Shown: positions 1 through 64,000 of the stretch, piece after piece
Layout: each line of letters starts with the position of its first letter
Position numbering within the stretch: position 1 is the first letter of the stretch
Assembly: GCA_017529865.1 (NCBI GenBank)
Contig: JAFXNA010000018.1
Location: forward strand, 105,138 to 169,137
DNA: 64,000 nt
Origin: Bacteroidaceae bacterium
Lineage (GTDB): Bacteria; Bacteroidota; Bacteroidia; Bacteroidales; Bacteroidaceae
Direction of reading: 5' to 3'
Notes under the pieces: generated by a model
Databases searched by the model: none
What the model saw: only the letters and a program-made list of their open reading frames with translations
Told to the model about the DNA's origin: nothing
Position numbers and translations under genes: made by a program

Positions 1-62
1 TCACAGGTACACCTCAGCAAATGACTCAATCCAAGCAATCCATCACAGCAAAATATTTGTGA
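1..62 (+). CDS. uvrA: 3' end (last 20 codons) of a UvrA-type excinuclease ABC subunit A gene, cut by the window edge
   Basis: Frame 3 reads ..TGTPQQMTQSKQSITAKYL* with the stop at 60-62. The C-terminus matches the longer fragment at 1554-1766, which carries the UvrA C-terminal AD.II..GP..G..GG....GTP block. Confidence 0.5.
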   Translation, partial: TGTPQQMTQSKQSITAKYL

Positions 63-73
63 AATTTACTCCA

Positions 74-137
74 AACCGCTAAATTTATACTAAAATTGGC
101 GGTTGTAACCACTAAATTTATATATAATTTGGTGGTT
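74..137. terminator. two tandem copies of an AT-rich hairpin between convergent genes (possible bidirectional terminator)
   Basis: aaccgctaaattt..aaaattggcggtt (74-104) is followed by aaccactaaattt..taatttggtggtt (107-137). Both have 6-bp GC-containing outer stems and AT inner stems. They lie after the uvrA stop and after the minus-strand lipoprotein gene. Confidence 0.35.
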
Positions 138-186
138 TGCTATATTTTATAGCTTTTAATGCTGCCTATTCAGAAGCAACATTTAG

Positions 187-792
187 TTATTTATATAGTT
201 TAGATTTTTTGTGATTTTTCCAAGCCCATTTATGGGAAAGAATCCAGTTCTTCTTTAATAACTCATTATTGTTATCATACTGATAAAAAGATAGGATTCC
301 GCCATCTTCTTGTTTGGTTATTGGACGTCCTAAGTCTAAAAATCCTCCACGTGACCAATTGTCATAAATACAACTTTCTAATATATGAAGTTTATTATCT
401 TTATACATCTTATATAAGTAATGAAGTATTTTATTTTCACTAAATAATGTTTTGTCAATATATTGGGCATAGATAGTGTCATTCTTTATTTGATATAATC
501 CCCAAATCAACTTCTCTTGAAATACTGGTTCTTCTAAGTATATTTCTCCCCTTACTTTAGCTGGTGCATAACGATTAAGCAAAATACATGATATACCATC
601 TTCGTAAAAAATTACACTTAATGTAGTATCATTAGCATAATAGCCATCAATTCGTATAATTTTTTCAATACCTGACTTGTCACCATTATATTTCATAGAG
701 AAATGACTAGGTCTGAAAGCTTTGTCTAAATAGCCACAGGAAACGAATAGTATAACTATACAAAGTAATAGTGTGAAATTAATCCTCTTCAT
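187..792 (-). CDS. hypothetical lipoprotein, paralog of 779-1423
   Basis: 201-aa ORF with a signal peptide and lipobox (LFVSC). AT-rich. Shares blocks with the neighbouring ORF: GYY.ND..IFY.DG, WG.Y....AQ, and W.WK near the C-terminus. Confidence 0.6.
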   Translation of the reverse strand: MKRINFTLLLCIVILFVSCGYLDKAFRPSHFSMKYNGDKSGIEKIIRIDGYYANDTTLSVIFYEDGISCILLNRYAPAKVRGEIYLEEPVFQEKLIWGLYQIKNDTIYAQYIDKTLFSENKILHYLYKMYKDNKLHILESCIYDNWSRGGFLDLGRPITKQEDGGILSFYQYDNNNELLKKNWILSHKWAWKNHKKSKLYK

Positions 793-1423
793 AATTATAT
801 CTCAGATTTCTGTTGGACTTGTATTTTTTCTTAAATGCCTTGTAGGCTTTTTTGTCTTTCCAATACCATTTCTTCATCTTTAACCAATATGCAGGTTTTA
901 CGATATTATCCAATCGATGGAATGACAAGACAAGCGAATCCGGAATAGAATCATATTTTTGCTTTTCCATAGGCATGAATAGCCTGTCGCCTTCATAATT
1001 GTAAACAACTAGTGTAGAATCTGATTTGATAGTATAATGTGAACGACGTAATTCATACCACCATCCTATATGATTTACAATCTGTGCCTTTATCTTTTGA
1101 GCGTTTACATGATAAACACCCCAGTTGGCACAATAATAAATAAACTTATCACGAAAACTCAATAATGAGTCTTTATTCAAAATAGTGTTCATTTCCATCA
1201 ACGACCCGTCTGAATAGAATATGGCAATATAACCATAGTCATCATTGCTGTAATATCCTCCATGTTGTATCATATCTGTTTCAGGAGCTGTTCCTTCATA
1301 ATAATATGAAAAATACTTAGGCTGTCCATAGAAAAACTCCGTATTACCGATAGTACATGATAGAAGAACAATTGAAATAATTGTTACGCATAGGATTAAA
1401 ATGATTAAACTATTATTTCTCAT
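779..1423 (-). CDS. hypothetical lipoprotein, paralog of 187-792
   Basis: The ORF is open from 1450, but a TAtcTTTG box at 1448-1455 places the start at the ATG at 1423 (MRNNSLIILILCVTIISIVLLSC, lipobox). Overlaps the downstream paralog by 14 nt. Confidence 0.6.
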   Translation of the reverse strand: MRNNSLIILILCVTIISIVLLSCTIGNTEFFYGQPKYFSYYYEGTAPETDMIQHGGYYSNDDYGYIAIFYSDGSLMEMNTILNKDSLLSFRDKFIYYCANWGVYHVNAQKIKAQIVNHIGWWYELRRSHYTIKSDSTLVVYNYEGDRLFMPMEKQKYDSIPDSLVLSFHRLDNIVKPAYWLKMKKWYWKDKKAYKAFKKKYKSNRNLRYNYEED

Positions 1424-1447
1424 ATTTGTTTCCTTTGTTTTCTGCTG

Positions 1448-1455
1448 CAAAGATA
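1448..1455 (-). promoter_or_regulatory. Bacteroidetes -7 promoter box TAtcTTTG
   Basis: The plus strand reads caaagata, a match to the TAnnTTTG consensus, about 25 nt upstream of the ATG at 1423. Confidence 0.4.
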
Positions 1456-1553
1456 TAATGATTTTTTATAATCACAAAATATAAAACGAAAAAAAACTTT
1501 AGCTTTAAATTCTTTTAAAACAAAGGCTATATGTGTTTATAGAATTTAACTAA

Positions 1554-1766
1554 TTGGATGAGGATTACAGCATGGCGTGGAGGGATTCTTGTGCGCTTTC
1601 GGCGAAACGTAATGTCAAGATGGGTGAGCTTACGTCTCAAAAATCAGCTGATTATATCATCGAAATGGGTCCAGGAGCAGGAGAAAAAGGAGGTAAGGTC
1701 ATATTCACAGGTACACCTCAACAAATGCTTCAAAGTAAGGATTCTATTACAGCAAAGTATTTGTGA
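1554..1766 (+). pseudogene. 5'-truncated relic of a UvrA C-terminus (second copy)
   Basis: ..[39 protein letters not shown]. There is no N-terminal ABC domain. The last ~65 nt align with positions 1-65 of the window. Confidence 0.55.
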
Positions 1767-1793
1767 AATTGTAAGGTAAATATTACTTTATTA

Positions 1794-2771
1794 TCATGAT
1801 ATAGTAAAAGCACTAAATTGAACAAATGAAATTTTGGAATTCATTGGAAAAATAGAATTCAAATAGTCTTTCAATTCTTTGTTATTGGTAATGACAGTTG
1901 GAGCAGATTCTCCAGTAAAGAAATCAGTCATCTCTCCAGACTTTTTGTATTGAAGAATATAATATTTAATACGTGTTTTTTTATCATTAAATACTGAGGT
2001 TGAATAATTATTTTTTATGATTGTATTGATTTTCTTTTGCATCCAACTGCTAATTTCTAATACTTTACCTTTATCATCTACTTCAATAAACTCTGGTTGT
2101 AATTCTATTCGAATAGAATCAGCTGTGTAGGCGTATGTTTGACGAAGTGTATTTAATTCACCTATTCGTCTTATATCAAGGTTTATGTGTAAATATATTT
2201 CAGATAAACTATGTTTATCATTCATATAGCGAGGTAAGGTATTAAAATAGTTTTCTCCTTTAAATATCAAATGATCAGCTGCATTCTTCATCATCAGTTT
2301 ATCATCTTCAGTTGAAAAAGTAATATATGATCTATATTGATAGATATACTGCCAGTCAACTTTTGTTAAATAAGGAATTAAATAACTATTGATAGGAGTA
2401 AAAAATGCTCCTTTATAGTGATAAGCCTCATAAAGATATTTATTCAGTAATTGGTTGTATTGCTGGTAGTTTGAAAGATTATGTTTCAAATAATCTTTAT
2501 CATTTCCAGAATAACTACACCAAGAACTAATAAAATCAAACCCATTAATACTGTCCTGTAAATAGAATTTTCTGCAGAACTCCTCGCCATTCTTAGGATA
2601 TGAAATAAAGTCCTTGAAATATCTATTCATCCACCCATTAAATTCACTATTGGTTATGGTATCAAAATAAGCTATTTCTGATGAATAATTTTGCTTGTAT
2701 GAAGAAGAATTATTGCATGCTGTCATCATAATAACCACTAATAATGACATATATAATTTAATTCTATTCAT
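1794..2771 (-). CDS. hypothetical lipoprotein
   Basis: The ORF is open from a TTG at 2810, but the ATG at 2771 gives MNRIKLYMSLLVVIMMTAC (signal peptide and lipobox). AT-rich, with no domain I recognise. Confidence 0.55.
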   Translation of the reverse strand: MNRIKLYMSLLVVIMMTACNNSSSYKQNYSSEIAYFDTITNSEFNGWMNRYFKDFISYPKNGEEFCRKFYLQDSINGFDFISSWCSYSGNDKDYLKHNLSNYQQYNQLLNKYLYEAYHYKGAFFTPINSYLIPYLTKVDWQYIYQYRSYITFSTEDDKLMMKNAADHLIFKGENYFNTLPRYMNDKHSLSEIYLHINLDIRRIGELNTLRQTYAYTADSIRIELQPEFIEVDDKGKVLEISSWMQKKINTIIKNNYSTSVFNDKKTRIKYYILQYKKSGEMTDFFTGESAPTVITNNKELKDYLNSIFPMNSKISFVQFSAFTIS

Positions 2772-2822
2772 ACTATTATATGATTTAGCTTTAGTATATT
2801 TTCTCGGCAATGATCCTTATTT

Positions 2823-3444
2823 TTAATTCTCTTCCTCTTGCACAAATCCAATTCTGCGACGTGGTTTTTGTTCCTTGGGTTGCAACTCGGCGAGGGCGGT
2901 ACTGATGGCTTCAATTTGAGCGCGAGTGTCTTCATTGATGTCATTCTGATCATGCAGGATGTCCTCGATATCGAGTTTTAAGTCTTCGAAATCCTTACGC
3001 AACTGAGCAACATCGGCAGCTGTCTGTGGTAGGGATGTAGCCATGTGGCGGAATTCGACAAAGGCTCGGATTATTCCAATGTTTACCTGAATAGCCAGTG
3101 GGGAACGAAGTACACTACTCAGCATAGCCACTCCTTGCTCTGTAAATGCAAAAGGAAGTGAACGCGTCTTCGAAAAGTCTTTTGCGGTCGCAATTTGTGA
3201 CCGCAAAATTATATCTCCCTGATTATCAGCAACTTTTGAGGTCACAATTTGTGACCGCAAGATTTCAAACTCGCCTTTTGTTAACTGAAACATGAAATCT
3301 TCAGGAAAACGCTCTATATTACGTTTAACATTGGTTTAGTGCTTTGGTTTCTACTCCATACATAGCGGCCAAGTCAAAGTCCAGCATCACACGCTGTCCT
3401 CGTATCACATATATCTTACTTTGAATAACCTGTAAGTCGTTCAT
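2823..3444 (-). pseudogene. ORF6N/KilA-N-type DNA-binding protein gene, frameshifted
   Basis: The N-terminal piece [38 protein letters not shown] runs from the ATG at 3444 and hits a TAA at 3325-3327. The expected continuation [32 protein letters not shown] is in another frame and corresponds to the 156-aa ORF at 2823-3293. Confidence 0.7.
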
Positions 3445-3470
3445 ATTGGTTATATGATTGGTATCAGTTG

Positions 3471-3478
3471 CAAAGATA
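3471..3478 (-). promoter_or_regulatory. -7 promoter box TAtcTTTG for the ORF6N gene
   Basis: The plus strand reads caaagata, 27 nt upstream of the ATG at 3444. Confidence 0.4.
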
Positions 3479-3484
3479 GTTATT

Positions 3485-3518
3485 ATAATTGACTCCGTCG
3501 AACTAAAGTTTCGTAATT
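3485..3518. repeat. 34-bp dispersed repeat ataattgactccgtcgaactaaagtttcRtaatt, copy 1
   Basis: Identical except for one base to 50504-50537. Both copies are intergenic and lie next to taatgcataatt motifs. Confidence 0.85.
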
Positions 3519-3688
3519 CATACTTTTTAATGCATAATTAATGCTAATCAAAGTGTTTTTTCTTCTAAATCCTTACTTTTTGTAGTTTGTAATGGACAAA
3601 TTAGCTTACTGCTTACCGTTTACAATAATTAGTTTACAACTTACAGCCTTATATAGAGATAATAATATAAGTTAATCATCATGATCAA

Positions 3689-3840
3689 AGTGTGACAGTT
3701 ACAGTTGTGACAATTAGAAATCAAGGGTTACAACATGCCTTAAAATACTTTATAACTAATTAATATATAGATAGTTATATATAATATAGAGAGAATTGAT
3801 ACCCCTCAAAAATGAACTGTCACAACTGTAACTGTCACAC
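3689..3840. repeat. perfect 23-bp inverted repeat flanking a 106-bp AT-rich core
   Basis: GTGTGACAGTTACAGTTGTGACA at 3689-3711 and its exact reverse complement TGTCACAACTGTAACTGTCACAC at 3818-3840. Confidence 0.85.
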
Positions 3841-4473
3841 CCGACCATTATTCATTCATCTAATTAGCTGTATTACAATGAGTTACAATATCAGTAAATC
3901 GAATTCCTCTATGAGGCAAACGCTCGGAAAGGGATAGAATGTATAAAAATCCTGCTCTTTTAGGCCTCAAAAGATATGCAAACCCCCTTGTTTTGATGTT
4001 TTACCCTATATTTTGCGAACATATCAGTTGTTCTGAATTTCAGTACTTTGAACTCATTTTGAAGGTATTATGTGGCATAATGGTTAATTTGGTTGCAGAA
4101 ATAGGGGTAATAAGGGCCAAAATAACCCAGTCTTCTTTGATAATAACGAGGACTTATTCGAGGATAAGGATGGATTATTGAGTAAGATATTAATATTAAT
4201 TTAACATAATTTGCCATTAACAATTAACACTTCATTATTGCTCCTAACAAGAGGGTATTAAAGGAAAAAATTGTTACCCTTAAGGGAAAATTTTGTTACT
4301 ATTAAAGGTAACAAATGTTAGTCCTAAGGATTGAAAAATAAAGTATATAAAGGAAGAGAATATGAAGCTTGAAGTTAGTTATCAAATTGATAAGGAGAGA
4401 GTAAAAGTTAAAAAAATGAGGGTACTTTATCAATTATTTGATAAAGCATAATTTGTATTTAATAATTATTTCG

Positions 4474-4481
4474 TACCTTTG
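4474..4481 (+). promoter_or_regulatory. leuS promoter: TAccTTTG -7 box with TTTG at 4452-4455
   Basis: Matches the Bacteroidetes sigma-A consensus TTTG..TAnnTTTG, about 44 nt upstream of the ATG at 4525. Confidence 0.5.
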
Positions 4482-4524
4482 CACGCTAATTGTAAATAGT
4501 CAATTGTCTAATAGTAAAAGAACG

Positions 4525-7371
4525 ATGGAATACAACTTCAGAGAGATTGAACAGAAGTGGCAGCAGCGATGGGTGGAGCAGAAGACCTATCAGGTTGCAG
4601 AAGACAGTAGTAAGAAGAAATTTTATGTGCTGAACATGTTTCCTTACCCCAGTGGTGCAGGACTGCATGTGGGGCACCCATTAGGATATATTGCAAGTGA
4701 CATCTATGCACGCTACAAGCGTCTGCAGGGATTCAATGTGCTGAACCCTATGGGCTATGATGCCTATGGACTGCCTGCAGAGCAGTATGCCATACAGACT
4801 GGTCAGCACCCAGAAGTGACTACTTTCCAGAATATCAACCGTTATCGTGAGCAGCTGGATAAAATCGGCTTCTGCTTTGACTGGAATCGTGAGGTACGTA
4901 CTTGTGATCCTGGCTACTACCACTGGACTCAATGGGCTTTCCAGAAGATGTTCAACAGCTTCTATTGCTACAAATGCCAGTCGGCTCAACCTATAGACTC
5001 ACTCATCAAGCATTTTGAGGAGAAGGGCACAGAGGGTCTGGATGTGGCTCAGAGTGAGGAACTGACCTTCACTGCTGAGGAATGGAAGGCAATGGATGAG
5101 AAGCAGAAGAGTGACACACTGATGAACTACAGGATTGCATTCCTGGCAGAGACTAATGTGAACTGGTGTCCAGGACTTGGGACAGTTCTTGCCAATGATG
5201 AGGTGGTTGATGGTGTGAGTGTGAGAGGTGGATTCCCTGTAGAGCAGAAGAAGATGCGTCAGTGGTGTCTGCGTGTGTCAGCCTATGCTCAGCGTCTGCT
5301 GGATGGTCTTGACACCATAGACTGGAGTGAAAGTATCAAGGAAACCCAGAGAAACTGGATTGGCAGAAGTGAGGGTGCTGAAGTGAAGATAAAGGTGGCT
5401 GACAGTGATGTGGAGTTCACTATCTTCACCACCCGTGCTGATACCATGTTTGGTGTGACCTTCTTTGTACTGGCTCCTGAGAGTGAGCTGGTGGACTTGG
5501 TGACTACTGCTGATCAGCGTAAGGCTGTGGATGACTATATCAAGTATGTGAAGGGCAGAACTGAACGTGAACGTATGATTGACCATACTGTGACTGGTGT
5601 GTTCTCAGGTGCATACGGCATCAACCCTATCACAGGTGACAAATGTCCTATCTATGTGGCTGAATATGTGTTGGCAGGCTATGGTACAGGTGCCATCATG
5701 GCAGTACCTGCTCATGACAGTCGTGACTATGCCTTTGCCAAGCATTTCAATCTGCCTATTATCCCTCTGATTGAGGGGGCAGACATCAGCGAGGAGAGCT
5801 ATGATGCCAAGGAAGGTATTGTGATGAACTCACCAAAAGTAGAGCCCCTCTCTAACTCCCCCGAGGGGGAGGACTCTTTGGTGCTCAATGGGCTTACAGT
5901 AAAAGAGGCGATTGCAAAGACAAAGGAATATATTACCAGAACAGGTTTAGGACGTGTGAAGGTGAACTACCGCTTGCGTGATGCTATCTTCAGCCGTCAG
6001 AGATATTGGGGTGAACCATTCCCTGTGTATTACAAGAACGGTATTCCTCAGATGATTCCAGAGGAGTGTCTGCCTATTCAGTTGCCTGAAGTTGATAAGT
6101 TCCTGCCAACAGAGACGGGTGAACCTCCATTGGGCAATGCCACCTGCTGGGCTTGGGACGAAGCAAATAAGCAGATTGTGGAGAATAGCAAGATAGACAA
6201 CCAGACAGTCTTCCCAATCGAACTCTATACGATGCCAGGATTTGCAGGCTCATCAGCCTACTACCTGCGCTATATGGACCCTCACAACAATGAGGCTCTG
6301 CTTTCGAAGCAAGCTGCTGAATACTGGCAGAATGTGGACCTCTATGTAGGTGGAAGCGAACATGCTACTGGTCACCTGATCTATAGCCGATTCTGGAACA
6401 AGTTCCTGTATGACCTGGGCATCAGTGTGAAGGAAGAGCCATTCCAGAAGCTGATCAACCAAGGTATGATTCAAGGCAGGAGCAACTTTGTGTATCGCAT
6501 CAAGGACACCAACACCTTCGTGAGCCTGGACAAGAAAGAGGGCTATGAGGTGACTCCAATCCATGTGGATGTGAACATCGTGTCAGCTGATGTGCTGGAT
6601 GTAGAGGCATTCAAGGCATGGCGCCCTGAGTATCATGATGCAGAATTCATCCTGAATGATGAAGGTAAATACATCTGTGGATGGGCAGTGGAGAAGATGT
6701 CAAAGTCAATGTTCAATGTGGTGAACCCAGACATGATTGTAGAGAAGTTCGGTGCTGACACCCTGCGTCTGTATGAGATGTTCCTTGGTCCAGTGGAGCA
6801 GAGCAAGCCTTGGGACACCAATGGCATTGATGGCTGCCACCGTTTCCTGAAGAAATTCTGGAACTACATGACTGCCGACACCAAGGAGTGTGACCCTACA
6901 GCTCAGGAACTGAAAGCACTGCACACCCTCATCAAGAAGGTGACAGGCGACATTGAGCAGTTCTCATACAACACCAGCATTGCTGCCTTCATGATCTGTC
7001 TGAACGAACTGACCAAGATAAAGAGTGAGAGCAAGGCAGTGAAAGAGGCATTGGCTGTATTGATAGCACCATTCTGTCCGCACTTGGCAGAAGAGCTGTG
7101 GGAGATGCTGGGACATGCCACAACTGTGTGTGATGCCCCATGGCCAGCCTTCAATGAAGAATATCTGAAAGAGGACAACATGAAGATGATGGTGGCCTTC
7201 AATGGTAAGGCACGCTTCCCACTGGAATTCCCTGTGGGCACAGAGCAGCAGACCATCATCGACACTGCACTGCAGGAACCACAGTCGCAGAAGTGGCTGG
7301 AAGGATTCAATGTGGTGAAGGTGATTGTGGTGCCTGGCAAGATGATTAATATAGTACTGAAACCAGCATAA
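4525..7371 (+). CDS. leuS: leucine--tRNA ligase
   Basis: [16 protein letters not shown], a HVGH (HIGH-type) motif, [16 protein letters not shown], and KMSKS. The start is taken at the ATG at 4525 because the promoter box lies inside the longer ORF. Confidence 0.95.
5843..5871 (+). repeat. GC-rich hairpin element (two C-boxes and one G-box) embedded in frame in leuS
   Basis: agcccctctctaactcccccgagggggag is identical over 29 nt to intergenic 50959-50987. ctccccc/gggggag forms the stem. Confidence 0.85.
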
Positions 7372-8912
7372 TGAGGAGCAAAGCCAAAATAATCTGGGAA
7401 GAGATATCAGTATATTTGTATATCTCACTCGGACTGATTATCTATGGTACAGGTGTCACCCTTTTCATGATACCCTACCAGATTACATCAGGCGGTGTGA
7501 CAGGTATATCATCACTGATATTCTATGCCACAGGTACGATTGAAGTACAGGTGTCATATCTGACCATCAATGCATTTCTGCTCATTGCAGCTGTGAAGAT
7601 ACTGGGGTGGAAGTTCTGCGTGAAAACCATCTATGGAGTATTGTTCCTCACCTTCTACATGTGGGCCATACAGCGAGTGGTGGAAGACCCTGTGACAGGT
7701 GACCTGCCCCGACTGGTGAAAGACCAGACCTTCATGGCAGTGGTGCTTGGAGCTGTGCTTGAAGGTATAGGACTGTCGATATGCTTCTCACACAATGGAA
7801 GTACAGGAGGTACAGATATCATAGCAGCCATTGTCAATAAGTACAAGGACATCTCCTTCGGGCAGGGTATCATGCTGTGTGACTGTATCATCATCTCGTC
7901 GAGTTACTTTGTCTATGAGCATAAATATGGTCCAGACGAAGCCTGGCAGATGATAGTCTTTGGATTCACCACCTTCATCATTGCAGGAGTGACCCTCGAC
8001 TATGCCCTCAACCGCACAAGGCAGGCTGTGGAGTTCAAGATATTCTCACGCAACTATGCCAGGATAGCAGATGCCATCTCGAATGCAGGATTTGGTGTGA
8101 CAGTGCTGGATGGAAATGGATGGTACACCCACTCAGAACGTAAGGTATTGGTGTGTATCTGTAGCCGCAGATATTCCTCTATCATCATGCGAGCCATCAA
8201 GCGGGTAGACCCCTACGCCTTTGTGTCTGTAGCCAATGTAGAAAGTGTATATGGAGAAGGATTCAGCATTATGAAAGCAAAACTGAAGAACCAGAAGCCG
8301 ATACTTGTCTTTGCCACCAACAATTCACATAAGTTGGAGGAAGTAAGAACCATCATCGGTGAGAAGTTTGAAATCCGTAGCCTGGAAGATATCAACTGCA
8401 AAGTTGAACTGCCTGAGACATCGGACACCCTGGAAGGAAATGCATTGCAGAAGGCACAGTATGTGAAGAAATTCTATGGCTTCGACTGCTTTGCTGATGA
8501 TACAGGTCTGGAGTGTGAAGCCCTGAATGGAGAGCCAGGAGTGATGACAGCCCGCTATGCAGGTGGGGCAGGACATGATGACAAGGCAAACATTCAGAAA
8601 CTGCTGACCAATCTGCAAGACAAAGAGAACAGGAAAGCACAGTTCCGCACTTCCATAGCACTGATTTACAAAGGTCAGACCTATTCATTCGAGGGAATTG
8701 TGAAAGGAACCATTGCAGAAGAGAAGCGTGGAGAAGCAGGATTTGGATATGACCCTGTATTCATCCCTGAAGGATATACCGACACCTTTGCCCAGCTGGG
8801 TGGTGACATCAAAAACACCATCAGCCATCGTGCCAGAGCAGTCAGCCAGTTGTGTGACTTCTTGTTTCACGAACAGGAAAAAAGGAAAAGAATTAGTAAT
8901 CGTAAAAGATAA
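7371..8912 (+). CDS. fusion protein: YitT-family membrane protein (DUF2179) plus RdgB/HAM1 non-canonical purine NTP pyrophosphatase
   Basis: The N-terminal ~300 aa are multi-TM and end in a DUF2179-like ..VESVYGEGF. The C-terminal ~200 aa read [32 protein letters not shown]. It is a single ORF, and its start overlaps the leuS stop (TAATG). Confidence 0.85.
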
Positions 8913-8917
8913 ATGAT

Positions 8918-11251
8918 ATGGTGAGAACTTTAAAACTTTTAGCATTCACAAGTCTGCTGAGTATCATTCAGTTTGCTTGCCCAACCACAGCTGAGGCTGC
9001 TTACGGCGATTGGACCATCTATGCTGCCTATCATCATGCAACCAAGGTGGCTACCCTCAACAAAGTGGTCTATGTGCTAAGCGATAATGGTCTGTATAGC
9101 TACGACCCAGGAGACACACATGTAGAAACCTACGACAAGACCAATGTGCTGAGTGACAACCATATCATCAATATGGTATGTTGTGATGCCACCAAGCAAA
9201 TCGTATTGCTGTATAGTAATGGTAACATTGACCTGATGGATGCTAAAGGCAATGTGTATAATATGCCAGAGCTGAAAGGAAAAGCATTGCCAGACAAAAC
9301 CCTGAACGACCTTTATGTTCACAATGAAAATATCTATATCTCTACCAATTCAGGTATCGTAGTGCTGGACACCAAACGCAAGGTTTTTGCCAACTACTAT
9401 GATTTGGGCCAGAAGGTAAACAGCGTGATTGTTGACAATGGAACGATTGTGGCAGTAACAAGTGGAGGTGTGTATAAAGGACAGATGAAAGATAACTTGT
9501 TGGATGCAAATAGTTGGGAAAAAGCGTCTTCAAATGTATTCTCAAAAATTGTTATCTTCAACAATCATTATTACGCTTGTGCCCAAAATAACAAAAGGTT
9601 GAAAATCATCACCGACAAGGAGAATCTATCCTACAATAATACGACAGATGATGCCATTACAGACTATTGTGTAGCAAATGATATGCTGCTGTTCTTTGGT
9701 AACAACCATATCATCATCATCGACAAGGACAATAACTATAAGGCAGTTGACAATACGTTAAGTACCCAACATGCAGAATATGTCGGTGGTAAATATTGGA
9801 TGGCTTGTAATACGAATGGATTGATGCAGGCATCACTTGATGAAGGAGCTTTCAAAGAGACCGTAGCATCTATCATTCCTAACAGTCCATTCTATAACTA
9901 CTTCTACAATCTGACAATGATCAATGGCAGGTTGTTGGCTGTAGGTGGATATTATGAATTTGAGTCTTCCACGGTACGTCCTGCTTTTGCTACTCAATAC
10001 GATAATGGAGTATGGACCAATTTCGATGAAACTTTAGCATTTGAAGGTATGGGTGGTAGTTATTACTATAGAAACTTTAACGGTATTGTCCAAGACCCTA
10101 ACGACCCAACTCATCATTTTGTTTCTGCTCGAGCAGGTATCGTAGAATATAAAGACTATAAGTTTGTCAAGCACTATGACCATAAAAACTCACCTTTAAT
10201 ACCGATTCTTCCCAACAGTTCACATGCAAGTTATTATAACTGGACAGGAGGATTGACTTATGATAGCCAGGATAATCTATGGATGTTGTGTTGTTGTCAG
10301 GATACGACAATAAGAGTGATGAAGGCTGATGGTACGTGGCAAAGTTATTACTATGAGGAATTAGTCAATTCGTTCAATGTCAATAGCATCACGATTGATC
10401 AGCGTGGATGGATGTGGATTTGTAACCGTTTCTCCAGTGTTGATAAGAATGCAGGCTTGTTCATTGTGAATATGAATGGTACACTGAATCAGCGCTCAGA
10501 TGACCGCACACGATGGATTGATACCTTTAACAACCAAGACGGAACATCCTATCATGCTTATGAGATGAACTGTGCCGTTGAGGACTTGAAAGGGGCCATT
10601 TGGATAGGAACAGATTTAGGTCCGTTTGTTACTTTTGACCCATCTACTGTCTTTAGTTCTGATTTCTATTTCACCCAATGTAAGGTACCTCGTAATGATG
10701 GAACCAACTATGCTGACTATCTGCTAAGTGAAATCGATGTCAGATGTATCACGGTTGATGGTGGCAATCGGAAGTGGATAGGTACCATTGGCAATGGAGT
10801 CTATTTGGTCAATGAAGACGGTTCTGCCATTCTTGAGCACTTTACGATTGACAATAGCCCACTTATCTCGAACGATATCTACTCAATTGCGATAGATGGT
10901 AGCTCAGGTGAAGTATTCTTTGCCACAGAGAACGGTCTTGTTTCCTATATGGGAAATGCGGTAGATCCAGAGGAGTCATTCGATAAGGACTTAGTGAAAG
11001 CATATCCTAATCCTGTGAAACCGGATTACACGGGCAACGTCATCATCACAGGTCTGATGAACAATTCCGTAGTTAAGATTGTCAATGCAGCAGGTCGATT
11101 GGTGAAAGAAGGCACATCTGTAGGTGGAGCATTCTCATGGGATAGGCTTACCACTGAAGGCAAACAAGCAGCAGCAGGTGTATATTATGTGCTGGCTACA
11201 GATGCTGATGGTGATAATGGAGTTGCAACTAAGTTCCTGATTGTCAGGTAG
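8918..11251 (+). CDS. secreted two-beta-propeller protein with a T9SS C-terminal sorting domain (PorZ-like)
   Basis: 777 aa with a signal peptide (..TTAEA/AYGDW) and repeated propeller-type blocks. The C-terminus AYPNPVKPD..VKIVNAAGRLV..GVYYVLATD..KFLIVR is typical of a T9SS CTD. Size and architecture match PorZ. Confidence 0.55.
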   Translation: MVRTLKLLAFTSLLSIIQFACPTTAEAAYGDWTIYAAYHHATKVATLNKVVYVLSDNGLYSYDPGDTHVETYDKTNVLSDNHIINMVCCDATKQIVLLYSNGNIDLMDAKGNVYNMPELKGKALPDKTLNDLYVHNENIYISTNSGIVVLDTKRKVFANYYDLGQKVNSVIVDNGTIVAVTSGGVYKGQMKDNLLDANSWEKASSNVFSKIVIFNNHYYACAQNNKRLKIITDKENLSYNNTTDDAITDYCVANDMLLFFGNNHIIIIDKDNNYKAVDNTLSTQHAEYVGGKYWMACNTNGLMQASLDEGAFKETVASIIPNSPFYNYFYNLTMINGRLLAVGGYYEFESSTVRPAFATQYDNGVWTNFDETLAFEGMGGSYYYRNFNGIVQDPNDPTHHFVSARAGIVEYKDYKFVKHYDHKNSPLIPILPNSSHASYYNWTGGLTYDSQDNLWMLCCCQDTTIRVMKADGTWQSYYYEELVNSFNVNSITIDQRGWMWICNRFSSVDKNAGLFIVNMNGTLNQRSDDRTRWIDTFNNQDGTSYHAYEMNCAVEDLKGAIWIGTDLGPFVTFDPSTVFSSDFYFTQCKVPRNDGTNYADYLLSEIDVRCITVDGGNRKWIGTIGNGVYLVNEDGSAILEHFTIDNSPLISNDIYSIAIDGSSGEVFFATENGLVSYMGNAVDPEESFDKDLVKAYPNPVKPDYTGNVIITGLMNNSVVKIVNAAGRLVKEGTSVGGAFSWDRLTTEGKQAAAGVYYVLATDADGDNGVATKFLIVR

Positions 11252-12500
11252 TCGAAGATAAGGTACGTTTGACAAGCAGATACAGCTTATCATTCGGACG
11301 TACCTTTTCATTTACTTTTATGCTGATATGTTGCCCACGTGTGGCAGTCTGAACAGGAACGAGATCAAATCTGATTTCGTCCGCTGTTTGTATTAAGGCT
11401 CCTGTTGTGACTCCTGTAATCAGTATCTTATCGCCTACATGCAGGTCTTCATTCTCAATCAAGAACTCAGCAACACCGATATTTGAGAAATACTTCATGC
11501 ACTTTCCTACATATACCTTCTGCTCAGTGGCTTTGCTACCATATACCTCACACCATTCTCCAAGGCGCTGTCCTTGATAATATCCATCCCAGAATCCACG
11601 ATTGAATACAGTTGACAATGATTCGTCCCAACGGTCTTTCTTTTCCTCGGTAAAGGTTCCTTCAATGACACTGTTAATCGCTTCATTATAGGCACTTACC
11701 ACCGTCTGTACATATTCAGGACCTCGTGCTCTTCCTTCAATCTTGAACACTCTCACACCTGCATTCATCATGATATCCATAAAACGGATGGTCTTCAGGT
11801 CTTTGGGCGACATGATGTATTTATTGTCTATCTGGAGTTGAGTACCCGTTTCTATGTCTTTTACCTCATAACCACGGCGGCAAATCTGTACACACTCACC
11901 ACGATTGGCGCTGCGACCTGCGTTTTGCAGACTCAGATAGCATTTGCCACTAATCGCCATACAAAGTGCCCCATGACAGAACATCTCGATACGAATCAGT
12001 TGTCCAGAAGGACCTGTGATATGTTGACTTTGGATCTGGTCGTAGATATCTTTCACTTGCCACATATTGAGTTCGCGTGCAAGCACTACCACATCTGCAA
12101 ACTGTGCATAGAAACGAAGGGCTTCAATGTTGGAGATATTGAGTTGGGTGCTCAAGTGTACTTCCATCCCCACTTGCCGACAATACAGCATGACAGCTAC
12201 ATCGCTTGCAATCACTGCCGAGATTTTTGCTTCGACAGCAGCATCCACAATCTCATGCATGGTATCAATATCATCACCATAAATTATAGTATTGACGGTC
12301 AGATAGCTTTTCAGCCCGTGTTGGTGACAGATTTCTGCGATTTCCTTCAAATCGTCTATGGTAAAAGGATTGGCTGAATGGGAGCGCATATTGAGCTTCC
12401 CAATGCCAAAATACACACTATCTGCACCTGCATGGATGGCGGCAGCAAGGTTTTCTCTGCTACCGACTGGAGCCATGATTTCAAACTCGTTTCTTTTCAC
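11244..12500 (-). CDS. peptidase U32 family protein
   Basis: [25 protein letters not shown], with a cysteine-rich central block. The GTG start overlaps the mutS stop (GTGA); an alternative ATG lies at 12476. Confidence 0.8.
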
Positions 12501-15118
12501 TTGCCTTTCAATATTTTTTTGATGTCATTCAGTTTATTGAGTGCCTCTAACGGTGTCAGACTATTGACATCGATATTCAGCAGTTCATCACGTACCTGAC
12601 TGAGAATAGGATCATCCAATTGGAAGAAAGAAAGTTGGTGTGTGCCACCACCTGTTGAGATGGTTTCTGTATGTGGACGTGAAATGCCATCACCAGAGTT
12701 GTTACGCTCTAGTTCCTTCAATACTTCTTCTGCACGTCGAACCACACTTGGCACCATACCGGCAATCTTGGCTACATGAATACCAAACGAGTGTTCACTG
12801 CCACCTTTAACCAGTTTGCGTAAGAAGATGACACGTCCATCAGCTTCACGCACAGATACATTGTAGTTCTTGATGCGAGAGAAGAGTTTTTCCATCTCGT
12901 TCAGTTCGTGATAATGGGTGGCAAACAAGGTGCGGGCATGGTTGCGAGGATTCTCATGGATATATTCCACAATCGCCCATGCAATAGAGATTCCGTCATA
13001 AGTACTGGTTCCGCGGCCCAGTTCATCGAATAATACCAATGAACGAGGGGTGAGGTTATTGAGGATATTGCTTGCCTCGGTCATCTCTACCATGAAGGTA
13101 CTCTCGCCCATTGAGATATTATCACTAGCACCCACACGGGTGAATATCTTGTCACACACTCCGATTCTGGCACTCTCGGCAGGTACGAAACTACCCATTT
13201 GAGCCATAATGGTAATCAGGGCTGTCTGACGCAACAGTGCTGATTTTCCTGCCATATTCGGACCTGTGATAATGATGATTTGCTGATGTTCAGCATCCAG
13301 ATAGAGGTCGTTGGCGATATACTGCTCTCCGATAGGCATATATTGCTCTATCACTGGGTGACGTCCTTGTTTGATATCAATCACCAAACTATCATCAACA
13401 ACAGGACATACATACTTGTGTTCTTTGGCGCTGACAGCGAATGAAAGCAGACAGTCTATCCTTGCTATTTCCGCTGCATTTTGTTGCAAAGGAGCGATGA
13501 AATCGGCCGAATCTGTAACTAATTGGGTAAACAGTCGGTTTTCGAGAGCCTGTATTTTTTCTTCTGCTCCAAGTATCTTTTCTTCGTATTCCTTGAGTTC
13601 TTGAGTGATGTATCTTTCTGCAGATACCAAGGTCTGTTTGCGAATCCACTCTTGGGGCACCAGATCTTTGAAAGTGTTGCGTACTTCAATATAGTAGCCA
13701 AACACGTTGTTGAAGCCAATCTTCAGACTCTGAATACCAGTCTGTTCTATCTCACGTTGCTGAATCTTCAGCAGATAGTCTTTTCCTGAATAGGCAATTG
13801 CTCGTAGTTCATCCAGTTCGCTATTGACACCTTCAGCGATAACACCACCTTTAGCCACAAGGAATGGGGCATCAAGTCTGATTTCACGTTCAATACGTTC
13901 CCGAAGGGCTACACAGGCATTGAGGGCCTGACCAATCTGTCTTATGCTCTCATCTTTGGCGGCCATACATAGTTCCTTGATAGGAGCAATGGCTTGTAGT
14001 GCCGTTTTCAGTTGCAGCATATCGCGAGGAGAAACACGTCCCACAGCAATCTTACCACTGATTCGTTCTATATCACCGATGTTGTGAAGTTGTTCTTCAA
14101 TGGTATCTCTGAAATCAGTGTTGCGGAAGAAATACTCCACAACTTGCTGACGTTGTCTGATTTCCCTTATTTCCTTCAGTGGGAATAGAATCCATCTTTT
14201 CAGCAATCGTCCTCCCATCGGACTGATAGTGTGGTCAATCACATCTAACAGTGACACCCCTCCTTCGTTAATTGTTTCCAGCAATTCCAGACTGCGAAGG
14301 GTGAATTTGCCAATGCGAGCATACTGTCCTTCATCGATTTGCGAGATGGTACGTATATGACCAATATTCGTATGTTGGGTCTGCTCCAGATAATAGAGAA
14401 TGGTGCCAGCTGCTACGATTCCGTTCTTCAAATGGTCTACACCAAATCCTTTCATATTCTTAACACCGAAATGGTGTAGCACTTTCTTGGTTGCCGTATC
14501 TTCGGCATATACCCAGTCGGCTAATGGGTATTTGTTGAGGCGTAGACCAAACGCCCCTTCAAACATATTACGTTTGCTTTCTTCGCATAACACTTCCTTG
14601 GGAGCGAAGTTAGCCATCAATTTGTCAATCGTTTCCGTATCGCCTTCTGCCACCAGAAACTCACCTGTGGAGATGTCCAACAATGCTAATCCGCAAGCAG
14701 CCTTACCAAAATGAACAGATGCCAGGAAGTTATTCTCCTTGTTGTTCAGCACATTATCGTTCATCGATACTCCAGGTGTGACAATCTCTGTAATCCCTCG
14801 TTTCACCAGTTTCTTGGTGAGTTTGGGGTCTTCAAGTTGGTCGCAGATAGCAACTCGTTTACCTGCACGAATCAGTTTTGGCAGATAGGCATCGAGGGCA
14901 TGATAAGGAAAACCTGCCATTGCTGTGTTGACTGCACGTTCAGTACCACCAGAACCTCTCTTGGTCAGCGTGATTCCGAGTATGTCGGCAGCAATAGAGG
15001 CATCTTCTGCGTATGTCTCATAAAAGTCGCCACAACGAAACAACAACAAGGCATCAGGGTATTTTGCCTTGAAGTCATAGAATTGCTTCATCATGGGGGT
15101 CATCTCTTCTCTTGCCAT
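12497..15118 (-). CDS. mutS: DNA mismatch repair protein MutS
   Basis: [28 protein letters not shown], Walker A GPNMAGKS, and [12 protein letters not shown]. Confidence 0.97.
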
Positions 15119-15139
15119 CGCTTTTCAATTATTCTTTAT

Positions 15140-15160
15140 CTACTCTTCACTCTTCACTTT
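15140..15160 (-). repeat. period-7 stop array (TGA, TGA, TAG in minus-strand sense) at the trmH-type gene end, upstream of mutS
   Basis: The minus strand reads gtgaagagtgaagagtag. Stop triplets sit at plus-strand 15154-56, 15147-49 and 15140-42. Confidence 0.7.
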
Positions 15161-15676
15161 TTTCATCATTTCCCACATCACAATACCTGCTGTGGTACTT
15201 ACATTCAACGAGTGCTTGGTGCCGAATTGGGGGATTTCCAGACATCCGTTGCAGCAGTCCACCACTTCCTGGTTTACGCCTTTCACTTCGTTTCCAAACA
15301 CCACAGCATATTTCTTATCCGGCTCAGCAACGAAGTCTTGTAACATCGTACTGCCTTCCACTTGTTCAATGGCCAGCACCTCGTAGCCTTGTTGTTGTAA
15401 CATCTTCACCGTTTTGAGGGCCTCTTTGTGGTAATACCAGTCTACTGCATCTTCGGCTCCCAAAGCGGTTTTGTGTATCTCTGGATGGGGAGGACAAGAA
15501 GTGATGCCACAGAGGTAGATGGCTTCTATGCGGAATGCATCAGCAGTGCGGAACACACTACCCACATTGTACATACTGCGCACATTATCCAACACGACGA
15601 CCAGCGGATTCTTCTTGCTTTTCTTGAACTCATCAACGCTGATACGGTTCATTTCGAGTACATTCAGCTTTCTCAT
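15140..15676 (-). CDS. TrmH/SpoU-family RNA 2'-O-methyltransferase
   Basis: 178 aa with SpoU motifs: VVLDNVRSMYNVGSVFRTADAF, FGNEVKGV, IPQFGTKHSLNVSTTAGI. Confidence 0.85.
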   Translation of the reverse strand: MRKLNVLEMNRISVDEFKKSKKNPLVVVLDNVRSMYNVGSVFRTADAFRIEAIYLCGITSCPPHPEIHKTALGAEDAVDWYYHKEALKTVKMLQQQGYEVLAIEQVEGSTMLQDFVAEPDKKYAVVFGNEVKGVNQEVVDCCNGCLEIPQFGTKHSLNVSTTAGIVMWEMMKKVKSEE

Positions 15677-15677
15677 C

Positions 15678-17900
15678 CTAATCCACTAACTTTTGCAATT
15701 CTCTATCCAACTCATCCACAGAACTACCGCGAGCCACGATTTTGTGGTTTTTGTCAGCAATGATGAAGGTAGGAATGGATGTGATACCCAGTTTCTTTAC
15801 AGGCTCTGAATCCCATACTTTCCCATCACACACATGTTCACAATAAGTGGTATCTTCTCTAGTCGTATTCTCCCACTTGAAGATTTCTGAGTCGAGTGAG
15901 ATAGCAATAATCTTTACGTTCGTATAATCAGCATAGTCTTCTGTCAGGACAGCGAAGTCATCAACAAAGTCATAGCGGTCAGGCATCCAGGTCGACCAAT
16001 AAACCAGGACGGTGTAGTCCACATTGGTTTTGCCGATATTGATGGTACGTTTTGATTTGGTTTTCAGTTCTATGCTTGGGATGGTCTTGCCCACTTGTCC
16101 GTTTTCTATCAGTTTCATCGTATTCTCCACCTTGAGCACCAGTCGGTTCTGAGGCTGTGCTTTCTTCAGGGTTTTGATGGTTTTCTTCAGGGTTTCTAGC
16201 GATGTTGATTGTTCTTGTACCAGATAGCGGTCGAACAGATAGATGGCAACAGCCGATTCTGGGTGGTCATTGATAAATGTCTCAGCCACCTCACGCTGTT
16301 GTGTGGGGTTCATTCCGTTGGTTTGCTTGCGAAATTCATTCATCAGTTCGTTTTCCTCATTGCCGTCCACCGTATAGTTTTTCAGGTCGTTGGCAGAGGC
16401 ATTATAGTGTATCACACTACCGTTCTGCACGAATATCACTTGTTCCAATGCATTGGGAAACACCAATGTGTAGGGTGTCAGTTCTTCTGCGTTACCTGCG
16501 TATACAAATTCACCGTTGTTGATATAGATAGTGTCGAACTTCGCGTCTGAATTATCTTGGTTGTAGATGTACAGTTCACCAGCTGGCATATCCTTGAATT
16601 GACCTTCAATCTTGAATTGACGATCGTTGGTGCTACATGAGGTCATCATTCCGGCAACAATCAACATAGCCATTACTGATGTGTACTTCTTGCTCAACTG
16701 ACGCACAGGATACCACACCGATACCAGTCCTACCACTAAAACGGTAACAAACACGATGATGATATCCGTCACATGTACACTGACGGGGTATGAGTCAATG
16801 ATGTAACTGCCAGCCGACTGACCGAATTTGATGATACCGAAGTGTTGCTGAATAAGGCAGAGCGACAATCCCAGCACAATGCCGATGATGGCTCCCACCA
16901 GCGAAATCAACCGTCCTTCTATCATGAAGATATTGGCAATCTGATGCTCTGTGGCGCCTAAATTGCGTAGGGTCATTGCATCGTTCTTCTTGTCGATAAT
17001 CAGCATTGATATCGAACCGATGATATTGAAACATGCAATCATAAGAATGAATGTCAGGAATATATACGAGATGAGCTTTTCTATCTTCATAATTTTGAAA
17101 GTGTCTTCTTGTTGCTCGTAGCGGTCCATCACCACGTATTTGCTGCCTAGTTCCTTCTTCAGTTGACTTTTCACTTTGTCGATGTCTGCACCATTCTTCA
17201 GTTTCAGTTCCAACGATGAAACCATTCCAGGCCTGTCAAACAGGTTTCGAGCAAACCGTAAGGAGGTCAGTACGTAATGTGAGTCATATTTCTGTTGGCT
17301 GACGTTGAATGCTACCCCTGGTGAGTACAATTCATCTTGATTGAAACTCTCACTGGGGTCGTTCATATTGATATGTTCATCTCCTACAGGGGCATATACC
17401 TGAATCGGAGACTGAAATCCTACATCCACACCCAGATTGCTCAACAGGTTGACACCTAAGATGCCATATTCTATCACATCGGCGTGTAGTTCGTACACTC
17501 CATCACCAAACTTGATGCGTTTGAAGTCTATCAACTGTTCGAAGTTATCATCTACTCCCTTCACCGTAGCCATTACCTGTCGGTTTTGTGTCATCAGCAT
17601 TGCCTGATCTTCCAATACTTCCGAGAAAACAGCGATTTCATCGTGATTTTTTACGTTCTCCAGTGCTTTGCTGTCTGCCTGCATAAACTTACCCTCGGCT
17701 GCTACAATCTTCAATTCTGGGTCGAAAGCCGTAAACAGATTGGCTACCATATCCTGAAAACCATTGAACACCGACAAGATACATACCAAAGCAGCGGTAG
17801 CAAAAGCTACACCACACACCGATATGCCACTGATGATGTTGATAGCATGGTGTGACTTCTTTGTCAGCAGGTATCGCTTGGCTATGTAGAACGAGAACAC
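15678..17900 (-). CDS. read-through fusion: LolC/E-type FtsX-family permease (17900-16674) plus a DUF4369/thioredoxin-fold TlpA-like domain (16673-15678)
   Basis: 740-aa uninterrupted ORF. The first 409 aa are an FtsX-type permease. An internal MAMLIVAGMMTSC lipoprotein signal follows, then a thioredoxin-like domain in which the CxxC position reads WSTWMPDRY. Confidence 0.75.
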   Translation of the reverse strand: MFSFYIAKRYLLTKKSHHAINIISGISVCGVAFATAALVCILSVFNGFQDMVANLFTAFDPELKIVAAEGKFMQADSKALENVKNHDEIAVFSEVLEDQAMLMTQNRQVMATVKGVDDNFEQLIDFKRIKFGDGVYELHADVIEYGILGVNLLSNLGVDVGFQSPIQVYAPVGDEHINMNDPSESFNQDELYSPGVAFNVSQQKYDSHYVLTSLRFARNLFDRPGMVSSLELKLKNGADIDKVKSQLKKELGSKYVVMDRYEQQEDTFKIMKIEKLISYIFLTFILMIACFNIIGSISMLIIDKKNDAMTLRNLGATEHQIANIFMIEGRLISLVGAIIGIVLGLSLCLIQQHFGIIKFGQSAGSYIIDSYPVSVHVTDIIIVFVTVLVVGLVSVWYPVRQLSKKYTSVMAMLIVAGMMTSCSTNDRQFKIEGQFKDMPAGELYIYNQDNSDAKFDTIYINNGEFVYAGNAEELTPYTLVFPNALEQVIFVQNGSVIHYNASANDLKNYTVDGNEENELMNEFRKQTNGMNPTQQREVAETFINDHPESAVAIYLFDRYLVQEQSTSLETLKKTIKTLKKAQPQNRLVLKVENTMKLIENGQVGKTIPSIELKTKSKRTINIGKTNVDYTVLVYWSTWMPDRYDFVDDFAVLTEDYADYTNVKIIAISLDSEIFKWENTTREDTTYCEHVCDGKVWDSEPVKKLGITSIPTFIIADKNHKIVARGSSVDELDRELQKLVD

Positions 17901-17904
17901 AATC

Positions 17905-18240
17905 TTATTTTTTCAACAGATTATCGATGTTTTCAATATAATCGAGTGAGTCATCGATAAAGAATTTTAACTCGGGTATGATTCTCAACTGATGACGTTC
18001 CAGTGTGCCCAACTCATAGCGTATCTGGCTTGTCTGAGCATTGATATTGTCCAATATCTCCTGAGCACGAGCCGATGGATATATGCTCAGGTAAGCCTTT
18101 GCTACACTTAGGTCTGGGCTGACCCTTACGATGCTCACCGATACCAGCACACCTCTTGTCTTGCGGGTTTGTGCTTGGAATATAGTGCTCAAATCCTTCT
18201 GGATGAGCCGCGCAATCTTATTTTGTCTTGTACTTTCCAC
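17905..18240 (-). CDS. rbfA: ribosome-binding factor A
   Basis: 111 aa: RQNKIARLIQKDLS.IF.., VSIVRVSPDLSVAKAYLS. GTG start. Confidence 0.9.
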   Translation of the reverse strand: MESTRQNKIARLIQKDLSTIFQAQTRKTRGVLVSVSIVRVSPDLSVAKAYLSIYPSARAQEILDNINAQTSQIRYELGTLERHQLRIIPELKFFIDDSLDYIENIDNLLKK

Positions 18241-18299
18241 GATCTTATTTACTATTTAACAACTTACCTCATTTTTTGCATTTTTGCATTTTATAATTT

Positions 18300-18926
18300 T
18301 TACATTTTTCTTAAAATACTAATCCCGTCTCTCACAGATACAATCACTTTCTCCACCCTCGTGTCCTTTGCTACGAAGTCGTTGAAGGCCATGATGCCCT
18401 TTGTCTGTTCATCGTGCTCTGCTGGCGGTTCCAACACATGTCCGTCCCACAGTGTGTTATCGGCAAGGATAAAGCCACCGGGATTCATGTGTTGCATCAC
18501 CATCTCGTAGTAGTTCACATATTCCCTTTTGTTGCCATCGATGAATGCCATATCGAACTTGATACCCAATTTTGGTACAATCTCCATAGCATCTCCGATA
18601 TAGAACTTCACGCGGTCGGCCCAAGGGGAGTTTTCTATCCAAGGACGTGTAAAATCCTCCAATTCATCGAAGATTTCAATCGTATGAACCATTCCACCAT
18701 CCTGCAATCCTTCAGCCATACACAGTGCCGAGTAGCTGCTATAGGTGCCGATCTCCAGAATGTTTTGAGGACGTATCATCTCCACAAACATCTTCAACAG
18801 CCTACCTTGTACATGTCCACTTGCCATCCTGCCATACAGCAATTGTGTTTGAGTGGCTCTATACAACCGATGAAGATATTCTCCCTCCTCATCGATATGC
18901 TGCGCTATGTACTCTTCAATCTCCAT
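18300..18926 (-). CDS. class I SAM-dependent O-methyltransferase (caffeoyl-CoA OMT-like)
   Basis: ILEIGTYSSYSALCMAEGL..FDMAFIDGNKREY..GGFILADNTLW. The ATG at 18926 overlaps the aroQ stop (TAATG). Confidence 0.85.
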   Translation of the reverse strand: MEIEEYIAQHIDEEGEYLHRLYRATQTQLLYGRMASGHVQGRLLKMFVEMIRPQNILEIGTYSSYSALCMAEGLQDGGMVHTIEIFDELEDFTRPWIENSPWADRVKFYIGDAMEIVPKLGIKFDMAFIDGNKREYVNYYEMVMQHMNPGGFILADNTLWDGHVLEPPAEHDEQTKGIMAFNDFVAKDTRVEKVIVSVRDGISILRKM

Positions 18927-19342
18927 TATCCTATCAGCGCTTCTATCGCCAATCGATAAGAATCCAATCCGAATCCCATGATGGTACCCCTGCAAGCAGG
19001 ACCAATCATCGACACATGACGGAAATCCTCACGCTGCAATACATTCGAGATATGTACCTCCACCACTGGGCTTTTCACTGCTCGGATGGCGTCCTGTAGC
19101 GCAATACTTGTGTGGGTGTAGGCACCTGCGTTGAACACAATGCCATCGTAGGTGAAGCCAACCTCATGAATCTTGTTGATCAGCTCGCCCTCTATGTTCG
19201 ACTGATAATATGTCAGTTCCACCTGTGGGAAGCGCTCCACCAACTCCTGGAAGTACTCATCCATGCCCTTCGAGCCATAAATGCCTGGTTCGCGTTTGCC
19301 GAGCAGGTTGATGTTCGGCCCGTTTAACACCAATATCTTCAT
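18926..19342 (-). CDS. aroQ: type II 3-dehydroquinate dehydratase
   Basis: MKILVLNGPNINLLGKREP.IYG, NAGAYTHTSIAL.DA, VEVHISN. Confidence 0.93.
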   Translation of the reverse strand: MKILVLNGPNINLLGKREPGIYGSKGMDEYFQELVERFPQVELTYYQSNIEGELINKIHEVGFTYDGIVFNAGAYTHTSIALQDAIRAVKSPVVEVHISNVLQREDFRHVSMIGPACRGTIMGFGLDSYRLAIEALIG

Positions 19343-19409
19343 AATCTAACGTCTATTTCAATAACCTATACCCCATAACCATTATTTGGTCTGTCTAATT
19401 TTCTAAGTG

Positions 19410-19417
19410 CAAAGGTA
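19410..19417 (-). promoter_or_regulatory. candidate -7 box TAccTTTG upstream of aroQ
   Basis: The plus strand reads caaaggta, about 68 nt upstream of the aroQ ATG. Confidence 0.35.
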
Positions 19418-19521
19418 CACATTATTTAGCATTTCACAATTTACCATTTACTATTTTTCTGCAATTCCTTTGTTTTTCGCCTTCAATCCGTGGGGTTTTG
19501 CTGTTTGTGCCTGACAAGTGG

Positions 19522-19552
19522 GTACAAAATAAGGAGAGCCGAAACTCTCCTT
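19522..19552 (-). terminator. hairpin terminator candidate
   Basis: aaggagag-ccgaaa-ctctcctt is a perfect 8-bp stem (19531-19552), followed on the minus strand by ATTTTG. Confidence 0.45.
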
Positions 19553-19823
19553 ATGAGTGGGGGATGGTACGATCCAAAAGGAAATCGAAAATACCCATCA
19601 CTAGAATGCCTTCTTCATTATAATGTGACCGATAGCGATCACCTGCAATAATTATCTTTTTAACCCCATCAGGCACTTTCATTAACGAAGCCTCAGTGTC
19701 CGTCATCTGTTGGTCAATGTAGTTCAATAGTTCAATAGTTCGCCAGGATTTCATAAGCGTTTGTTTCTGCGATCTTCCAGGCATCCGATAAATAATGATT
19801 AATTGGATTATGGGAAGAACCAT
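19551..19823 (-). pseudogene. probable C-terminal relic of an AAA+/DUF4143-type ATPase gene
   Basis: The 90-aa ORF ends ..KKIIIAGDRYRSHYNEEGILVMGIFDFLLD, which resembles the C-terminal end of DUF4143 ATPases. There is no room for the N-terminal ATPase domain before hisS. Confidence 0.3.
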
Positions 19824-19891
19824 ATCAACGATGCCGTTAGGTGGTTTGTGTCACGTGGGGCGAGTTGTTGGACAATTCATAGCCCTTCTAT

Positions 19892-21274
19892 TTAATAATC
19901 GCTTGCGCCACACTGACTTAGGCGTAAGACAAATTCGTCCTTATCGACCATCTGTTGTTCACCCGTGGTCATGTTTTTAATAGTGACCTTTCCTTCCTGC
20001 ATCTCCGTCTCGCCGATGATGGCAACGAAAGGAATCTCCTTAGCATTGGCATAACTCATCTGCTTCTTCATCTTGGTGGAATCAGGATAGATTTCTGTAC
20101 GAATGCCAGCCTTACGGAGGTCGGCAATGATGGGCAGACTATATTGTGCTTCCTTTTCACCGAAGTTGACGAAGAGCACTTGAGTAGCATTAACTGCCTC
20201 ACGGGGATAGAGATTGAGTTGGTTGAGTACATCAAAAATGCGGTCAGCACCAAACGAAATGCCTACACCTGAAAGACCTGGCATACCAAAGATTCCTGTG
20301 AGGTTGTCGTAACGTCCGCCACCTGTGATGCTGCCAATCTGCACATCGAGTGCCTTCACTTCGAAGATGGCTCCTGTGTAATAATTCAGTCCACGAGCCA
20401 AAGTAAGGTCGAATTCAAGTGAAGAGTGAAGCGTGGAGAGTGAAGCGAGCGTATTCAAGATAAACTCTATCTCTTCGATTCCTTTGAGTCCGATTTCACT
20501 ATCTTTGAGCACTTCACGCATTGTCTGCAACTTCTCTGCGTTCGTCCCTTGAAGATTGATAATCGGCTGTAATTTCTCGATGGAATGGGCAGGAATTCCA
20601 GCTTCAGCCAATTCTGCGTTAACGTTGTCGATACCGATTTTGTCCAATTTATCGATGGCCACCGTAATGTCGACTATCTTATCTGCCTCACCTATTATTT
20701 CTGCGATGCCAGACAGAATCTTACGATTGTTGATTTTGATACATACCCTTACACCAAATTTTGTAAACACGGTATCGATAATCTGCATGAGTTCAACTTC
20801 GTTTAGCAAGGAATTTGACCCCACGACATCGGCATCACACTGGTAAAACTCTCTATAACGGCCTTTCTGAGGACGGTCAGCACGCCATACGGGCTGTATC
20901 TGATAACGCTTGAATGGCAAAGCCAATTCCTCACGATGCATCACCACATAGCGTGCAAAAGGAACGGTGAGGTCATAGCGCAGACCTTTCTCGCAGAATT
21001 TACTTGCCAGTTTTGCAGCATTGCGACTCAAGAGTTCTCCATCAGTCAAACCCTTGAAATAATCACCCGAATTCTGTATCTTAAACAGCAGTTTATCACC
21101 TTCCTCGCCGTACTTACCCATCAACGTAGATAGGTTTTCCATTGCAGGCGTTTCGATTTGCTGGAATCCATAGAGGGCATATACCTCTTTAATGGTATTG
21201 AATATATAGTTGCGTTTCGCCATCTCAACAGGAGAGAAGTCGCGAGTGCCTTTTGGAATACTTACGTTAGCCAT
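19892..21274 (-). CDS. hisS: histidine--tRNA ligase
   Basis: [54 protein letters not shown]. Confidence 0.96.
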
Positions 21275-21275
21275 T

Positions 21276-21317
21276 GTTTATAGTTTACGGTTTACAGTTT
21301 ACGGTTTACAGTTTTTT
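21276..21317 (-). repeat. period-7 array (GTTTACR x6 on plus; TAA x5 in minus-strand sense) filling the spacer upstream of hisS
   Basis: The plus strand has tta at 21278, 21285, 21292, 21299 and 21306. Confidence 0.85.
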
Positions 21318-21325
21318 CCCGTTTG

Positions 21326-22612
21326 TTATTTCTTCTGATGTTTGTACTGGAAGAGGAAGAAGAAGAGGATGGCTACGACCAAAGCATATCCTGCAAAGAT
21401 ATACCAGCAGGTGGTCCAATCGCCCAACGTGTAGAACTCTCCGTTCACAACCTCACCATGTGTATAATGGTTCACGATTTGACCTGCAAGCAACATACCT
21501 ATAGAAGCTCCGAAGCCATTGGTCATCATCATAAACAAGCCCTGTGCACTGCTACGGATATTGAGGTCGGTCTCCTGGTCAACAAACAACGAACCGCTGA
21601 TATTGAAGAAGTCAAAGGCAATACCATAGACAATCATAGAAAGGATGAACAGCCATACACCTTGACCTGGGTCGCCTATTGCAAAGAAACCAAAGCGGAG
21701 TACCCATGCAAGCATAGACATGAGCATCACAACCTTGATACCAAAACGCTTCAGGAAGAATGGAATCAGCAAGATACACAGCGTTTCAGAAATCTGCGAC
21801 AGAGAAATGAGTGTATTGGCATGTTGCACTCCGAAGGTATTGGCGAAAGCCTCCTCGGCACCAAACGATGCGATAAATGGATTGGCATAGCCGTTTGTGA
21901 TTTGCAAAGCAGAACCTAATAACATCGAGAAGATAAAAAAGATAGCCATCTTCTTTTGCTTGAACAGTGCGAAAGCACGCAGACCCAAAGCGTCGACCAG
22001 CGATTTCTTCTCTCCTCCCTTGTTCGTTGGACATGCAGGCATTGTCAGGGCATAGAAAGCCATGATGATGCTTAATCCTCCAGAAACAGCAAATTGCCAT
22101 GGTTTATCCTGCAATCCTGTCCAGTCAACACATAGCATGGAAATGATGAAGCCAATCGTTCCCCATACACGGATGGGAGGGAAAGCCTTCACAGTATCTT
22201 CTCCGACACCTTCCAATGCCGCGTATGCCACACTATTGGTCAAAGCAATGGTCGGCATGTAGAATGCAACACTAAGTGTATAAAGAGAAAATAGAATACT
22301 GAAATTTGCATTTGCCCCTGCACTGTTTCCGTAGAAGGCTACTGCGCACATCGCAATACCTGCTATGAACTGGCACAAAGAAAGTGTTTTCTGAGCTTGA
22401 ATCCAGCGGTCGGCCACTATTCCCATCAATGCGGGCATAAACAGTGATACAAAGCCCTGTACACTATAGAAATAAGAAATATGTTCTCCCAATCCAGCAG
22501 TAATGAGATAACGAGACATACAAGTCAGATAAGCTCCCCATATTGCAAACTCCAGGAAATTAAGAATAGTAAGGCGGAATTTCAAGCCGCCAGAATTCGT
22601 TGCTGATGCCAT
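21326..22612 (-). CDS. MFS transporter, nucleoside:H+ symporter (NupG-like) family
   Basis: 428 aa with about 12 TM segments and an N-terminus LKFRLTILNFLEFAIWGAYLT typical of nucleoside permeases. Confidence 0.75.
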   Translation of the reverse strand: MASATNSGGLKFRLTILNFLEFAIWGAYLTCMSRYLITAGLGEHISYFYSVQGFVSLFMPALMGIVADRWIQAQKTLSLCQFIAGIAMCAVAFYGNSAGANANFSILFSLYTLSVAFYMPTIALTNSVAYAALEGVGEDTVKAFPPIRVWGTIGFIISMLCVDWTGLQDKPWQFAVSGGLSIIMAFYALTMPACPTNKGGEKKSLVDALGLRAFALFKQKKMAIFFIFSMLLGSALQITNGYANPFIASFGAEEAFANTFGVQHANTLISLSQISETLCILLIPFFLKRFGIKVVMLMSMLAWVLRFGFFAIGDPGQGVWLFILSMIVYGIAFDFFNISGSLFVDQETDLNIRSSAQGLFMMMTNGFGASIGMLLAGQIVNHYTHGEVVNGEFYTLGDWTTCWYIFAGYALVVAILFFFLFQYKHQKK

Positions 22613-22672
22613 ATTTGTTTTGTTTTTTGTTTATCTATTAAGCTACTAAGCTATTAAGCCAATTTTCGAGCG

Positions 22673-22680
22673 CAAAGTTA
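22673..22680 (-). promoter_or_regulatory. -7 box TAacTTTG for the nucleoside permease gene
   Basis: The plus strand reads caaagtta, about 60 nt upstream of the ATG at 22612. The leader carries GCTTAATAGCTTAGTAGCTTAATAG. Confidence 0.45.
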
Positions 22681-22686
22681 CAAAAA

Positions 22687-22718
22687 TAATTTATAATTCA
22701 TAATTCATAATTCATAAT
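22687..22718. repeat. heptamer array (TCATAAT)n in a divergent promoter region
   Basis: TAA at 22687, 22694, 22701, 22708 and 22715 on the plus strand. The complementary units attatga give TGA at 7-nt spacing on the minus strand. Confidence 0.85.
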
Positions 22719-22807
22719 ATTTATAAACTTTGAGGTGTTTTGAAGAAAAAAATGCACATATCAACACCTTATCTTCGTTTTTTATGTCGAAAATCAGATT
22801 TATTTCG

Positions 22808-22815
22808 TACATTTG
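22808..22815 (+). promoter_or_regulatory. -7 box TAcaTTTG
   Basis: Consensus match just upstream of the 7TMR-HD gene. It argues against the ORF-track start at 22813. Confidence 0.45.
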
Positions 22816-22836
22816 CATGGAAAAATGACATTCGGC

Positions 22837-24906
22837 ATGAAATTTAGGCAGAATAGGAAAGCACGTACGAAATTGCAACAGCAGAAGGATCACGCAATGA
22901 ATCTCCTGTTGTTGAAGATTGCCATCGTAGCAATAGCAACCATGATTGTTGTGTATTGCCTACCTCGATTAGGCGAGTTCAACTATTCTTACGAATTAGG
23001 TCAGCCTTGGCATTATGGTACGATGATTTCTACTCAGAAGTTCAATATTCAGATGAGTGATTCGACCATGAGCATGAAACGTGATAGTCTGGCACGTTCG
23101 TTCATGCCATATTTCACGCGGAACATGCAATTAGAATCGAACGTGAAGGAACGACTAAGACGTTTAGATGCTGACGAACAACTGAAGAAGCATGTCGTGT
23201 CGATGCTTGACAGCGTCTACAAGAAAGGCGTAATGCTTGGCACCACCTACGACAGTTTACAAAACCTGGGAACGAGCTACATCCGCATTATTCAAGGTAA
23301 CGAAGCGAAAATAGTGCCATTTGATCGGGTTTTGTCATTGCACGAAGCCTACCAATTTATCGTATCCCACAACAAAGCAGGGTTCACGAATCGTGATATC
23401 CGAGCACTCAATATCAACACCCTGTTAGCAGAAAACCTGAGCTATGACTCGATGAAATCGGAAGAAGAGCTGCAAGCTGCTTACGAAACGATGAACTCAA
23501 GTCTTGGATTTGTGAGAGTCAACGAGAAGATTGTGGATAGAGGAGATGTGGTGACTCCAGAGATTTACCTCAAACTGAAATCATACGAGGCCGTCATTAA
23601 TCATCGTGCCGAAGAAACCGGACGCTCAGGCATCTTGTTATGGGGACAAATCGGAATGGTGCTTTCGGTATTCTTGTTGCTCATGGGCTATCTGTCGGTA
23701 TTCCGTAAGGATTATATTGAAAAGCCACGTAGTGCCATCCTTTCGTTCTCTATTGTAGTGTTCTTCTGTGTGATGGCTTATATCTTGGTATCACGTCATC
23801 TCTTTCACGTATTCGTGATTCCATGCTGCATGGTACCCATTATCGTACGTGTACTTATGGATTCGCGTACCGCCTTCATCTTCCATGTAGGAACCGTATT
23901 ATTGATTTCTTTATCACTGAATGGGCCGTACGAGTTTATCCTCTTCCAATTAATCACCGGCATTGTTGTCATTCTCAGTTTACGAGAGTTGACCCAACGT
24001 TCACAGATTGTCCAAACCGCCATTCTGGCTACAATTACCTATACACTGGCATATACGGCCTACGAATTCTCTATCGGCGCAGAACTCAGTGATTTGGACC
24101 GCAGAATCTACCTGTATTTCGGTGTAAACGGTTTATTGCTCCTATTTACCTACCCATTCCTTTGGGTGATGGAGAAGACATTCGGGTTTATAAGCGATGT
24201 AACATTAGTTGAACTGTCGAACATTAACCATCCATTGTTACAGAAAATGTCGGAAGAGGCTCCAGGTACCTTCCAACACTCCATGCAAGTAGCAAATCTG
24301 GCTTCGGAGGTAGCGAAACGTATCGGTGCAAAATCCCAATTAGTTCGTACAGGAGCCTTGTATCATGATATAGGAAAGATGGAACGCCCTGTTTTCTTTA
24401 CAGAGAACCAGGCAGGAGGCAATCCTCACAAACATCTCAGTTCCATCAAGAGTGCAGAAGTCATCGTATCACATGTGACTTCTGGGCTGGCATTAGCCGA
24501 TAAATACAATCTTCCAGAACAAATCAAGGGATTCATACAAACCCATCACGGATTGGGGAAAACTAAATACTTTTTGGTTACTTATAAGAATGAACATCCG
24601 AACGAAGAGATAGATGAAAGCTTATTCCAATATCCCGGACCTAATCCAAGAACGAAGGAAGAGGCTATCCTGATGATGGCCGACTCGGTAGAGGCTGCCT
24701 CTCGCAGTCTCACAGAATATACCGAAGAGACAATCAGTGAACGTGTCGACTCCATTGTGGATACTCAAGTAAGTGAGGGCTACTTCAAGTACTGTCCTAT
24801 CACCTTTAAAGATATTGAAGACGCAAAAGAAGTGATGAAAGAAAGGTTGAAAATCATGTATCACACTCGAATTTCATACCCAGAATTAAATAAAAACGTA
24901 TCGTAA
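22837..24906 (+). CDS. 7TM-receptor / HD(HDIG)-domain membrane phosphohydrolase (PgpH-like)
   Basis: An extracellular N-domain, seven TM helices and a C-terminal HD domain (HSMQVANLA..ALYHDIGK..THHG). The start is chosen at MKFRQNRK; 22825 and 22897 are alternatives. Confidence 0.8.
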   Translation: MKFRQNRKARTKLQQQKDHAMNLLLLKIAIVAIATMIVVYCLPRLGEFNYSYELGQPWHYGTMISTQKFNIQMSDSTMSMKRDSLARSFMPYFTRNMQLESNVKERLRRLDADEQLKKHVVSMLDSVYKKGVMLGTTYDSLQNLGTSYIRIIQGNEAKIVPFDRVLSLHEAYQFIVSHNKAGFTNRDIRALNINTLLAENLSYDSMKSEEELQAAYETMNSSLGFVRVNEKIVDRGDVVTPEIYLKLKSYEAVINHRAEETGRSGILLWGQIGMVLSVFLLLMGYLSVFRKDYIEKPRSAILSFSIVVFFCVMAYILVSRHLFHVFVIPCCMVPIIVRVLMDSRTAFIFHVGTVLLISLSLNGPYEFILFQLITGIVVILSLRELTQRSQIVQTAILATITYTLAYTAYEFSIGAELSDLDRRIYLYFGVNGLLLLFTYPFLWVMEKTFGFISDVTLVELSNINHPLLQKMSEEAPGTFQHSMQVANLASEVAKRIGAKSQLVRTGALYHDIGKMERPVFFTENQAGGNPHKHLSSIKSAEVIVSHVTSGLALADKYNLPEQIKGFIQTHHGLGKTKYFLVTYKNEHPNEEIDESLFQYPGPNPRTKEEAILMMADSVEAASRSLTEYTEETISERVDSIVDTQVSEGYFKYCPITFKDIEDAKEVMKERLKIMYHTRISYPELNKNVS

Positions 24907-24944
24907 GGCAATAAAAACGGCAAAATTGAGTTAATAGTGTTATA

Positions 24945-25892
24945 ATGGGCAAAAAGTTCATATACGTCATAGCAGTGCTGTCAGCATTCGTGCAGAGGGT
25001 ACATGCTCAGTGGGATGTGCAGTTTACCGACTTCACAACCCTCCGTGCATATTATAACCCTGCTGTTTCAGGTACTGATGGTTTGCTTGATGTCTCAATT
25101 GCCTATTCGATGCAGTTGTTAGGGTATGACGGAGCACCAAAAACGATGTATGCAGGAGCGAATATGCCTATCTATTTCTTCGGTCCGCGTCATGGTGCAG
25201 GACTCAGTCTGTATAGCGATGAAATCGGTATTTTTAAGACTTCTAAACTTGGAGCCCAATACGCGTTCAACATGAAGTTAGGGAAAAAAGGCAGAATAGC
25301 CATAGGTTTGCAGGGAGCGATGATGAACGAGACGATTGATCCTGGTAATATCATTCTGTCAGACGGTAGCGGAAGCGACCCAGCTTTCCCTTCTTCCAAA
25401 ACGGAAGGAAGCGCCTTGGATATGGCAGCTGGTTTGTATTATTACAGTCCCAAATTATGGGTAGGACTATCGGCCATCCATCTTACTGCTCCAACGGTCG
25501 ATATGGGTGATAAATATCAAATTGGCATCTCGCGAACATATTATTTTATGTCTGGAGGCAATATTAAGCTAAAAAATACGTTATTATCTTTACAACCTGC
25601 TGTTATGGTGCAGACTGACTTTCAGTCTTGGCGTGAAGATATCCAGTGCAAGGCACTTTATGAATACGACTCACGAACCTTCTTTGCAGGTGTTGGATAC
25701 AGTCCTGGCATATCTGTGACGGCGATGATCGGTGGAAATTTCCACGGTGTCCAATTAGGATATTCCTATCAGATGTATACACAGGGCGTCGGAGCAGATC
25801 ATGGAAGTCATGAGATTGTGTTTAACTATAAAACCAATCTCGATTTGTTCAAAAAAGGAAAGAATATGCACAAAAGTGCCCGATTCTTGTAA
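24945..25892 (+). CDS. porP: T9SS membrane protein PorP/SprF family
   Basis: Signal peptide, then QWDVQFTDF...YYNPAVSG and a beta-barrel-like C-terminus. First gene of a porPKLMN arrangement. Confidence 0.85.
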   Translation: MGKKFIYVIAVLSAFVQRVHAQWDVQFTDFTTLRAYYNPAVSGTDGLLDVSIAYSMQLLGYDGAPKTMYAGANMPIYFFGPRHGAGLSLYSDEIGIFKTSKLGAQYAFNMKLGKKGRIAIGLQGAMMNETIDPGNIILSDGSGSDPAFPSSKTEGSALDMAAGLYYYSPKLWVGLSAIHLTAPTVDMGDKYQIGISRTYYFMSGGNIKLKNTLLSLQPAVMVQTDFQSWREDIQCKALYEYDSRTFFAGVGYSPGISVTAMIGGNFHGVQLGYSYQMYTQGVGADHGSHEIVFNYKTNLDLFKKGKNMHKSARFL

Positions 25893-25939
25893 AAAAAATG
25901 AAATAAATAAAATTTGAGTAATATAAAAACAGAGGATAT

Positions 25940-27364
25940 ATGAAAAAAGGATTATTTGCAGTAGGCATTCTGGCACTGTCAGTCATCATCGTTTCATGTA
26001 TGAGTTCAAGAGGCTCAGCAGATGCAGCTGGTGGTGAGGTGACAGGTGTTGGTGGTTCAGCCATATCTGAACCTGCCCCATACGGCATGGTGCTTATCAA
26101 ACGTGGTTCATTAAAGATGGGTACGGATAATACCGACAGTTTGTGGGGAAAGAAGATGCCTGAGCGAGAGATTTCTTTAGACGCCTTCTGGATGGACGAA
26201 ACAGAAGTGACCAACGCCAAGTATCGTCAGTTTGTTCTTTGGGTTCGCGATTCTATTCTTCGCGAACGATTGGCCGATGCCGGTTATGAAGAATACCGAA
26301 TCGAGGAAGATAAGAACGGTGACCCTGTTCCGCCACACCTCAACTGGGCGAAAGCACTTCCATGGCGCAATCCAGACGAAGACGAGGAGCGCGTGCTCGA
26401 GAGTGTGTACACTTATCATCCATTCGATGGTACCAAGATGTTGGATGCCAGCCAAATGAACTATCGTTATGAGACGTTCGACTATGCTTTGGCCGCTCAA
26501 CGTAAATATCGATTGAATCCAGAAGAGCGTAATCTCAATACGGATGTTGAGGTTGACCCAGATGAGATTGTTATGATTTCAAAAGATACGGCGTATATCG
26601 ATGATGAAGGCCGTATCGTTCGTCAGACAATCACACGTCCGCTGTCAAGTATGTGGGATTTCGTCAATACCTATATCATCAACATCTATCCAGACACCAC
26701 ATGTTGGGTCAACGACTTCCAGAATGCTGAAAATGAGTTTTATATGCGTCTTTATTTCAGCCATCCAAATTACAACGAATATCCTGTTGTGGGTGTCAAC
26801 TGGGAGCAGGCAAATGCTTTCTGTAACTGGCGCACCGACTTCCTGATGAAAGGATTGGGCGGAAATGCAAAGTTCGTTCAGCGATATCGTCTCCCAACTG
26901 AGGCAGAATGGGAATTTGCTGCTCGTGGTAAGGACGGTAAAGAATTACCTTGGGAGAACGAAGATGTGAAGAGCGACAATGGTTGCTATTATGCGAACTT
27001 TAAGCCCGACAGAGGTAACTACACGATGGATGGTAACATTATCACCTCGAAGGTAGGCATCTATTCTGCCAATTCAAACGGATTATATGATATGGCAGGT
27101 AATGTTGCAGAGTGGACCTCAACAGTTTATACTGAGGCTGGTGTGCTTTCGATGAGCGACCTTAACCCTACCCTCAAATATAATGCTGCTCGGGAAGACC
27201 CCTACGCACTGAAAAAGAAATCGGTACGTGGTGGCTCTTGGAAAGACCCAGAGAGCTTTATCAAGTCGGCTTGGCGTACGTCAGAGTATCAGAATGTGGG
27301 ACGTTCGTTCGTCGGATTCCGTTGCGTACGTACACAAGTGGGCACATCATCTAAAAAGAAATAA
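25940..27364 (+). CDS. porK: T9SS lipoprotein PorK/GldK (FGE-sulfatase/SUMF1 fold)
   Basis: Lipobox IIVSC; FWMDETEVTN..YR.F; YPVVGVNWEQA.AFC.WR; RLPTEAEWEFAARG; VRGGSW. Confidence 0.9.
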   Translation: MKKGLFAVGILALSVIIVSCMSSRGSADAAGGEVTGVGGSAISEPAPYGMVLIKRGSLKMGTDNTDSLWGKKMPEREISLDAFWMDETEVTNAKYRQFVLWVRDSILRERLADAGYEEYRIEEDKNGDPVPPHLNWAKALPWRNPDEDEERVLESVYTYHPFDGTKMLDASQMNYRYETFDYALAAQRKYRLNPEERNLNTDVEVDPDEIVMISKDTAYIDDEGRIVRQTITRPLSSMWDFVNTYIINIYPDTTCWVNDFQNAENEFYMRLYFSHPNYNEYPVVGVNWEQANAFCNWRTDFLMKGLGGNAKFVQRYRLPTEAEWEFAARGKDGKELPWENEDVKSDNGCYYANFKPDRGNYTMDGNIITSKVGIYSANSNGLYDMAGNVAEWTSTVYTEAGVLSMSDLNPTLKYNAAREDPYALKKKSVRGGSWKDPESFIKSAWRTSEYQNVGRSFVGFRCVRTQVGTSSKKK

Positions 27365-27403
27365 GGTGAAAACGAATCATCAATCATAAAAACAGACAGG
27401 AAA

Positions 27404-28417
27404 ATGGCAAAAAATAATATCATAGTAAAATTACAACGTTGGATGGACAGCAAAGCCGGTCAGATGTTTCTGAACTATGCTTATAGCTGGGGTGCATCTA
27501 TCGTAATCCTCGGAGCGCTGTTTAAAATCACACACATCGACGGTGCCGACTTTATGCTCTTCCTTGGTATGGGAACTGAGGTTATCGTGTTCTTCCTCGC
27601 AGGATTTGAACGTCCTTACGACGTAGACAACAAGAAAGAAGGAACTGCCAACACAGAATTGGCAGGTGGAGAACCTGCTACTATCGGTGGTGGCGGCGGA
27701 ACCTTTATCGTAGGAGGCGGTATACCTGGTGCTACTGGTGGTAGTGGAGAATCCGTCATTGTAGAAGGTGGAGAAAGTGGAGAAGCTGCTGCAATAAGTG
27801 GTAGCGGAGTATCAGGTGGCGGAAGCGGAGTGCCTGGTGGCGGAACCATCATCATTGGTGGAGGTGGTGGCGGAAGCGGAGTGCCTGGTGGCGGAACCAT
27901 CATCATTGGTGGAGGTGGTGGCGGAAGCGGAGTGCCTGGTGGCGGAAGCGGTCAGCCAGTGGGAGCACCTGTTGTTGCACCAATTGCTGCAAGTGGAGAG
28001 AATGCACAACCAACCGAAAATGCTCAATCCATCGATCCTGCCCAACTTGCAGGAGCTATTGCTGCTTCGCCAATCGTGGCTTCTCCTCAATTTACTGGTA
28101 TGTGTCCAGAGATGCAAGAGGCAACCCAGACGTATGTTGATCAGTTGAATGAATTGACAGATATCTTGAAGAAGGTTGCTGAGCAATCTGCACGCCTTAC
28201 CCGTGACTCTGAAGAGATGGAGAATATGAACCGCACGCTTACTGGTATCAATCGCTTCTACGAGATGCAGTTGCGTAGCGTGAGTGCCCAGAGTGCTTCG
28301 GTTGATGAAGTCAATGAGCAGACCAAACGTCTGGCAAGCCAGCTTGAGGAACTCAATCAGGTATATGCCCGTATGGTTGAAGCCTTGAAAGTGAATATGA
28401 CGGTCAAGGGAGATTAA
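27404..28417 (+). CDS. porL: T9SS motor protein PorL/GldL, with a Gly-rich repetitive linker
   Basis: Two N-terminal TM helices (GASIVILGALFKITH, LGMGTEVIVFFLAGFE) and a C-terminal coiled-coil region. Sits between porK and porM. Confidence 0.88.
   Translation: MAKNNIIVKLQRWMDSKAGQMFLNYAYSWGASIVILGALFKITHIDGADFMLFLGMGTEVIVFFLAGFERPYDVDNKKEGTANTELAGGEPATIGGGGGTFIVGGGIPGATGGSGESVIVEGGESGEAAAISGSGVSGGGSGVPGGGTIIIGGGGGGSGVPGGGTIIIGGGGGGSGVPGGGSGQPVGAPVVAPIAASGENAQPTENAQSIDPAQLAGAIAASPIVASPQFTGMCPEMQEATQTYVDQLNELTDILKKVAEQSARLTRDSEEMENMNRTLTGINRFYEMQLRSVSAQSASVDEVNEQTKRLASQLEELNQVYARMVEALKVNMTVKGD
27815..27946 (+). repeat. perfect 51-bp tandem repeat, 2 full units plus 30 nt, in frame inside porL
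   Basis: The unit ggtggcggaagcggagtgcctggtggcggaaccatcatcattggtggaggt encodes GGGSGVPGGGTIIIGGG. Units are at 27815-27865 and 27866-27916, with a partial unit at 27917-27946. Confidence 0.9.
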
Positions 28418-28424
28418 AGCAGAA

Positions 28425-28453
28425 CCTCCCCCGCCCCCTCCCAAGGAGGGGAG
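28425..28453 (+). repeat. GC-rich two-C-box/one-G-box hairpin in the porL-porM spacer
   Basis: cctccccc-g-ccccctcc-caa-ggaggggag, directly after the porL stop. Confidence 0.7.
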
Positions 28454-28487
28454 AATTCCGAATTATGCATTTAATAATGAATAAAAA

Positions 28488-30056
28488 ATGGCAATAAAGA
28501 AAAGAAAACTATCGCCACGTCAGAAGATGATTAACCTGATGTACCTCGTGCTGATGGCTATGCTTGCATTGAACGTCAGCTCAGATGTACTTAATGGCTT
28601 CTCTTTGGTTGATGAAGGACTTAATCGCTCCAAGGAGAATGAATCATCTCAAAACGCAGCAATCTATAAAACCCTCGATGAAGCGATGGAGAAGAACCCA
28701 GAGAAGACAAAAGAATGGTTCGACAAAGCGCAAAATGTACGCAACATGTCTGATTCACTCTATTCACTGGCAGAGGACTTGAAATGGGAGATTGTACGTG
28801 AGGCAGATGGCGAAGATGGCGATATACTCAATATCAGTAATCGGGAGAACCTTGAAGCAGCTACCCATGTGATGCTTGCACCAAGCATCGGACGTGGAGG
28901 CGAACTATTCAAGGCCATCAATCACTATCGTGAGGCTATCACAAAGATGGTTAACGATGAACAGATGCGTAAAATCATCTCCGACAACCTGTCAACCAAT
29001 GTACCTGCCAAGGCAAAGGTGATGGGCAAGAACTGGCAGGAATATATGTTTGAGAATACGCCCGTCATCGCTGCGGTCACCCTGCTGACGAAGTTACAGA
29101 ACGATGTGCGTAGTGCAGAAGGAGAAATACTCCATCAGCTCGTAGCCAATATCGACATCAAAGACGTCCGTGTGAACGAAATCAATGCATATGTCATTCC
29201 AAACGCTCAGACAGTCGTTCAGGGCGGTCGATTCTCTGCCGACATCATCATGGCTGCCGTCGATACTACAGCCCGTCCTGATATTTATATCGGTAATACC
29301 CTGTTAAAATCGGGGAGCGGACACTATGAAACTGTCTGCAATTCTACAGGCGATTTCACCCTTCGAGGCTATCTCATCATGCGTAATGGTAATGGCGAGG
29401 AGATTCGTCGTGATTTCAGTCAGCCGTATACCGTAGTTGAACCAGCTGCTACCGTATCAGCTACACTGATGAATATGCTCTATGCGGGTTATCAGAACCC
29501 TATCAGCGTCAGTGTGCCTGGTGTGCCAAAGAACAAGGTAAATGCTACAATGAGCGGTGGCACCCTTACGAAGAAAGGTGAAGGCGAATACATTGCTATA
29601 CCGTCGAAAGTTGGGGAGGATGCGGTCATCACTGTTACCGCAGACAATCAGGGACGCTCACAGGAGATGGGAAAATTCACCTTCCATGTGCGCAAACTGC
29701 CTGACCCAGTAGCTTATATTGCGTATACTGATGATAAGGGAAATCCAATTCGTTATAAAGGTGGCCAACCATTTAGTAAGGCAGCCTTACTCAACACATC
29801 TGGTATCAGTGCAGCTATTGATGATGGTTTGCTCGATGTCCAGTTCCGTGTTGTAGGTTTCGAAACCACTTTCTTCGACAATATGGGTAACATCATCCCA
29901 GAGGTATCAAAATCTGGCAACTTCACCGATCGCCAGCGTGATATGTTCCGCCGACTCAGCAGAGGCAAACGATTCTATATTTCACGCGTTCATGCAATCG
30001 GTCCTGACGGCATCGAACGTACCCTGCCAAGTTCAATGGAAATCATTGTCAACTAA
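28488..30056 (+). CDS. porM: T9SS motor/periplasmic shaft protein PorM/GldM
   Basis: LSPRQKMINLMYLVLMAMLALNVSSDVLNGF, the signature GldM N-terminus. 522 aa. Confidence 0.92.
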   Translation: MAIKKRKLSPRQKMINLMYLVLMAMLALNVSSDVLNGFSLVDEGLNRSKENESSQNAAIYKTLDEAMEKNPEKTKEWFDKAQNVRNMSDSLYSLAEDLKWEIVREADGEDGDILNISNRENLEAATHVMLAPSIGRGGELFKAINHYREAITKMVNDEQMRKIISDNLSTNVPAKAKVMGKNWQEYMFENTPVIAAVTLLTKLQNDVRSAEGEILHQLVANIDIKDVRVNEINAYVIPNAQTVVQGGRFSADIIMAAVDTTARPDIYIGNTLLKSGSGHYETVCNSTGDFTLRGYLIMRNGNGEEIRRDFSQPYTVVEPAATVSATLMNMLYAGYQNPISVSVPGVPKNKVNATMSGGTLTKKGEGEYIAIPSKVGEDAVITVTADNQGRSQEMGKFTFHVRKLPDPVAYIAYTDDKGNPIRYKGGQPFSKAALLNTSGISAAIDDGLLDVQFRVVGFETTFFDNMGNIIPEVSKSGNFTDRQRDMFRRLSRGKRFYISRVHAIGPDGIERTLPSSMEIIVN

Positions 30057-30106
30057 AGTTAGAGAATCGAAGAGTTGAAATATTGAAGTATTAAAACAAT
30101 CATCAT

Positions 30107-31477
30107 ATGAAGAGAATTATCATCGCAGTTTTTGGTATCTGTTGCGCTGTCACATTGAGCGCACAACCAGCCAGAAGTCGTGTTACACAGAATAACGCTC
30201 AGTCAAATACCCAGCCAGCTACTACAACAGCTCAGCCGGCTACTACAACGACAACGCGTCCTGCTACAACGACCACAACTCGTACTACCACGACAACGAC
30301 GCGACCAACCACGTCTCAACCTTCAGGTGTGACTCGTCAGACCACAACTGCACGTACCACCCAAACCAAACCAAGTGTCAGCCGTGCAAGTATCATGTTC
30401 CCAACAGCTGTCGAAGTACCTGCAGATGTAGCATGGCGTCGTGACATCTACCGTGAACTAGACCTCACCAAAGATGCCAACGCACCATTATACTACCCTG
30501 TAGAGCCACAGGAAGGCCGTGTGAATCTGTTCACTTTGCTGTTCCAACTGCTCAACACGGGCAAGATTCCTGCATATACCTACGATACCAGCGGTCTTGA
30601 GAACTTCAATGCTTCCAATCGTATGCATTTCAAAGATATGCTTGAGCGTTATGAGATTCCATTCGAAGTAAATGGCAACAATATCAAGGTGGAACCGGTC
30701 GATGTACCCTCCAACGAAGTACTCAGCTATTTCGTCAAGGAGAGCAGCTACTACGACCAGCATACTGCTACTTATCATTCGCGTGTCGTTGCTCTCTGTC
30801 CTGTGATGCATCGTGCAGGTAGTTTCGTCGACTTCAACTCACCAAGTATGAGTGCTGACGTACAGAAGTCTCCGCTCTTCTGGGTGAAGATGGAAGATAT
30901 CGAACCTTACCTCAGCCAGAACATGGTAATGACCAGTAACTACAACAATGCAGCCACGATGTCGATGGCCGACTTCTTTGATACGAATAAATACAAGGGA
31001 GAGATCTATATGACCACCAATATGCAGGGAAAGTCGCTCGCACAGATGGTCAACGAAGCACAGGCAGCCGCTGCCCAGTCGTCTTCTGAAGGAGAGGGCA
31101 ACAATTCCTTCTCTTTAGGAGAGGATTCAGGAGAAGGCAATCTCGATCCCGATTTCTCATCCGACTTCCCTACAGATTTCTCTGCGGGATTCCCATCAGA
31201 GGGTGACTCTAAGAAAGCCCTGCAACGCGAACAAAGCCGTATCGAGAAAGAAATCAAGGACTTCGAGGAGCATATATGGTCCACACCTGTTGACTCTGCA
31301 GAGCTTGCTCGCAAAGACTCTATCGCAGCAGCCACATCAAAGAAGACCAAGAAGGTTTCGACACGTACCACTGCTCGTAAAACGACAGAAAAAGCCGAGA
31401 AAAGCAGCAAGAAAGAGAATGCCCCAAGTTCCGGCGGCAGCGCTCCACGTGTTTCCGTACGTCGTGAACGCCACTAA
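30107..31477 (+). CDS. porN: T9SS periplasmic ring protein PorN/GldN, with a Thr-rich N-terminal insert and a long disordered C-terminal tail
   Basis: Core block AWRRDIYRELDL..NAPLYYPVEP..RVNLFTLLFQLL.TGKIPAYTY. Last gene of the por operon. Confidence 0.85.
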   Translation: MKRIIIAVFGICCAVTLSAQPARSRVTQNNAQSNTQPATTTAQPATTTTTRPATTTTTRTTTTTTRPTTSQPSGVTRQTTTARTTQTKPSVSRASIMFPTAVEVPADVAWRRDIYRELDLTKDANAPLYYPVEPQEGRVNLFTLLFQLLNTGKIPAYTYDTSGLENFNASNRMHFKDMLERYEIPFEVNGNNIKVEPVDVPSNEVLSYFVKESSYYDQHTATYHSRVVALCPVMHRAGSFVDFNSPSMSADVQKSPLFWVKMEDIEPYLSQNMVMTSNYNNAATMSMADFFDTNKYKGEIYMTTNMQGKSLAQMVNEAQAAAAQSSSEGEGNNSFSLGEDSGEGNLDPDFSSDFPTDFSAGFPSEGDSKKALQREQSRIEKEIKDFEEHIWSTPVDSAELARKDSIAAATSKKTKKVSTRTTARKTTEKAEKSSKKENAPSSGGSAPRVSVRRERH

Positions 31478-31512
31478 GAAAGAAAACTACTAACGCATAT
31501 AAAGAGAAAGGT

Positions 31513-33483
31513 ATGAAAGTAACTAAGCTAACTTTGGCTTGCGCCTTGGCGCTAAGCTCACTGGGAATGAATGCCCAGAACCATGAATTTGTCATCACTC
31601 CCAAGAAGTTGGGGGCACCTATTCAGTCAACCATGTATGGCATCTTCTTCGAGGATATCAACTATGCTGCCGATGGTGGTCTGTATGCAGAACTGGTGAA
31701 GAACCGCTCGTTCGAGTTTCCTAACCCATTTACTGGCTGGGATATCTCAGGCAAGGTAAGTCTGAAGGACGATGGTCCTTTCGCGAAAAACCCTCACTAC
31801 GTACGCTTAGCTCCATCGGGACACAACGATAAGCACACTATGATTGAGAACCACGGTTTCTTCGGGATGGGTGTAAAGGCAGGCGAGGAATATCGCTTCT
31901 CCGTTTGGGCACGTGTGCCAGATGGCGGCTCTTCCAAACTGTGGATTGACATCGTTGAGAATGCCACAATGAACGATGACCAGAAACTATGTAACGGTAG
32001 CGTTGAGGTTAGTGGCAGAGAATGGAAGAAATATACAGCAATCCTGAAACCTAGCAGGACTTTTGCAAAGGCTCACCTCCGTGTATGGGGCGACAGCAAG
32101 GTGACAACCGACGTAGAACACGTCAGCCTCTTCCCTGTGAATACCTATAAGGGGCATGAGAACGGTATGCGTATGGACCTCGCTAAGGCGTTGGAAGACC
32201 TGCATCCCGGTGTGTTCCGCTTCCCTGGCGGATGCATCGTCGAGGGTACAGACCTCCCTACCCGCTATCAGTGGAAAAACTCGGTGGGACCTGTTGAGAA
32301 CCGTCCGCTGAACGAGAACCGCTGGCACTATACATTCACCAGCCGTTACTTCCCCGATTACTTCCAGAGCTACGGACTGGGCTTCTTCGAGTATTTCCAG
32401 TTGTCGGAGGAGATTGGTGCAGAACCGCTGCCTGTAGTAAGTGTGGGCTTGGCTTGTCAGTTCCAGAACAGTTCGGAATCAGCTCACGTTCCTGTGGATG
32501 AGTTGCAGCCATATATCGACGATGTGCTCGACCTGATTGAATTTGCAAACGGCGACCCTGACAAGAACCAATGGGCAAAGCTTCGTGCCGATATGGGACA
32601 CCCAGCTCCGTTCAACCTTAAGTTTGTTGCTATCGGTAACGAGCAGTGGGGACAAACCTATATCGACCACTTGCAGCCATTTGTTGACCAAGTTCGCAAG
32701 CAGTATCCAAACATCAAAATTATCGGTACATCAGGTCCTAACAGTGAAGGTGCAGACTTCGACTTCCTGTGGCCTGAGATGCGCAAGATCGGTGCCGACC
32801 TCGTCGACGAGCACTTCTACCGTCCAGAGCGTTGGTTCCTTGCCAGCGGAAACCGCTACGACAACTATCCACGCAAAGGCTCGAAAGTTTTTGCCGGCGA
32901 ATATGCTTGTCATGGTAGCGGCAAGAAATGGAACCACTTCAATGCAGCACTCTTAGAGGCAGCATTCCTCACAGGCGTTGAACGTAATGCTGATGTCGTT
33001 GAGATGGCTACCTATGCACCGCTCTTTGCCCATGTGGAGGGCTGGCAGTGGCGTCCCGACATGATTTGGTACGACAATCTCCGTTCATTCCGCTCCTGCT
33101 CTTATCAGGTGCAGCAAATGTATTCCACCACCAAGGGAACTAACGTCGTTTCGCTTCTGATGAATGGCAAACCCGTAGCAGGCAACAACGATCAGGACGG
33201 ACTTTTCGCCAGTGCAAACTACGACAGCAAGGCCGGATGCTATAACGTGAAGATTGTCAACACAGGAAACCGAGCACAAGACGTAACTCTGAACTTCAAA
33301 GGATGGAAGGGCGACCACGCAGGCAAGCTCTTTACGTTCCACGCTGACAATCTGGATGGCGAGAACACTCTTGATGAGCCTCATAAGTACGAGCCAAAAA
33401 CCTCATCAGTCACCATAACGGCTCCAACCTACTCACTCTCCGTGCCAGCTAAGACGTTTATCATCTATCAGGTTGAGAAGTAG
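31513..33483 (+). CDS. alpha-L-arabinofuranosidase, GH51-like
   Basis: Signal peptide; [14 protein letters not shown]; [11 protein letters not shown]; W..SVGP.ENRP; AIGNEQWG. Confidence 0.75.
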
Positions 33484-33506
33484 CCAACGCTATATATAAT
33501 TCAAGG

Positions 33507-33546
33507 TGTGGCGAGCGGAAATCCATCCTCTCGCCACATTTTTTTG
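33507..33546 (+). terminator. rho-independent terminator
   Basis: tgtggcgag (33507-15) pairs with ctcgccaca (33530-38), followed by a T-run from 33539. Confidence 0.7.
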
Positions 33547-33578
33547 TCTCTGATGCTTGCAGATTGAGAAATGTTTTG

Positions 33579-33586
33579 TATATTTG
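33579..33586 (+). promoter_or_regulatory. -7 box TAtaTTTG
   Basis: 29 nt upstream of the ATG at 33615. Confidence 0.45.
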
Positions 33587-33614
33587 CGGCGAAATTAATA
33601 AAACAGATATAGAT

Positions 33615-35270
33615 ATGGCTAATTTACCAGACTTTAAGTATGCCCCGATGTTTCAGGTGGGCAAGGACACAACCGAATACCGTCTGCTGACGAAAGAAGG
33701 GGTGACAGTGAGTGAATTCGAAGGTCACGAAATTGTGAAGGTATCCAAGGAGGCACTGACGCTGCTGGCTCAGCAGGCTTTCCACGACGTGGAGTTCATG
33801 TTGCGTCGCGAACACAACGAGCAAGTAGCAAAAGTACTACGTGACCCCGAAGCTTCGGAGAACGACAAGTATGTGGCCCTGCAGTTCCTACGCAATGCCG
33901 AGGTGGCGTGCAAGGGTGTGCTCCCGTTCTGCCAGGACACTGGTACGGCCATCATTCATGGCGAGAAAGGCCAGCAGGTATGGACGGGATTTGAGGACGA
34001 AGAGGCTCTGAGCCTCGGTGTGTTCAACACCTATACGCAGGACAACCTTCGCTACTCACAGAACGCTCCGCTCGACATGTACAACGAGGTGAATACGAAG
34101 TGTAACCTGCCAGCTCAGATTGATATCGAGGCCGTGGAGGGTGACGAATACCGCTTCGTAATGGTAGCCAAAGGTGGAGGTTCGGCTAACAAGACCTACT
34201 TCTATCCGATGACGAAAGCCACGATTCAGAACGAGGGAACATTGCTGCCGTTCCTCGTTGAGGAAATGAAGCACCTTGGTACTGCAGCCTGTCCGCCATA
34301 CCATATCGCTTTCGTAATCGGTGGTACATCGGCCGAGAAGAACCTCCTGACCGTGAAGCTCGCCAGCATCAAATACTACGACAACCTGCCAACCACAGGC
34401 GATGAGACAGGACGTGCATTCCGCGACATCGATCTGGAGCAGAAACTGCTGAAGGAAGCCTTCAAGATTGGGCTAGGTGCACAATTCGGCGGCAAATATC
34501 TGGCTCACGACATCCGCGTTATCCGTCTTCCTCGTCACGGAGCTAGCTGCCCTATCGGAATGGGTGTCAGCTGTAGTGCAGACCGCAATATCAAGGCTAA
34601 AATCAACAAGGACGGTATCTGGTTGGAGAAGATGGACGACAACCCAACAGAACTGATTCCAGAAGAATACCGCAAGCCAGGTGAAGGAACGAAAGGTATT
34701 GAAATCGACCTCGACAAAGGCATCGATGCCGTTCGCGCTGAACTGACCAAGTACCCTGTGTCCACTCGCGTGAACCTCAAGGGAACCATCATCGTAGCTC
34801 GCGACATTGCTCACGCCAAACTGAAAGCACGCCTGGATGCAGGCGAAGGTATGCCTCAGTACTTTAAGGACTATCCTGTGCTCTATGCAGGACCTGCCAA
34901 GACACCAGAAGGCTATCCTTGCGGCTCGATGGGACCGACCACAGCCAACCGTATGGACCCATACGTAGACGAGTTCCAGGCAAACGGAGCCAGTCTGGTG
35001 ATGATTGCGAAGGGCAACCGCACTCAGCAAGTAACTGACGCCTGCAAGAAACACGGCGGATTCTACCTCGGAACCATCGGAGGTGTGGCAGCCGTTCTCT
35101 CACAAAGCAGCATCAAGAGCATCGAATGTGTGGAATACCCAGAACTCGGTATGGAAGCCATCTGGAAGATTCAGGTAGAAGACTTCCCTGCCTTCATTCT
35201 CGTGGACGATAAGGGCAACGACTTTTTCAAGCAGTTGAAACCCTGCGAAGGATGCACCATATTAGAGTGA
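33615..35270 (+). CDS. fumB: class I (Fe-S) fumarate hydratase, fused alpha/beta type
   Basis: [20 protein letters not shown], and a C-terminal GPTTA.RMD..V. The start is taken at MANLPDF because the promoter box lies inside the longer ORF. Confidence 0.88.
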
Positions 35271-35294
35271 AGAGTGGAGAGTGAAGAGATAGAG
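35265..35294 (+). repeat. GTGAAGAG-type purine-rich repeat with stops in three frames
   Basis: gagTGAagagtggagagTGAagagaTAGag; the first TGA is the fumB stop. Confidence 0.75.
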
Positions 35295-35298
35295 CAGC

Positions 35299-35688
35299 AT
35301 GGAGAGTTTAGCATTTGAAAATTTAAAGGCTTATAATTATGCTCGAGCTTTGGTTCGGAGTGTATATAAACTTGTAGCGAAACTTCCATATTCTGAACGT
35401 AACGCTCTTTGCGATCAGATTCATAGGGCTGTCATTTCTGTCCCGTCAAATATCGCGGAAGGGATGAGCCGTAAAACAAAGAATGCCAAGCTACAATATA
35501 TCGAGTATTCTTATGGTTCATTGATGGAAGTTTTATGTCAATTACAATTGGCCAACGACTTAAAGTATATATCAGACCAAGAGTTAGCAGAAGAAAGGAT
35601 TCATATTGAAGAAACTGCCAAAATAATATCGGGATTATATTCATTTATTAACAAAACAAACAAAGGTGATCGTGAATCAGCATGCTGA
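35299..35688 (+). CDS. four-helix-bundle protein (23S rRNA intervening-sequence protein / Avd-like family)
   Basis: 129 aa: AYNYA..VYKL...LP..ER..L.DQI.RA..SV.SNIAEG. Confidence 0.8.
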   Translation: MESLAFENLKAYNYARALVRSVYKLVAKLPYSERNALCDQIHRAVISVPSNIAEGMSRKTKNAKLQYIEYSYGSLMEVLCQLQLANDLKYISDQELAEERIHIEETAKIISGLYSFINKTNKGDRESAC

Positions 35689-35695
35689 GTACAAT

Positions 35696-35720
35696 CTCTT
35701 CACGCTTCACGCTTCACGCT
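35696..35720. repeat. inverted-orientation copy of the GTGAAG repeat (cttcacg x3)
   Basis: ctcttcacgcttcacgcttcacgct; its reverse complement is agcgtgaagcgtgaagcgtgaagag. Confidence 0.75.
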
Positions 35721-35732
35721 ATACTATTATTT

Positions 35733-36293
35733 ATGGAAGACGTAAAAGTGTACCTCAACGCTGCCGAAGAAGATATGGAGATGGCAGCCATGAATCTTGA
35801 GGAGAAATTAAGCCGCATCCGTGCCGGACGTGCCAACGTACATATCCTCGACGGAATCCGCGTAGACTCTTACGGGTCAATGATGCCGCTGAACAACGTG
35901 GCATCTCTCACTACTCCTGATGCACGTTCCATCATCATCAAACCTTGGGACAAGAACATGCTGAAGGTCATCGAAAAAGCTATCATCGACTCATCCGTAG
36001 GTATCATGCCTGAGAACAATGGTGAACAGTTGAGACTGGGTATCCCTGTACTGACAGAGGAACGCCGTAAAGAACTCACCAAACAGTGCTCTAAAGAGGC
36101 TGAATCGGCAAAGGTAAGTGTAAGAAACGCTCGTCGCAATGCCATCGAGAAGCTGAAGAAAAGCGTGAAAGAAGGTGTGCCCGAGGACGTAGAGAAAGAT
36201 GCCGAAGAGCAGTGCCAGAAACTTCACGATAAATACATCAAGAAGATTGACGGAATGCTCGACGAGAAGAACAAGGAAATCATGACCGTTTAA
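35733..36293 (+). CDS. frr: ribosome recycling factor
   Basis: LSRIRAGRANVHILDGIRVDSYG and LTEERRKEL.K. Start at MEDVKVYL. Confidence 0.93.
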   Translation: MEDVKVYLNAAEEDMEMAAMNLEEKLSRIRAGRANVHILDGIRVDSYGSMMPLNNVASLTTPDARSIIIKPWDKNMLKVIEKAIIDSSVGIMPENNGEQLRLGIPVLTEERRKELTKQCSKEAESAKVSVRNARRNAIEKLKKSVKEGVPEDVEKDAEEQCQKLHDKYIKKIDGMLDEKNKEIMTV

Positions 36294-36320
36294 TTGACAA
36301 TTGATTATTGACAATTGAAA
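36291..36320 (+). repeat. period-7 stop array taattga/caattga/ttattga/caattga
   Basis: TAA at 36291 (the frr stop), then TGA at 36295, 36302, 36309 and 36316. Confidence 0.8.
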
Positions 36321-37259
36321 GGACTCGTCATTAAGAACACAGGTAGTTGGTACACCGTTCGTGCCGACGATGGTGCTATGATTGAATGCAAGGTGAAGGG
36401 CAACTTTCGTCTGAAAGGCATTCGTTCCACCAATCCTGTAGCGATAGGCGACCGTGTGGAGTTTGTGCCACAACCCGATAATACTGCGCTCATCACATCG
36501 ATTGATGAGCGCAAAAACTATATTATCAGGAAATCGACCAACCTATCGAAGCAATCCCATATTCTGGCAGCCAATCTCGACCAGTGTTTCCTATTCGTCA
36601 CCATCAGTCACCCCACAACATCCACAACATTTATCGACCGCTTCCTCGCCACAGCCGAAGCATACAGCATTCCTGTCACGATTATTTTCAACAAGATTGA
36701 CCTCTACGACGAAGCTGACCGAGAATACCTCGATGGAATGGTGAATCTGTACGAAACCATCGGCTACAAATGTCTGGCTATATCGTTGATAACAGGCGAT
36801 GGAATGGAGCAAATTCAGGCTGAGTTGCAAGGAAAGGTAACCTTGCTTTCAGGTAATAGTGGTGTAGGGAAGTCTACCTTTATCAACTATCTGATGCCCG
36901 ATCTGAACCTGAAAACCAGCGAAATCAGCGATGCCTACAATACTGGTAAACACACCACAACCTTCTCTGAGATGTACGAACTGGACGAACAAGATGGTGT
37001 ACGCAGTTATATCATCGACACACCAGGCATCAAGGGATTCGGTACGTTCAATATGGAACGTGAAGAGGTCGGCCATTACTTCAAGGAGATTTTCCGATTC
37101 TCCCAAGATTGCAGGTTCAACAACTGCACCCATACCCACGAACCAGGTTGTGCTGTCTTGGCGGCAGTTGAACGGCACGATATCAGCGAAAGCCGCTACA
37201 ACTCCTACCTGTCCATGCTGGACGATGAAAACGAGGAAAAATACCGCTCAGGTTACTAA
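36315..37259 (+). CDS. rsgA: ribosome small subunit-dependent GTPase A
   Basis: [27 protein letters not shown], and the zinc-finger C.F..C.H..EPGC. Apparent TTG start. Confidence 0.9.
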
Positions 37260-37292
37260 GACCTAGAGGCATCGGTTATAAAGCTCAGATTA

Positions 37293-38033
37293 CTAACGAT
37301 GTAACTTGAGCATTTTTTTGCGCTTTTCAAACTTCTCAAGTTTCCTTATCACAACATCCACAGCCGCTTGCTCGTCCCAACCCCGCAAGGCAGCATATCG
37401 GGACACTATCCGCTTCAGTGTCGGCCGTACATGAGTGAGACGGAATAGGCTTTCCAGACATTCTTTCCTCGATGGATTGGGCGAGAAATGCGAACGATTG
37501 ATGTCGATCGTCGTAATATGATAAGTGGAACCTTCCTGGTGATAAAGGAAATTGGAGAGATTCGTGTCACCATGTAGAAATCCCTTTTCGTGACAATCCA
37601 CCAGGTATTTTGCGACTGCTTCCACCAACTCATCATGCCCTTCCGGCTCCTCCCTCAAGATTCGTGAATCGGGATCTCCACAATACTCAGTCACCAGATA
37701 CCCCTGAAGGAACAACCCTTTGCTGACAGTCTCGACACAAGCAATCGGTGTCGGAGTACTGATTCCTAACTCGACAAGTTTCATCCCATACTGATAGGCA
37801 CGTTTGGCTTTACTGGGTCGGAAAACGGTGTAATCAATACGCTGGTGTAACATCGGCTTCTTGAATCGTTTCACTACAATCGTACGCCCGTCTACCGTGA
37901 AGAATCTGACTTGATTGCGTTCGTCATAGACCAATTCTCCTTCCTTGTCATATATAGCAGGAAGTGAGTGGACAAAATCACTCAAATGACTATATACAGG
38001 ATTGATGATGACTTGTGTACCGTTTAGTCGCAT
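37293..38033 (-). CDS. lipopolysaccharide kinase (Kdo/WaaP/InaA) family protein
   Basis: 246 aa with a kinase-like FLHGDTNLSNFLY. Overlaps the upstream glycosyltransferase gene. Confidence 0.7.
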   Translation of the reverse strand: MRLNGTQVIINPVYSHLSDFVHSLPAIYDKEGELVYDERNQVRFFTVDGRTIVVKRFKKPMLHQRIDYTVFRPSKAKRAYQYGMKLVELGISTPTPIACVETVSKGLFLQGYLVTEYCGDPDSRILREEPEGHDELVEAVAKYLVDCHEKGFLHGDTNLSNFLYHQEGSTYHITTIDINRSHFSPNPSRKECLESLFRLTHVRPTLKRIVSRYAALRGWDEQAAVDVVIRKLEKFEKRKKMLKLHR

Positions 38034-39085
38034 AGCAGTTCCTTGTAAAGTTGAAGATATGCCTTGATATGTTTGTCGTAAGTGAATTGGGCCGCATGAT
38101 GCTTTATTTGTTCGACCCGCTCAGGCGATTGGCGGAACAAAGCTAATTGATTCTTCACAAAATCGCCCATTTCATCGGGATTCAGTGTCGGCCAGATATA
38201 GGCACAGTCACCACAGATTTCAGGCAAACAAGTGTAGTTTGCGATGAATATCGGTTTGCCAAATTGCATCGCTTCGATGGCAGGCAGACCGAACCCCTCA
38301 CCCTGACTGGCAAAGAGGAATGCCTCGCAGTGCCGATAGAGCCACACCTTCTCCTCTGACCGAATCTTGCCACACAGATAAGCATTGTGGGTGGGCAGTT
38401 GGGCGATATGTTCACGCACGGTCTTAGCATAGTCGAAATGGTCGTCCCCACATACATAGAGATCATAATCAGGGAAATGACGCATCATATCCACCAACAG
38501 ATGGAAGTTCTTCTTCGTTCGAATCTGCCCGATTGCAAAGAAGAAAGGACGACCTGTAGCAAATGCAGGCTTTTCTTCCGGCTGTCCGGATATATCCTCT
38601 ACGCCATTGTAGATGACTCTCACGGGCTTACCCTTCATATCGAACATCTGTTCTACTTGTCGGCCCACAAACTGCGAAATACAGGTCACTGCATCCGCTT
38701 GGTTGATGGCACGTTGCAGGAAGAATCGGTGTTTCAACTGACGTATCCAATTCTTCTCCGTCAGGAAATTCAGGTCGTGAATCGTAAGTACAAATTTACT
38801 GTATTTACCCCGCTTACGCTTAATCTGTTGCTGATTGGTAGAGTGCCAGAGGTCTACTTCCGGCAGTCCTTTACTGAAATGCTTATGATACTTGTTACGA
38901 ATCGTGGTTATCTGCACCTTTGCATCGCTGTCGACCCGAAATCCTTCGGGCAAGAGGAAATGGAACGACAAGTCTTCGTCCTCCACCGATTGATAGAGAC
39001 GATAGTAGTTCTTGGCAATCTGTCCGAAACCGCTGGTTGGATTGCCAATCTCACAGATGTCGAGCAATACAGTTTTCTTTCCCAT
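38024..39085 (-). CDS. glycosyltransferase family 4 (GT-B)
   Basis: C-terminal EGFGLP..EAM..G.P motif. 353 aa. Confidence 0.8.
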   Translation of the reverse strand: MGKKTVLLDICEIGNPTSGFGQIAKNYYRLYQSVEDEDLSFHFLLPEGFRVDSDAKVQITTIRNKYHKHFSKGLPEVDLWHSTNQQQIKRKRGKYSKFVLTIHDLNFLTEKNWIRQLKHRFFLQRAINQADAVTCISQFVGRQVEQMFDMKGKPVRVIYNGVEDISGQPEEKPAFATGRPFFFAIGQIRTKKNFHLLVDMMRHFPDYDLYVCGDDHFDYAKTVREHIAQLPTHNAYLCGKIRSEEKVWLYRHCEAFLFASQGEGFGLPAIEAMQFGKPIFIANYTCLPEICGDCAYIWPTLNPDEMGDFVKNQLALFRQSPERVEQIKHHAAQFTYDKHIKAYLQLYKELLCD

Positions 39086-39089
39086 ATCA

Positions 39090-39097
39090 CAAAGGTA
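39090..39097 (-). promoter_or_regulatory. TAccTTTG box only ~5 nt upstream of the GT4 ATG (possible leaderless transcript)
   Basis: The plus strand reads caaaggta at 39090-39097; the ATG is at 39085. Confidence 0.25.
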
Positions 39098-39182
39098 TGC
39101 ATTTTTTGAGGTATGACAATGTATTTTGGCGTTTAAAACACAAAAAAGTGCATAAAAATGCTGTTATCCAAAAAAAAAGCAG

Positions 39183-39190
39183 TAATTTTG
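39183..39190 (+). promoter_or_regulatory. -7 box TAatTTTG
   Basis: 40 nt upstream of the ATG at 39230. Confidence 0.45.
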
Positions 39191-39229
39191 AACCCATGTT
39201 TTGCGTTTAACAGTTTCAAACCACTGTCA

Positions 39230-40282
39230 ATGAATATACTCGTAATCAGGTTCCGACAGATGGGCGATGCGATTTTATCGACAGCGTTGCTCAACACGTT
39301 AAGGCATAATTTCCCCGATGCACAAATCCATTTTGTGCTCAATGAACGGATTGCGCCTCTCTTTAAAGGGCATCCGTCCGTCGATCGGTTCATTACATTT
39401 ACCGATGACGAGCGCCATCATGCCTTGACCTACATCCGAAAGGTGTGGCACATTGTCCACGAAACCCATTACGACATCATCATCGACATGCGTAGCACGG
39501 CCAACACGATGCTCTTTTCCCTCTTTTCTCCCTCCTCAAAATTCAGGATTGGGATGGACAAAGGGTACACAAAGCTCGTCTTCAACCACACTATCGCCCC
39601 CTGTGCCAACCAATATTCGATGGTGGAATATGACACTCGCTACACCCTCCCGCTTCAATCTTTGCGCCCTATTGAACCTGTCATCAACTTCACCCTTCAT
39701 ATCACAGACGAGGAGCGACAGTCGTTTGGTGCCTATCTCACTTCACAAGGTATCGACCTCAGCCGTCCTGTGATGCTGGCAAATGTGACGGCCAAGTTAG
39801 CATCGAAAGTATGGATGGAGGACCGTATGGTGTGGGTTCTGAGCCGTTTCGTGGAACAATATCCCGACTACCAGATTATCTTCAACTATGCACCGGGCCA
39901 GGAAGAGGAGAATGCACGGCGTATGTATGCCCAGATGGGAAAACCACAGCAGGTATTTATCGATGTGCAGGCCCATTCGTCCCGCGAACTCGTTGCGATG
40001 TCCAGTTATATGACCCTATTCTTTGGTAACGAAGGTGGTGCCCGTCATATCGCACAGGCTGCCGGTTGTCCTTCACTCGCCATCTGTGCGCCCGAAAACA
40101 GTAGGAAAGTGTGGATTCCGCAGACACAAATATTGGCAGAGGGTATCTCGCCAGTCGATACCTTAGCCGCTCATCAGTTGACAGAACAAGCCTATCAGCA
40201 ACTCAGCCGAGAAGAGAAATACAGTCTGCTGACACAGGAATATGTGTGGAGTCGTTTACAATCATTTATGCAGAAACTATGA
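39230..40282 (+). CDS. glycosyltransferase family 9 (heptosyltransferase-like)
   Basis: MNILVIRFRQMGDAILSTALL, a typical GT9 N-terminus. Confidence 0.8.
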   Translation: MNILVIRFRQMGDAILSTALLNTLRHNFPDAQIHFVLNERIAPLFKGHPSVDRFITFTDDERHHALTYIRKVWHIVHETHYDIIIDMRSTANTMLFSLFSPSSKFRIGMDKGYTKLVFNHTIAPCANQYSMVEYDTRYTLPLQSLRPIEPVINFTLHITDEERQSFGAYLTSQGIDLSRPVMLANVTAKLASKVWMEDRMVWVLSRFVEQYPDYQIIFNYAPGQEEENARRMYAQMGKPQQVFIDVQAHSSRELVAMSSYMTLFFGNEGGARHIAQAAGCPSLAICAPENSRKVWIPQTQILAEGISPVDTLAAHQLTEQAYQQLSREEKYSLLTQEYVWSRLQSFMQKL

Positions 40283-41481
40283 AGCGTAAGACAATCATTC
40301 GAAGCATCGTTCTTTTGGTGCTGGTCGGCATCAGTGTTTGGGTGTGGAGCCGTTGGGACGCTTGGTTTGGCAATCCCGTAGAGGCTCCTTATGTATCTTC
40401 GCCCATTCCATCGAGGATTTTGCTCACTTTCGGCGATTCCATCGGTGAAAACCGCAACGTCAGCTGGCAGTGCGACTCCGTGTTGATGCCTTCCCATCTG
40501 GAGTTGCAAGACTTGGAAGGAACCTCCATCCAAACCATTCCAGCAAAGGGCGAGACGTATGAATCGGAAGGTGGAAAGGCGGCATACTATGTAGCCCGAC
40601 TGCGAGGCTTGAAATCAGGGCACCAGTATCGCTATCGTGTTTGTACCAATGAGCATTATTCCGATTGGTATCAATTCAGCGTATCTACCCATCCCAACCA
40701 CACCGAATTTCTTTATGTAGGCGATGTTCAGGATTCTATTGGCGGTATTGCCAACCAACTCTTGCGGCAGGCACTCCGTCAACATCCGCACGTTGAGTTC
40801 TTGGTATTCGGTGGCGACTTGATTCAGCGTCCACTCGATTGTTACTGGGCAGAATTGTTCAGAAACCTCGATTCCATCGCTCCTGTCCTACCGATTCTCA
40901 CCATCACAGGAAACCACGAGTACAAGAAGGGAATCATCTGCCAGCTCGACCCACGCTTCTGGTTGGTTCACTCTTTCTATCAGGATTCACGTGTAGACAA
41001 TAACCAGGTGTTTACCGTCCGTTATGGCAACCTCCAGCTCTTTTGTCTCGACAGCAATCGTGAGTTCTGGCGTCTATGGCAACAACGTTCGTGGCTGGAA
41101 CGTCAGTTGGCTACCTGTAAGGCTAAATGGAAGATTGTGGTGCTTCACCATCCGCTCCATTCCATCAAGAGCAAAACCAACAACCTGATTCAGCGCTGGA
41201 TGTTCGACGATTTGGTGCGCGACTACGAAGTTGATATTGTGCTACAGGGCCACGAACATGCCTACACACGTTTGCATGTAGACACACCGACTCCAATCTA
41301 TACCGTCAGCCATTGTTCGCCGAAGAACTACAATGTCAAGAACGATGAACGGTTCGACTGCTTTGGAACCGGTAGCCGCTACTATCAGAAGATTCAAACC
41401 CACCTCGACACCCTGTTCCTCACTGCCTACGATGCAGTTTCAGGGGAACTCTATGATTCAATCCCCATCATGAAACAATGA
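40279..41481 (+). CDS. membrane-anchored metallophosphoesterase (purple-acid-phosphatase-like)
   Basis: N-terminal TM helix; GDVQD, GGDL, GNHEY, VVLHHP, GHEHAY. ATGA overlap with the GT9 stop. Confidence 0.8.
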   Translation: MKRKTIIRSIVLLVLVGISVWVWSRWDAWFGNPVEAPYVSSPIPSRILLTFGDSIGENRNVSWQCDSVLMPSHLELQDLEGTSIQTIPAKGETYESEGGKAAYYVARLRGLKSGHQYRYRVCTNEHYSDWYQFSVSTHPNHTEFLYVGDVQDSIGGIANQLLRQALRQHPHVEFLVFGGDLIQRPLDCYWAELFRNLDSIAPVLPILTITGNHEYKKGIICQLDPRFWLVHSFYQDSRVDNNQVFTVRYGNLQLFCLDSNREFWRLWQQRSWLERQLATCKAKWKIVVLHHPLHSIKSKTNNLIQRWMFDDLVRDYEVDIVLQGHEHAYTRLHVDTPTPIYTVSHCSPKNYNVKNDERFDCFGTGSRYYQKIQTHLDTLFLTAYDAVSGELYDSIPIMKQ

Positions 41482-43442
41482 ACATCAAGAAAACATATAT
41501 CTCCACCCCCCTCGCCTTCGTTTGCAATCTGGCGATGGTGTATCTCGTTTACGGCATCTGCCGTCTGGCCTACCTGTTTGAAAACTGGAGTGTCCTGTCA
41601 GCAGGATTCGATACCCTTTCGTTCTGGGAAGCCTTCAAGGGCTGCTGGATGTTCGACACCTCCGCCATCCTCTACACCAATGCACTCTATGCCGTGCTGA
41701 TGTTGATTCCGCTTCATTTCAAGGAAACAAAAGTGTGGCAGACCATCGCGAAGTGGGTATATGTACTTATCAACTCCCTCTGCATTATCGCCAATCTGGC
41801 CGATGCTGTCTATTTCCAGTATACAGGACGTCGCACCACCATATCAGTCTTCAGTGAATTCAGTCACGAGAGCAATTTAGGTAGTGTGTTCGGTGTCGAG
41901 ATGCTGCATCATTGGTACCTTGTGCTTTTGGGTGTACTCCTCATCGCTGCCCTCATCTACCTGTATGTGAAACCAACAGGCAAGTTGTCGCTCAAAGGTT
42001 GGAAGTCCTACATTACTTATTATCTCATCCACCTCATTTGTTTCGGTCTGTATATCCCCATCACCGTATGCGGTATGCGAGGCGGAGCTACTACGGCTGT
42101 TCGTCCCATCACCATCAGCAATGCCAACCAATACATCAACCGTCCTGCCGAAGCAGCATTGATACTCAACACCCCGTTCTCACTCATCCGTACCGTCAAC
42201 AAAAACGTGTTTGCCGACCCAGGCTACTACACACAAGAGGAGTTGGATAGTATTTACAGTCCTGTGCACACTTCTGCCGACAGCCTCACACTTCGCAAGA
42301 AGAATGTGGTCATCCTGATTCTTGAAAGCTTTGGACGCGAATATATAGGCGCATACAACCAAGATTCAGGTTTCAAAGGTTACACACCTTTTGTCGACTC
42401 ACTCCTCCAACGTTCCGTCACCTTCGAATACACCTACGGGAACGGTCGCAAAAGTGTAGATGGAATGCCATCAATTTTGTCAAGCATACCACGTTTCATT
42501 GAACCATTTTTCCTAACACCTGCCTCGCTCAACCAAGTGAGCGGTATCGCCGGTGAATTGGGCAAAAATGGCTATTATTCCGCCTTTTTCCACGGTGCAG
42601 AGAACGGTTCGATGGGCTTCGAAGCTTTCGCTCATGCTACAGGCTACAACGACTACTTCGGACGTACCGAATACAATCAAGACAAACGATTCGGAGGCGA
42701 TAAAGACTTCGATGGCATGTGGGCCATCTGGGACGAGGAGTTCCTGCAGTTCTATGCCCTACAGATGAGCGAGATGCGTGAGCCGTTCGTCACCACCGTC
42801 TTTACCGCCAGTTCACACCACCCTTACGTAGTGCCTGAGCGCTATCGCAATATCTATGTTGACGAACCAGGCGATGATAACATCATGCATAAGTGCATCC
42901 GCTACACCGATCATGCCTTGAAGCAATTCTTCGAGACTGCCAGTCAGCAACCTTGGTACGAGAACACCCTCTTCGTCCTCACCGCCGATCACACCAACCT
43001 CAGCTCTTGTCCAGAGTACCAGACCGAACTGGGACTGGTCAGTGTGCCCATTCTCTTCTTCGACCCCTCTGGTGACTTACAACCTGGCATCCGTCCAGGC
43101 ATCGCCCAGCAGATCGACATCATGCCTACCGTCCTCAACTATCTTGGTTACGACCGTCCCTATGTTGCATTTGGCATCGACCTCTTCAACACCCCTGCCG
43201 ACCAAACCTGGCTCGTAGGACACAACAACGGCCTCTACTTCTATTCACAGGGCGACTATGTTATATTCTTCACCGAAAACGGTACCCTCAAAGCCATTTA
43301 CAACTACAAGGACGACTGGTTCATGCATCACAACCTCCTTGGCACGACAGGCACTATCGAACAACAGATGGAACGCCAGCTCAAAGCCATTATCCAAAGC
43401 TACATGCAGCGCATGATCAACGACGAACTGACAATTCGCTAA
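41478..43442 (+). CDS. LTA-synthase/sulfatase-family membrane phosphotransferase
   Basis: Multi-TM N-terminal domain plus a sulfatase-fold domain (VVILILESFGREY, TADHT). ATGA overlap with the upstream gene. Confidence 0.8.
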   Translation: MNIKKTYISTPLAFVCNLAMVYLVYGICRLAYLFENWSVLSAGFDTLSFWEAFKGCWMFDTSAILYTNALYAVLMLIPLHFKETKVWQTIAKWVYVLINSLCIIANLADAVYFQYTGRRTTISVFSEFSHESNLGSVFGVEMLHHWYLVLLGVLLIAALIYLYVKPTGKLSLKGWKSYITYYLIHLICFGLYIPITVCGMRGGATTAVRPITISNANQYINRPAEAALILNTPFSLIRTVNKNVFADPGYYTQEELDSIYSPVHTSADSLTLRKKNVVILILESFGREYIGAYNQDSGFKGYTPFVDSLLQRSVTFEYTYGNGRKSVDGMPSILSSIPRFIEPFFLTPASLNQVSGIAGELGKNGYYSAFFHGAENGSMGFEAFAHATGYNDYFGRTEYNQDKRFGGDKDFDGMWAIWDEEFLQFYALQMSEMREPFVTTVFTASSHHPYVVPERYRNIYVDEPGDDNIMHKCIRYTDHALKQFFETASQQPWYENTLFVLTADHTNLSSCPEYQTELGLVSVPILFFDPSGDLQPGIRPGIAQQIDIMPTVLNYLGYDRPYVAFGIDLFNTPADQTWLVGHNNGLYFYSQGDYVIFFTENGTLKAIYNYKDDWFMHHNLLGTTGTIEQQMERQLKAIIQSYMQRMINDELTIR

Positions 43443-43544
43443 CTAACTCTCACCACCACCATAAAATACGTAATACTACAGAAAAAGTGCAAAAAACGGC
43501 TTAAATAATAAAAATGAGCCTATTTTTTCCCCTTTTTTGCCTTG

Positions 43545-43577
43545 GTACACAAAATTGTGGTCCACAAACTTGTGTAC
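43545..43577. promoter_or_regulatory. twin 12-bp palindromes (operator-like): gtaCACAAaaTTGTGgtcCACAAacTTGTGtac
   Basis: CACAAAATTGTG at 43548-43559 and CACAAACTTGTG at 43563-43574, together forming a larger near-palindrome over the -33 region of the promoter at 43593. Confidence 0.45.
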
Positions 43578-43592
43578 TTCAACAATAATGTT

Positions 43593-43600
43593 TACCTTTG
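43593..43600 (+). promoter_or_regulatory. -7 box TAccTTTG
   Basis: 23 nt upstream of the ATG at 43623. Confidence 0.5.
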
Positions 43601-43622
43601 TGCCCCAAAGAACATTCTGTAT

Positions 43623-44747
43623 ATGGAAAAAGCATTTGTATATGGTATGTCTGTAGAGGGAGACAACTTTACAGACAGGGTGAAGGAAACTTTACGGCTG
43701 AAACTGGATTTCGAGAATGGCATCAACGTCGTTCTGGTATCTCCACGCCGAATCGGAAAAAGTTCAGTGGTACGGAAAGTGATAAAAGAAATCACTAATC
43801 CAGAGATAAAAACGGTGTTTATGGATATTTACGATTGCAGAAGCGAGTATGATTTCTATAACCGTTTTGCCTCCGAATTGTTAAAGCAGACAGCTACTAA
43901 GAGTGAGCAGGTGATAGAAAATATCAAACGTTTTCTGGTTAGACTGACTCCCAAGATTGCCTTTTCGCCAGAGCCAATGTCTGAATATTCGCTATCATTG
44001 GGGATTACTCCTCAGAACTACCAACCAGAAGAGATTCTTCAGTTACCGGAAATGATCGGCAAAGCTCAAGGAGTACATATTGTAGTATGTATCGACGAAT
44101 TTCAGCAGATAGGCGAGATGTCAGATACATTGACCATTCAGAAGCGTTTACGCGGAATATGGCAGCATCAGCGCAATGTGTCGTATTGTCTGTTTGGGAG
44201 CAAGAAACACCTAATGACCAAACTATTCCAAAATCGTAAGATGCCTTTTTATCAGTTTGGCGAGATGATGTATCTGGACAAGATTCCAACGGCAGACTGG
44301 GTGCCGTTTATCTGCTCAAGATTCGAGAGTCATGGAAAACAGATATCAGAGGAACTTGCAAAGAGAATCTGTGAAACGGTAGATGGCAACTCTTCGTATG
44401 TACAGCAATTAGCATGGAATGTCCTTGCAGAAACAGAGAATGTTACAACAGAAGAAGACTTCAATCGTGGTGTCGATGCCCTGTTGGCACAATGCTCTGC
44501 CCTCTTCGAAGAGCAGTTGAAGGGGCTGACCGGGTATCAAATGAACTTTATCCGTGCCCTGTGTGATGGTGTGAGTTCCGACTTCAGCAGCAAAGCAATC
44601 CTCGAAACTTATAATCTTGGTAGCAAGTCGAACGTCTCACGAATCAAGGGTGCACTACAAGATAAAGAAATGATTGACTTCGATAAAGATAGCGTCTATT
44701 TAGAAGACCCTGTTTTTAAGATTTGGTATAAACGAAAAAGCAAGTGA
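43623..44747 (+). CDS. AAA-type ATPase (Arch_ATPase / ATPase_2 family)
   Basis: F.DR..E...L, Walker A SPRRIGKSSVV, Walker B VVCIDEFQ. Confidence 0.7.
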   Translation: MEKAFVYGMSVEGDNFTDRVKETLRLKLDFENGINVVLVSPRRIGKSSVVRKVIKEITNPEIKTVFMDIYDCRSEYDFYNRFASELLKQTATKSEQVIENIKRFLVRLTPKIAFSPEPMSEYSLSLGITPQNYQPEEILQLPEMIGKAQGVHIVVCIDEFQQIGEMSDTLTIQKRLRGIWQHQRNVSYCLFGSKKHLMTKLFQNRKMPFYQFGEMMYLDKIPTADWVPFICSRFESHGKQISEELAKRICETVDGNSSYVQQLAWNVLAETENVTTEEDFNRGVDALLAQCSALFEEQLKGLTGYQMNFIRALCDGVSSDFSSKAILETYNLGSKSNVSRIKGALQDKEMIDFDKDSVYLEDPVFKIWYKRKSK

Positions 44748-44755
44748 TGCCAACA

Positions 44756-44830
44756 GCCCTTCTGCAGCGTCTTGATGCGCTGACCCTGCAAATTATAAAT
44801 AGCGTTGTTCCTCTCCCCATGAGGGGGAAA
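44756..44830 (-). pseudogene. relic of a T9SS C-terminal sorting domain
   Basis: The minus strand reads FPPHGERNNAIYNLQGQRIKTLQKG. The nucleotides align with 62841-62905 of the CTD of the serpin at 62795-64000. It is cut off by the ATPase gene end. Confidence 0.6.
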
Positions 44831-44926
44831 GAAGTGAAGAGTGGAGAGAACTTTTTTTGCGAAATGATGCAAGATTTCCGATAGTTTGGGATTTATACTC
44901 ATGAAAACCATTAAACTTTGAGTATT

Positions 44927-46186
44927 ATGCTAAAAAGGACTTTATGGGTAGCCATCCCCCTGACAATGATGGCAACCGTAATAACTGGATGTAGTAGTGA
45001 TGACAATGATGCTCCCGACACTACTGATCCTGTTGAATTGACGCTGACTCGCGGAGAACAGGAGTTGGTAAACCTAAGTAATGTGTTTGCTTTCGATTTG
45101 TTTCGTGTGATTCAGGATGGTGTGAATAGTCAGATACTCTCACCTCTTAGCGTCACTTATGCTCTCGGTATGCTTAACAACGGTGCTGCAGGTGAAACAC
45201 AGGAACAAATTAATAAGGTATTAGGATTTGGCAACTATGGAGCCGACAGCATCAATGCTTTTTGTATTAAGATGATGCGCATTGCTCCTTTGCTCGACCC
45301 TAAGACAAAAGTGATGATTGCCAACAACATCTATCTAAATAAAGGGTATGAACTGAAGTCCGACTTCGTACAAAAAGCGAATACCTTCTACGATGCAACA
45401 CCCGAAACACGTGACTTCGCTGACGGCAAGACCGAGAATGTCATCAATCAATGGGCAAGCGACCATACGGAAAAGATGATACAAAAGTTGTTCGATAAAG
45501 GTCAGTTCAATCCCTTTGCCGTCAGCTACCTGCTCAATGCCATCTATTTTAAGGGCTTATGGACAAATAAGTTCGACAAGGCCAAGACAAAACAAGAGGT
45601 GTTTGAGCATGCGGGTGAAACGGAGGAGCTTACCTATTGCATGATGATGCACCAAACTGATAAATTTGACTATACAGAGACTGCCGATTGCCAAGTTCTA
45701 AGATTGCCATACGGCAATGGTTCGTTCGCAATGACAATATTCCTGCCGAAAGTACAGTCTAATGACGTTTCCACCAATGACGTTCCAAAGGTACCTACTG
45801 CTGAGGAATGGCAACGAGTGAACCAGACGATATATCCTGCGAAGGTAGATGTGAAACTACCACGTTTCGAGACAAATACGGATATTGGCCTAAACAGCGT
45901 TATGGCCGCGCTTGGTATGCCTAATGCCTTTAACCCGGAAAAGGCAGATTTCACCAACTTCTGTAACAAGCCAACATATATCACCATGATGAAGCAGGTG
46001 GCTAAAATCAAACTCGACGAGGAAGGAACCGAGGCTGCAGCAGTCACAGTCATTGAGGTTAATACTACGTCAATGCCAGGACCTTCTCAAACAATCGAAT
46101 TCCACGCCAACCGTCCGTTCCTCTATGTCATCAGCGAACGGCAGTCGGGAGCAATTTTCTTCATAGGTCAATATACAGGGTATTGA
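44927..46186 (+). CDS. serpin-family protease inhibitor, lipoprotein form
   Basis: Lipobox VITGC; SPLSVTYALGMLNNGA.GET; hinge GTEAAAVT; ..F.ANRPF. Confidence 0.85.
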   Translation: MLKRTLWVAIPLTMMATVITGCSSDDNDAPDTTDPVELTLTRGEQELVNLSNVFAFDLFRVIQDGVNSQILSPLSVTYALGMLNNGAAGETQEQINKVLGFGNYGADSINAFCIKMMRIAPLLDPKTKVMIANNIYLNKGYELKSDFVQKANTFYDATPETRDFADGKTENVINQWASDHTEKMIQKLFDKGQFNPFAVSYLLNAIYFKGLWTNKFDKAKTKQEVFEHAGETEELTYCMMMHQTDKFDYTETADCQVLRLPYGNGSFAMTIFLPKVQSNDVSTNDVPKVPTAEEWQRVNQTIYPAKVDVKLPRFETNTDIGLNSVMAALGMPNAFNPEKADFTNFCNKPTYITMMKQVAKIKLDEEGTEAAAVTVIEVNTTSMPGPSQTIEFHANRPFLYVISERQSGAIFFIGQYTGY

Positions 46187-46196
46187 TAGTCAGCAG

Positions 46197-46772
46197 GTGA
46201 CCATTAAGAGAGCAACTATCCAAGAACAAAGCTTAATTAAGCGATTGCGAGACGGTGACAAAGTTGCCGCCCGCGAGTTCTATGCCCTCTATGCAGACTA
46301 TTTAGCTGGTATCTGTGCACGTTATATAGCAGATGAAGAAGACCAGAAAGATGTGTTTCAGGATGCCTTCGTCCATATCCTCACCCACATCAACGATTTT
46401 CAGTATCGGGGCAACGGTTCCCTGCTGGCTTGGGCGGCAAAGGTGACGGTGAATACATCGCTGAAGTTCCTGAGAACCCTGCAGCGGCACGAATTCGTTT
46501 CGCTCGACAGCGACTTGTCAGACGAACCAGAAGAAGACGACCCGCCCGTCAGCGATATTCCGCCCGATGTCATCCAGCAGATGCTGAGCCAGTTGCCAAC
46601 AGGCTATCGCACCGTACTGAACCTCTATGTCTTCGAAGGGAAGAGCCATAAGGAGATAGCTCAATTGCTTGACATCAAGGAAAACAGCTCTGCTTCGCAG
46701 CTGCACAGAGCGAAGAACCTACTCGCCAAAATGATTCAAAAGTATCATAACGATAATTCCTCACGACTATGA
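46197..46772 (+). CDS. ECF-type RNA polymerase sigma factor
   Basis: Region 2 (DVFQDAFV.I) and region 4 (YRTVLNLYVFEGKSHKEIAQLL). GTG start 10 nt after the serpin stop. Confidence 0.85.
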   Translation: MTIKRATIQEQSLIKRLRDGDKVAAREFYALYADYLAGICARYIADEEDQKDVFQDAFVHILTHINDFQYRGNGSLLAWAAKVTVNTSLKFLRTLQRHEFVSLDSDLSDEPEEDDPPVSDIPPDVIQQMLSQLPTGYRTVLNLYVFEGKSHKEIAQLLDIKENSSASQLHRAKNLLAKMIQKYHNDNSSRL

Positions 46773-47833
46773 ACGAACTGTGGAGACAACAGATGCGGCA
46801 GAAGATGGCAGACTATCAACGGTCTGCCCCAGAGGTGTCGTGGGACGAGATTGACAAAGCCCTGGCCACTCAAAAGAGAAGCGGGAATTGGTGGATACGC
46901 ATCGCGGCTGCGGCTGCCATTGTGGCGCTTGCAGGTACGGGTTATTGGTTGATGCAAGACAAAGCATCCGAACAGAAACCCCTCACAGCTGAGACCACCA
47001 ACACTCAGCAACAACCCATAGAAACGCAAAGCGCACCTGTTTCTGTAGAGATAGAGCACTCAGAAGCTCCAAAGATGGTTGCAAGAGTCGAAACAACTCC
47101 ACATGCGACACCATCAGTGATTCAGCAACCGATGGATACTGCCGTTGTTGTCGAAACGGCTGTCGGTCCTACGACCATCACTGATACCACGACAACTGGC
47201 GCTACCGAAAACCGCCCACATCCACTCCCAGATAGGGGTATCGTCTCTTCTCCCCTAGGTGAAGACAAGAGAGAGGTGTACCGTAAAACTCAGCTGACTG
47301 CAAAGGTATATTATGGAAATACGATAATGGGTAGTCGTATGCCAAATGAATCGAATGGTAGTGTATCCAATGCTTCTGCTATTGGCAGTCCTAGCCATCA
47401 TAACAATCATAACATCCGCTACCACCAGCCAATTCGATTTGGTGTTTCACTCCGCTATCAGCTCAACGAGCGTTGGAGCATCGAAAGCGGACTGACATAC
47501 ACACGGCTTGTGACTGATAGTTGCTCGGTCCGACAACGTCACGACTATCTCGGCCTGCCACTCAATATGGGATACCAATTGTGGTCAAACCGCCATTTCG
47601 GTGTCTATCTCACAGCAGGAGGAACCGTCGAGAAGATGCTGGATGCAAGTCCTTGGCAGCTTTCAGTAAACAGCGCTGTGGGACTTGAATACAAATTGAC
47701 AAACATATTGCACCTGTATGCCGAACCAGGACTCGGTTATTACTTCTCGGATGGAAGCAAAATCCCTACCATTTACCAAGACCAACCGTTCAATTTCAAC
47801 CTCAATATCGGCCTCCGTTTCGACTTGAAATAG
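46769..47833 (+). CDS. anti-sigma-like N-domain + TM helix + disordered linker + C-terminal outer-membrane beta-barrel (PF13568-like) protein
   Basis: ATGA overlap with the sigma gene. TM helix WWIRIAAAAAIVALAGTGYWL. The C-terminus has alternating beta-strand patterns and ends ..NLNIGLRFDLK. Confidence 0.7.
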   Translation: MNELWRQQMRQKMADYQRSAPEVSWDEIDKALATQKRSGNWWIRIAAAAAIVALAGTGYWLMQDKASEQKPLTAETTNTQQQPIETQSAPVSVEIEHSEAPKMVARVETTPHATPSVIQQPMDTAVVVETAVGPTTITDTTTTGATENRPHPLPDRGIVSSPLGEDKREVYRKTQLTAKVYYGNTIMGSRMPNESNGSVSNASAIGSPSHHNNHNIRYHQPIRFGVSLRYQLNERWSIESGLTYTRLVTDSCSVRQRHDYLGLPLNMGYQLWSNRHFGVYLTAGGTVEKMLDASPWQLSVNSAVGLEYKLTNILHLYAEPGLGYYFSDGSKIPTIYQDQPFNFNLNIGLRFDLK

Positions 47834-47987
47834 CCAATTCTTACCTCTCATTTCCCGATGAAATGGGGCAAAATCAAGGATTTCAACTTGTTCCGCAAAT
47901 GACTATCAACTTATTCAGTAAAACGGTTGTCAACCGCATCAGGAAATAAGCAAAAAACTGTCAACCAAAATTAGGAAAAGACTATTT

Positions 47988-48330
47988 GGTCTCACGGTCT
48001 CAACGGTCTCAACGGTCCGGCGTGAGGTTCCAGGTCGCTGGGGGAACTTGATTCTTAGGCCTTGATAATTTTCCTTCTTAGGCTTGAAAAATTATTTTTT
48101 AAGGCATACAAGAATATTTTCTTAGGCTCGAAAGTTTTCGACTGAAACTTGATGCCTGAAGCGGGGGACTTGGAATTTTTTTTGACATGACCAAATTTTC
48201 AAAAATAAATTTTCGGGAAAAAACGGGGAAACTGGGCTTTTGGAGAAACGTAATATCACGGGCAGCGAAACGTAACCTCACACCTCATGAAACGTAATCT
48301 CTCGGGGCGAGAAGTTACGTTTTCTGAATC
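47988..48330. repeat. cluster of short phased direct-repeat arrays in a gene-free region
   Basis: (cggtctcaa) x3 at 47988-48018. TTnTTAGGC boxes at 48052, 48075, 48099 and 48119 (spacings of 23, 24 and 20 nt). GAAACGTAA at 48245, 48267 and 48289 (exactly 22-nt period), plus an inverted copy that forms a hairpin at 48289-48324. Confidence 0.8.
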
Positions 48331-48612
48331 GGCTGTTTTTGTAAAGTGAAGAGAGCAATGAAATTAGGGGGAGAGTCAACCTTATTCAGGAAAAGACAAT
48401 CTGAGTTAACTTATCTCAGTACAAGAAATTCTCGCTGGAATTACAACGGGAAAGTACGAAATCAGAAGTCAGGAAAGATGTGTGGAACAGGCATGTGCTT
48501 TTTTTGCTTCCTTTGCAACCTTGTAATATGGATTTATGTGTGCTGTCAATGGATTCGTGGTTCAAACGTTTAATAGTTCGGTGGTTTAATGGCCGAATTA
48601 CAAAATTTTTTG

Positions 48613-48620
48613 TAACTTTG
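48613..48620 (+). promoter_or_regulatory. argS -7 box TAacTTTG
   Basis: tttttgTAacTTTGcagcc, 49 nt upstream of the ATG at 48669. The same tgtaactttgc core occurs in the promoter at 22673. Confidence 0.5.
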
Positions 48621-48668
48621 CAGCCGGATTAGCTTAGTAGGTTAATTGCTTAGTAGCTTAGTAGAATT

Positions 48669-50474
48669 ATGATGTCAATTGAAAATAGAATAATCAAGGC
48701 TGTAAAGGATGGCATTCAATCGCTTTACGGCGTAGATGTGGACGAGAAACAGATTCAGGTGCAGCAGACCAGAAGTGAGTTTGAAGGCCAACTGACTGTG
48801 GTGGTGTTCCCCTTCCTTCGTGCTTCGAAGAAAGGCCCCGAGCAGACTGGTCAGGAGCTGGGACAATATCTGAAGGAGAACCTGAGCGAGGTGGTTGCCA
48901 ACTTTAATGTGGTGAAGGGATTCCTGAACTTGGTGATCTCGAGCCAGAGTTGGTTGGAGTTGCTGCAAGCTATCAATGCAGACGAGCAGTTCGGTTTCGT
49001 AAGTGCCACCGAGGACAGTCCGCTGGTGATGATAGAATACAGTTCGCCGAATACCAATAAGCCGCTCCACTTGGGTCATGTGCGCAACAACCTGCTGGGG
49101 TCTTCCTTGGCTCGTATCGTTGCGGCAAATGGCAACAAGGTGGTGAAGACCAATATCGTGAACGACCGCGGTATTCACATCTGTAAGTCGATGTTGGCTT
49201 GGTTGAAGTACGGTAACGGTGAGACTCCGGAATCTTCTGGCAAGAAGGGTGACCACCTGATAGGTGACTATTATGTGGCCTTCGACCAGCACTACCGTCA
49301 GGAGGTGAAGGAGCTCGTGGCGCAAGGTATGGATGAGGAACAAGCCAAGCAGGAGGCTCCACTCATCAAGGAAGCACACGAGATGTTGGTGAAGTGGGAG
49401 CAGAACGACCCTGAGGTGCGTGCGTTGTGGAAAAAGATGAACGAGTGGGTATATGCCGGCTTCGACGAGACCTACAAGATGATGGGTGTGTCGTTCGATA
49501 AGATATACTATGAATCTGACACCTATCTGGAAGGTAAGGAGAAGGTGATGGAAGGACTGGAAAAGGGTATCTTCTATCGCAGAGAGGACGGTTCGGTATG
49601 GGCCGACCTCACCAAAGACGGACTGGACGAGAAGTTGCTGCTGAGAAGCGACGGAACCAGTGTGTATATGACTCAGGATATCGGAACGGCGAAGTTGCGT
49701 TTCCAGGACTTCCCTATCGATAAGATGATTTATGTGGTGGGCAATGAGCAAAACTATCACTTCCAAGTGTTGTCGATTCTGCTTGACAAACTGGGATTCA
49801 AGTGGGGCAAGGACCTTGTTCACTTCTCCTACGGTATGGTGGAATTGCCAAGCGGTAAGATGAAGAGCCGTGAGGGTACCGTTGTGGATGCCGACGATCT
49901 GATTGCCAAGATGATTGAAGATGCCTATCAGGTATCGAAAGAGATGGGCAAGAACGAAGACATCCCAGAAGAGGAGGCTCGTGAGATAGCAAGAAAAGTG
50001 GGACTGGGTGCGTTGAAATACTTCATCCTGAAGGTTGATGCCCGTAAGAACATGCTGTTCAACCCAGCCGAGAGTATCGACTTCAATGGTAATACAGGCC
50101 CGTTCATCCAGTATACGTATGCCCGTATATCATCCATTTTGCGTAAGGCAAAGGAGGCAGGCATTGATCTGAGTGTTCTGAATACTCTGAGTAATCAGAT
50201 TACGCTGAGTGAGAAGGAAATCACGCTCATCCAGAAACTCAACAGCTTTGAAGCAGCAGTACGTCAGGCTGGTCAGGATTACAGTCCATCAGGCATTGCA
50301 AACTACTGTTATGAGCTGACCAAGGAATATAACCAGTTCTATCACGACTTCAGCATCCTGAGAGAGGAGGACGAGCAAAAGAAGCAGTTCCGACTGATGC
50401 TCTCGAAGTGTGTTGCGAAGGTGTTGAACGAAGGTATGGGACTGTTGGGTATTGAGATGCCTGAGAGGATGTGA
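48669..50474 (+). CDS. argS: arginine--tRNA ligase
   Basis: SSPNTNKPLHLGHVRN (HIGH-type) and a C-terminal anticodon-binding domain ending ..GIEMPERM. Confidence 0.96.
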   Translation: MMSIENRIIKAVKDGIQSLYGVDVDEKQIQVQQTRSEFEGQLTVVVFPFLRASKKGPEQTGQELGQYLKENLSEVVANFNVVKGFLNLVISSQSWLELLQAINADEQFGFVSATEDSPLVMIEYSSPNTNKPLHLGHVRNNLLGSSLARIVAANGNKVVKTNIVNDRGIHICKSMLAWLKYGNGETPESSGKKGDHLIGDYYVAFDQHYRQEVKELVAQGMDEEQAKQEAPLIKEAHEMLVKWEQNDPEVRALWKKMNEWVYAGFDETYKMMGVSFDKIYYESDTYLEGKEKVMEGLEKGIFYRREDGSVWADLTKDGLDEKLLLRSDGTSVYMTQDIGTAKLRFQDFPIDKMIYVVGNEQNYHFQVLSILLDKLGFKWGKDLVHFSYGMVELPSGKMKSREGTVVDADDLIAKMIEDAYQVSKEMGKNEDIPEEEAREIARKVGLGALKYFILKVDARKNMLFNPAESIDFNGNTGPFIQYTYARISSILRKAKEAGIDLSVLNTLSNQITLSEKEITLIQKLNSFEAAVRQAGQDYSPSGIANYCYELTKEYNQFYHDFSILREEDEQKKQFRLMLSKCVAKVLNEGMGLLGIEMPERM

Positions 50475-50476
50475 TG

Positions 50477-50509
50477 TAATGCATAATTCATAATGCATAA
50501 TTCATAATT
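50477..50509 (+). repeat. period-7 TAA array (taatgca/taattca x2.5) after argS
   Basis: TAA at 50477, 50484, 50491, 50498 and 50505. Confidence 0.85.
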
Positions 50510-50537
50510 GACTCCGTCGAACTAAAGTTTCATAATT
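50504..50537. repeat. 34-bp dispersed repeat, copy 2
   Basis: ataattgactccgtcgaactaaagtttcataatt; one mismatch to 3485-3518. Confidence 0.85.
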
Positions 50538-50541
50538 AGAG

Positions 50542-50952
50542 GTGGAAAGGGTAAACGAGGCGTTGTGTGTGGATGCTGCATGTAGCGGAAATCCGGGGAA
50601 AATGGAATATCGGGGGGTACATATCCCTTCGGGTAAAGAAATATTCCATTATGGACCTGTGTATGGCACGAATAACATCGGAGAATTTCTGGCTATCGTT
50701 CATGCGTTGGCATTGTTGAAGAAAAAAGGGTCGAACATGACCATCTATTCCGACAGTTTCACCGCTCGCACTTGGGTGCAAAAGAAGAAATGTAAGACCA
50801 ATCTGGAGCGAAACGAGAAGACGGAACAGCTGTATCAGATTATCGCACGGGCAGAGAACTGGCTTCGCAACAACACCTATTCGAATGCCATTGAAACGTG
50901 GCAGACGGATGAATGGGGTGAGATTCCTGCAGATTTCGGAAGGAAAAAATAA
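50542..50952 (+). CDS. RNase H1-type catalytic domain protein lacking the usual N-terminal hybrid-binding domain
   Basis: VDAACSGNPG.MEYRGV, TNNIGEFLAIVHAL, IYSDS, WGEIPADFGRK. Only a GTG start is available, immediately after the dispersed repeat. Confidence 0.7.
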   Translation: MERVNEALCVDAACSGNPGKMEYRGVHIPSGKEIFHYGPVYGTNNIGEFLAIVHALALLKKKGSNMTIYSDSFTARTWVQKKKCKTNLERNEKTEQLYQIIARAENWLRNNTYSNAIETWQTDEWGEIPADFGRKK

Positions 50953-50958
50953 AAAGAT

Positions 50959-50987
50959 AGCCCCTCTCTAACTCCCCCGAGGGGGAG
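50959..50987 (+). repeat. GC-rich hairpin element, intergenic copy
   Basis: 29/29 identity with 5843-5871. Confidence 0.85.
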
Positions 50988-50998
50988 AACTGGGAACC

Positions 50999-51032
50999 TT
51001 AAATGGTAAATGGTTAAATGGTCAATAAATAG
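50999..51032 (+). repeat. TAAATGG-type repeat upstream of the ABC transporter gene
   Basis: ttaaatggtaaatggttaaatggtcaataaatag; its stop triplets fall in all three frames. Confidence 0.7.
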
Positions 51033-52886
51033 ATGAGAGAGTTCTTCAAATTGATGGGATTGTATTTCCGTCCCTATAAAGGTTACATCATAGGTACGTT
51101 TGGCATGAACATATTGACAGCGCTATTCAATGTGTTCTCATTTGCCTTGCTCGTACCCATCCTGCATATCCTGTTTAAGATCGAGGACAAGGTATATACT
51201 TATATGCCAATTGAAGCAGGAGATACCTTTGGACAGACCGTCGATAACCTTATCGAGGCCTCGAAGAACAATGGCTACTACTACTCACAACAGTTGGTAG
51301 AGACCTACGGGCCTGCTACCACGCTGTTGATTCTAGGTTTGATACTTGGTTTGCTGACATTGCTGAAGACCGGTTCGTATTTTGGCGGTTCGGCTTGCCT
51401 GATGCCCATCAAGACTGGTATCGTTCGCGATATACGTGCGAAAATCTACAAGAAGATACTCCATCTGCCCCTTGCGTTCTTCTCAGACGAACGAAAAGGT
51501 GATATCCTGGCACGAATCAGTACAGATGTGAACGAGGTGGATTCATCGATTGGCAGTTCGCTCGATATGGTCATTAAGAACCCCATCTTCATTCTGGTGT
51601 ATCTTGGCACCTTGTTTGCCATGAGTTGGCAACTCACCCTCTTTGTACTGATTGTGATACCATTCATGGCAATCGGAATCGGTCGTATCGGTAAGAAGCT
51701 CAAAAGCAACTCGCTGAAAGCACAGGCCCGATGGAGCGATGGGCTGAGTATCATCGAAGAAACGCTGGGTGGACTTCGCATCATCAAGGCCTTCATCGCC
51801 GAGAAGAAGATGGAGGATAAGTTTATAGCTGTCAATGATGAATACCGCAAGATTTCGATGCGAGTAGCAATCCGTCAGTCGTCAGCTCATCCTGTGAGTG
51901 AGTTCTTGGGTACACTGATGATTGTCATTGTGTTGTGGTTTGGTGGTTATCTGATTTTCTCAGGCAATTCACCGATTGATGCAAGTGCTTTCATTTACTA
52001 CCTGACCATTCTCTATACAATCCTCCAGCCAGTGAAAGACCTGTCGAAGGCTGGTTATACCATCCAGAAAGGTATGGCATCGATGGAACGTATCAATAAG
52101 ATACTCGATGCGCAAAACAACATCAAGGAAATAGAGAATGCGAAAGAAATAGACGGGCTGAAGGAATCGATCGAATTGCGTCATGTGTCCTTCTCATATA
52201 ATGAAAATCGCGAGATACTGACAGACATCAACCTCGTGATTCCAAAAGGACAGACGATAGCATTGGTAGGGCAGTCGGGCTCAGGCAAATCGACATTGGT
52301 AGACCTCATTCCTCGCTATCACGACATCCAGTCGGGTGAGATACTGATTGATGGTGTGAATATCAAGGAGATGAAGATACAGTCGCTACGAAGCATCATC
52401 GGCAATGTGAACCAGGAAGCCATTCTGTTCAACGACACCGTCTTCAACAACATCGCGTTTGGTGTAGAAAACGCTACGATGGAACAAGTGGAACAAGCGG
52501 CAAAGATTGCCAATGCACACGATTTCATCATGGAGATGGAACAGGGCTATCAGACCAATGTAGGTGATCGTGGAGGAAGACTTTCGGGCGGCCAGCGTCA
52601 GCGTATCTCCATCGCTCGTGCCATCCTGAAAAACCCACCGATCCTGATTCTCGACGAGGCAACTTCGGCACTCGACACAGAATCCGAGAAACTGGTACAG
52701 GATGCACTGGAACGCCTGATGAAGTCGAGGACGACAATTGCAATCGCCCACCGCTTGTCGACCATCAAGAATGCACAATGTATCTATGTATTGCATGAAG
52801 GCAGAATCGTAGAACACGGCACACATGAAGAGTTGCTGGCAATTGATGGGTATTACAAGAAGCTGAATGATATGCAGCAATTGTAA
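51033..52886 (+). CDS. ABC transporter, fused permease/ATP-binding protein (MsbA-like exporter)
   Basis: Six-TM domain, Walker A GQSGSGKST, LSGGQRQR, ILILDEATSALD. Confidence 0.88.
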   Translation: MREFFKLMGLYFRPYKGYIIGTFGMNILTALFNVFSFALLVPILHILFKIEDKVYTYMPIEAGDTFGQTVDNLIEASKNNGYYYSQQLVETYGPATTLLILGLILGLLTLLKTGSYFGGSACLMPIKTGIVRDIRAKIYKKILHLPLAFFSDERKGDILARISTDVNEVDSSIGSSLDMVIKNPIFILVYLGTLFAMSWQLTLFVLIVIPFMAIGIGRIGKKLKSNSLKAQARWSDGLSIIEETLGGLRIIKAFIAEKKMEDKFIAVNDEYRKISMRVAIRQSSAHPVSEFLGTLMIVIVLWFGGYLIFSGNSPIDASAFIYYLTILYTILQPVKDLSKAGYTIQKGMASMERINKILDAQNNIKEIENAKEIDGLKESIELRHVSFSYNENREILTDINLVIPKGQTIALVGQSGSGKSTLVDLIPRYHDIQSGEILIDGVNIKEMKIQSLRSIIGNVNQEAILFNDTVFNNIAFGVENATMEQVEQAAKIANAHDFIMEMEQGYQTNVGDRGGRLSGGQRQRISIARAILKNPPILILDEATSALDTESEKLVQDALERLMKSRTTIAIAHRLSTIKNAQCIYVLHEGRIVEHGTHEELLAIDGYYKKLNDMQQL

Positions 52887-52920
52887 AGATTAAAGTAGAT
52901 AGTTTATAGAAAGATAGATA

Positions 52921-54186
52921 ATGGGATATTTATTTACATCAGAATCAGTGAGCGAAGGACATCCTGACAAGGTAGCCGACCAGATATCGGATGCCGTGTT
53001 GGATCATTTCCTTGCTTTCGATGAGGATTCAAAGGTAGCATGTGAAACACTTGTGACAACCGGATTGGTTGTCGTGGCAGGCGAAGTGAACTCGAAAGCA
53101 TACATCGACCTGCAGGAAGTTGCTCGTAAGGTGATTGGCAAGATTGGCTATACGAAGGCAGAGTATAAGTTCGAGGCAGAGAGTTGTGGACTTCTCTCGG
53201 CGATTCATGAGCAGAGTGCCGATATCAATCAGGGTGTGGTTCGCGAGAAACTCGAAGACCAAGGAGCAGGCGATCAAGGTATCATGTTCGGATATGCTAC
53301 GAATGAAACCGCCAATTATATGCCACTTGCGCTCGATCTGAGTCATCATCTGTTAAGAACGCTTGCTGCAATTCGGCATGAAGGCCGTCAGATGACCTAT
53401 CTGCGTCCCGACAGCAAGAGTCAGGTAACGATTGAATATGGTGATGACGGAAAGCCAAAAAGAATCGATTCCATCGTGATTTCCACACAGCATGACCCAT
53501 TCCTTGACGACGATAATGCGATGTTGGAACAAATCAAGAAGGATGTGAAAACCATCCTGATTCCTCGTGTCATCAGCGAGACCAAGGAAGAATATATCAA
53601 GGCGTTGTTCAACGATGACATCAAGTACTATGTGAACCCAACAGGCAAGTTCGTCATTGGAGGCCCACATGGTGACACTGGTCTGACAGGCCGCAAGATA
53701 ATCGTTGATACCTACGGAGGCAAAGGTGCGCACGGTGGAGGGGCTTTCTCGGGTAAAGATCCAAGTAAGGTAGACCGCTCAGCTGCCTATGCTGCACGTC
53801 ATATAGCCAAGAACATGGTTGCTGCAGGGGTTGCAGACGAAATGTTAGTACAGTTGAGCTATGCTATCGGTGTAGCAGAACCTGTCAGCATCTATGTAAA
53901 CACCTATGGTCACTCAAACGTGGCTATGACCGATGGAGAGATAGCCAAGAAAATCCACGAGATGTTCGACCTGCGTCCATACGCCATCGAGCGCGACCTG
54001 AAATTGCGTAAGCCAATTTATACAGAAACAGCTGCATACGGTCACATGGGACGTGAGCCACAGGTCGTCGAGAAACATTTCTTCAGTCCTTACCAATCAG
54101 GAGGAAAGAAAGATATGACTGTCGAACTCTTCACTTGGGAGAAACTCGATGAGGTAGACCGTATTAAGAAAGAGTTCAGACTTTAA
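52921..54186 (+). CDS. metK: S-adenosylmethionine synthase
   Basis: [40 protein letters not shown]. Confidence 0.97.
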
Positions 54187-54243
54187 AAATAGACATTAGA
54201 CATTAGACTTTAGGCTTTAGAGAATAAACACTAGACTTTAGAG
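54187..54243 (+). repeat. eight stop triplets at exact 7-nt spacing after metK
   Basis: TAG/TAA at 54190, 54197, 54204, 54211, 54218, 54225, 54232 and 54239. Confidence 0.9.
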
Positions 54244-54249
54244 TGGGAG

Positions 54250-54924
54250 ATGGAAGAAGGGATTGCAATTGCCAGCCGTAGCTATTTGATGCGCAATGAT
54301 GACGTGATGACCATTGGAGCCATCTTGTCGTTCGTACTGTTCACTTTTGTGCTCTATCGTAGCCGTATGGTGTTTATGTACAAAATCACCACCTTCTTCT
54401 CCTCACGTCAGATTTATTCATCGAATGAAGTCAGTGTCAGTAATCGCGAGATTGTCGACATCCTTTTGCTGATTGTGCTGGGTTGCCTTTCTATTGGCAT
54501 CATCCTCTTTTCTGATATCTACGCTCCCTCCACTTCAAGATATGGAATCATTGCATTGCTCACTCTTGGATGTGCGCTATTAATTGTTTTTAAAGGGATA
54601 TTATATGCGATTGTCAACTGGACATTCTTCAGTGTCAGTCAAGGAAATGCATGGCTTTCCGCCTTTCTGTTTTCTGTAGCAATTGTATCAGCACTTGCGT
54701 TCCCATTATCACTACTGCGTGTCTTTTGTGTAGATATGTTTGTTAACATAACACATTGTCTAATCGGACTTATCATTTTGCAGAAAATCATATTGCTCTG
54801 TAAGCTCTATGCCCACTTTCGGCCTAAAAAATATGGCGGATTGCTGTTTTTTTTGTACTTTTGCAGCGTCGAAATTATGCCAACGCTTATTGCGTGGCAA
54901 TTGATGAGTAGAACAGCCGAGTAA
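54250..54924 (+). CDS. multi-pass membrane protein (DUF4271-like)
   Basis: 224 aa with about 6 hydrophobic helices. Sits upstream of hemD, as in other Bacteroidetes. Confidence 0.5.
   Translation: MEEGIAIASRSYLMRNDDVMTIGAILSFVLFTFVLYRSRMVFMYKITTFFSSRQIYSSNEVSVSNREIVDILLLIVLGCLSIGIILFSDIYAPSTSRYGIIALLTLGCALLIVFKGILYAIVNWTFFSVSQGNAWLSAFLFSVAIVSALAFPLSLLRVFCVDMFVNITHCLIGLIILQKIILLCKLYAHFRPKKYGGLLFFLYFCSVEIMPTLIAWQLMSRTAE
54856..54863 (+). promoter_or_regulatory. -7 box TActTTTG inside the 3' end of the preceding gene
   Basis: 86 nt upstream of the ATG at 54949. Confidence 0.35.
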
Positions 54925-54948
54925 TATATTACATAAAATAAAACGTTG

Positions 54949-55686
54949 ATGACAAAGAAAATTTTAGTTTCTCAACCCAAACCCCAAACAGAGAAGTCAC
55001 CTTATTTTGATTTGGCAGCGAAATACGGAGTAGAGATTGTGTTTAGGCCTTTCATTCGTATAGACAACATGCCACCACAAGATTTCCGTCAGCAAAGAGT
55101 TTCGATACTCGACCATACAGCCGTAATTTTTTCTTCACGTCATGGAATCGACCATTTCTTTTCGTTGTGTAAGGAACTGAGAGTGTCTATTCCTGAAGGT
55201 ATGAAGTATTTCTGCAAATCAGAAATCATTGCACTCTATCTGCAAAAGTATATCCAGTATCGCAAGCGTAAGGTGTTCTTCCCATTGAGTGGCAAGATGG
55301 ACGATTTGATTCCAATCATGGTTAAACACAAGACTGAGAAATACTTTGTGCCACAGTCATCAGCGCACGACGATGAGTTGAAGAATAAACTGGATGCAGC
55401 CAATCTGTTCCATTCAGAGGCTGTTATGTACTATACCGTTCCCAATGATTTCGGCCCAGATGAAGCATTCGATTATGACATGCTTGTGTTTTTCAGTCCA
55501 GAAGGTATTCACTCATTGCTGAAGAACTTCCCCGACTTCAACCAAGGAGATATCGCCATTGCTTGTTTGGGTGCCAAAACCATTGAGGAAGCCGAGAAGC
55601 AGCACCTGAGAGTCGATATGCAGCCGACAGCAGAATTACGATCGGTGCCTGCAATGATTGAAGACTATATCAAAAAGCATCAGTAG
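54949..55686 (+). CDS. hemD: uroporphyrinogen-III synthase (HemD-domain protein)
   Basis: KILVSQPKP......PYFDL, with a two-lobed HemD-like pattern. The ATG at 54949 is preferred over the TTG at 54946. Confidence 0.65.
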   Translation: MTKKILVSQPKPQTEKSPYFDLAAKYGVEIVFRPFIRIDNMPPQDFRQQRVSILDHTAVIFSSRHGIDHFFSLCKELRVSIPEGMKYFCKSEIIALYLQKYIQYRKRKVFFPLSGKMDDLIPIMVKHKTEKYFVPQSSAHDDELKNKLDAANLFHSEAVMYYTVPNDFGPDEAFDYDMLVFFSPEGIHSLLKNFPDFNQGDIAIACLGAKTIEEAEKQHLRVDMQPTAELRSVPAMIEDYIKKHQ

Positions 55687-56092
55687 GCTTAGTAATATCA
55701 TCTTGGAACCCAAAGGATTACAATCATTTAAGAAGGCAGAACGGATTACCAGCAAACTCCTCATTGATCGTTTGTTCAATGGAGAAGGCTCTTCTATGGT
55801 TGTTTTTCCTTTTCGTGTGGTCTACATCAGGATTCCTAAGGGAGATGTTCCTGTATCCATTTTGGTCAGTGTGCCCAAGAAACGTTTTCATAAGGCCGTC
55901 GACCGTAACAGGATGAAACGGCTTACCCGTGAGGCCTATCGCCGGCAAAAACAGATCTTATGGAATGCAATGGAGGAATCTGACGAAAGTATCGCCATCG
56001 CATTTATTTGTATTGCTTCCAGTCTGTGTACGTATGCCAACGTATACAAAAGCATGAATAAGATATTAACTCGGATTGCAGACATAGCATGA
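55658..56092 (+). CDS. rnpA: ribonuclease P protein component
   Basis: [29 protein letters not shown]. The exact start is uncertain, and the ORF overlaps the hemD end. Confidence 0.75.
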
Positions 56093-56331
56093 AAGATGTG
56101 TATCGATATATCATCAAAGGATTAGGAATGATTTTACTCGTTCCTATTTTCTTTTATCAGCGTTGCATATCTCCTATGTTTCCCCCAACTTGCCGATTCA
56201 CCCCCACTTGTTCCCAGTATGCTGTAGAGGCCATCAAGAAACACGGGCCGTTCTATGGTTTGTATTTAGCCGTTCGGCGTATTCTGCGCTGTCACCCTTG
56301 GGGCGGCTCAGGGTATGACCCAGTTCCTTAA
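56089..56331 (+). CDS. yidD: membrane protein insertion efficiency factor YidD
   Basis: YQR.ISP......CRF.PTCS.YA.EAI..HG, and CHPWGG.GYDPVP. Confidence 0.92.
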
Positions 56332-56333
56332 AT

Positions 56334-56996
56334 ATGATGATTCCGTATATCGACATCCACACACACCATAATCAGTCAACCTCTGATGTGATTGCCGTCA
56401 GGAATTACGACTTTGATGCAACTCCCATCGGGTTATCATCCGTTGGAGTGCATCCTTGGCAATCAGTTACGATTAACACAGATGCCGATTTCATCAACAG
56501 CAGTATGATGGAAGTGGAGGCAAAGTGTATGATGCCACAAGTAGTGATGATTGGGGAGACAGGACTGGATGCCCTTCGAGGAGCAGATATGGAGACTCAA
56601 CAAGCATTGTTCTTGCGACATATTGCTTTATCCGAACGATTGGGGAAACCGCTTGTTATTCATTGCGTGAAAGCGGTCGAAGAGGTGGTGGCGATTCACA
56701 AGCAACAACGTCCTATTCAACCATGGATTATTCATGGTTTTCGCAAAAAAGCACAGTTGGCTAAGCAGTTCCTTCAACAAGGTATTTCCCTCTCGTTTGG
56801 TCCGCGGTATGATGTTGAGGCAATGCAGGCAGCCTACGAAGCAAATGCGCTGTGGCTGGAAACAGATGATACGGATGCGGCGATAACGGATTTATATCAA
56901 GAAGCAGCCAACGTTCTCTCTGTGTCTGTTGAGGAATTAAAACTCAACATATATCAACGAGCAATTCAGCTATCGTCTTTGTTTCGTTCGGAATAA
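56334..56996 (+). CDS. TatD-family metal-dependent hydrolase
   Basis: IDIHTHH, GETGLD, PLVIHCV, and a C-terminal ETD motif. Confidence 0.75.
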   Translation: MMIPYIDIHTHHNQSTSDVIAVRNYDFDATPIGLSSVGVHPWQSVTINTDADFINSSMMEVEAKCMMPQVVMIGETGLDALRGADMETQQALFLRHIALSERLGKPLVIHCVKAVEEVVAIHKQQRPIQPWIIHGFRKKAQLAKQFLQQGISLSFGPRYDVEAMQAAYEANALWLETDDTDAAITDLYQEAANVLSVSVEELKLNIYQRAIQLSSLFRSE

Positions 56997-57432
56997 TCAG
57001 TTCAGGAGCAATCTGAGTCAATGGTTCCAATACGAAACGGCGCTCCTTCATACGAGGATGTGGAATCGTAAGTGCTGGAGTTTCAATCGTCTCATTATCG
57101 TATAGGAGAATGTCGATATCAATCAGTCTGTCGTGATAGATACCATTGACGGATTTCCGTTTCCTCCCCAATTCCTTTTCTATTTGTTGTGTAATTTTGA
57201 GCACCTCAAAAGCCGTGAAGGTTGTTTCCAACCCTATTGCCATATTATTAAATAGGTGTGTGCTTTTGAACCCCACAGGTTCTGTAACAAACAAATCGGA
57301 TTGATCCGTAATCGGACCAATTCGATCTGCTATCAATGTGATGGCACGATTTAGGTTCTGCTGTCTGTTTCCTTGATTCGAGCCAAGACTCAAATACACT
57401 TTATGAACCTGTGCCGTCATTGTCTTAATCAA
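56944..57432 (-). CDS. folK: 2-amino-4-hydroxy-6-hydroxymethyldihydropteridine diphosphokinase
   Basis: [34 protein letters not shown]. Confidence 0.9.
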
Positions 57433-58507
57433 TAATCAACAAGGCATCGCCAAAGCAACCGAACTTATAGCCGTCCTTGATGGCTGTTTCGTATGCCTTC
57501 ATTACGTTTTCGTATTCACCGAAAGCGCATTGCATCATCAGCATGAGTGACAATGGGGCTTGGAAGTTTGATACGAAAGCATTAGCTACGCCGAATTCGT
57601 ATGGGGGGAAGATGAATTTATTCGTCCAACCGGTAAACTCCTTGAGTACGCCTCCAGGACCCACAGCTGTCTCAACAGCACGCATGGTCGTTGTTCCCAC
57701 TGCACATACGCGGTGTCCACCCTCGTTCGCCTTGTTTACGATGTCGCATGCCTCTTTTCCAATCACAACTTCTTCACTGTCAGTCTTGTGTTTCGTCAGG
57801 TCTTCCACATCGATGGTGCGGAAGTTGCCCAATCCTACATGCAGGGTGATGAATGCTTGAGTTATACCCTTAATCTCCATGCGTTTCATCAACTCACGAG
57901 AGAAGTGAAGACCTGTAGCAGGTGAAGTAACTGCTCCTTCATGCTTGGCAAAGATGGTCTGGCAGTTCTCCATATCCTCCGGTACGGCTCTACGGAACCT
58001 CCTAACCTCGTCGGTCAATGGTGCCTCACCTAATGAATAGAGCGACTGCTTGAATTCTTCATGCGATTCCCTGATGGTCTTATCGCGGTCTCCATCATAT
58101 AGGAATCGGAGTGTACGGCCTCTCGATGTGGTGTTATCGATCACTTCAGCAACCAATGAGTTGTCCTCACCAAAATACAGCTTGTTGCCGATTCGTATCT
58201 TGCGAGCAGGGTCTACCAACACATCCCACAATCGCATGTCGGCATTCAGTTCACGCAACAAGAAAACCTCAATCAGTGCTCCTGTCTTTTCCTTGTTGCC
58301 ATATAGGCGAGCTGGAAACACCTGAGAGTCATTGAAGATAAAAGCATCACCATCATCAAAATAGTCGATGATGTCTTTAAAGATACGGTGTTCGATTTCA
58401 CCTGTATTCTTGTGTAATACCATCAAACGAGCCTCGTCTCTATGATAAGGTGGCTCCAAACCGATATTCTCATCGGGTAGTTTGAATTTAAACTGTGAGA
58501 GTTTCAT
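57425..58507 (-). CDS. queA: S-adenosylmethionine:tRNA ribosyltransferase-isomerase
   Basis: [29 protein letters not shown]. Confidence 0.95.
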
Positions 58508-58527
58508 GTATGTAATGATTTGTTACG

Positions 58528-59241
58528 TTATGATGTTTCATTTTCTATCTCGATGGTCTGAGCATTCAGCCAATCGTCAAACTCCGTGATATCCAGACAA
58601 TCTGCCAGTCGGTAGTTGCCGACTCTAGTGCGGCACAAATCCGTGAGATATGCACCCGTATGCAGTGCCTGGCCGATATCTCGGGCTAATGCCCTGATGT
58701 ATGTACCTTTGCTACACACGACCCTGATCATAATTTCCGACGGCAGGTTGCACGTCATAAGTTCTATCTCATCAATCGTGAGTTGCTTGGGCTTCAGTTC
58801 CACTTCCTGCCCCTTTCGTGCCATCTGGTAAGCACGTTTACCGTTCACTTTGACAGCCGAGAACGAAGGTGGTACTTGTTCTATGGTACCTACGAATTGC
58901 TGCAACACATTTTCCACCATCTCTTTGGTAATGTGGTCAGTAGGGTAGGTTGCGTCCTCCTCTGTCTCTTTATCGAACGAAGGAGTGGTTGCACCTAGTT
59001 TCAATGTTGCCACATATTCCTTCACTCCTGCTTGCAGTTCGTCAATCCGTTTGGTCGCCTTACCGCTGCAGATGATGAGTACCCCTGTAGCCAGTGGGTC
59101 GAGTGTACCGGCATGTCCTATTTTCAGTTTCCTGTTTCTCGTCCGATGTCTCAGGATGCCTCGCACTTTATTTACGAGGTCGAACGAAGTCCATGTATAG
59201 GGCTTGTTGAAACAGAAAATCTCTCCTTTTTGTGGATTCAT
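58528..59241 (-). CDS. truB: tRNA pseudouridine(55) synthase
   Basis: KIGHAGTLDPLATGVL, QVPP.FSA.KV.G.RAY, KGTYIR.LARD.G. Confidence 0.95.
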   Translation of the reverse strand: MNPQKGEIFCFNKPYTWTSFDLVNKVRGILRHRTRNRKLKIGHAGTLDPLATGVLIICSGKATKRIDELQAGVKEYVATLKLGATTPSFDKETEEDATYPTDHITKEMVENVLQQFVGTIEQVPPSFSAVKVNGKRAYQMARKGQEVELKPKQLTIDEIELMTCNLPSEIMIRVVCSKGTYIRALARDIGQALHTGAYLTDLCRTRVGNYRLADCLDITEFDDWLNAQTIEIENETS

Positions 59242-59256
59242 CAGATTACAGAGGCT

Positions 59257-60099
59257 TTAAATACACAGTTGCCAAATGATCGTGGCTGTACCTACAATGG
59301 CACAATAGATAGCAAACCATATCATCTTACCTCGTTTCACCAGGCTAATCATCCATTTACAAGCAATGCAACCTGTGATGAAGGCGGCAAAAAAGCCTAC
59401 CACCAATGCTGTTGGAGTGATGCCCTCCATTGCTTGCTCAAAGCCAACTTCCAGCATATCCTTCACATTCAACAGCGCTTCACCCAGAATGGGAGGAATC
59501 ACCATCAGGAAGGAGAACTGAGCCAGTTTTTCCTTCTTGTTACCAAGAATCAGTCCTGTGCCGATAGTGCTACCCGAACGCGATAATCCTGGCAACACAG
59601 CGATTGCCTGAGCAATACCAATGATGAACGCATCCACCATTGAGATATGTTCCTTCTCGCGTGGTTTGGAGAAATAGGAGAATGCCAGCAACGATGCTGT
59701 TATCAAAAGACATACACCTACAACCATCAGACTATGGAATTGCTCCTCCACCCAGTCTTTGAAGAAGAAGCCTACGATGCCGATAGGTATCATCGAGATG
59801 ATGATGCAGAGCAGGTAGTTCTGCTCGTCGTTCAATCGGGTGATGCCATAGCGGCTGGGAATGAAGTCCTTACCACGTTTGCAAGCTCCGATGAACAACC
59901 ACACTATCTCTTTCCATAGAATGACCAGTGTACTCAACACCGTCGCTACATGTACCAGAATCGTGAAGGGCATGATGGTATCCGGGTCTTCCACTCCAAG
60001 CAACTCGCCTGCCAGAGCTAAGTGTCCACTACTGCTCACAGGCAAGTACTCAGTGAGTCCTTGGAATATACCCATCAGAAGTGCTTGTAACCAATCCAT
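59257..60099 (-). CDS. uppP: undecaprenyl-diphosphate phosphatase
   Basis: [23 protein letters not shown]; 8 TM segments. Confidence 0.93.
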
Positions 60100-60132
60100 C
60101 GTCTAATCTACTATTAAGCAATGAGCCATCGT

Positions 60133-60375
60133 CTATTCTGCTTCTTCAACTTTCTTTGCTTTCGGTTTGACCAGAATAGCTGCAATGATCACAATGAACC
60201 CCAACAGGCATGTAATGGGCGCTACCTTGATACGCATATCACTGAAGATGTCTGCATTAAACATCTGTTCTGTTGTTCCGTCGCCTGCCATCAGAATGAA
60301 TCCGATGACAACAATGGCAATACCTACTCCGAGGAGTATGTAATTAAGGGTTCCGAATGCTAAATCTTTATTCAT
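60133..60375 (-). CDS. small two-TM membrane protein (DUF3098-like)
   Basis: 80 aa with two hydrophobic helices. Conserved position between ftsX and uppP. Confidence 0.55.
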   Translation of the reverse strand: MNKDLAFGTLNYILLGVGIAIVVIGFILMAGDGTTEQMFNADIFSDMRIKVAPITCLLGFIVIIAAILVKPKAKKVEEAE

Positions 60376-60386
60376 ATATCTTAAAA

Positions 60387-60405
60387 CTTTTCACTTTTCA
60401 CTCTA
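60387..60405 (-). repeat. GTGAAAAG repeat with TAG/TGA/TGA upstream of the DUF3098-like gene
   Basis: The minus strand reads TAGagTGAaaagTGAaaag; the TAG is the ftsX stop. Confidence 0.7.
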
Positions 60406-61275
60406 AATATGATACAACTCGTTACTGCTCATTTTGAGATATTTCGACAATGAGAAATAAGTGCAGAGGAATGTGATGAGTAAGCCGAACACAAAGACTG
60501 AGACGCTTACGATAATCATCACCTTCATATCAATCACTGTATTGATTTCGGCATCGAAGTTCTTTGCCCAATACACAATGCTAATGATAATGGCATCAGC
60601 AATAATCGCTGACAACACACCCAACAGCAGTCCTTGATTGAGGAATGGTCTGCGGATGAAACCCCAACTGGCACCAACCAGCTTCATGGTGTTGATGATG
60701 AACCGTCGTGAGAAGATGGTCAGCCGCACCGTATTGTTGATCAAGGCAAACGAGATATAGGTGAATAAGGCTGCGATGATGAGCAGAATGATACTGAACT
60801 TACGGATGTTATTGTTCACCGAGTTCATCAGCTCCTTCTGATAAATCACATCCATCACCTTCTCCGTACCCTTCAGTTGCTTTGCAATCTTACTGAGGCT
60901 CTGATTATTGGCATATTCCGACTTCACCTTGATTTCAAACGAAGCCGTGAAGGGGTTATAGCCTAAGAACTCCGATGGGTCTGTACCCATATCGATACAT
61001 TGCTCATGCAGCGCACGCTCTTTCGAGATATACTTCAGCGACTTCACATAAGGCTGCTCCTCCAGTGATTTCTGCAGCGATGCAATCTCGCCCTGAGCAA
61101 TATCGTCGCTCAGCAGAATCGTCACATTGAAGTTCTCCTTCACATAGGTCGACAGATTGCGTGCTGTCAGCACAAACAGCACAATCGTTCCCAGCAACAC
61201 CAATACCAGCGACGTACTAATCAATGCCGTCACAAACTGCGTACTCAATAAACTTGAAGCTCTATTCTTTGACAT
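60403..61275 (-). CDS. ftsX: cell division permease FtsX-like
   Basis: 290 aa: an N-terminal TM helix, a periplasmic domain and three C-terminal TM helices (FtsX topology). Confidence 0.75.
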   Translation of the reverse strand: MSKNRASSLLSTQFVTALISTSLVLVLLGTIVLFVLTARNLSTYVKENFNVTILLSDDIAQGEIASLQKSLEEQPYVKSLKYISKERALHEQCIDMGTDPSEFLGYNPFTASFEIKVKSEYANNQSLSKIAKQLKGTEKVMDVIYQKELMNSVNNNIRKFSIILLIIAALFTYISFALINNTVRLTIFSRRFIINTMKLVGASWGFIRRPFLNQGLLLGVLSAIIADAIIISIVYWAKNFDAEINTVIDMKVMIIVSVSVFVFGLLITFLCTYFSLSKYLKMSSNELYHI

Positions 61276-61284
61276 CTCTCTAAA

Positions 61285-61304
61285 TTTTCACTTTTCACTC
61301 TTCA
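61285..61304 (-). repeat. period-7 TGA x3 array (minus-strand sense) from the miaB stop towards the ftsX start
   Basis: The plus strand has tca at 61288-90, 61295-97 and 61302-04. Confidence 0.8.
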
Positions 61305-62663
61305 CTTCTCTCCCCTTGAGGGGGAGTTGGAGGGGGCTTCCACCCCTTTCAATGTAGCTGAACTTGCCTCCGTAATCTTCACCTTCACAAAGTCGCCGAT
61401 ATGATGATTGTTACGGTCGAACACCACTACCTTATACTGCTGTGTGCGTCCGAACAACTGATCTTTCGAACGTTTGCTCACACCTTCCACCAGCACCTCG
61501 AACGTCTTGCCGATATCGCGCTGATAGCTCTCAGCCGACAGCTGGTTCTGTAGCGCAATCAGTTCGTTCAGTCGGCGAATCTTTGTCTCTTCAGGCACAT
61601 CGTCAGGCAGATGCTTCGATGCGTAAGTGCCTGGACGCTCCGAATACTTGAACATGAAGGCACTGTCATACTGGCATTCCCTCATCAGCGAAAGCGACAA
61701 CTGATGATCCTCTTCCGTCTCAGAGTGATAGCCGCAGAAGATGTCAGTCGTCAGTCCACAATCGGGGATGATGCGACGAATGGCAGCCACACGTTCCAGA
61801 TACCACTCGCGCGTATATTTTCTGTTCATCAGCTGCAGGATGCGGTTGCTTCCGCTCTGTACAGGCAGATGGATGTGTCGGCAGATATTCGGATAGTCGG
61901 CAATCACCTGCAACGTCTCGTCGCTCATATCCTTCGGATGCGAAGTTGTGAATCGGATGCGCATATCAGGCACCGCCTCAGCCACTCTTCTGAGCAACTC
62001 CGGGAAGTTAATCTCCGTTCCCTCTCCCTCGGTGGCCTTATACGAGTTCACATTCTGTCCCAGCAGCGTCACCTCTTTGAAACCCTTTGCCTGCAAGTCC
62101 TTCACTTCGTTCAGGATGCTGCTGATGTCCCTGCTTCGCTCACGTCCTCTGGTGTAAGGCACGATGCAATAATGGCAGAAGTTGTTGCAGCCACGCATGA
62201 TGCTCACAAACCCGGAAATGCGATTACCACAGATACGTTCGGGTATGATGTCCTTATAAGTTTCTGTTGTCGACAGCTCAACATTGATGGCTTTCTCGCC
62301 AGCTTCGACAGCAGCAAATAATTCGGGCAACTGCAAATACGAATCAGGACCGGCAACCAAGTCCACATGGTGATGCTCAATCAGGTCCTCCTTCACACGT
62401 TCGGCCATACAGCCAACCACACCGATGATTTTGAGATTTTTGGTTTTTGAGTTCTTGAGTCGTAAGTGATTCAATTCTTCCAATCTGTGGAATATCTTCT
62501 GCTCCGCATTGTCACGCACCGAGCACGTATTTAGCAACACAGCATCTGCACCCTCTATCGAGTCCTGGCTCTCATAGTCAGCCATTTTCATCACCGAGGC
62601 AATCACCTCACTGTCTGCCACATTCATCTGACAGCCGTAGGTTTCTATATAGAGTTTCTTCAT
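61302..62663 (-). CDS. miaB: tRNA (N6-isopentenyl adenosine(37)-C2)-methylthiotransferase
   Basis: IETYGCQMN, radical-SAM motif GCNNFCHYCIVP, and a TRAM domain. The C-terminal tail APSNSPSRGEK is encoded by the GC hairpin element. Confidence 0.95.
   Translation of the reverse strand: MKKLYIETYGCQMNVADSEVIASVMKMADYESQDSIEGADAVLLNTCSVRDNAEQKIFHRLEELNHLRLKNSKTKNLKIIGVVGCMAERVKEDLIEHHHVDLVAGPDSYLQLPELFAAVEAGEKAINVELSTTETYKDIIPERICGNRISGFVSIMRGCNNFCHYCIVPYTRGRERSRDISSILNEVKDLQAKGFKEVTLLGQNVNSYKATEGEGTEINFPELLRRVAEAVPDMRIRFTTSHPKDMSDETLQVIADYPNICRHIHLPVQSGSNRILQLMNRKYTREWYLERVAAIRRIIPDCGLTTDIFCGYHSETEEDHQLSLSLMRECQYDSAFMFKYSERPGTYASKHLPDDVPEETKIRRLNELIALQNQLSAESYQRDIGKTFEVLVEGVSKRSKDQLFGRTQQYKVVVFDRNNHHIGDFVKVKITEASSATLKGVEAPSNSPSRGEK
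61308..61337 (-). repeat. GC-rich hairpin element forming the last codons of miaB
   Basis: The plus strand reads ctctccccttgagggggagttggagggggc and shares agggggagttggaggggg with 62901-62918. Confidence 0.8.
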
Positions 62664-62691
62664 TAAAATGCGTACTTATCCAAATTGGCTG

Positions 62692-62699
62692 CAAAGTTA
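62692..62699 (-). promoter_or_regulatory. miaB -7 box TAacTTTG
   Basis: The plus strand reads caaagtta, 29 nt upstream of the ATG at 62663. Confidence 0.5.
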
Positions 62700-62794
62700 C
62701 GAATAAAAAGTGACATTTCGGCAAAACTTTGACGTATTTTAATCTTTTTCCCCCTCTTTTCCTCATTTCAGGCCATAAACAATCCTTCCACATG

Positions 62795-64000
62795 TCATCT
62801 AACGATGACCTTCTTCCCATCCACAATGTTCAATCCCTTCTGCAACGCCCCCATCCGCTGACCCTGCAAGTTGTAGATGGCATTGTTCCTCTCCCCATAG
62901 AGGGGGAGTTGGAGGGGGTCTTTAATTCCCGTCGCCCCTTCACCCATATACTGACCCATGAAGAGGATGACGCCTGCCGACTGCTCGCTGATGATGTAGA
63001 AGAACGGACGGTTGGCATGAAATTCTACCGATCTGGGCGCACTATCCGTTGTCATAATAGCTGTCACGGCAGCTGCTTCGGTACCTTTCTCGTCTAACTT
63101 GATCTTAGCCACCTGCTTCATCATGCCGATATAGTCGTCCTCATCATCGTCGCCTACCAACATGAGCGAAAGGTCAGCTTCGTAAGGACTGAAGGCAGAA
63201 GGCATACCCAACTCCGACATCACACCTATCAGGTCCTGATCGGTATCAGTCTCGAATCGAGGCAAAGAGAGGTCCACCTCACACATATCGCCCCACATCT
63301 TCCAGTTCTTCCCGTTCAAGTTCTCAATCACCTCATCGAGGGTCTTACCCTCATGAGGCAGGAACACCTGCATGTTGTACGTTCCGTTTCCGTAGGGCAG
63401 TTTGATCGTTTGATAAAGGTCGTTCTCGTCATATTCTGCCTCCAACTCTTGGTGCATCATCGGCACCTTCTCGCCGCCTGCAAATGGTTCGTCCTTCGTG
63501 TTTTCGACCATGAACGGAGTACTCCACATCCCCTTGAAATATGTTGCATTCAGCAGATAGCTCACAGCATAAGGATTGAACTCACTTTCGCTCAACACTT
63601 CCTTTATCATTCCCTCCGTATGGTCACTTGCCCATTTGTTGATGACGCCACGCGTCTCTCCGTCGTTAAAGTCACGCGACTGCGGATACGCACGATAATA
63701 ATGGTTCACAGTATGTGTGAAGTCCTTCTCCAGTTCAAATCCACGCCCTTTGTTCACGAAGATGGTGTTCGAAATCATGGCCGTCGTCGTATAGTCCACG
63801 TTGCCAGCCCAAAGGAGTTCGTTCGTCAGCTTCAGGCAGAACTCGTTCTGAGCATTCACATCGTCGAATCCCAACACGCGATAGATCTCCTGCTGCGTCT
63901 TCCCCGCTGTTCCGTTGTTCAGCATACCCAGCGCGTAGGTGATGCTCAGCGGTGAGAGCACCTTACTCTCTCCGTCGCGCGCCTTGCGGAACAGGTTGAA
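62795..64000 (-). CDS. serpin-family protease inhibitor with a T9SS C-terminal sorting domain; the 5' end lies beyond the window
   Basis: The frame stays open to position 64000 (FNLFRKARDGESKVLSPLSITYALGMLNNG). Hinge GTEAAAVT. C-terminus ..NAIYNLQGQRMGALQKGLNIVDGKKVIVR. Confidence 0.85.
   Translation of the reverse strand, partial: FNLFRKARDGESKVLSPLSITYALGMLNNGTAGKTQQEIYRVLGFDDVNAQNEFCLKLTNELLWAGNVDYTTTAMISNTIFVNKGRGFELEKDFTHTVNHYYRAYPQSRDFNDGETRGVINKWASDHTEGMIKEVLSESEFNPYAVSYLLNATYFKGMWSTPFMVENTKDEPFAGGEKVPMMHQELEAEYDENDLYQTIKLPYGNGTYNMQVFLPHEGKTLDEVIENLNGKNWKMWGDMCEVDLSLPRFETDTDQDLIGVMSELGMPSAFSPYEADLSLMLVGDDDEDDYIGMMKQVAKIKLDEKGTEAAAVTAIMTTDSAPRSVEFHANRPFFYIISEQSAGVILFMGQYMGEGATGIKDPLQLPLYGERNNAIYNLQGQRMGALQKGLNIVDGKKVIVR
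62888..62918 (-). repeat. GC-rich hairpin element in frame inside the serpin CTD linker
   Basis: The plus strand reads cctctccccatagagggggagttggagggggt, which encodes DPLQLPLYGER on the minus strand. Confidence 0.8.

Follow-up and report, generated by a model that had tools for sequence, protein, structure and literature searches.

A putative intrastrand-triplex-type repeat in frame in a variable loop of leuS, and its relatives in Bacteroidota

The leuS gene of a rumen Prevotella-like bacterium was found to carry, in frame, a 29-mer that is probably a copy of an intrastrand-triplex-type repeat, residing as a tolerated passenger in a variable loop of leucyl-tRNA synthetase (LeuRS). The 29-mer, AGCCCCTCTCTAACTCCCCCGAGGGGGAG, is located at 5843–5871 on the + strand of the window (the whole 64-kb stretch of DNA analyzed) and occurs again on the + strand at 50959–50987. 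The initial annotation had claimed 29/29 identity between these two copies, which proved true, and no match was obtained in 100 dinucleotide-preserving shuffles, even when three mismatches were allowed. It had also described a GC hairpin with two C-boxes and one G-box, and the pairing CTCCCCC/GGGGGAG was indeed predicted for each copy. The in-frame translation within leuS was confirmed, the element reading E440-PLSNSPEGE-449. The gene and the parts of its element are as follows:

4525–7371, + strand: leuS, leucyl-tRNA synthetase, 948 aa (approximately 8000 homologs; Pfam tRNA-synt_1/Anticodon_1)
5836–5952, + strand: haplotype block constantly accompanying the element (from allele comparison)
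5843–5871, + strand: leuS element, predicted triplex-motif element translated in frame as (E)PLSNSPEGE, residues 440–449
5844–5850, + strand: putative third-strand (Hoogsteen) box of the element, gCCCCTC
5851–5855, + strand: linker, TCTAA
5856–5862, + strand: pyrimidine arm, CTCCCCC
5863–5864, + strand: hairpin loop, GA
5865–5871, + strand: purine arm, GGGGGAG

The listed ORF of leuS starts from TTG at 4438, but the conserved protein starts from ATG at 4525 (MEYNF...), and an exact match to this LeuRS was found in MBR6893245.1 (“MAG: leucine--tRNA ligase [Bacteroidaceae bacterium]”). The element occupies site 1 of leuS, in a hypervariable loop where the editing (CP1) domain of LeuRS reaches its C-terminal end; this loop is 11–16 residues long among Bacteroidales LeuRS. 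Related alleles contain the 11-residue MAGKTAYKNFS compared with 16 residues in the element-bearing allele, a net gain of five, and LeuRS alleles with 92–96% identity contained MAGKT[A/S]YKNFS and no element at this position. The existence of close alleles without the element but with an 11-residue loop argues that, at the level of sequence, the leuS element is a lineage-specific replacement within a variable loop and not an addition of 15 residues. The proposal of a lineage-unique insertion of about 15 residues was correct as to lineage specificity, the closest orthologs being without the element, but not as to length. Nor do Bacteroidales LeuRS run from NS almost directly into LNGL, as had been stated for Bacteroidetes; a variable loop is found there instead, and the near-direct junction is that of T. 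thermophilus and E. coli LeuRS, which show a gap exactly at the element position (alignment to 1h3n and E. coli LeuRS entries). An AlphaFold2 model of LeuRS was of too poor quality (mean pLDDT 49, pTM 0.34) to reveal surface exposure because the input alignment was restricted to sequences of ≥84% identity. The Pro/Ser/Gly/Glu-rich peptide encoded by the element is inferred to be a tolerated flexible surface loop, so that the leuS copy would be a passenger and no functional part of LeuRS.

About 80 nt of divergent sequence on the 3′ side of the element is co-inherited with it as one haplotype block (5836–5952). This block showed 99–100% identity to the element-bearing strains L123, L124, and L128, independent assemblies in which the leuS insertion is also present, and just 53–82% identity to L121/L122, whose allele is otherwise near-identical with no element at the site. 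The gene is a mosaic, in which the element block is 99–100% identical to L123 and the 540 nt preceding the block are 99–100% identical to L121. On the alleles compared, the element-bearing block was shown to have spread among strains via homologous recombination. A mutational shower as the cause of the divergent 3′ flank was rejected, since the differences are mostly of synonymous type, which fits import from a diverged lineage. The 61 residues around the site were also used as a protein query for the donor of the divergent block, and the matches were all short fragments that lack the element.

At a second site in leuS (residue ~149) four different elements were found across related alleles, and at a third site an antisense copy was present in a related allele; at least four independent element hits were counted in leuS of one Prevotella clade. 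The two leuS element sites coincided with the least conserved 90-nt intervals of the gene (0.53–0.54 identity vs. at least 0.82 elsewhere). The site-2 alleles contain three cores between common flanks, and the three boxes were matched in each, which could reflect selection on the fold even within coding sequence.

Besides leuS, the window contains further members of the family. Five full elements were detected, compared with 0–1 per shuffle in 20 shuffles, and three of the five overlap coding sequence. The related copies that had been listed at 28425, 61308, 62888 and, partially, 44810 were all real, with these boundaries:

28425–28451, + strand: family member CCTCCCC-CGC-CCCCTCC-CAA-GGAGGGG, of the same mirror logic and different sequence
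44812–44830, − strand: half element, imperfect hairpin without third box
50959–50987, + strand: identical 29-mer, intergenic, 6 nt past the RNase H stop codon (50950–50952), sense orientation
61310–61337, − strand: MiaB C-terminal copy, CCCCTC-CAA-CTCCCC-CTCAA-GGGGAG
62891–62917, − strand: serpin-linker copy, translated as DPLQLPLYGE

The second copy of the 29-mer had been described as intergenic and downstream of RNase H, which its start just past the stop codon bears out. The RNase H gene (50542–50952) was assigned by NCBIfam and Pfam PF00075; the copy lies 45 nt upstream of an ABC transporter gene (51033), has a (TAAATGG)n heptamer tract directly 3′, and was unchanged in all eight independent assemblies retrieved, i.e., fixed. 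The copy at 28425–28451 is situated between gldL/porL (stop codon 28415–28417) and gldM in sense orientation. The copy at 61310–61337 encodes the final 10 codons of MiaB (...GVE-APSNSPSRGEK*); MiaB orthologs that are 100% identical outside the element end in ...GVEE* or ...GVEV*, and the TIGR01574 model stops at MiaB residue 440 of 453. In the serpin gene the element forms the linker joining the serpin domain to a short T9SS-CTD-like tail, and strain L126 contains a heptamer tract of equal length at this place instead of the element. The half element sits in another, degraded copy of this T9SS-CTD-like tail. A scan of the window against Rfam at gathering thresholds gave no matches, which sets the element apart from the described RNA families.

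The family consists of interspersed, GC-rich repeats of approximately 26–32 nt. Read along the C-rich strand, a unit consists of the third-strand box, (T/C)AA, the pyrimidine arm, a loop and the purine arm, in this order, and the first box is the pyrimidine arm in mirror image. Because of this mirror relation, a single strand can form a hairpin whose major groove takes up a third strand; for the G-rich DNA strand the predicted fold is a triplex of the purine motif or, for the C-rich strand, one of the pyrimidine motif. The hairpin CTCCCCC/GGGGGAG was predicted by ViennaRNA, which shows the hairpin only and not the triplex, in all copies. Against shuffled versions of these GC-rich 46-mers its energy was ordinary (z −0.3 to −1.3), and the evidence therefore consists of recurrence and covariation. 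The leuS copy has 6/7 triplets (gCCCCTC / CTCCCCC / GGGGGAG), and the other full copies in the window have 6/6 or 7/7. It belongs to a very homogeneous subfamily, GCCCCTCTCTAACTCCCCCGAGGGGGAG, with a linker of 5 nt (TCTAA), and the identical 28-mer was found in about 10 distinct contexts in metagenomes. An ancestral peptide and a 29-mer without recurrence had been named as the outcomes that would speak against the initial annotation; neither was observed.

A pattern scan identified more than 120 genome loci, and 65 of the 80 with titles shown were from Bacteroidota. The mirror rule was obeyed by 37 different arm sequences (120 loci, mostly Bacteroidota). Among 145 asymmetric-arm hairpins not selected by the pattern, 106 had a mirror box with at most one mismatch, and when both strands were counted (290 hairpins) a perfect mirror box was present in 53 compared with a perfect direct repeat in 4. 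Stems were 6–8 nt and hairpin loops 2–7 nt, and the linker was 3 nt in 74/110 cases. The commonest departure from the mirror was T to A on the C-rich strand (67 of 121 substitutions), which corresponds to the choice between T*A-T and A*A-T triplets that the purine motif allows. In the upstream flanks of 131 pattern matches mostly AGC, GAC, GGC, and TAC were found; GTAG occurred sporadically and is present at the leuS copy. Inverted pairs with a short spacer were present in some genomes (L009, L041, and L081).

Bacteroidota copies are usually positioned 0–9 nt past a stop codon, and their sense strand is the C-rich one; stop codons within 10 nt were found on the C-rich side in 44 cases and on the G-rich side in 7 (p = 1e-7). 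E. coli REPs located less than about 15 nt from a stop codon reportedly affect translation termination (Liang, Rudd and Deutscher, in 2015). Translated copies elsewhere were found in SecA, Mfd (twice), FeoB, a P-type ATPase, a PD-(D/E)XK nuclease, and an E1 dehydrogenase, with Pfam domains on either side of them. The survival of the element in frame had been regarded as unusual, a view that is contradicted by the three of five window copies that touch a coding sequence, by the two further leuS sites and by the copies in SecA, Mfd, and FeoB. An attenuator-like alternative, in which the G-arm would pair with the first C-box, was considered and rejected, since box 1 mirrors and does not repeat the C-arm and the complementarity of the upstream box to the arms was at background level. 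A canonical intrinsic terminator was likewise rejected on sequence grounds; no T-run follows the hairpin, and copies are located within operons such as gldL-gldM.

Intrastrand triplex motifs of the BoxC/PIT/TM type have been described in E. coli and cyanobacteria (PMC4666352), in a paper with no mention of Bacteroidota. The ITxF search used there takes stems of 6–15 nt and loops of 1–6 nt (PMC4666352). The stems of 6–8 nt and the linker, commonly 3 nt or 5 nt in the leuS subfamily, of the Bacteroidota element fall within these ranges, and it shows the three blocks with a mirrored third block that characterize ITxF classes II/IV. As in TM_ECO/BoxC, one strand has three successive G/C-rich blocks, the third mirroring the purine arm (class II on the G-rich strand, and a pyrimidine-motif triplex of class IV on the complementary strand in the scheme of Holder's Figure 1C), with loops of 2–6 nt, the second mostly TTA or TTG (PMC4666352). 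A or T in the third strand opposite A-T pairs is also shared, as in the 67/121 departures from T to A, and so are frequent inverted pairs, many near-identical copies and local turnover between close strains. By its sequence architecture, the leuS repeat is an intrastrand triplex motif of the BoxC/PIT/TM class and not a classical REP or MITE. The TM_ECO consensus is CCCTCNCCC-N3-6-GGGNGAGGG-N3-GGGNGAGGG (PMC4666352). Unlike the 9-nt CCCTCNCCC of TM_ECO, the arms in Bacteroidota are of 6–8 nt (CTCCCCC, CCTCCCC, and others); the consensus is therefore not matched, and the elements are of the same class and of a different family. TM_ECO has been reported to be always intergenic, with no strand or distance preference toward genes (PMC4666352), whereas the Bacteroidota copies are gene-oriented, abut the stop codon and are translated in a sizeable share. 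Triplex formation by TM_ECO was seen in vitro and not in vivo, and instability has been reported around it (PMC4666352).

The description of the element as “REP/MITE-like” was only loosely right. As in REP/BIME, short GC-rich palindromes are present in many copies, typically just 3′ of genes; unlike REPs, the elements showed no conserved GTAG or CGTC head tetranucleotide among the 131 pattern matches, no RAYT was found in the window, the mirror box is additional and copies are not strictly extragenic. Terminal inverted repeats and target-site duplications were also lacking, and the second C-box is a putative mirror third strand. Rickettsia palindromic elements (RPE; Ogata et al., 2000) are approximately 100–150 bp and confined to Rickettsia (reviewed in PMC10969869). 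The leuS element resembles them as a selfish-looking palindrome found in frame in many unrelated, often essential genes, with a family-typical peptide that is tolerated, but it shares this behavior only and is not a member of that family: it is 29 nt, of unrelated sequence and with a mirror architecture that RPEs lack, from Bacteroidota, and adds just about 9–10 residues. The homopurine/homopyrimidine mirror symmetry, e.g., CCCCTC-TAA-CTCCCC, is also that of H-DNA mirror repeats; the arms are far shorter than typical H-DNA tracts, and a third complementary block is present from which the whole triplex could be formed by one strand, so that unwinding of a long-tract duplex would not be needed.

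As to the origin of the leuS copy, a member of the GCCCCTCTCTAACTCCCCCGAGGGGGAG subfamily would have been taken up in the open reading frame, exchanging the loop of 11 residues for one of 16. It may have arrived by replacement of a recombination or repair type rather than by cut-and-paste transposition, since no filled/empty comparison showed a target-site duplication. Such comparisons, made as a test for a MITE at leuS site 1, leuS site 2, the miaB 3′ end, and the serpin linker, gave a replacement of similar length and no duplication each time, and neither a clean empty site nor a target duplication was found at the miaB, serpin, and rnhA loci. Transposition into leuS of a conventional mobile repeat, be it a REP mobilized by a Y1/HUH transposase (RAYT) or a MITE mobilized by an IS transposase, would account for the many identical copies at unrelated sites and the presence/absence polymorphism at miaB and serpin among nearly identical strains, and the inverted pairs with a short spacer do resemble MITE ends. 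Such transposition is nevertheless highly improbable in view of the four comparisons without duplication and of a single 26–32 nt unit that lacks both terminal inverted repeats and a conserved GTAG/CGTC head, its flanks being mostly AGC, GAC or GGC. The mirror relation of box 1 is foreign to REPs and MITEs, none of the 10 otherwise unassigned window ORFs was transposase-like, and for BoxC/TM_ECO no link to mobile elements was found (PMC4666352). Even less can be said for the peptide being ancestral LeuRS sequence, with the identity coincidental or derived from leuS, or for an assembly chimera. Both are practically excluded by the 29/29 identity (0 expected), by a family that is overwhelmingly located after genes and present across phyla, by the absence of the peptide from close orthologs and by junctions that recur unchanged in three or more independent assemblies made from different samples.

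A passenger taken up by replacement has also to be weighed against a copy kept for a function of its own, either as a structured DNA or mRNA site at which the polymerase or ribosome would pause, after the LeuRS editing domain and before the catalytic core resumes with its second half, or as a hot spot of recombination by which the loop is diversified. The three site-2 cores with common flanks and matched boxes support such a function, as does the orientation of the family to genes, and the low conservation of the element sites fits the instability of TM_ECO. The matched cores are explained equally well by conversion from other genomic copies, however, and a hairpin of 7 bp would do little to stop a ribosome. 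Moreover, alleles up to 96% identical have no element at the site and are evidently viable with the 11-residue loop, and three leuS sites were struck in different lineages and conserved in none. A function of its own for the leuS copy is on balance improbable, and the copy is most likely a tolerated passenger, as judged from its presence in some alleles and absence from others and from how variable the loop is.

To our knowledge, no function has been assigned to BoxC/PIT/TM repeats in the 25 years since they became known, and in E. coli they resemble intergenic debris without distinguishing features. Repeats of this architecture also occur in Bacteroidota, yet gene-oriented, tight on stop codons and repeatedly translated in housekeeping proteins. 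A more speculative reading, which we consider rather unlikely, is that the Bacteroidota triplex motifs form an active, strand-oriented element system with a stop-adjacent role and a cassette-like diversification of loops. The folded strand would then act in some process tied to the end of translation or transcription, which would be why copies are placed or kept at or next to stop codons; candidate roles would be protection or processing of mRNA 3′ ends in operons, termination-coupled control and replication/repair signaling. Structure-preserving conversion between copies would diversify surface loops, including those of the essential LeuRS, SecA, and Mfd. The elements are a source of fast loop variation in essential proteins, an analog of RPE that is an order of magnitude smaller. 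They offer a natural system for asking what triplex repeats do and how copies move, since presence/absence alleles exist among nearly identical strains. For annotation and phylogenetics in Bacteroidota, PSNSPxxGE and SPxGGxxGG peptides should be treated with caution as repeat-derived, and they mark recombination-prone spots that break alignments.

The 29-mer AGCCCCTCTCTAACTCCCCCGAGGGGGAG was found at 5843-5871 within leuS and at 50959-50987 downstream of the RNase H gene, identical and on the + strand at both positions, as the initial annotation had reported, and no match to it was obtained in the shuffled window even at up to 3 mismatches. The related copies named in that annotation were also shown to be real. 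A simple detector found five full elements in the window compared to 0-1 per shuffle, and in 5/5 the C-rich strand was the sense strand of the containing or preceding gene. The gene and the copies are located as follows:

4525-7371, + strand: leuS, with the ATG at 4525 set as start by the conserved protein
5843-5871, + strand: copy inside leuS, reading E440-PLSNSPEGE-449
28425-28451, + strand: related copy between gldL/porL and gldM
44812-44830, - strand: half copy
50959-50987, + strand: rnhA-downstream copy, starting 6 nt past the stop codon of the RNase H gene
61310-61337, - strand: related copy at the C-terminal end of MiaB
62891-62917, - strand: related copy in a serpin linker

The copy downstream of rnhA, together with the entire 80-nt spacer around it, was invariant across eight independent metagenome assemblies (loci L143-L150), except in L148, where an additional A before the element and a missing T after it shift it by one base. 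Unlike this fixed copy, those in miaB, the serpin gene and leuS were polymorphic.

The pattern CCCCTC-N0-3-AACTCCCCC-N1-6-GGGGAG, searched in a single genome of each species, matched at least 120 loci. Among the matches listed with titles, 65 of 80 loci were from Bacteroidota (Prevotellaceae and other Bacteroidales, Chitinophagaceae, Flavobacteriia and Prolixibacteraceae), and the remaining ones were from Chloroflexota, Patescibacteria, one melainabacterium and a few proteobacterial MAGs. Neighbouring GC-rich hairpins in the flanks had other sequences and followed the same rule, namely that the upstream box mirrors the pyrimidine arm, as in CCCCTCC-TAA-CCTCCCC-loop-GGGGAGG and CCCCTCT-AAA-TCTCCCC-loop-GGGGAGA. 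For 145 hairpins that were unselected by the search pattern and whose arms were not self-mirror, a mirror box with at most one mismatch was present in 106; with each hairpin counted on both strands (290), perfect boxes were mirror in 53, direct repeat in 4 and arm-complementary in 1. The rule was obeyed by 37 different arm sequences, and the linker was 3 nt in 74 of 110 cases. A mirror relation is required of the third strand of a triple helix, and no replication or pairing process yields it otherwise. The commonest departure from it, T to A on the C-rich strand (67/121), is, seen on the G-rich strand, the T*A-T alternative to A*A-T of the purine motif, and this T/A alternation suggests a DNA purine motif. 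Some genomes contained short tandem arrays of elements with a period of about 43-49 nt, or hairpin-only arrays with A-rich spacers (L056:1532-1645; L014:2828-2905; several in L013 and L082), and in loci L009, L041 and L081 two copies faced each other over a 20-45 nt spacer.

This architecture is that of the E. coli BoxC, which was found again as "potential intrastrand triplex" (PIT) and studied as TM_ECO (Holder et al., 2015; PMC4666352). For TM_ECO, the G-rich strand was assigned a class II purine-motif triplex and the C-rich strand a pyrimidine-motif class, with TTA as second loop, frequent inverted pairs and raised sequence turnover of the surroundings between close strains; the triplex was stable in vitro and undetectable in vivo, and neither promoter nor terminator activity was found (PMC4666352). 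That paper makes no mention of Bacteroidetes or of coding copies, and no Rfam family was found for the element. With its 7-nt arms, the leuS-type element departs from the TM_ECO consensus, and it is therefore assigned to another family within this class. The Bacteroidota elements also differ from those of E. coli in gene orientation and stop adjacency. The central reading of the initial annotation held, with corrections; the REP/MITE-like identity was abandoned, since the three-box mirror architecture identifies a triplex motif of the BoxC/PIT class. This kind of element is already known; its gene-oriented, stop-adjacent and often translated behaviour is new, and no description of it was found in the literature that could be searched.

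Among the 120 best LeuRS homologs, the PLSNSPEGE-type peptide was common only to the representative of the 98%-identical cluster, and the others read NSP, 11 to 15 residues and LNG. The initial view that NS runs straight into LNGL in Bacteroidetes is therefore wrong for Bacteroidales. Of the proposed lineage-unique insertion of about 15 residues, the lineage specificity held in the alignment, in which close orthologs lacked the peptide, but the size did not: an existing variable loop was replaced, 11 residues by 16. The LeuRS of T. thermophilus (1h3n) has a 15-residue gap exactly here, between NSGPFD and G, and that of E. coli a shorter one between NSGE and FNGL, so that the site is a loop prone to indels, close to the editing domain's C-terminal end. 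Two leuS alleles coexist inside the 90% cluster, an element-bearing one of 948-949 aa and an element-free one (MAGKT[A/S]YKNFS...AIAATKKFVEE[E/Q]K) of 943-944 aa, at most 96% identical overall, and the two halves of each were always linked as blocks, with no intermediates in the cluster.

Strain comparison showed the window leuS to be a mosaic at DNA level. The 540 nt upstream of the element were 99-100% identical to loci L121/L122, from strains without an element at this site, whereas the element and about 80 nt downstream were 99-100% identical to the element-bearing L123/L124 and only 53-82% to L121. The differences in this block were of synonymous type, so it did not mutate in place but was brought in from a more diverged lineage by homologous recombination. 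An artefact is excluded, as the same junctions recurred in three independent assemblies. Over 4525-7371, segments of a few hundred nt alternated between 99-100% identity to one strain group and 83-93% to the other.

Strains without the element at this first site (homologs P0002-P0006, P0009 and P0011; L121/L122) carried the identical 28-mer at residue ~149 of leuS (site 2), in the same reading frame and with a 20-residue stretch in place of 13. Further elements were found in related leuS alleles:

L121:3446-3471: site 2, the 28-mer
L140:~670-720: site 2, CCCCTCC-CGA-CCTCCC-loop-GGGAGG
L141:~760-800: site 2, CCCCTCC-CAA-CCTCCCC-GA-GGGGAGG
L142:~760-810: site 2, CCCTCCC type
L141:~880-910: site 3, antisense, SSPSGETEGG

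Site 2 thus held four different element sequences. Since L140 has flanks unlike those in the other three alleles, at least two insertions occurred at site 2, besides one each at sites 1 and 3. Site 2 alleles with identical flanks had different cores, with the three boxes still matched in each. Sites 2 and 3 lie within a ~55-residue insertion absent from T. thermophilus and Mycoplasma LeuRS, and the two element sites were the least conserved 90-nt windows of leuS.

Neither a target-site duplication nor a clean empty site was seen in any of four filled/empty comparisons (leuS sites 1 and 2, miaB 3′ end, serpin linker); in all four the element replaced a stretch of similar length. None of the ten unassigned ORFs of the window was transposase-like. 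The element probably arrived by recombination- or repair-type replacement, possibly conversion from other copies, and then spread by homologous recombination. In nearly identical strains, a heptamer micro-tandem tract was the alternative allele at the serpin linker and the miaB 3′ end. At the former (62888-62920, compared to L126:1240-1275) it was an in-frame, same-length AATGCATAATTCA-type tract, and at the latter (61275-61340, compared to L125-L127:2830-2960) GTGAAAG/GTGAAGA heptamers plus 76 nt of other sequence. A/T-rich short tandem arrays of period 7 (sometimes 8 or 14) nt and many unit sequences fill many intergenic spacers (19424-19456, 21276-21314, 22686-22718, 35264-35288, 36292-36318, 50477-50509, 51000-51026, 54190-54242, 60386-60402 and 61285-61307), often beginning a few nt past a stop codon or finishing just ahead of the next start; in two cases the array follows immediately 3′ of a triplex element.

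Among 276 elements, a long open frame ended within 10 nt on the C-rich side in 44 cases and on the G-rich side in 7 (binomial p = 1e-7). The gene following these 44 was co-directional in 25 and convergent in 9. No T-run followed the hairpin and copies were found inside operons, e.g., gldL-gldM, so the element is not a canonical terminator. Orientation and stop adjacency point to a transcription- or translation-linked constraint.

Translated copies are recurrent in Bacteroidota. The window MiaB ends ...GVE-APSNSPSRGEK*, whereas orthologs matching it at all of the other 443 residues terminate in ...GVEE* or ...GVEV*, and the family model reaches only to residue 440. The serpin linker consists of the translated element, DPLQLPLYGE. 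Among long ORFs of the fetched loci, elements with Pfam domains on both sides were found in:

SecA
Mfd, two species
FeoB, three to four copies
P-type ATPase, two copies
PD-(D/E)XK nuclease
a fused E1 dehydrogenase

The exact 28-mer was also in frame in a putative methyltransferase-like ORF among metagenome matches. Sense copies encode (A/T)P(S/L)SNSPxxGE or PLQLP and antisense copies SPxGG(V/L)(E/G)G; as a stop codon interrupts one sense frame of the TAA-linker form, two frames at most are tolerable. Most likely, the copy in leuS is tolerated as a passenger and its peptide forms a flexible Pro/Ser/Gly/Glu loop, the neutrality of the copy being less certain than the identity and history of the element, of which we are quite confident.

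At its end the serpin has a short T9SS-CTD-like tail, NAIYNLQGQRMGALQKGLNIVDGKKVIVR (62795-62890, - strand), which immediately follows the element. The same tail recurs in decayed form, with the half element, at 44696-44911 (- strand); it is flanked there by an AAA-ATPase ORF and by a second serpin gene (44918-46186) without such a tail, and in locus L035 an element directly precedes a YDLTGRRV CTD motif. In gldL/porL, a perfect 51-nt tandem repeat of 2.6 copies (27815-27947) encodes Gly-rich GGGSGVPGGGTIIIGGG units.

Follow-up and report, generated by a model that had tools for sequence, protein, structure and literature searches.

In the window, by which we mean the whole stretch of 64,000 nucleotides that was analysed, the spacer between metK and a gene for a DUF4271 protein is filled by a tandem heptamer array, which begins 3 nt past the stop of metK and runs to 7 nt before the following ATG. 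The host, known from a MAG, belongs to the Bacteroidaceae and carries type IX secretion genes. A preliminary description of this spacer proved accurate: on the plus strand TAG or TAA is present at 54190, 54197, 54204, 54211, 54218, 54225, 54232 and 54239, in exact steps of 7 nt, and the eight units have the sequences that were given for them. Lag-7 identity in the 63-nt spacer is 0.64, a value reached by none of 20,000 dinucleotide shuffles, and eight stops fall in a single 7-phase, where the maximum in 20,000 such shuffles was six. Positions 1-4 of the unit (TAGA) are clearly less variable than positions 5-7, and just one of the 11 mismatches falls on the TAG/TAA positions, with a stop kept there. 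TRF detected 13-14 period-7 arrays and about six period-8 arrays in or bordering the spacers of the window. The arrays considered below are as follows.

15142..15158, minus strand: GTGAAGA array, 2.4 copies, within the final codons of trmH (SpoU), which terminates on the TAG of the array (15140-15142)
18273..18309, minus strand: period-8 array of TGCAAAAA, 4.6 copies, spanning the stop of an O-methyltransferase gene; stop triplets absent from both strands
19424..19456, minus strand: GGTAAAT array, 4.6 copies, upstream of aroQ in a spacer of 208 nt
20418..20445, minus strand: CTTCACN array, 4 copies, in frame within hisS, encoding SLSTLHSSL
21276..21314, minus strand: TGTAAAC/CGTAAAC array, 5.6 copies, MFS permease to hisS spacer, ending 1 nt before the hisS ATG
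22618..22718, no strand assigned: three arrays in the divergent, promoter-type spacer between the MFS permease gene and a 7TMR-HD gene, namely TTTTGTT (2.1 copies), CTATTAAG (period 8, 3.1 copies) and ATAATTC (4.7 copies)
30075..30096, plus strand: period-8 array of TTGAAATA, 2.8 copies, gldM to gldN spacer
35264..35288, plus strand: AGAGTGA (GTGAAGA-type) array, 3.6 copies, including the fumarase stop TGA at 35268
35698..35720, plus strand: CTTCACG array, 3.3 perfect copies, bAvd-like gene to frr spacer; sense strand without a stop triplet
36292..36318, plus strand: AATTGAC array, 3.9 copies, covering the stop codon of frr together with the TTG start of rsgA
48630..48664, plus strand: period-8 array of TAGCTTAG/TAGGTTAA, 4.4 copies, with 7 nt between its end and the argS ATG
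50477..50509, plus strand: TAATGCA/TAATTCA array, 4.7 copies, argS to rnhA spacer
51000..51026, plus strand: TAAATGG array, 3.7 copies with one indel, rnhA to ABC exporter spacer, directly 3' of a hairpin element at 50959-50987
54190..54242, plus strand: focal array of TAGACWT, 7.6 copies, period 7 (TRF, 73% matches), metK to DUF4271 spacer
60386..60402, minus strand: GTGAAAA array, 2.4 copies, just past the ftsX stop and upstream of a DUF3098 gene
61285..61307, minus strand: GTGAAAA/GTGAAGA array, 3.3 copies, including the miaB stop codon and running toward ftsX

Most of these arrays end 1-12 nt upstream of a start codon; their neighbours are housekeeping cistrons (metK, argS, hisS, frr, mutS, miaB). 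The regular stop series reported earlier at other spacers were largely found as described: five TAA at 50477-50507, four TGA at 36295-36318 with the last overlapping the TTG start, five TAA on the minus strand at 21278-21308, and three TGA on the minus strand at 61288-61304, from the miaB stop. At 15140-15156 the triplets exist, but their placing between genes does not hold, for the TAG is the stop of trmH itself and the TGAs lie out of frame inside its end. An array likewise exists at 35268-35292, but not with regular 7-nt stops, since its second unit is mutated to TGG (35275) and the stops are spaced by 14 and 8 nt.

Period-7 excess in the window, the clade and other bacteria

When the 37 spacers of the window were compared with dinucleotide shuffles, lag-7 autocorrelation was enriched, with a z-score of 6.6; those for lags 8 and 21 were 3.1 and 4.6. 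Coding DNA displays 3-periodicity only, and the lag-7 excess is restricted to non-coding DNA. Measured on short non-coding DNA, this excess is +0.075 for the window, +0.040 for 750 kb of rumen contigs, +0.001 for other Bacteroidota and -0.002 for other phyla. The density of period-7 arrays is 2.0 per 10 kb in the window and 0.36 in 1.32 Mb of unrelated metK loci, a difference of 5.7 times; at a TRF score of 30 or more it is 2-3 arrays per 10 kb here. In the clade as a whole, TRF returned 234 arrays of period 7 and 57 of period 8, compared with 6 of period 5, 21 of period 10 and 20 of period 11. A scan of MetK in GTDB genomes yielded no relative above 74% identity, and close relatives were obtained by exact-protein look-ups. 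An assembly artefact is ruled out, since the arrays turn up again in assemblies made independently (ENA, JGI, NCBI and Logan). They are tandem, above chance, polymorphic in unit number and mainly non-coding, and thus have the properties of a heptanucleotide long simple sequence repeat or VNTR.

Array alleles and orthologous junctions

The arrays gain and lose whole units, turn over fast and are not conserved at orthologous junctions. The focal array has alleles of 5, 8 or 12 units within flanking DNA that is 98.1-98.9% identical. Compared with the 63 nt of the window, the metK spacer measures 91 nt in L082, by a 28-nt duplication of four units, and 42 or 41 nt in L084, L091, L092 and L093, by loss of three units with or without a 1-nt insertion. 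L136 differs from L116 by one additional CAATTCT unit (+7 nt). Five array-bearing spacers could be followed in diverged strains. Both of those with 4.7 or more units differ, one in unit number and the other by replacement with a hairpin and a different array; no difference is seen in the three that have at most 3.7 units. The short miaB array at 61285..61307 was invariant in six strains, and the one at 60386..60402, between ftsX and the DUF3098 gene, did not vary among strains.

At the metK to DUF4271 junction of six related genomes (L101, L103, L105, L107, L108 and L109) the two genes are separated by 22 nt, 3 nt, -1 nt (an overlap), 10 nt, an overlap and 22 nt, respectively, and there is neither an array nor three-frame stop coverage. 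Comparison of orthologous spacers therefore did not bear out the idea that period and stop triplet are retained at the same junctions of related species. At other junctions different species carry different heptamers: L105 has eight GTGAAGA units between rnhA and the ABC exporter gene, L101 has three arrays in a 111-nt spacer between ftsX and the DUF3098 gene, and L103 has four GTTGATA units between argS and rnhA, a junction at which related species hold 1.5-3 units or another unit. The preliminary description had offered slippage-prone simple repeats as a fallback reading, and it is this reading that is favoured, by whole-unit copy changes between 98-99%-identical strains and by the lack of orthologous conservation.

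Stop triplets: selected or by-product

The more ambitious proposal took the arrays for cassettes, kept by selection, that stop ribosomes or insulate cistrons independently of frame in an organism that does not use Shine-Dalgarno pairing, with the stop triplet as their conserved core. A sense-strand stop is found in 12 of the 14 window arrays and an antisense stop in 4 (Fisher P = 0.006, before matching for composition); stops cover all three sense frames in 13 of the 29 short co-directional spacers, with 7 for the antisense strand; every within-species allele of the focal array retains three-frame coverage; and in the focal array itself the TAG/TAA positions keep their stops. These observations are what such a proposal would predict. 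However, three-frame coverage is arithmetically true of any stop-containing heptamer repeated three or more times, because 7 mod 3 = 1 and three copies shift the frame, so that it comes automatically. It must also be judged against the composition of the spacer sense strand, which is A.40, T.27, G.19 and C.14. After matching to this A-rich, C-poor composition the sense bias disappears: sense stop triplets number 126 in the spacers, where mononucleotide shuffles give 117±7 (P = 0.11), the 12 of 14 window arrays compare with 10.6 expected (P = 0.28), and in a set of 32 arrays 25 have a sense stop against 22.2 expected (P = 0.13). Anagram triplets are equally common in the spacers (TAA 67, ATA 60, AAT 68), and mononucleotide shuffles place three-frame sense coverage in 10.6±2.1 spacers, compared with the 13 observed. 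In the 750-kb clade set, where orientation rests on crude ORF calling, 62 of 94 arrays have a sense stop (55.8 expected) and 52 of 94 an antisense stop (42.7 expected).

The claim that the stop triplet is kept while the filler drifts was examined separately. A first test, with the register set on the stop, gave 7 mismatches in stop positions and 33 in filler (P = 6e-4), a result biased by the stop-chosen register and by the inclusion of terminal half-units. Rotating the register removed the signal: when the period-7 arrays of the window were pooled with those of its relatives, stop windows showed a weak deficit of mismatches (23 versus 29.2, P = 0.07), and without the focal array P rose to 0.19, so that stop positions are not significantly better conserved. 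Stop triplets also decay, as in the TGG at 35275 and the GGGAAGA units of L105. Nor does array placement favour insulation between cistrons, since short convergent spacers are as array-dense as co-directional ones (1.82 and 1.83 per kb). Arrays without a sense stop exist, one of which, in a single contig, fuses carA to carB, and the six related genomes mentioned above make do with 0-22 nt and no array between metK and the DUF4271 gene. As a whole, the idea of a selected, sense-specific, stop-conserving insulator fails on composition, on the antisense strand, on conservation at orthologous junctions and in convergent spacers, and we regard it as very improbable. The stop content of the arrays looks like a consequence of the A-rich, C-poor sense strand, an arithmetic by-product rather than a designed ribosome stop.

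Leader function, structure and regulator binding

The leaders of this organism have a Bacteroidota-type profile, with A at -3, -6 and -11 to -16 and no Shine-Dalgarno sequence, and initiation in Bacteroidota is promoted by A at -3, -6, -12 and -13 (PMC6847099). The arrays might then be tunable leaders, A-rich and weakly structured initiation regions of -1 to -60 in which copy number sets the distance from stop to start and thereby tunes translational coupling or initiation, a suggestion close to MacGregor's for TAACTGA repeats. It fits the position of most window arrays immediately before start codons, the resemblance of their A-rich sense strand to Bacteroidota initiation regions (PMC6847099), the weak predicted folding (-2 to -12 kcal/mol) and the polymorphism in copy number. 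Yet the folding is no weaker than that of dinucleotide shuffles, spacers free of arrays do not differ in composition, arrays are just as dense in convergent spacers, where no start follows, and the housekeeping genes concerned have no obvious need of switching. Furthermore, unit families appear in both orientations, TAATTCA being sense in 2 cases and antisense in 8 in the clade. We therefore consider a tunable leader distinctly unlikely.

The folding z-scores range from -2.3 to +0.9 against dinucleotide shuffles, with no significant structure, and Rfam models at gathering thresholds gave no matches; tRNAs were absent as well. These results rule out a structured RNA, and the centring of the z-scores near zero rules out a leader that is unstructured by design. 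The arrays are not contingency-locus (phase-variation) repeats, as they sit between housekeeping cistrons, and they are not CRISPR arrays, for their units are contiguous and of 7-8 nt instead of the required 20 nt or more with unique spacers.

The recurrence of a few unit families could also suggest repeated sites for a sequence-specific DNA- or RNA-binding regulator, giving a regulon-like network, and similar proposals have been made for TAACTGA repeats (PMC4679880) and for heptanucleotide elements of Geobacter (PMC2700814). Against this, the units are many (93 canonical heptamers among the 234 arrays of the clade), their orientation is not fixed, the presence of an array at a given junction is not conserved and the downstream genes share no functional theme. 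We give this explanation almost no credence.

Arrays in coding sequence and at gene ends

The arrays occupy DNA that tolerates units whose length is not a multiple of three, that is, all kinds of spacers as well as gene ends: fumarase, miaB, trmH and frr terminate on array-borne stops. Protein linkers host them too, provided that the orientation brings in no stop and that the net length is divisible by three. About 20% of the clade arrays lie in long ORFs and have both of these properties, and it is the stop-free orientations that occur inside genes. Where the window hisS array encodes SLSTLHSSL, a 96%-identical HisRS reads GLS-LNNEV. A gene call for frr of 203 amino acids absorbs the array at 35698..35720, and the NCBI frr has 186 amino acids and starts at 35733.

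Unit vocabulary and the hairpin element

GTGAAGA-type units make up 6 of the 14 window arrays (P about 0.003), a restriction of vocabulary that slippage alone does not predict. TAGACTT, TAATTCA, CGTAAAC and TAGCTTAG units recur at unrelated loci and on unrelated contigs. Arrays often flank a dispersed hairpin element, and in many rumen contigs the flanking units are of the TAGCTTAG/TAGGTTAA family. In strain L082, which is 98.4% identical to the window, the hairpin together with a GTAAACG array stands between argS and rnhA in place of the resident array, a swap that slippage alone likewise does not predict. The arrangement of a hairpin followed by a CAGATT-n-CGTAAAC array is common to two unrelated loci (L156; L185/L082), and about 17 nt are common to non-orthologous spacers. 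Among 93 pairs of neighbouring arrays, 82 are unrelated in unit and six are inverted; the latter form hairpins, some within carA and carB. With inverted pairs so few, arrays as the terminal inverted repeats of a MITE can be ruled out. The pair flanking the bAvd-like gene and those in carA and carB remain curiosities.

These data raise the question of whether the arrays, or many of them, spread pre-formed, on small mobile palindromic elements or by short-patch ectopic gene conversion, with slippage only tuning copy number later. Such spread would account for the restricted vocabulary and the units shared between unrelated loci and contigs, for the array-flanked hairpin and its CGTAAAC cassette, which displaced a resident array in L082, for the sequence common to non-orthologous spacers, for the hairpin-forming inverted pairs, and for the localised patch in hisS, in which 7 of 12 residues differ between the 96%-identical proteins. 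On the other hand, the hairpin adjoins only one of about 14 window arrays, most neighbouring pairs are unrelated in unit, and at argS the arrays seen in the window, L101 and L105 look as if they had grown step by step where they stand, from 1.5 through 3 to 5 units. Neither a transposase nor a target duplication nor an element boundary could be identified, and the vocabulary count in the 750-kb set may partly reflect orthologous loci of related species. Spread of ready-made arrays is, in our estimate, unlikely. It is also conceivable, if quite unlikely, that a lineage-specific process actively writes and spreads a small heptamer vocabulary (GTGAAGA, TAATTCA, TAGACTT and CGTAAAC among others), with template switching, short-patch ectopic conversion and hitch-hiking on a small palindromic element as candidate routes. 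Spacers, gene ends and even the linkers of essential proteins would then be targets, spacers would be interchangeable cassettes and not locally evolved sequence, and gene ends and leader lengths could secondarily be set by arrays.

Discussion

The arrays are probably microsatellites of heptanucleotide, and in some cases octanucleotide, units that slippage generates and the reading frame filters. As such they would be a mutational feature of this clade of uncultured rumen Bacteroidaceae as a whole. They would arise by strand slippage in replication. Mismatch repair in Escherichia coli handles loops only up to about 4 nt, and for this reason 7-nt loops probably escape MutS-dependent repair. Selection would act only as a filter after slippage. 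In co-directional spacers the arrays have a sense strand that is A-rich and C-poor, like the leaders of Bacteroidota, which lack a Shine-Dalgarno sequence, and a unit composed of T, A and G usually includes TAA, TAG or TGA. As a side effect, several genes end on array-borne stops and arrays form the leader of the downstream gene, and a change in copy number could consequently alter stop-to-start spacing, any adaptive value of which is putative. Arrays in essential genes are hard to explain, because single 7-nt steps would shift the frame. The restricted vocabulary and the arrays that travel with the dispersed hairpin element lie outside the slippage explanation.

The preliminary description knew of no account of such arrays; in fact, an excess of heptanucleotides, stops in the forward orientation and sites just upstream of starts without Shine-Dalgarno sequences have all been published (PMC4679880, PMC4692102). 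As these two papers report the survey of Mrázek, Guo and Shah (2007), among long repeats of 5-11 nt heptanucleotides rank first in frequency in most genomes, and polymerase slippage was already proposed as their origin. The present arrays resemble the repeats of that survey in being tandem 7-nt units that are over-represented, sporadic and lineage-specific in distribution, and, as 7 is not divisible by three, found mainly in non-coding DNA. They differ from it, so far as it is related in those papers, where Bacteroidota are not highlighted, in their high density, in the coexistence of many families and in the arrays of protein linkers.

The closest single precedent is the TAACTGA direct repeat of marine Beggiatoaceae, some Cyanobacteria and five Bacteroidetes (MacGregor 2015, PMC4679880). 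It is also a heptamer in 2-6 or more direct copies, mostly intergenic and in a "forward" orientation a few nucleotides from the starts of genes without Shine-Dalgarno sequences; this orientation yields stops and limits overlap of ORF ends, and the reverse occurs inside ORFs (PMC4679880). Other heptamer repeats were noted in spacers of Gramella and Elizabethkingia (PMC4679880). Tandem TAACTGA was absent from the window and from about 1 Mb of relatives and rumen contigs, and unlike that system this one has many unit families and no one dominant heptamer. Most window arrays have the forward stop orientation before starts, but in the clade the orientation is mixed and convergent spacers are equally populated. 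Strain copy-number data and the comparison of orthologous junctions go beyond the TAACTGA study.

The short tandemly repeated repetitive (STRR) sequences of heterocystous cyanobacteria (Calothrix, Nostoc), as cited in PMC4692102, are similarly dispersed tandem heptamers of limited vocabulary in non-coding DNA, in a different phylum; the units here are AT-rich, and no tandems of the STRR units CCCCAGT, TTGGTCA and CAACAGT were found here. The GGGAATC/GGGGAYT repeats of Xanthomonas and Nostoc (Rehm 2015, PMC4692102) and the elements of Geobacter metallireducens (PMC2700814) are intergenic heptamer arrays that occupy the same gene pairs in sister species with extensive variation in length and sequence. 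They are G-rich and quadruplex-capable, or GC-rich, whereas the present arrays are A/T-rich and predicted to be weakly structured; the GGGAATC and GGACCGG unit families are absent here. With contingency loci of Haemophilus, Neisseria and other bacteria the arrays share a slippage-driven change in unit number that alters expression-relevant spacing, but contingency repeats are mostly of 1-5 nt, in ORFs or the -35/-10 gap of surface and virulence genes, in contrast to units of 7-8 nt between housekeeping cistrons. Finally, engineered three-frame stop cassettes and natural tandem or out-of-frame "fail-safe" stops also place stops in three sense frames downstream of a gene; our tests found no selection for that property here.

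The arrays do not, then, reveal a new translational insulator. They have practical consequences, in that gene callers are misled by them, as with an frr call that is 17 codons too long, and hisS N-terminal extensions and carA-carB fusions in database entries are annotation errors of the same cause. Their length polymorphism at the strain level can break assemblies or provide typing markers for uncultured rumen Bacteroidaceae. More generally, the clade offers a clean and very dense natural case of the unexplained preference of bacteria for a 7-nt unit, and the many independent births and deaths of arrays at the same junctions make it a good system for the polymerase-footprint or slippage idea.

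Identity and extent of the period-7 arrays

The focal array (54190-54242, plus strand) occupies the spacer between two genes of the window:

52921-54186: metK, upstream of the focal spacer
54250-54924: DUF4271 gene, downstream of the focal spacer

Nearly all of this 63-nt spacer is taken up by eight tandem 7-nt units (TAGACAT, TAGACAT, TAGACTT, TAGGCTT, TAGAGAA, TAAACAC, TAGACTT and TAGAGTG), identical in sequence to those of the preliminary description, and TRF reports a period of 7 with 7.6 copies. The lag-7 identity of the spacer (0.64) was matched by none of 20,000 dinucleotide shuffles, and eight stops fall within a single 7-phase, compared with a maximum of six in 20,000 shuffles. The expected lag-7 autocorrelation was borne out over 37 spacers of the window (z = 6.6; z = 3.1 at lag 8 and 4.6 at lag 21). 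By TRF the 64-kb window holds 13 period-7 arrays, a density of 2.0 per 10 kb, compared with 0.36 per 10 kb around metK in 80 other genomes (1.32 Mb, identical TRF settings). The other arrays that had been listed do exist, although two were misdescribed. At 15140-15156, which had been read as a spacer array between trmH and mutS, the TAG serves as the stop codon of trmH, and both TGAs lie out of frame within the end of that gene. At 35268-35292, reported as TGA/TGA/TAG, the middle unit is TGG, and hence the stop spacing is 14 and 8 nt.

Proteins identical to MetK, HisRS and RRF of the window are encoded by NCBI MAGs that bear the name "Bacteroidaceae bacterium", and also by bovine and rumen metagenome contigs in ENA, JGI and Logan. 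The premise that the host does not use Shine-Dalgarno pairing was right, because start-codon contexts in the window contain no such motif and are of the Bacteroidota type, with A enriched at -3, -6 and -11 to -16, in agreement with the profile described by Baez et al. 2019 (PMC6847099). The window also carries type IX secretion genes (PorP, GldL, GldM, GldN and PorZ). Within gldL (27815-27947) there is a perfect 51-nt tandem repeat (17 aa, Gly/Ser/Pro-rich) of 2.6 copies; the ENA contig that otherwise matches exactly lacks one of these copies (320 aa vs 337 aa), which makes the length of this motility and secretion gene polymorphic.

Stop triplets and base composition

The sense strand of 29 co-directional spacers of 15-150 nt is A-rich and C-poor (A.40, T.27, G.19, C.14) and carries 126 stop triplets, compared with 75 on the antisense strand. 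Mononucleotide shuffling predicts 117±7 sense stops (P = 0.11), and anagrams of the stops are equally frequent (TAA 67, ATA 60, AAT 68; TAG 29, TGA 30, AGT 29). Stops in all three sense frames occur in 13 of the 29 spacers, where 10.6±2.1 are expected; in the arrays, three-frame stops follow from this composition together with 7 mod 3 = 1. Units of co-directional arrays in the window contain a sense stop in 12/14 cases and an antisense stop in 4/14, and permuting the letters of each unit yields 10.6/14 with a sense stop (P = 0.28). When relatives are included, 25 of 32 arrays have a sense stop (22.2 expected). We also used a 750-kb set, consisting of the 103 contigs kept, once near-duplicates were removed, from 120 rumen contigs obtained in a metagenome scan for the hairpin described below. 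Here sense stops are found in 62/94 arrays (55.8 expected) and antisense stops in 52/94 (42.7 expected). A sense-specific bias beyond base composition is not supported, since the sense excess in the window is not significant and in the 750-kb set both strands lie slightly above expectation. Ascertainment is expected to lift both strands a little, because stop-free arrays get absorbed into ORF calls.

It had also been proposed that the stop triplet is kept while the filler drifts. A register-on-stop conservation test looked significant (7 vs 33 mismatches), but this test is biased. With random rotation of each array's mismatch vector, stop windows contain 23 mismatches vs 29.2±4.0 expected (P = 0.07), and P rises to 0.19 minus the focal array. 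Decayed stop triplets can be seen, as in the TGG at 35275 and the GGGAAGA units of L105, a contig of a related species. Predicted RNA folding of array regions is indistinguishable from that of shuffles, and the window contains no Rfam families or tRNAs.

Change among strains and related species

Contigs of close strains, 98.1-98.9% identical to the window, carry differing alleles of the focal array. L082 has 12 units, via a 28-nt duplication; L084, L091, L092 and L093 have five (three lost, with or without one added T); L085 has the same unit number as the window, with three substitutions. Over 12.7 kb, with three to six strains compared, the focal array is the only site of spacer indels, and short arrays at 60386 and 61285 are invariant. 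In the argS-rnhA spacer, the TAATKCA x5 of the window has given way entirely in L082 to a GC-rich hairpin with another heptamer array, GTAAACG, after it.

Homologues of the DUF4271 protein (89, 83, 75, 71, 59 and 54% identity) led to six genomes of related species with conserved gene order. Their metK-DUF4271 junctions measure 22, 3, -1 (overlap), 10, overlapping and 22 nt, and in all six both an array and three-frame stop coverage are absent. Other junctions differ as well: L105 has GTGAAGA x8 between rnhA and the ABC gene, L103 has GTTGATA x4 between argS and rnhA, and the 111-nt ftsX-DUF3098 spacer of L101 holds three different arrays. Thus period 7 recurs, but neither the array nor the stop triplet is conserved at a given junction. 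Comparison of L101 (about 1.5 units), L105 (3) and the window (5) suggests that the TAATKCA array lengthened in that order. Non-orthologous spacers of different species can have about 17 nt in common, as between the miaB-ftsX spacer of the window (61276-61301, …GTGAAAATTTAGAGAGATG) and the rnhA-ABC spacer of L101 (3102-3125, …GTGAAGAATTTAGAGAGAGATG).

Occurrence across the clade

TRF arrays in the 750-kb set numbered 234 at period 7, compared with 57 at period 8, 6 at period 5, 21 at period 10 and 20 at period 11. Short non-coding DNA shows a lag-7 excess of +0.075 for the window and +0.040 for these rumen contigs, compared with +0.001 for other Bacteroidota and -0.002 for other phyla; coding DNA has 3-periodicity only, without lag-7 excess. 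Period-7 density is 1.82 per kb in short convergent spacers vs 1.83 in short co-directional ones, and low (0.33 per kb) in short divergent ones. The reading of the arrays as frame-independent ribosome-stop cassettes insulating cistrons is unsupported: composition explains the stops, arrays are not conserved at junctions and short convergent spacers are equally dense.

Heptamer arrays turned up too in unrelated genomes sampled incidentally, namely AGTGAAA x11 at the end of a contig of Geomobilimonas luticola, TAATTCA x5 immediately before metK in a MAG with the label Bacillota, and several arrays in Tidjanibacter and Flavobacterium terrigena. The contigs are:

L071: 14238-14314
L031: 1853-1887
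L022
L007

Arrays within genes

About one fifth of clade arrays sit in long ORFs. Among the genes with translated arrays are essential ones, including hisS of the window:

20418-20445: CTTCACN array in hisS, translated in frame

HisRS of the window reads SLSTLHSSL where a 96%-identical HisRS has GLS-LNNEV. The carbamoyl-phosphate synthase of the rumen contig L199 (450-3395) contains several translated arrays, with EELRVKSEE-type inserts in CarA and CarB, and a stop-free array stands in place of the carA-carB spacer, making both cistrons one 981-codon ORF. CarA proteins of the clade have SKLYTLNSKL or another array-like peptide at one linker position, and from their sequences we infer arrays with coherently differing units. 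In-gene arrays of this kind are what a reading-frame filter predicts; such a filter also predicts that stop-containing orientations survive only outside genes or at gene ends.

Arrays also affect annotation. In several databases frr is over-called by 17 codons (35682-35733; 203 aa, compared with 186 aa in the NCBI version), because the upstream CTTCACG array (35698-35720) lacks an in-frame stop, and HisRS entries have comparable N-terminal extensions through the upstream spacer. Between fumarase and frr lies a further gene:

within 35264-35720: 129-aa four-helix-bundle gene (Pfam 23S_rRNA_IVP / bAvd)

Inverted GTGAAG-type arrays flank it, AGAGTGA x3.6 upstream and CTTCACG x3.3 downstream, and by this arrangement it could be an inserted cassette.

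A dispersed hairpin element and other repeats

A GC-rich hairpin element of 27-29 nt, AG-CCCCTCTCYAACTCCCCCGAGGGGGAG, is dispersed at these sites:

5843-5871: window
50959-50987: window
570-585: L082
L110-L229: rumen metagenome contigs

The two window copies are identical, one lying in frame within leuS and the other in the rnhA-ABC spacer. The metagenome scan returned at least 120 copies, every one in rumen-type contigs. In 40 of 108 distinct contexts the hairpin lies deep within a long open reading frame, in several frames, and it is frequently accompanied by an inverted partner lying 10-25 nt further downstream. The element is similar to the palindromic elements of Rickettsia, whose insertions occur within protein genes. 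We found no published description of such an element for Bacteroidota.

Two other regions of the window are repeat-bearing. Positions 1-4400 are low in GC (31-33% vs about 45% elsewhere), with ORF6N-domain genes and repeats of 33 nt (74-137) and 22 nt (4257-4320), and are probably a foreign or mobile island adjoining leuS. Upstream of argS, 838 nt without genes (47834-48671) contain several repeats of period 9, 22 and 8 and have no Rfam match; one part of this stretch, 48173-48398, has 78% similarity to sequence located elsewhere in strains L092 and L095.

Nature of the arrays

Heptanucleotides were reported to be the commonest long simple sequence repeats of 5-11 nt in most genomes, and a hypothesis combining slippage with the polymerase footprint has been advanced for them (Mrázek et al. 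2007, as cited in PMC4679880 and PMC4692102). TAACTGA repeats of Beggiatoaceae, Cyanobacteria and five Bacteroidetes are mainly intergenic, the "forward" ones just upstream of starts without Shine-Dalgarno sequences; forward orientation is stated to give stop codons, and the reverse occurs inside ORFs (MacGregor 2015, PMC4679880). Further cases are the cyanobacterial STRRs, the GGGAATC repeats of Xanthomonas and Nostoc (PMC4692102) and the Geobacter heptanucleotide elements (PMC2700814). None of these unit families is present here, and no publication describing comparable arrays was located for Prevotella-like rumen Bacteroidaceae. The present arrays belong to this known kind of heptanucleotide microsatellite and extend it to a new lineage.

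Simple local slippage leaves two features unaccounted for, the restricted unit vocabulary and the hairpin-associated arrays. GTGAAGA-type units make up 6/14 window arrays (P about 0.003), identical units reappear at unrelated loci and some arrays travel with the dispersed hairpin. Because the vocabulary is restricted and some arrays accompany the hairpin, there is a modest probability that a mechanism actively spreads arrays in these genomes.
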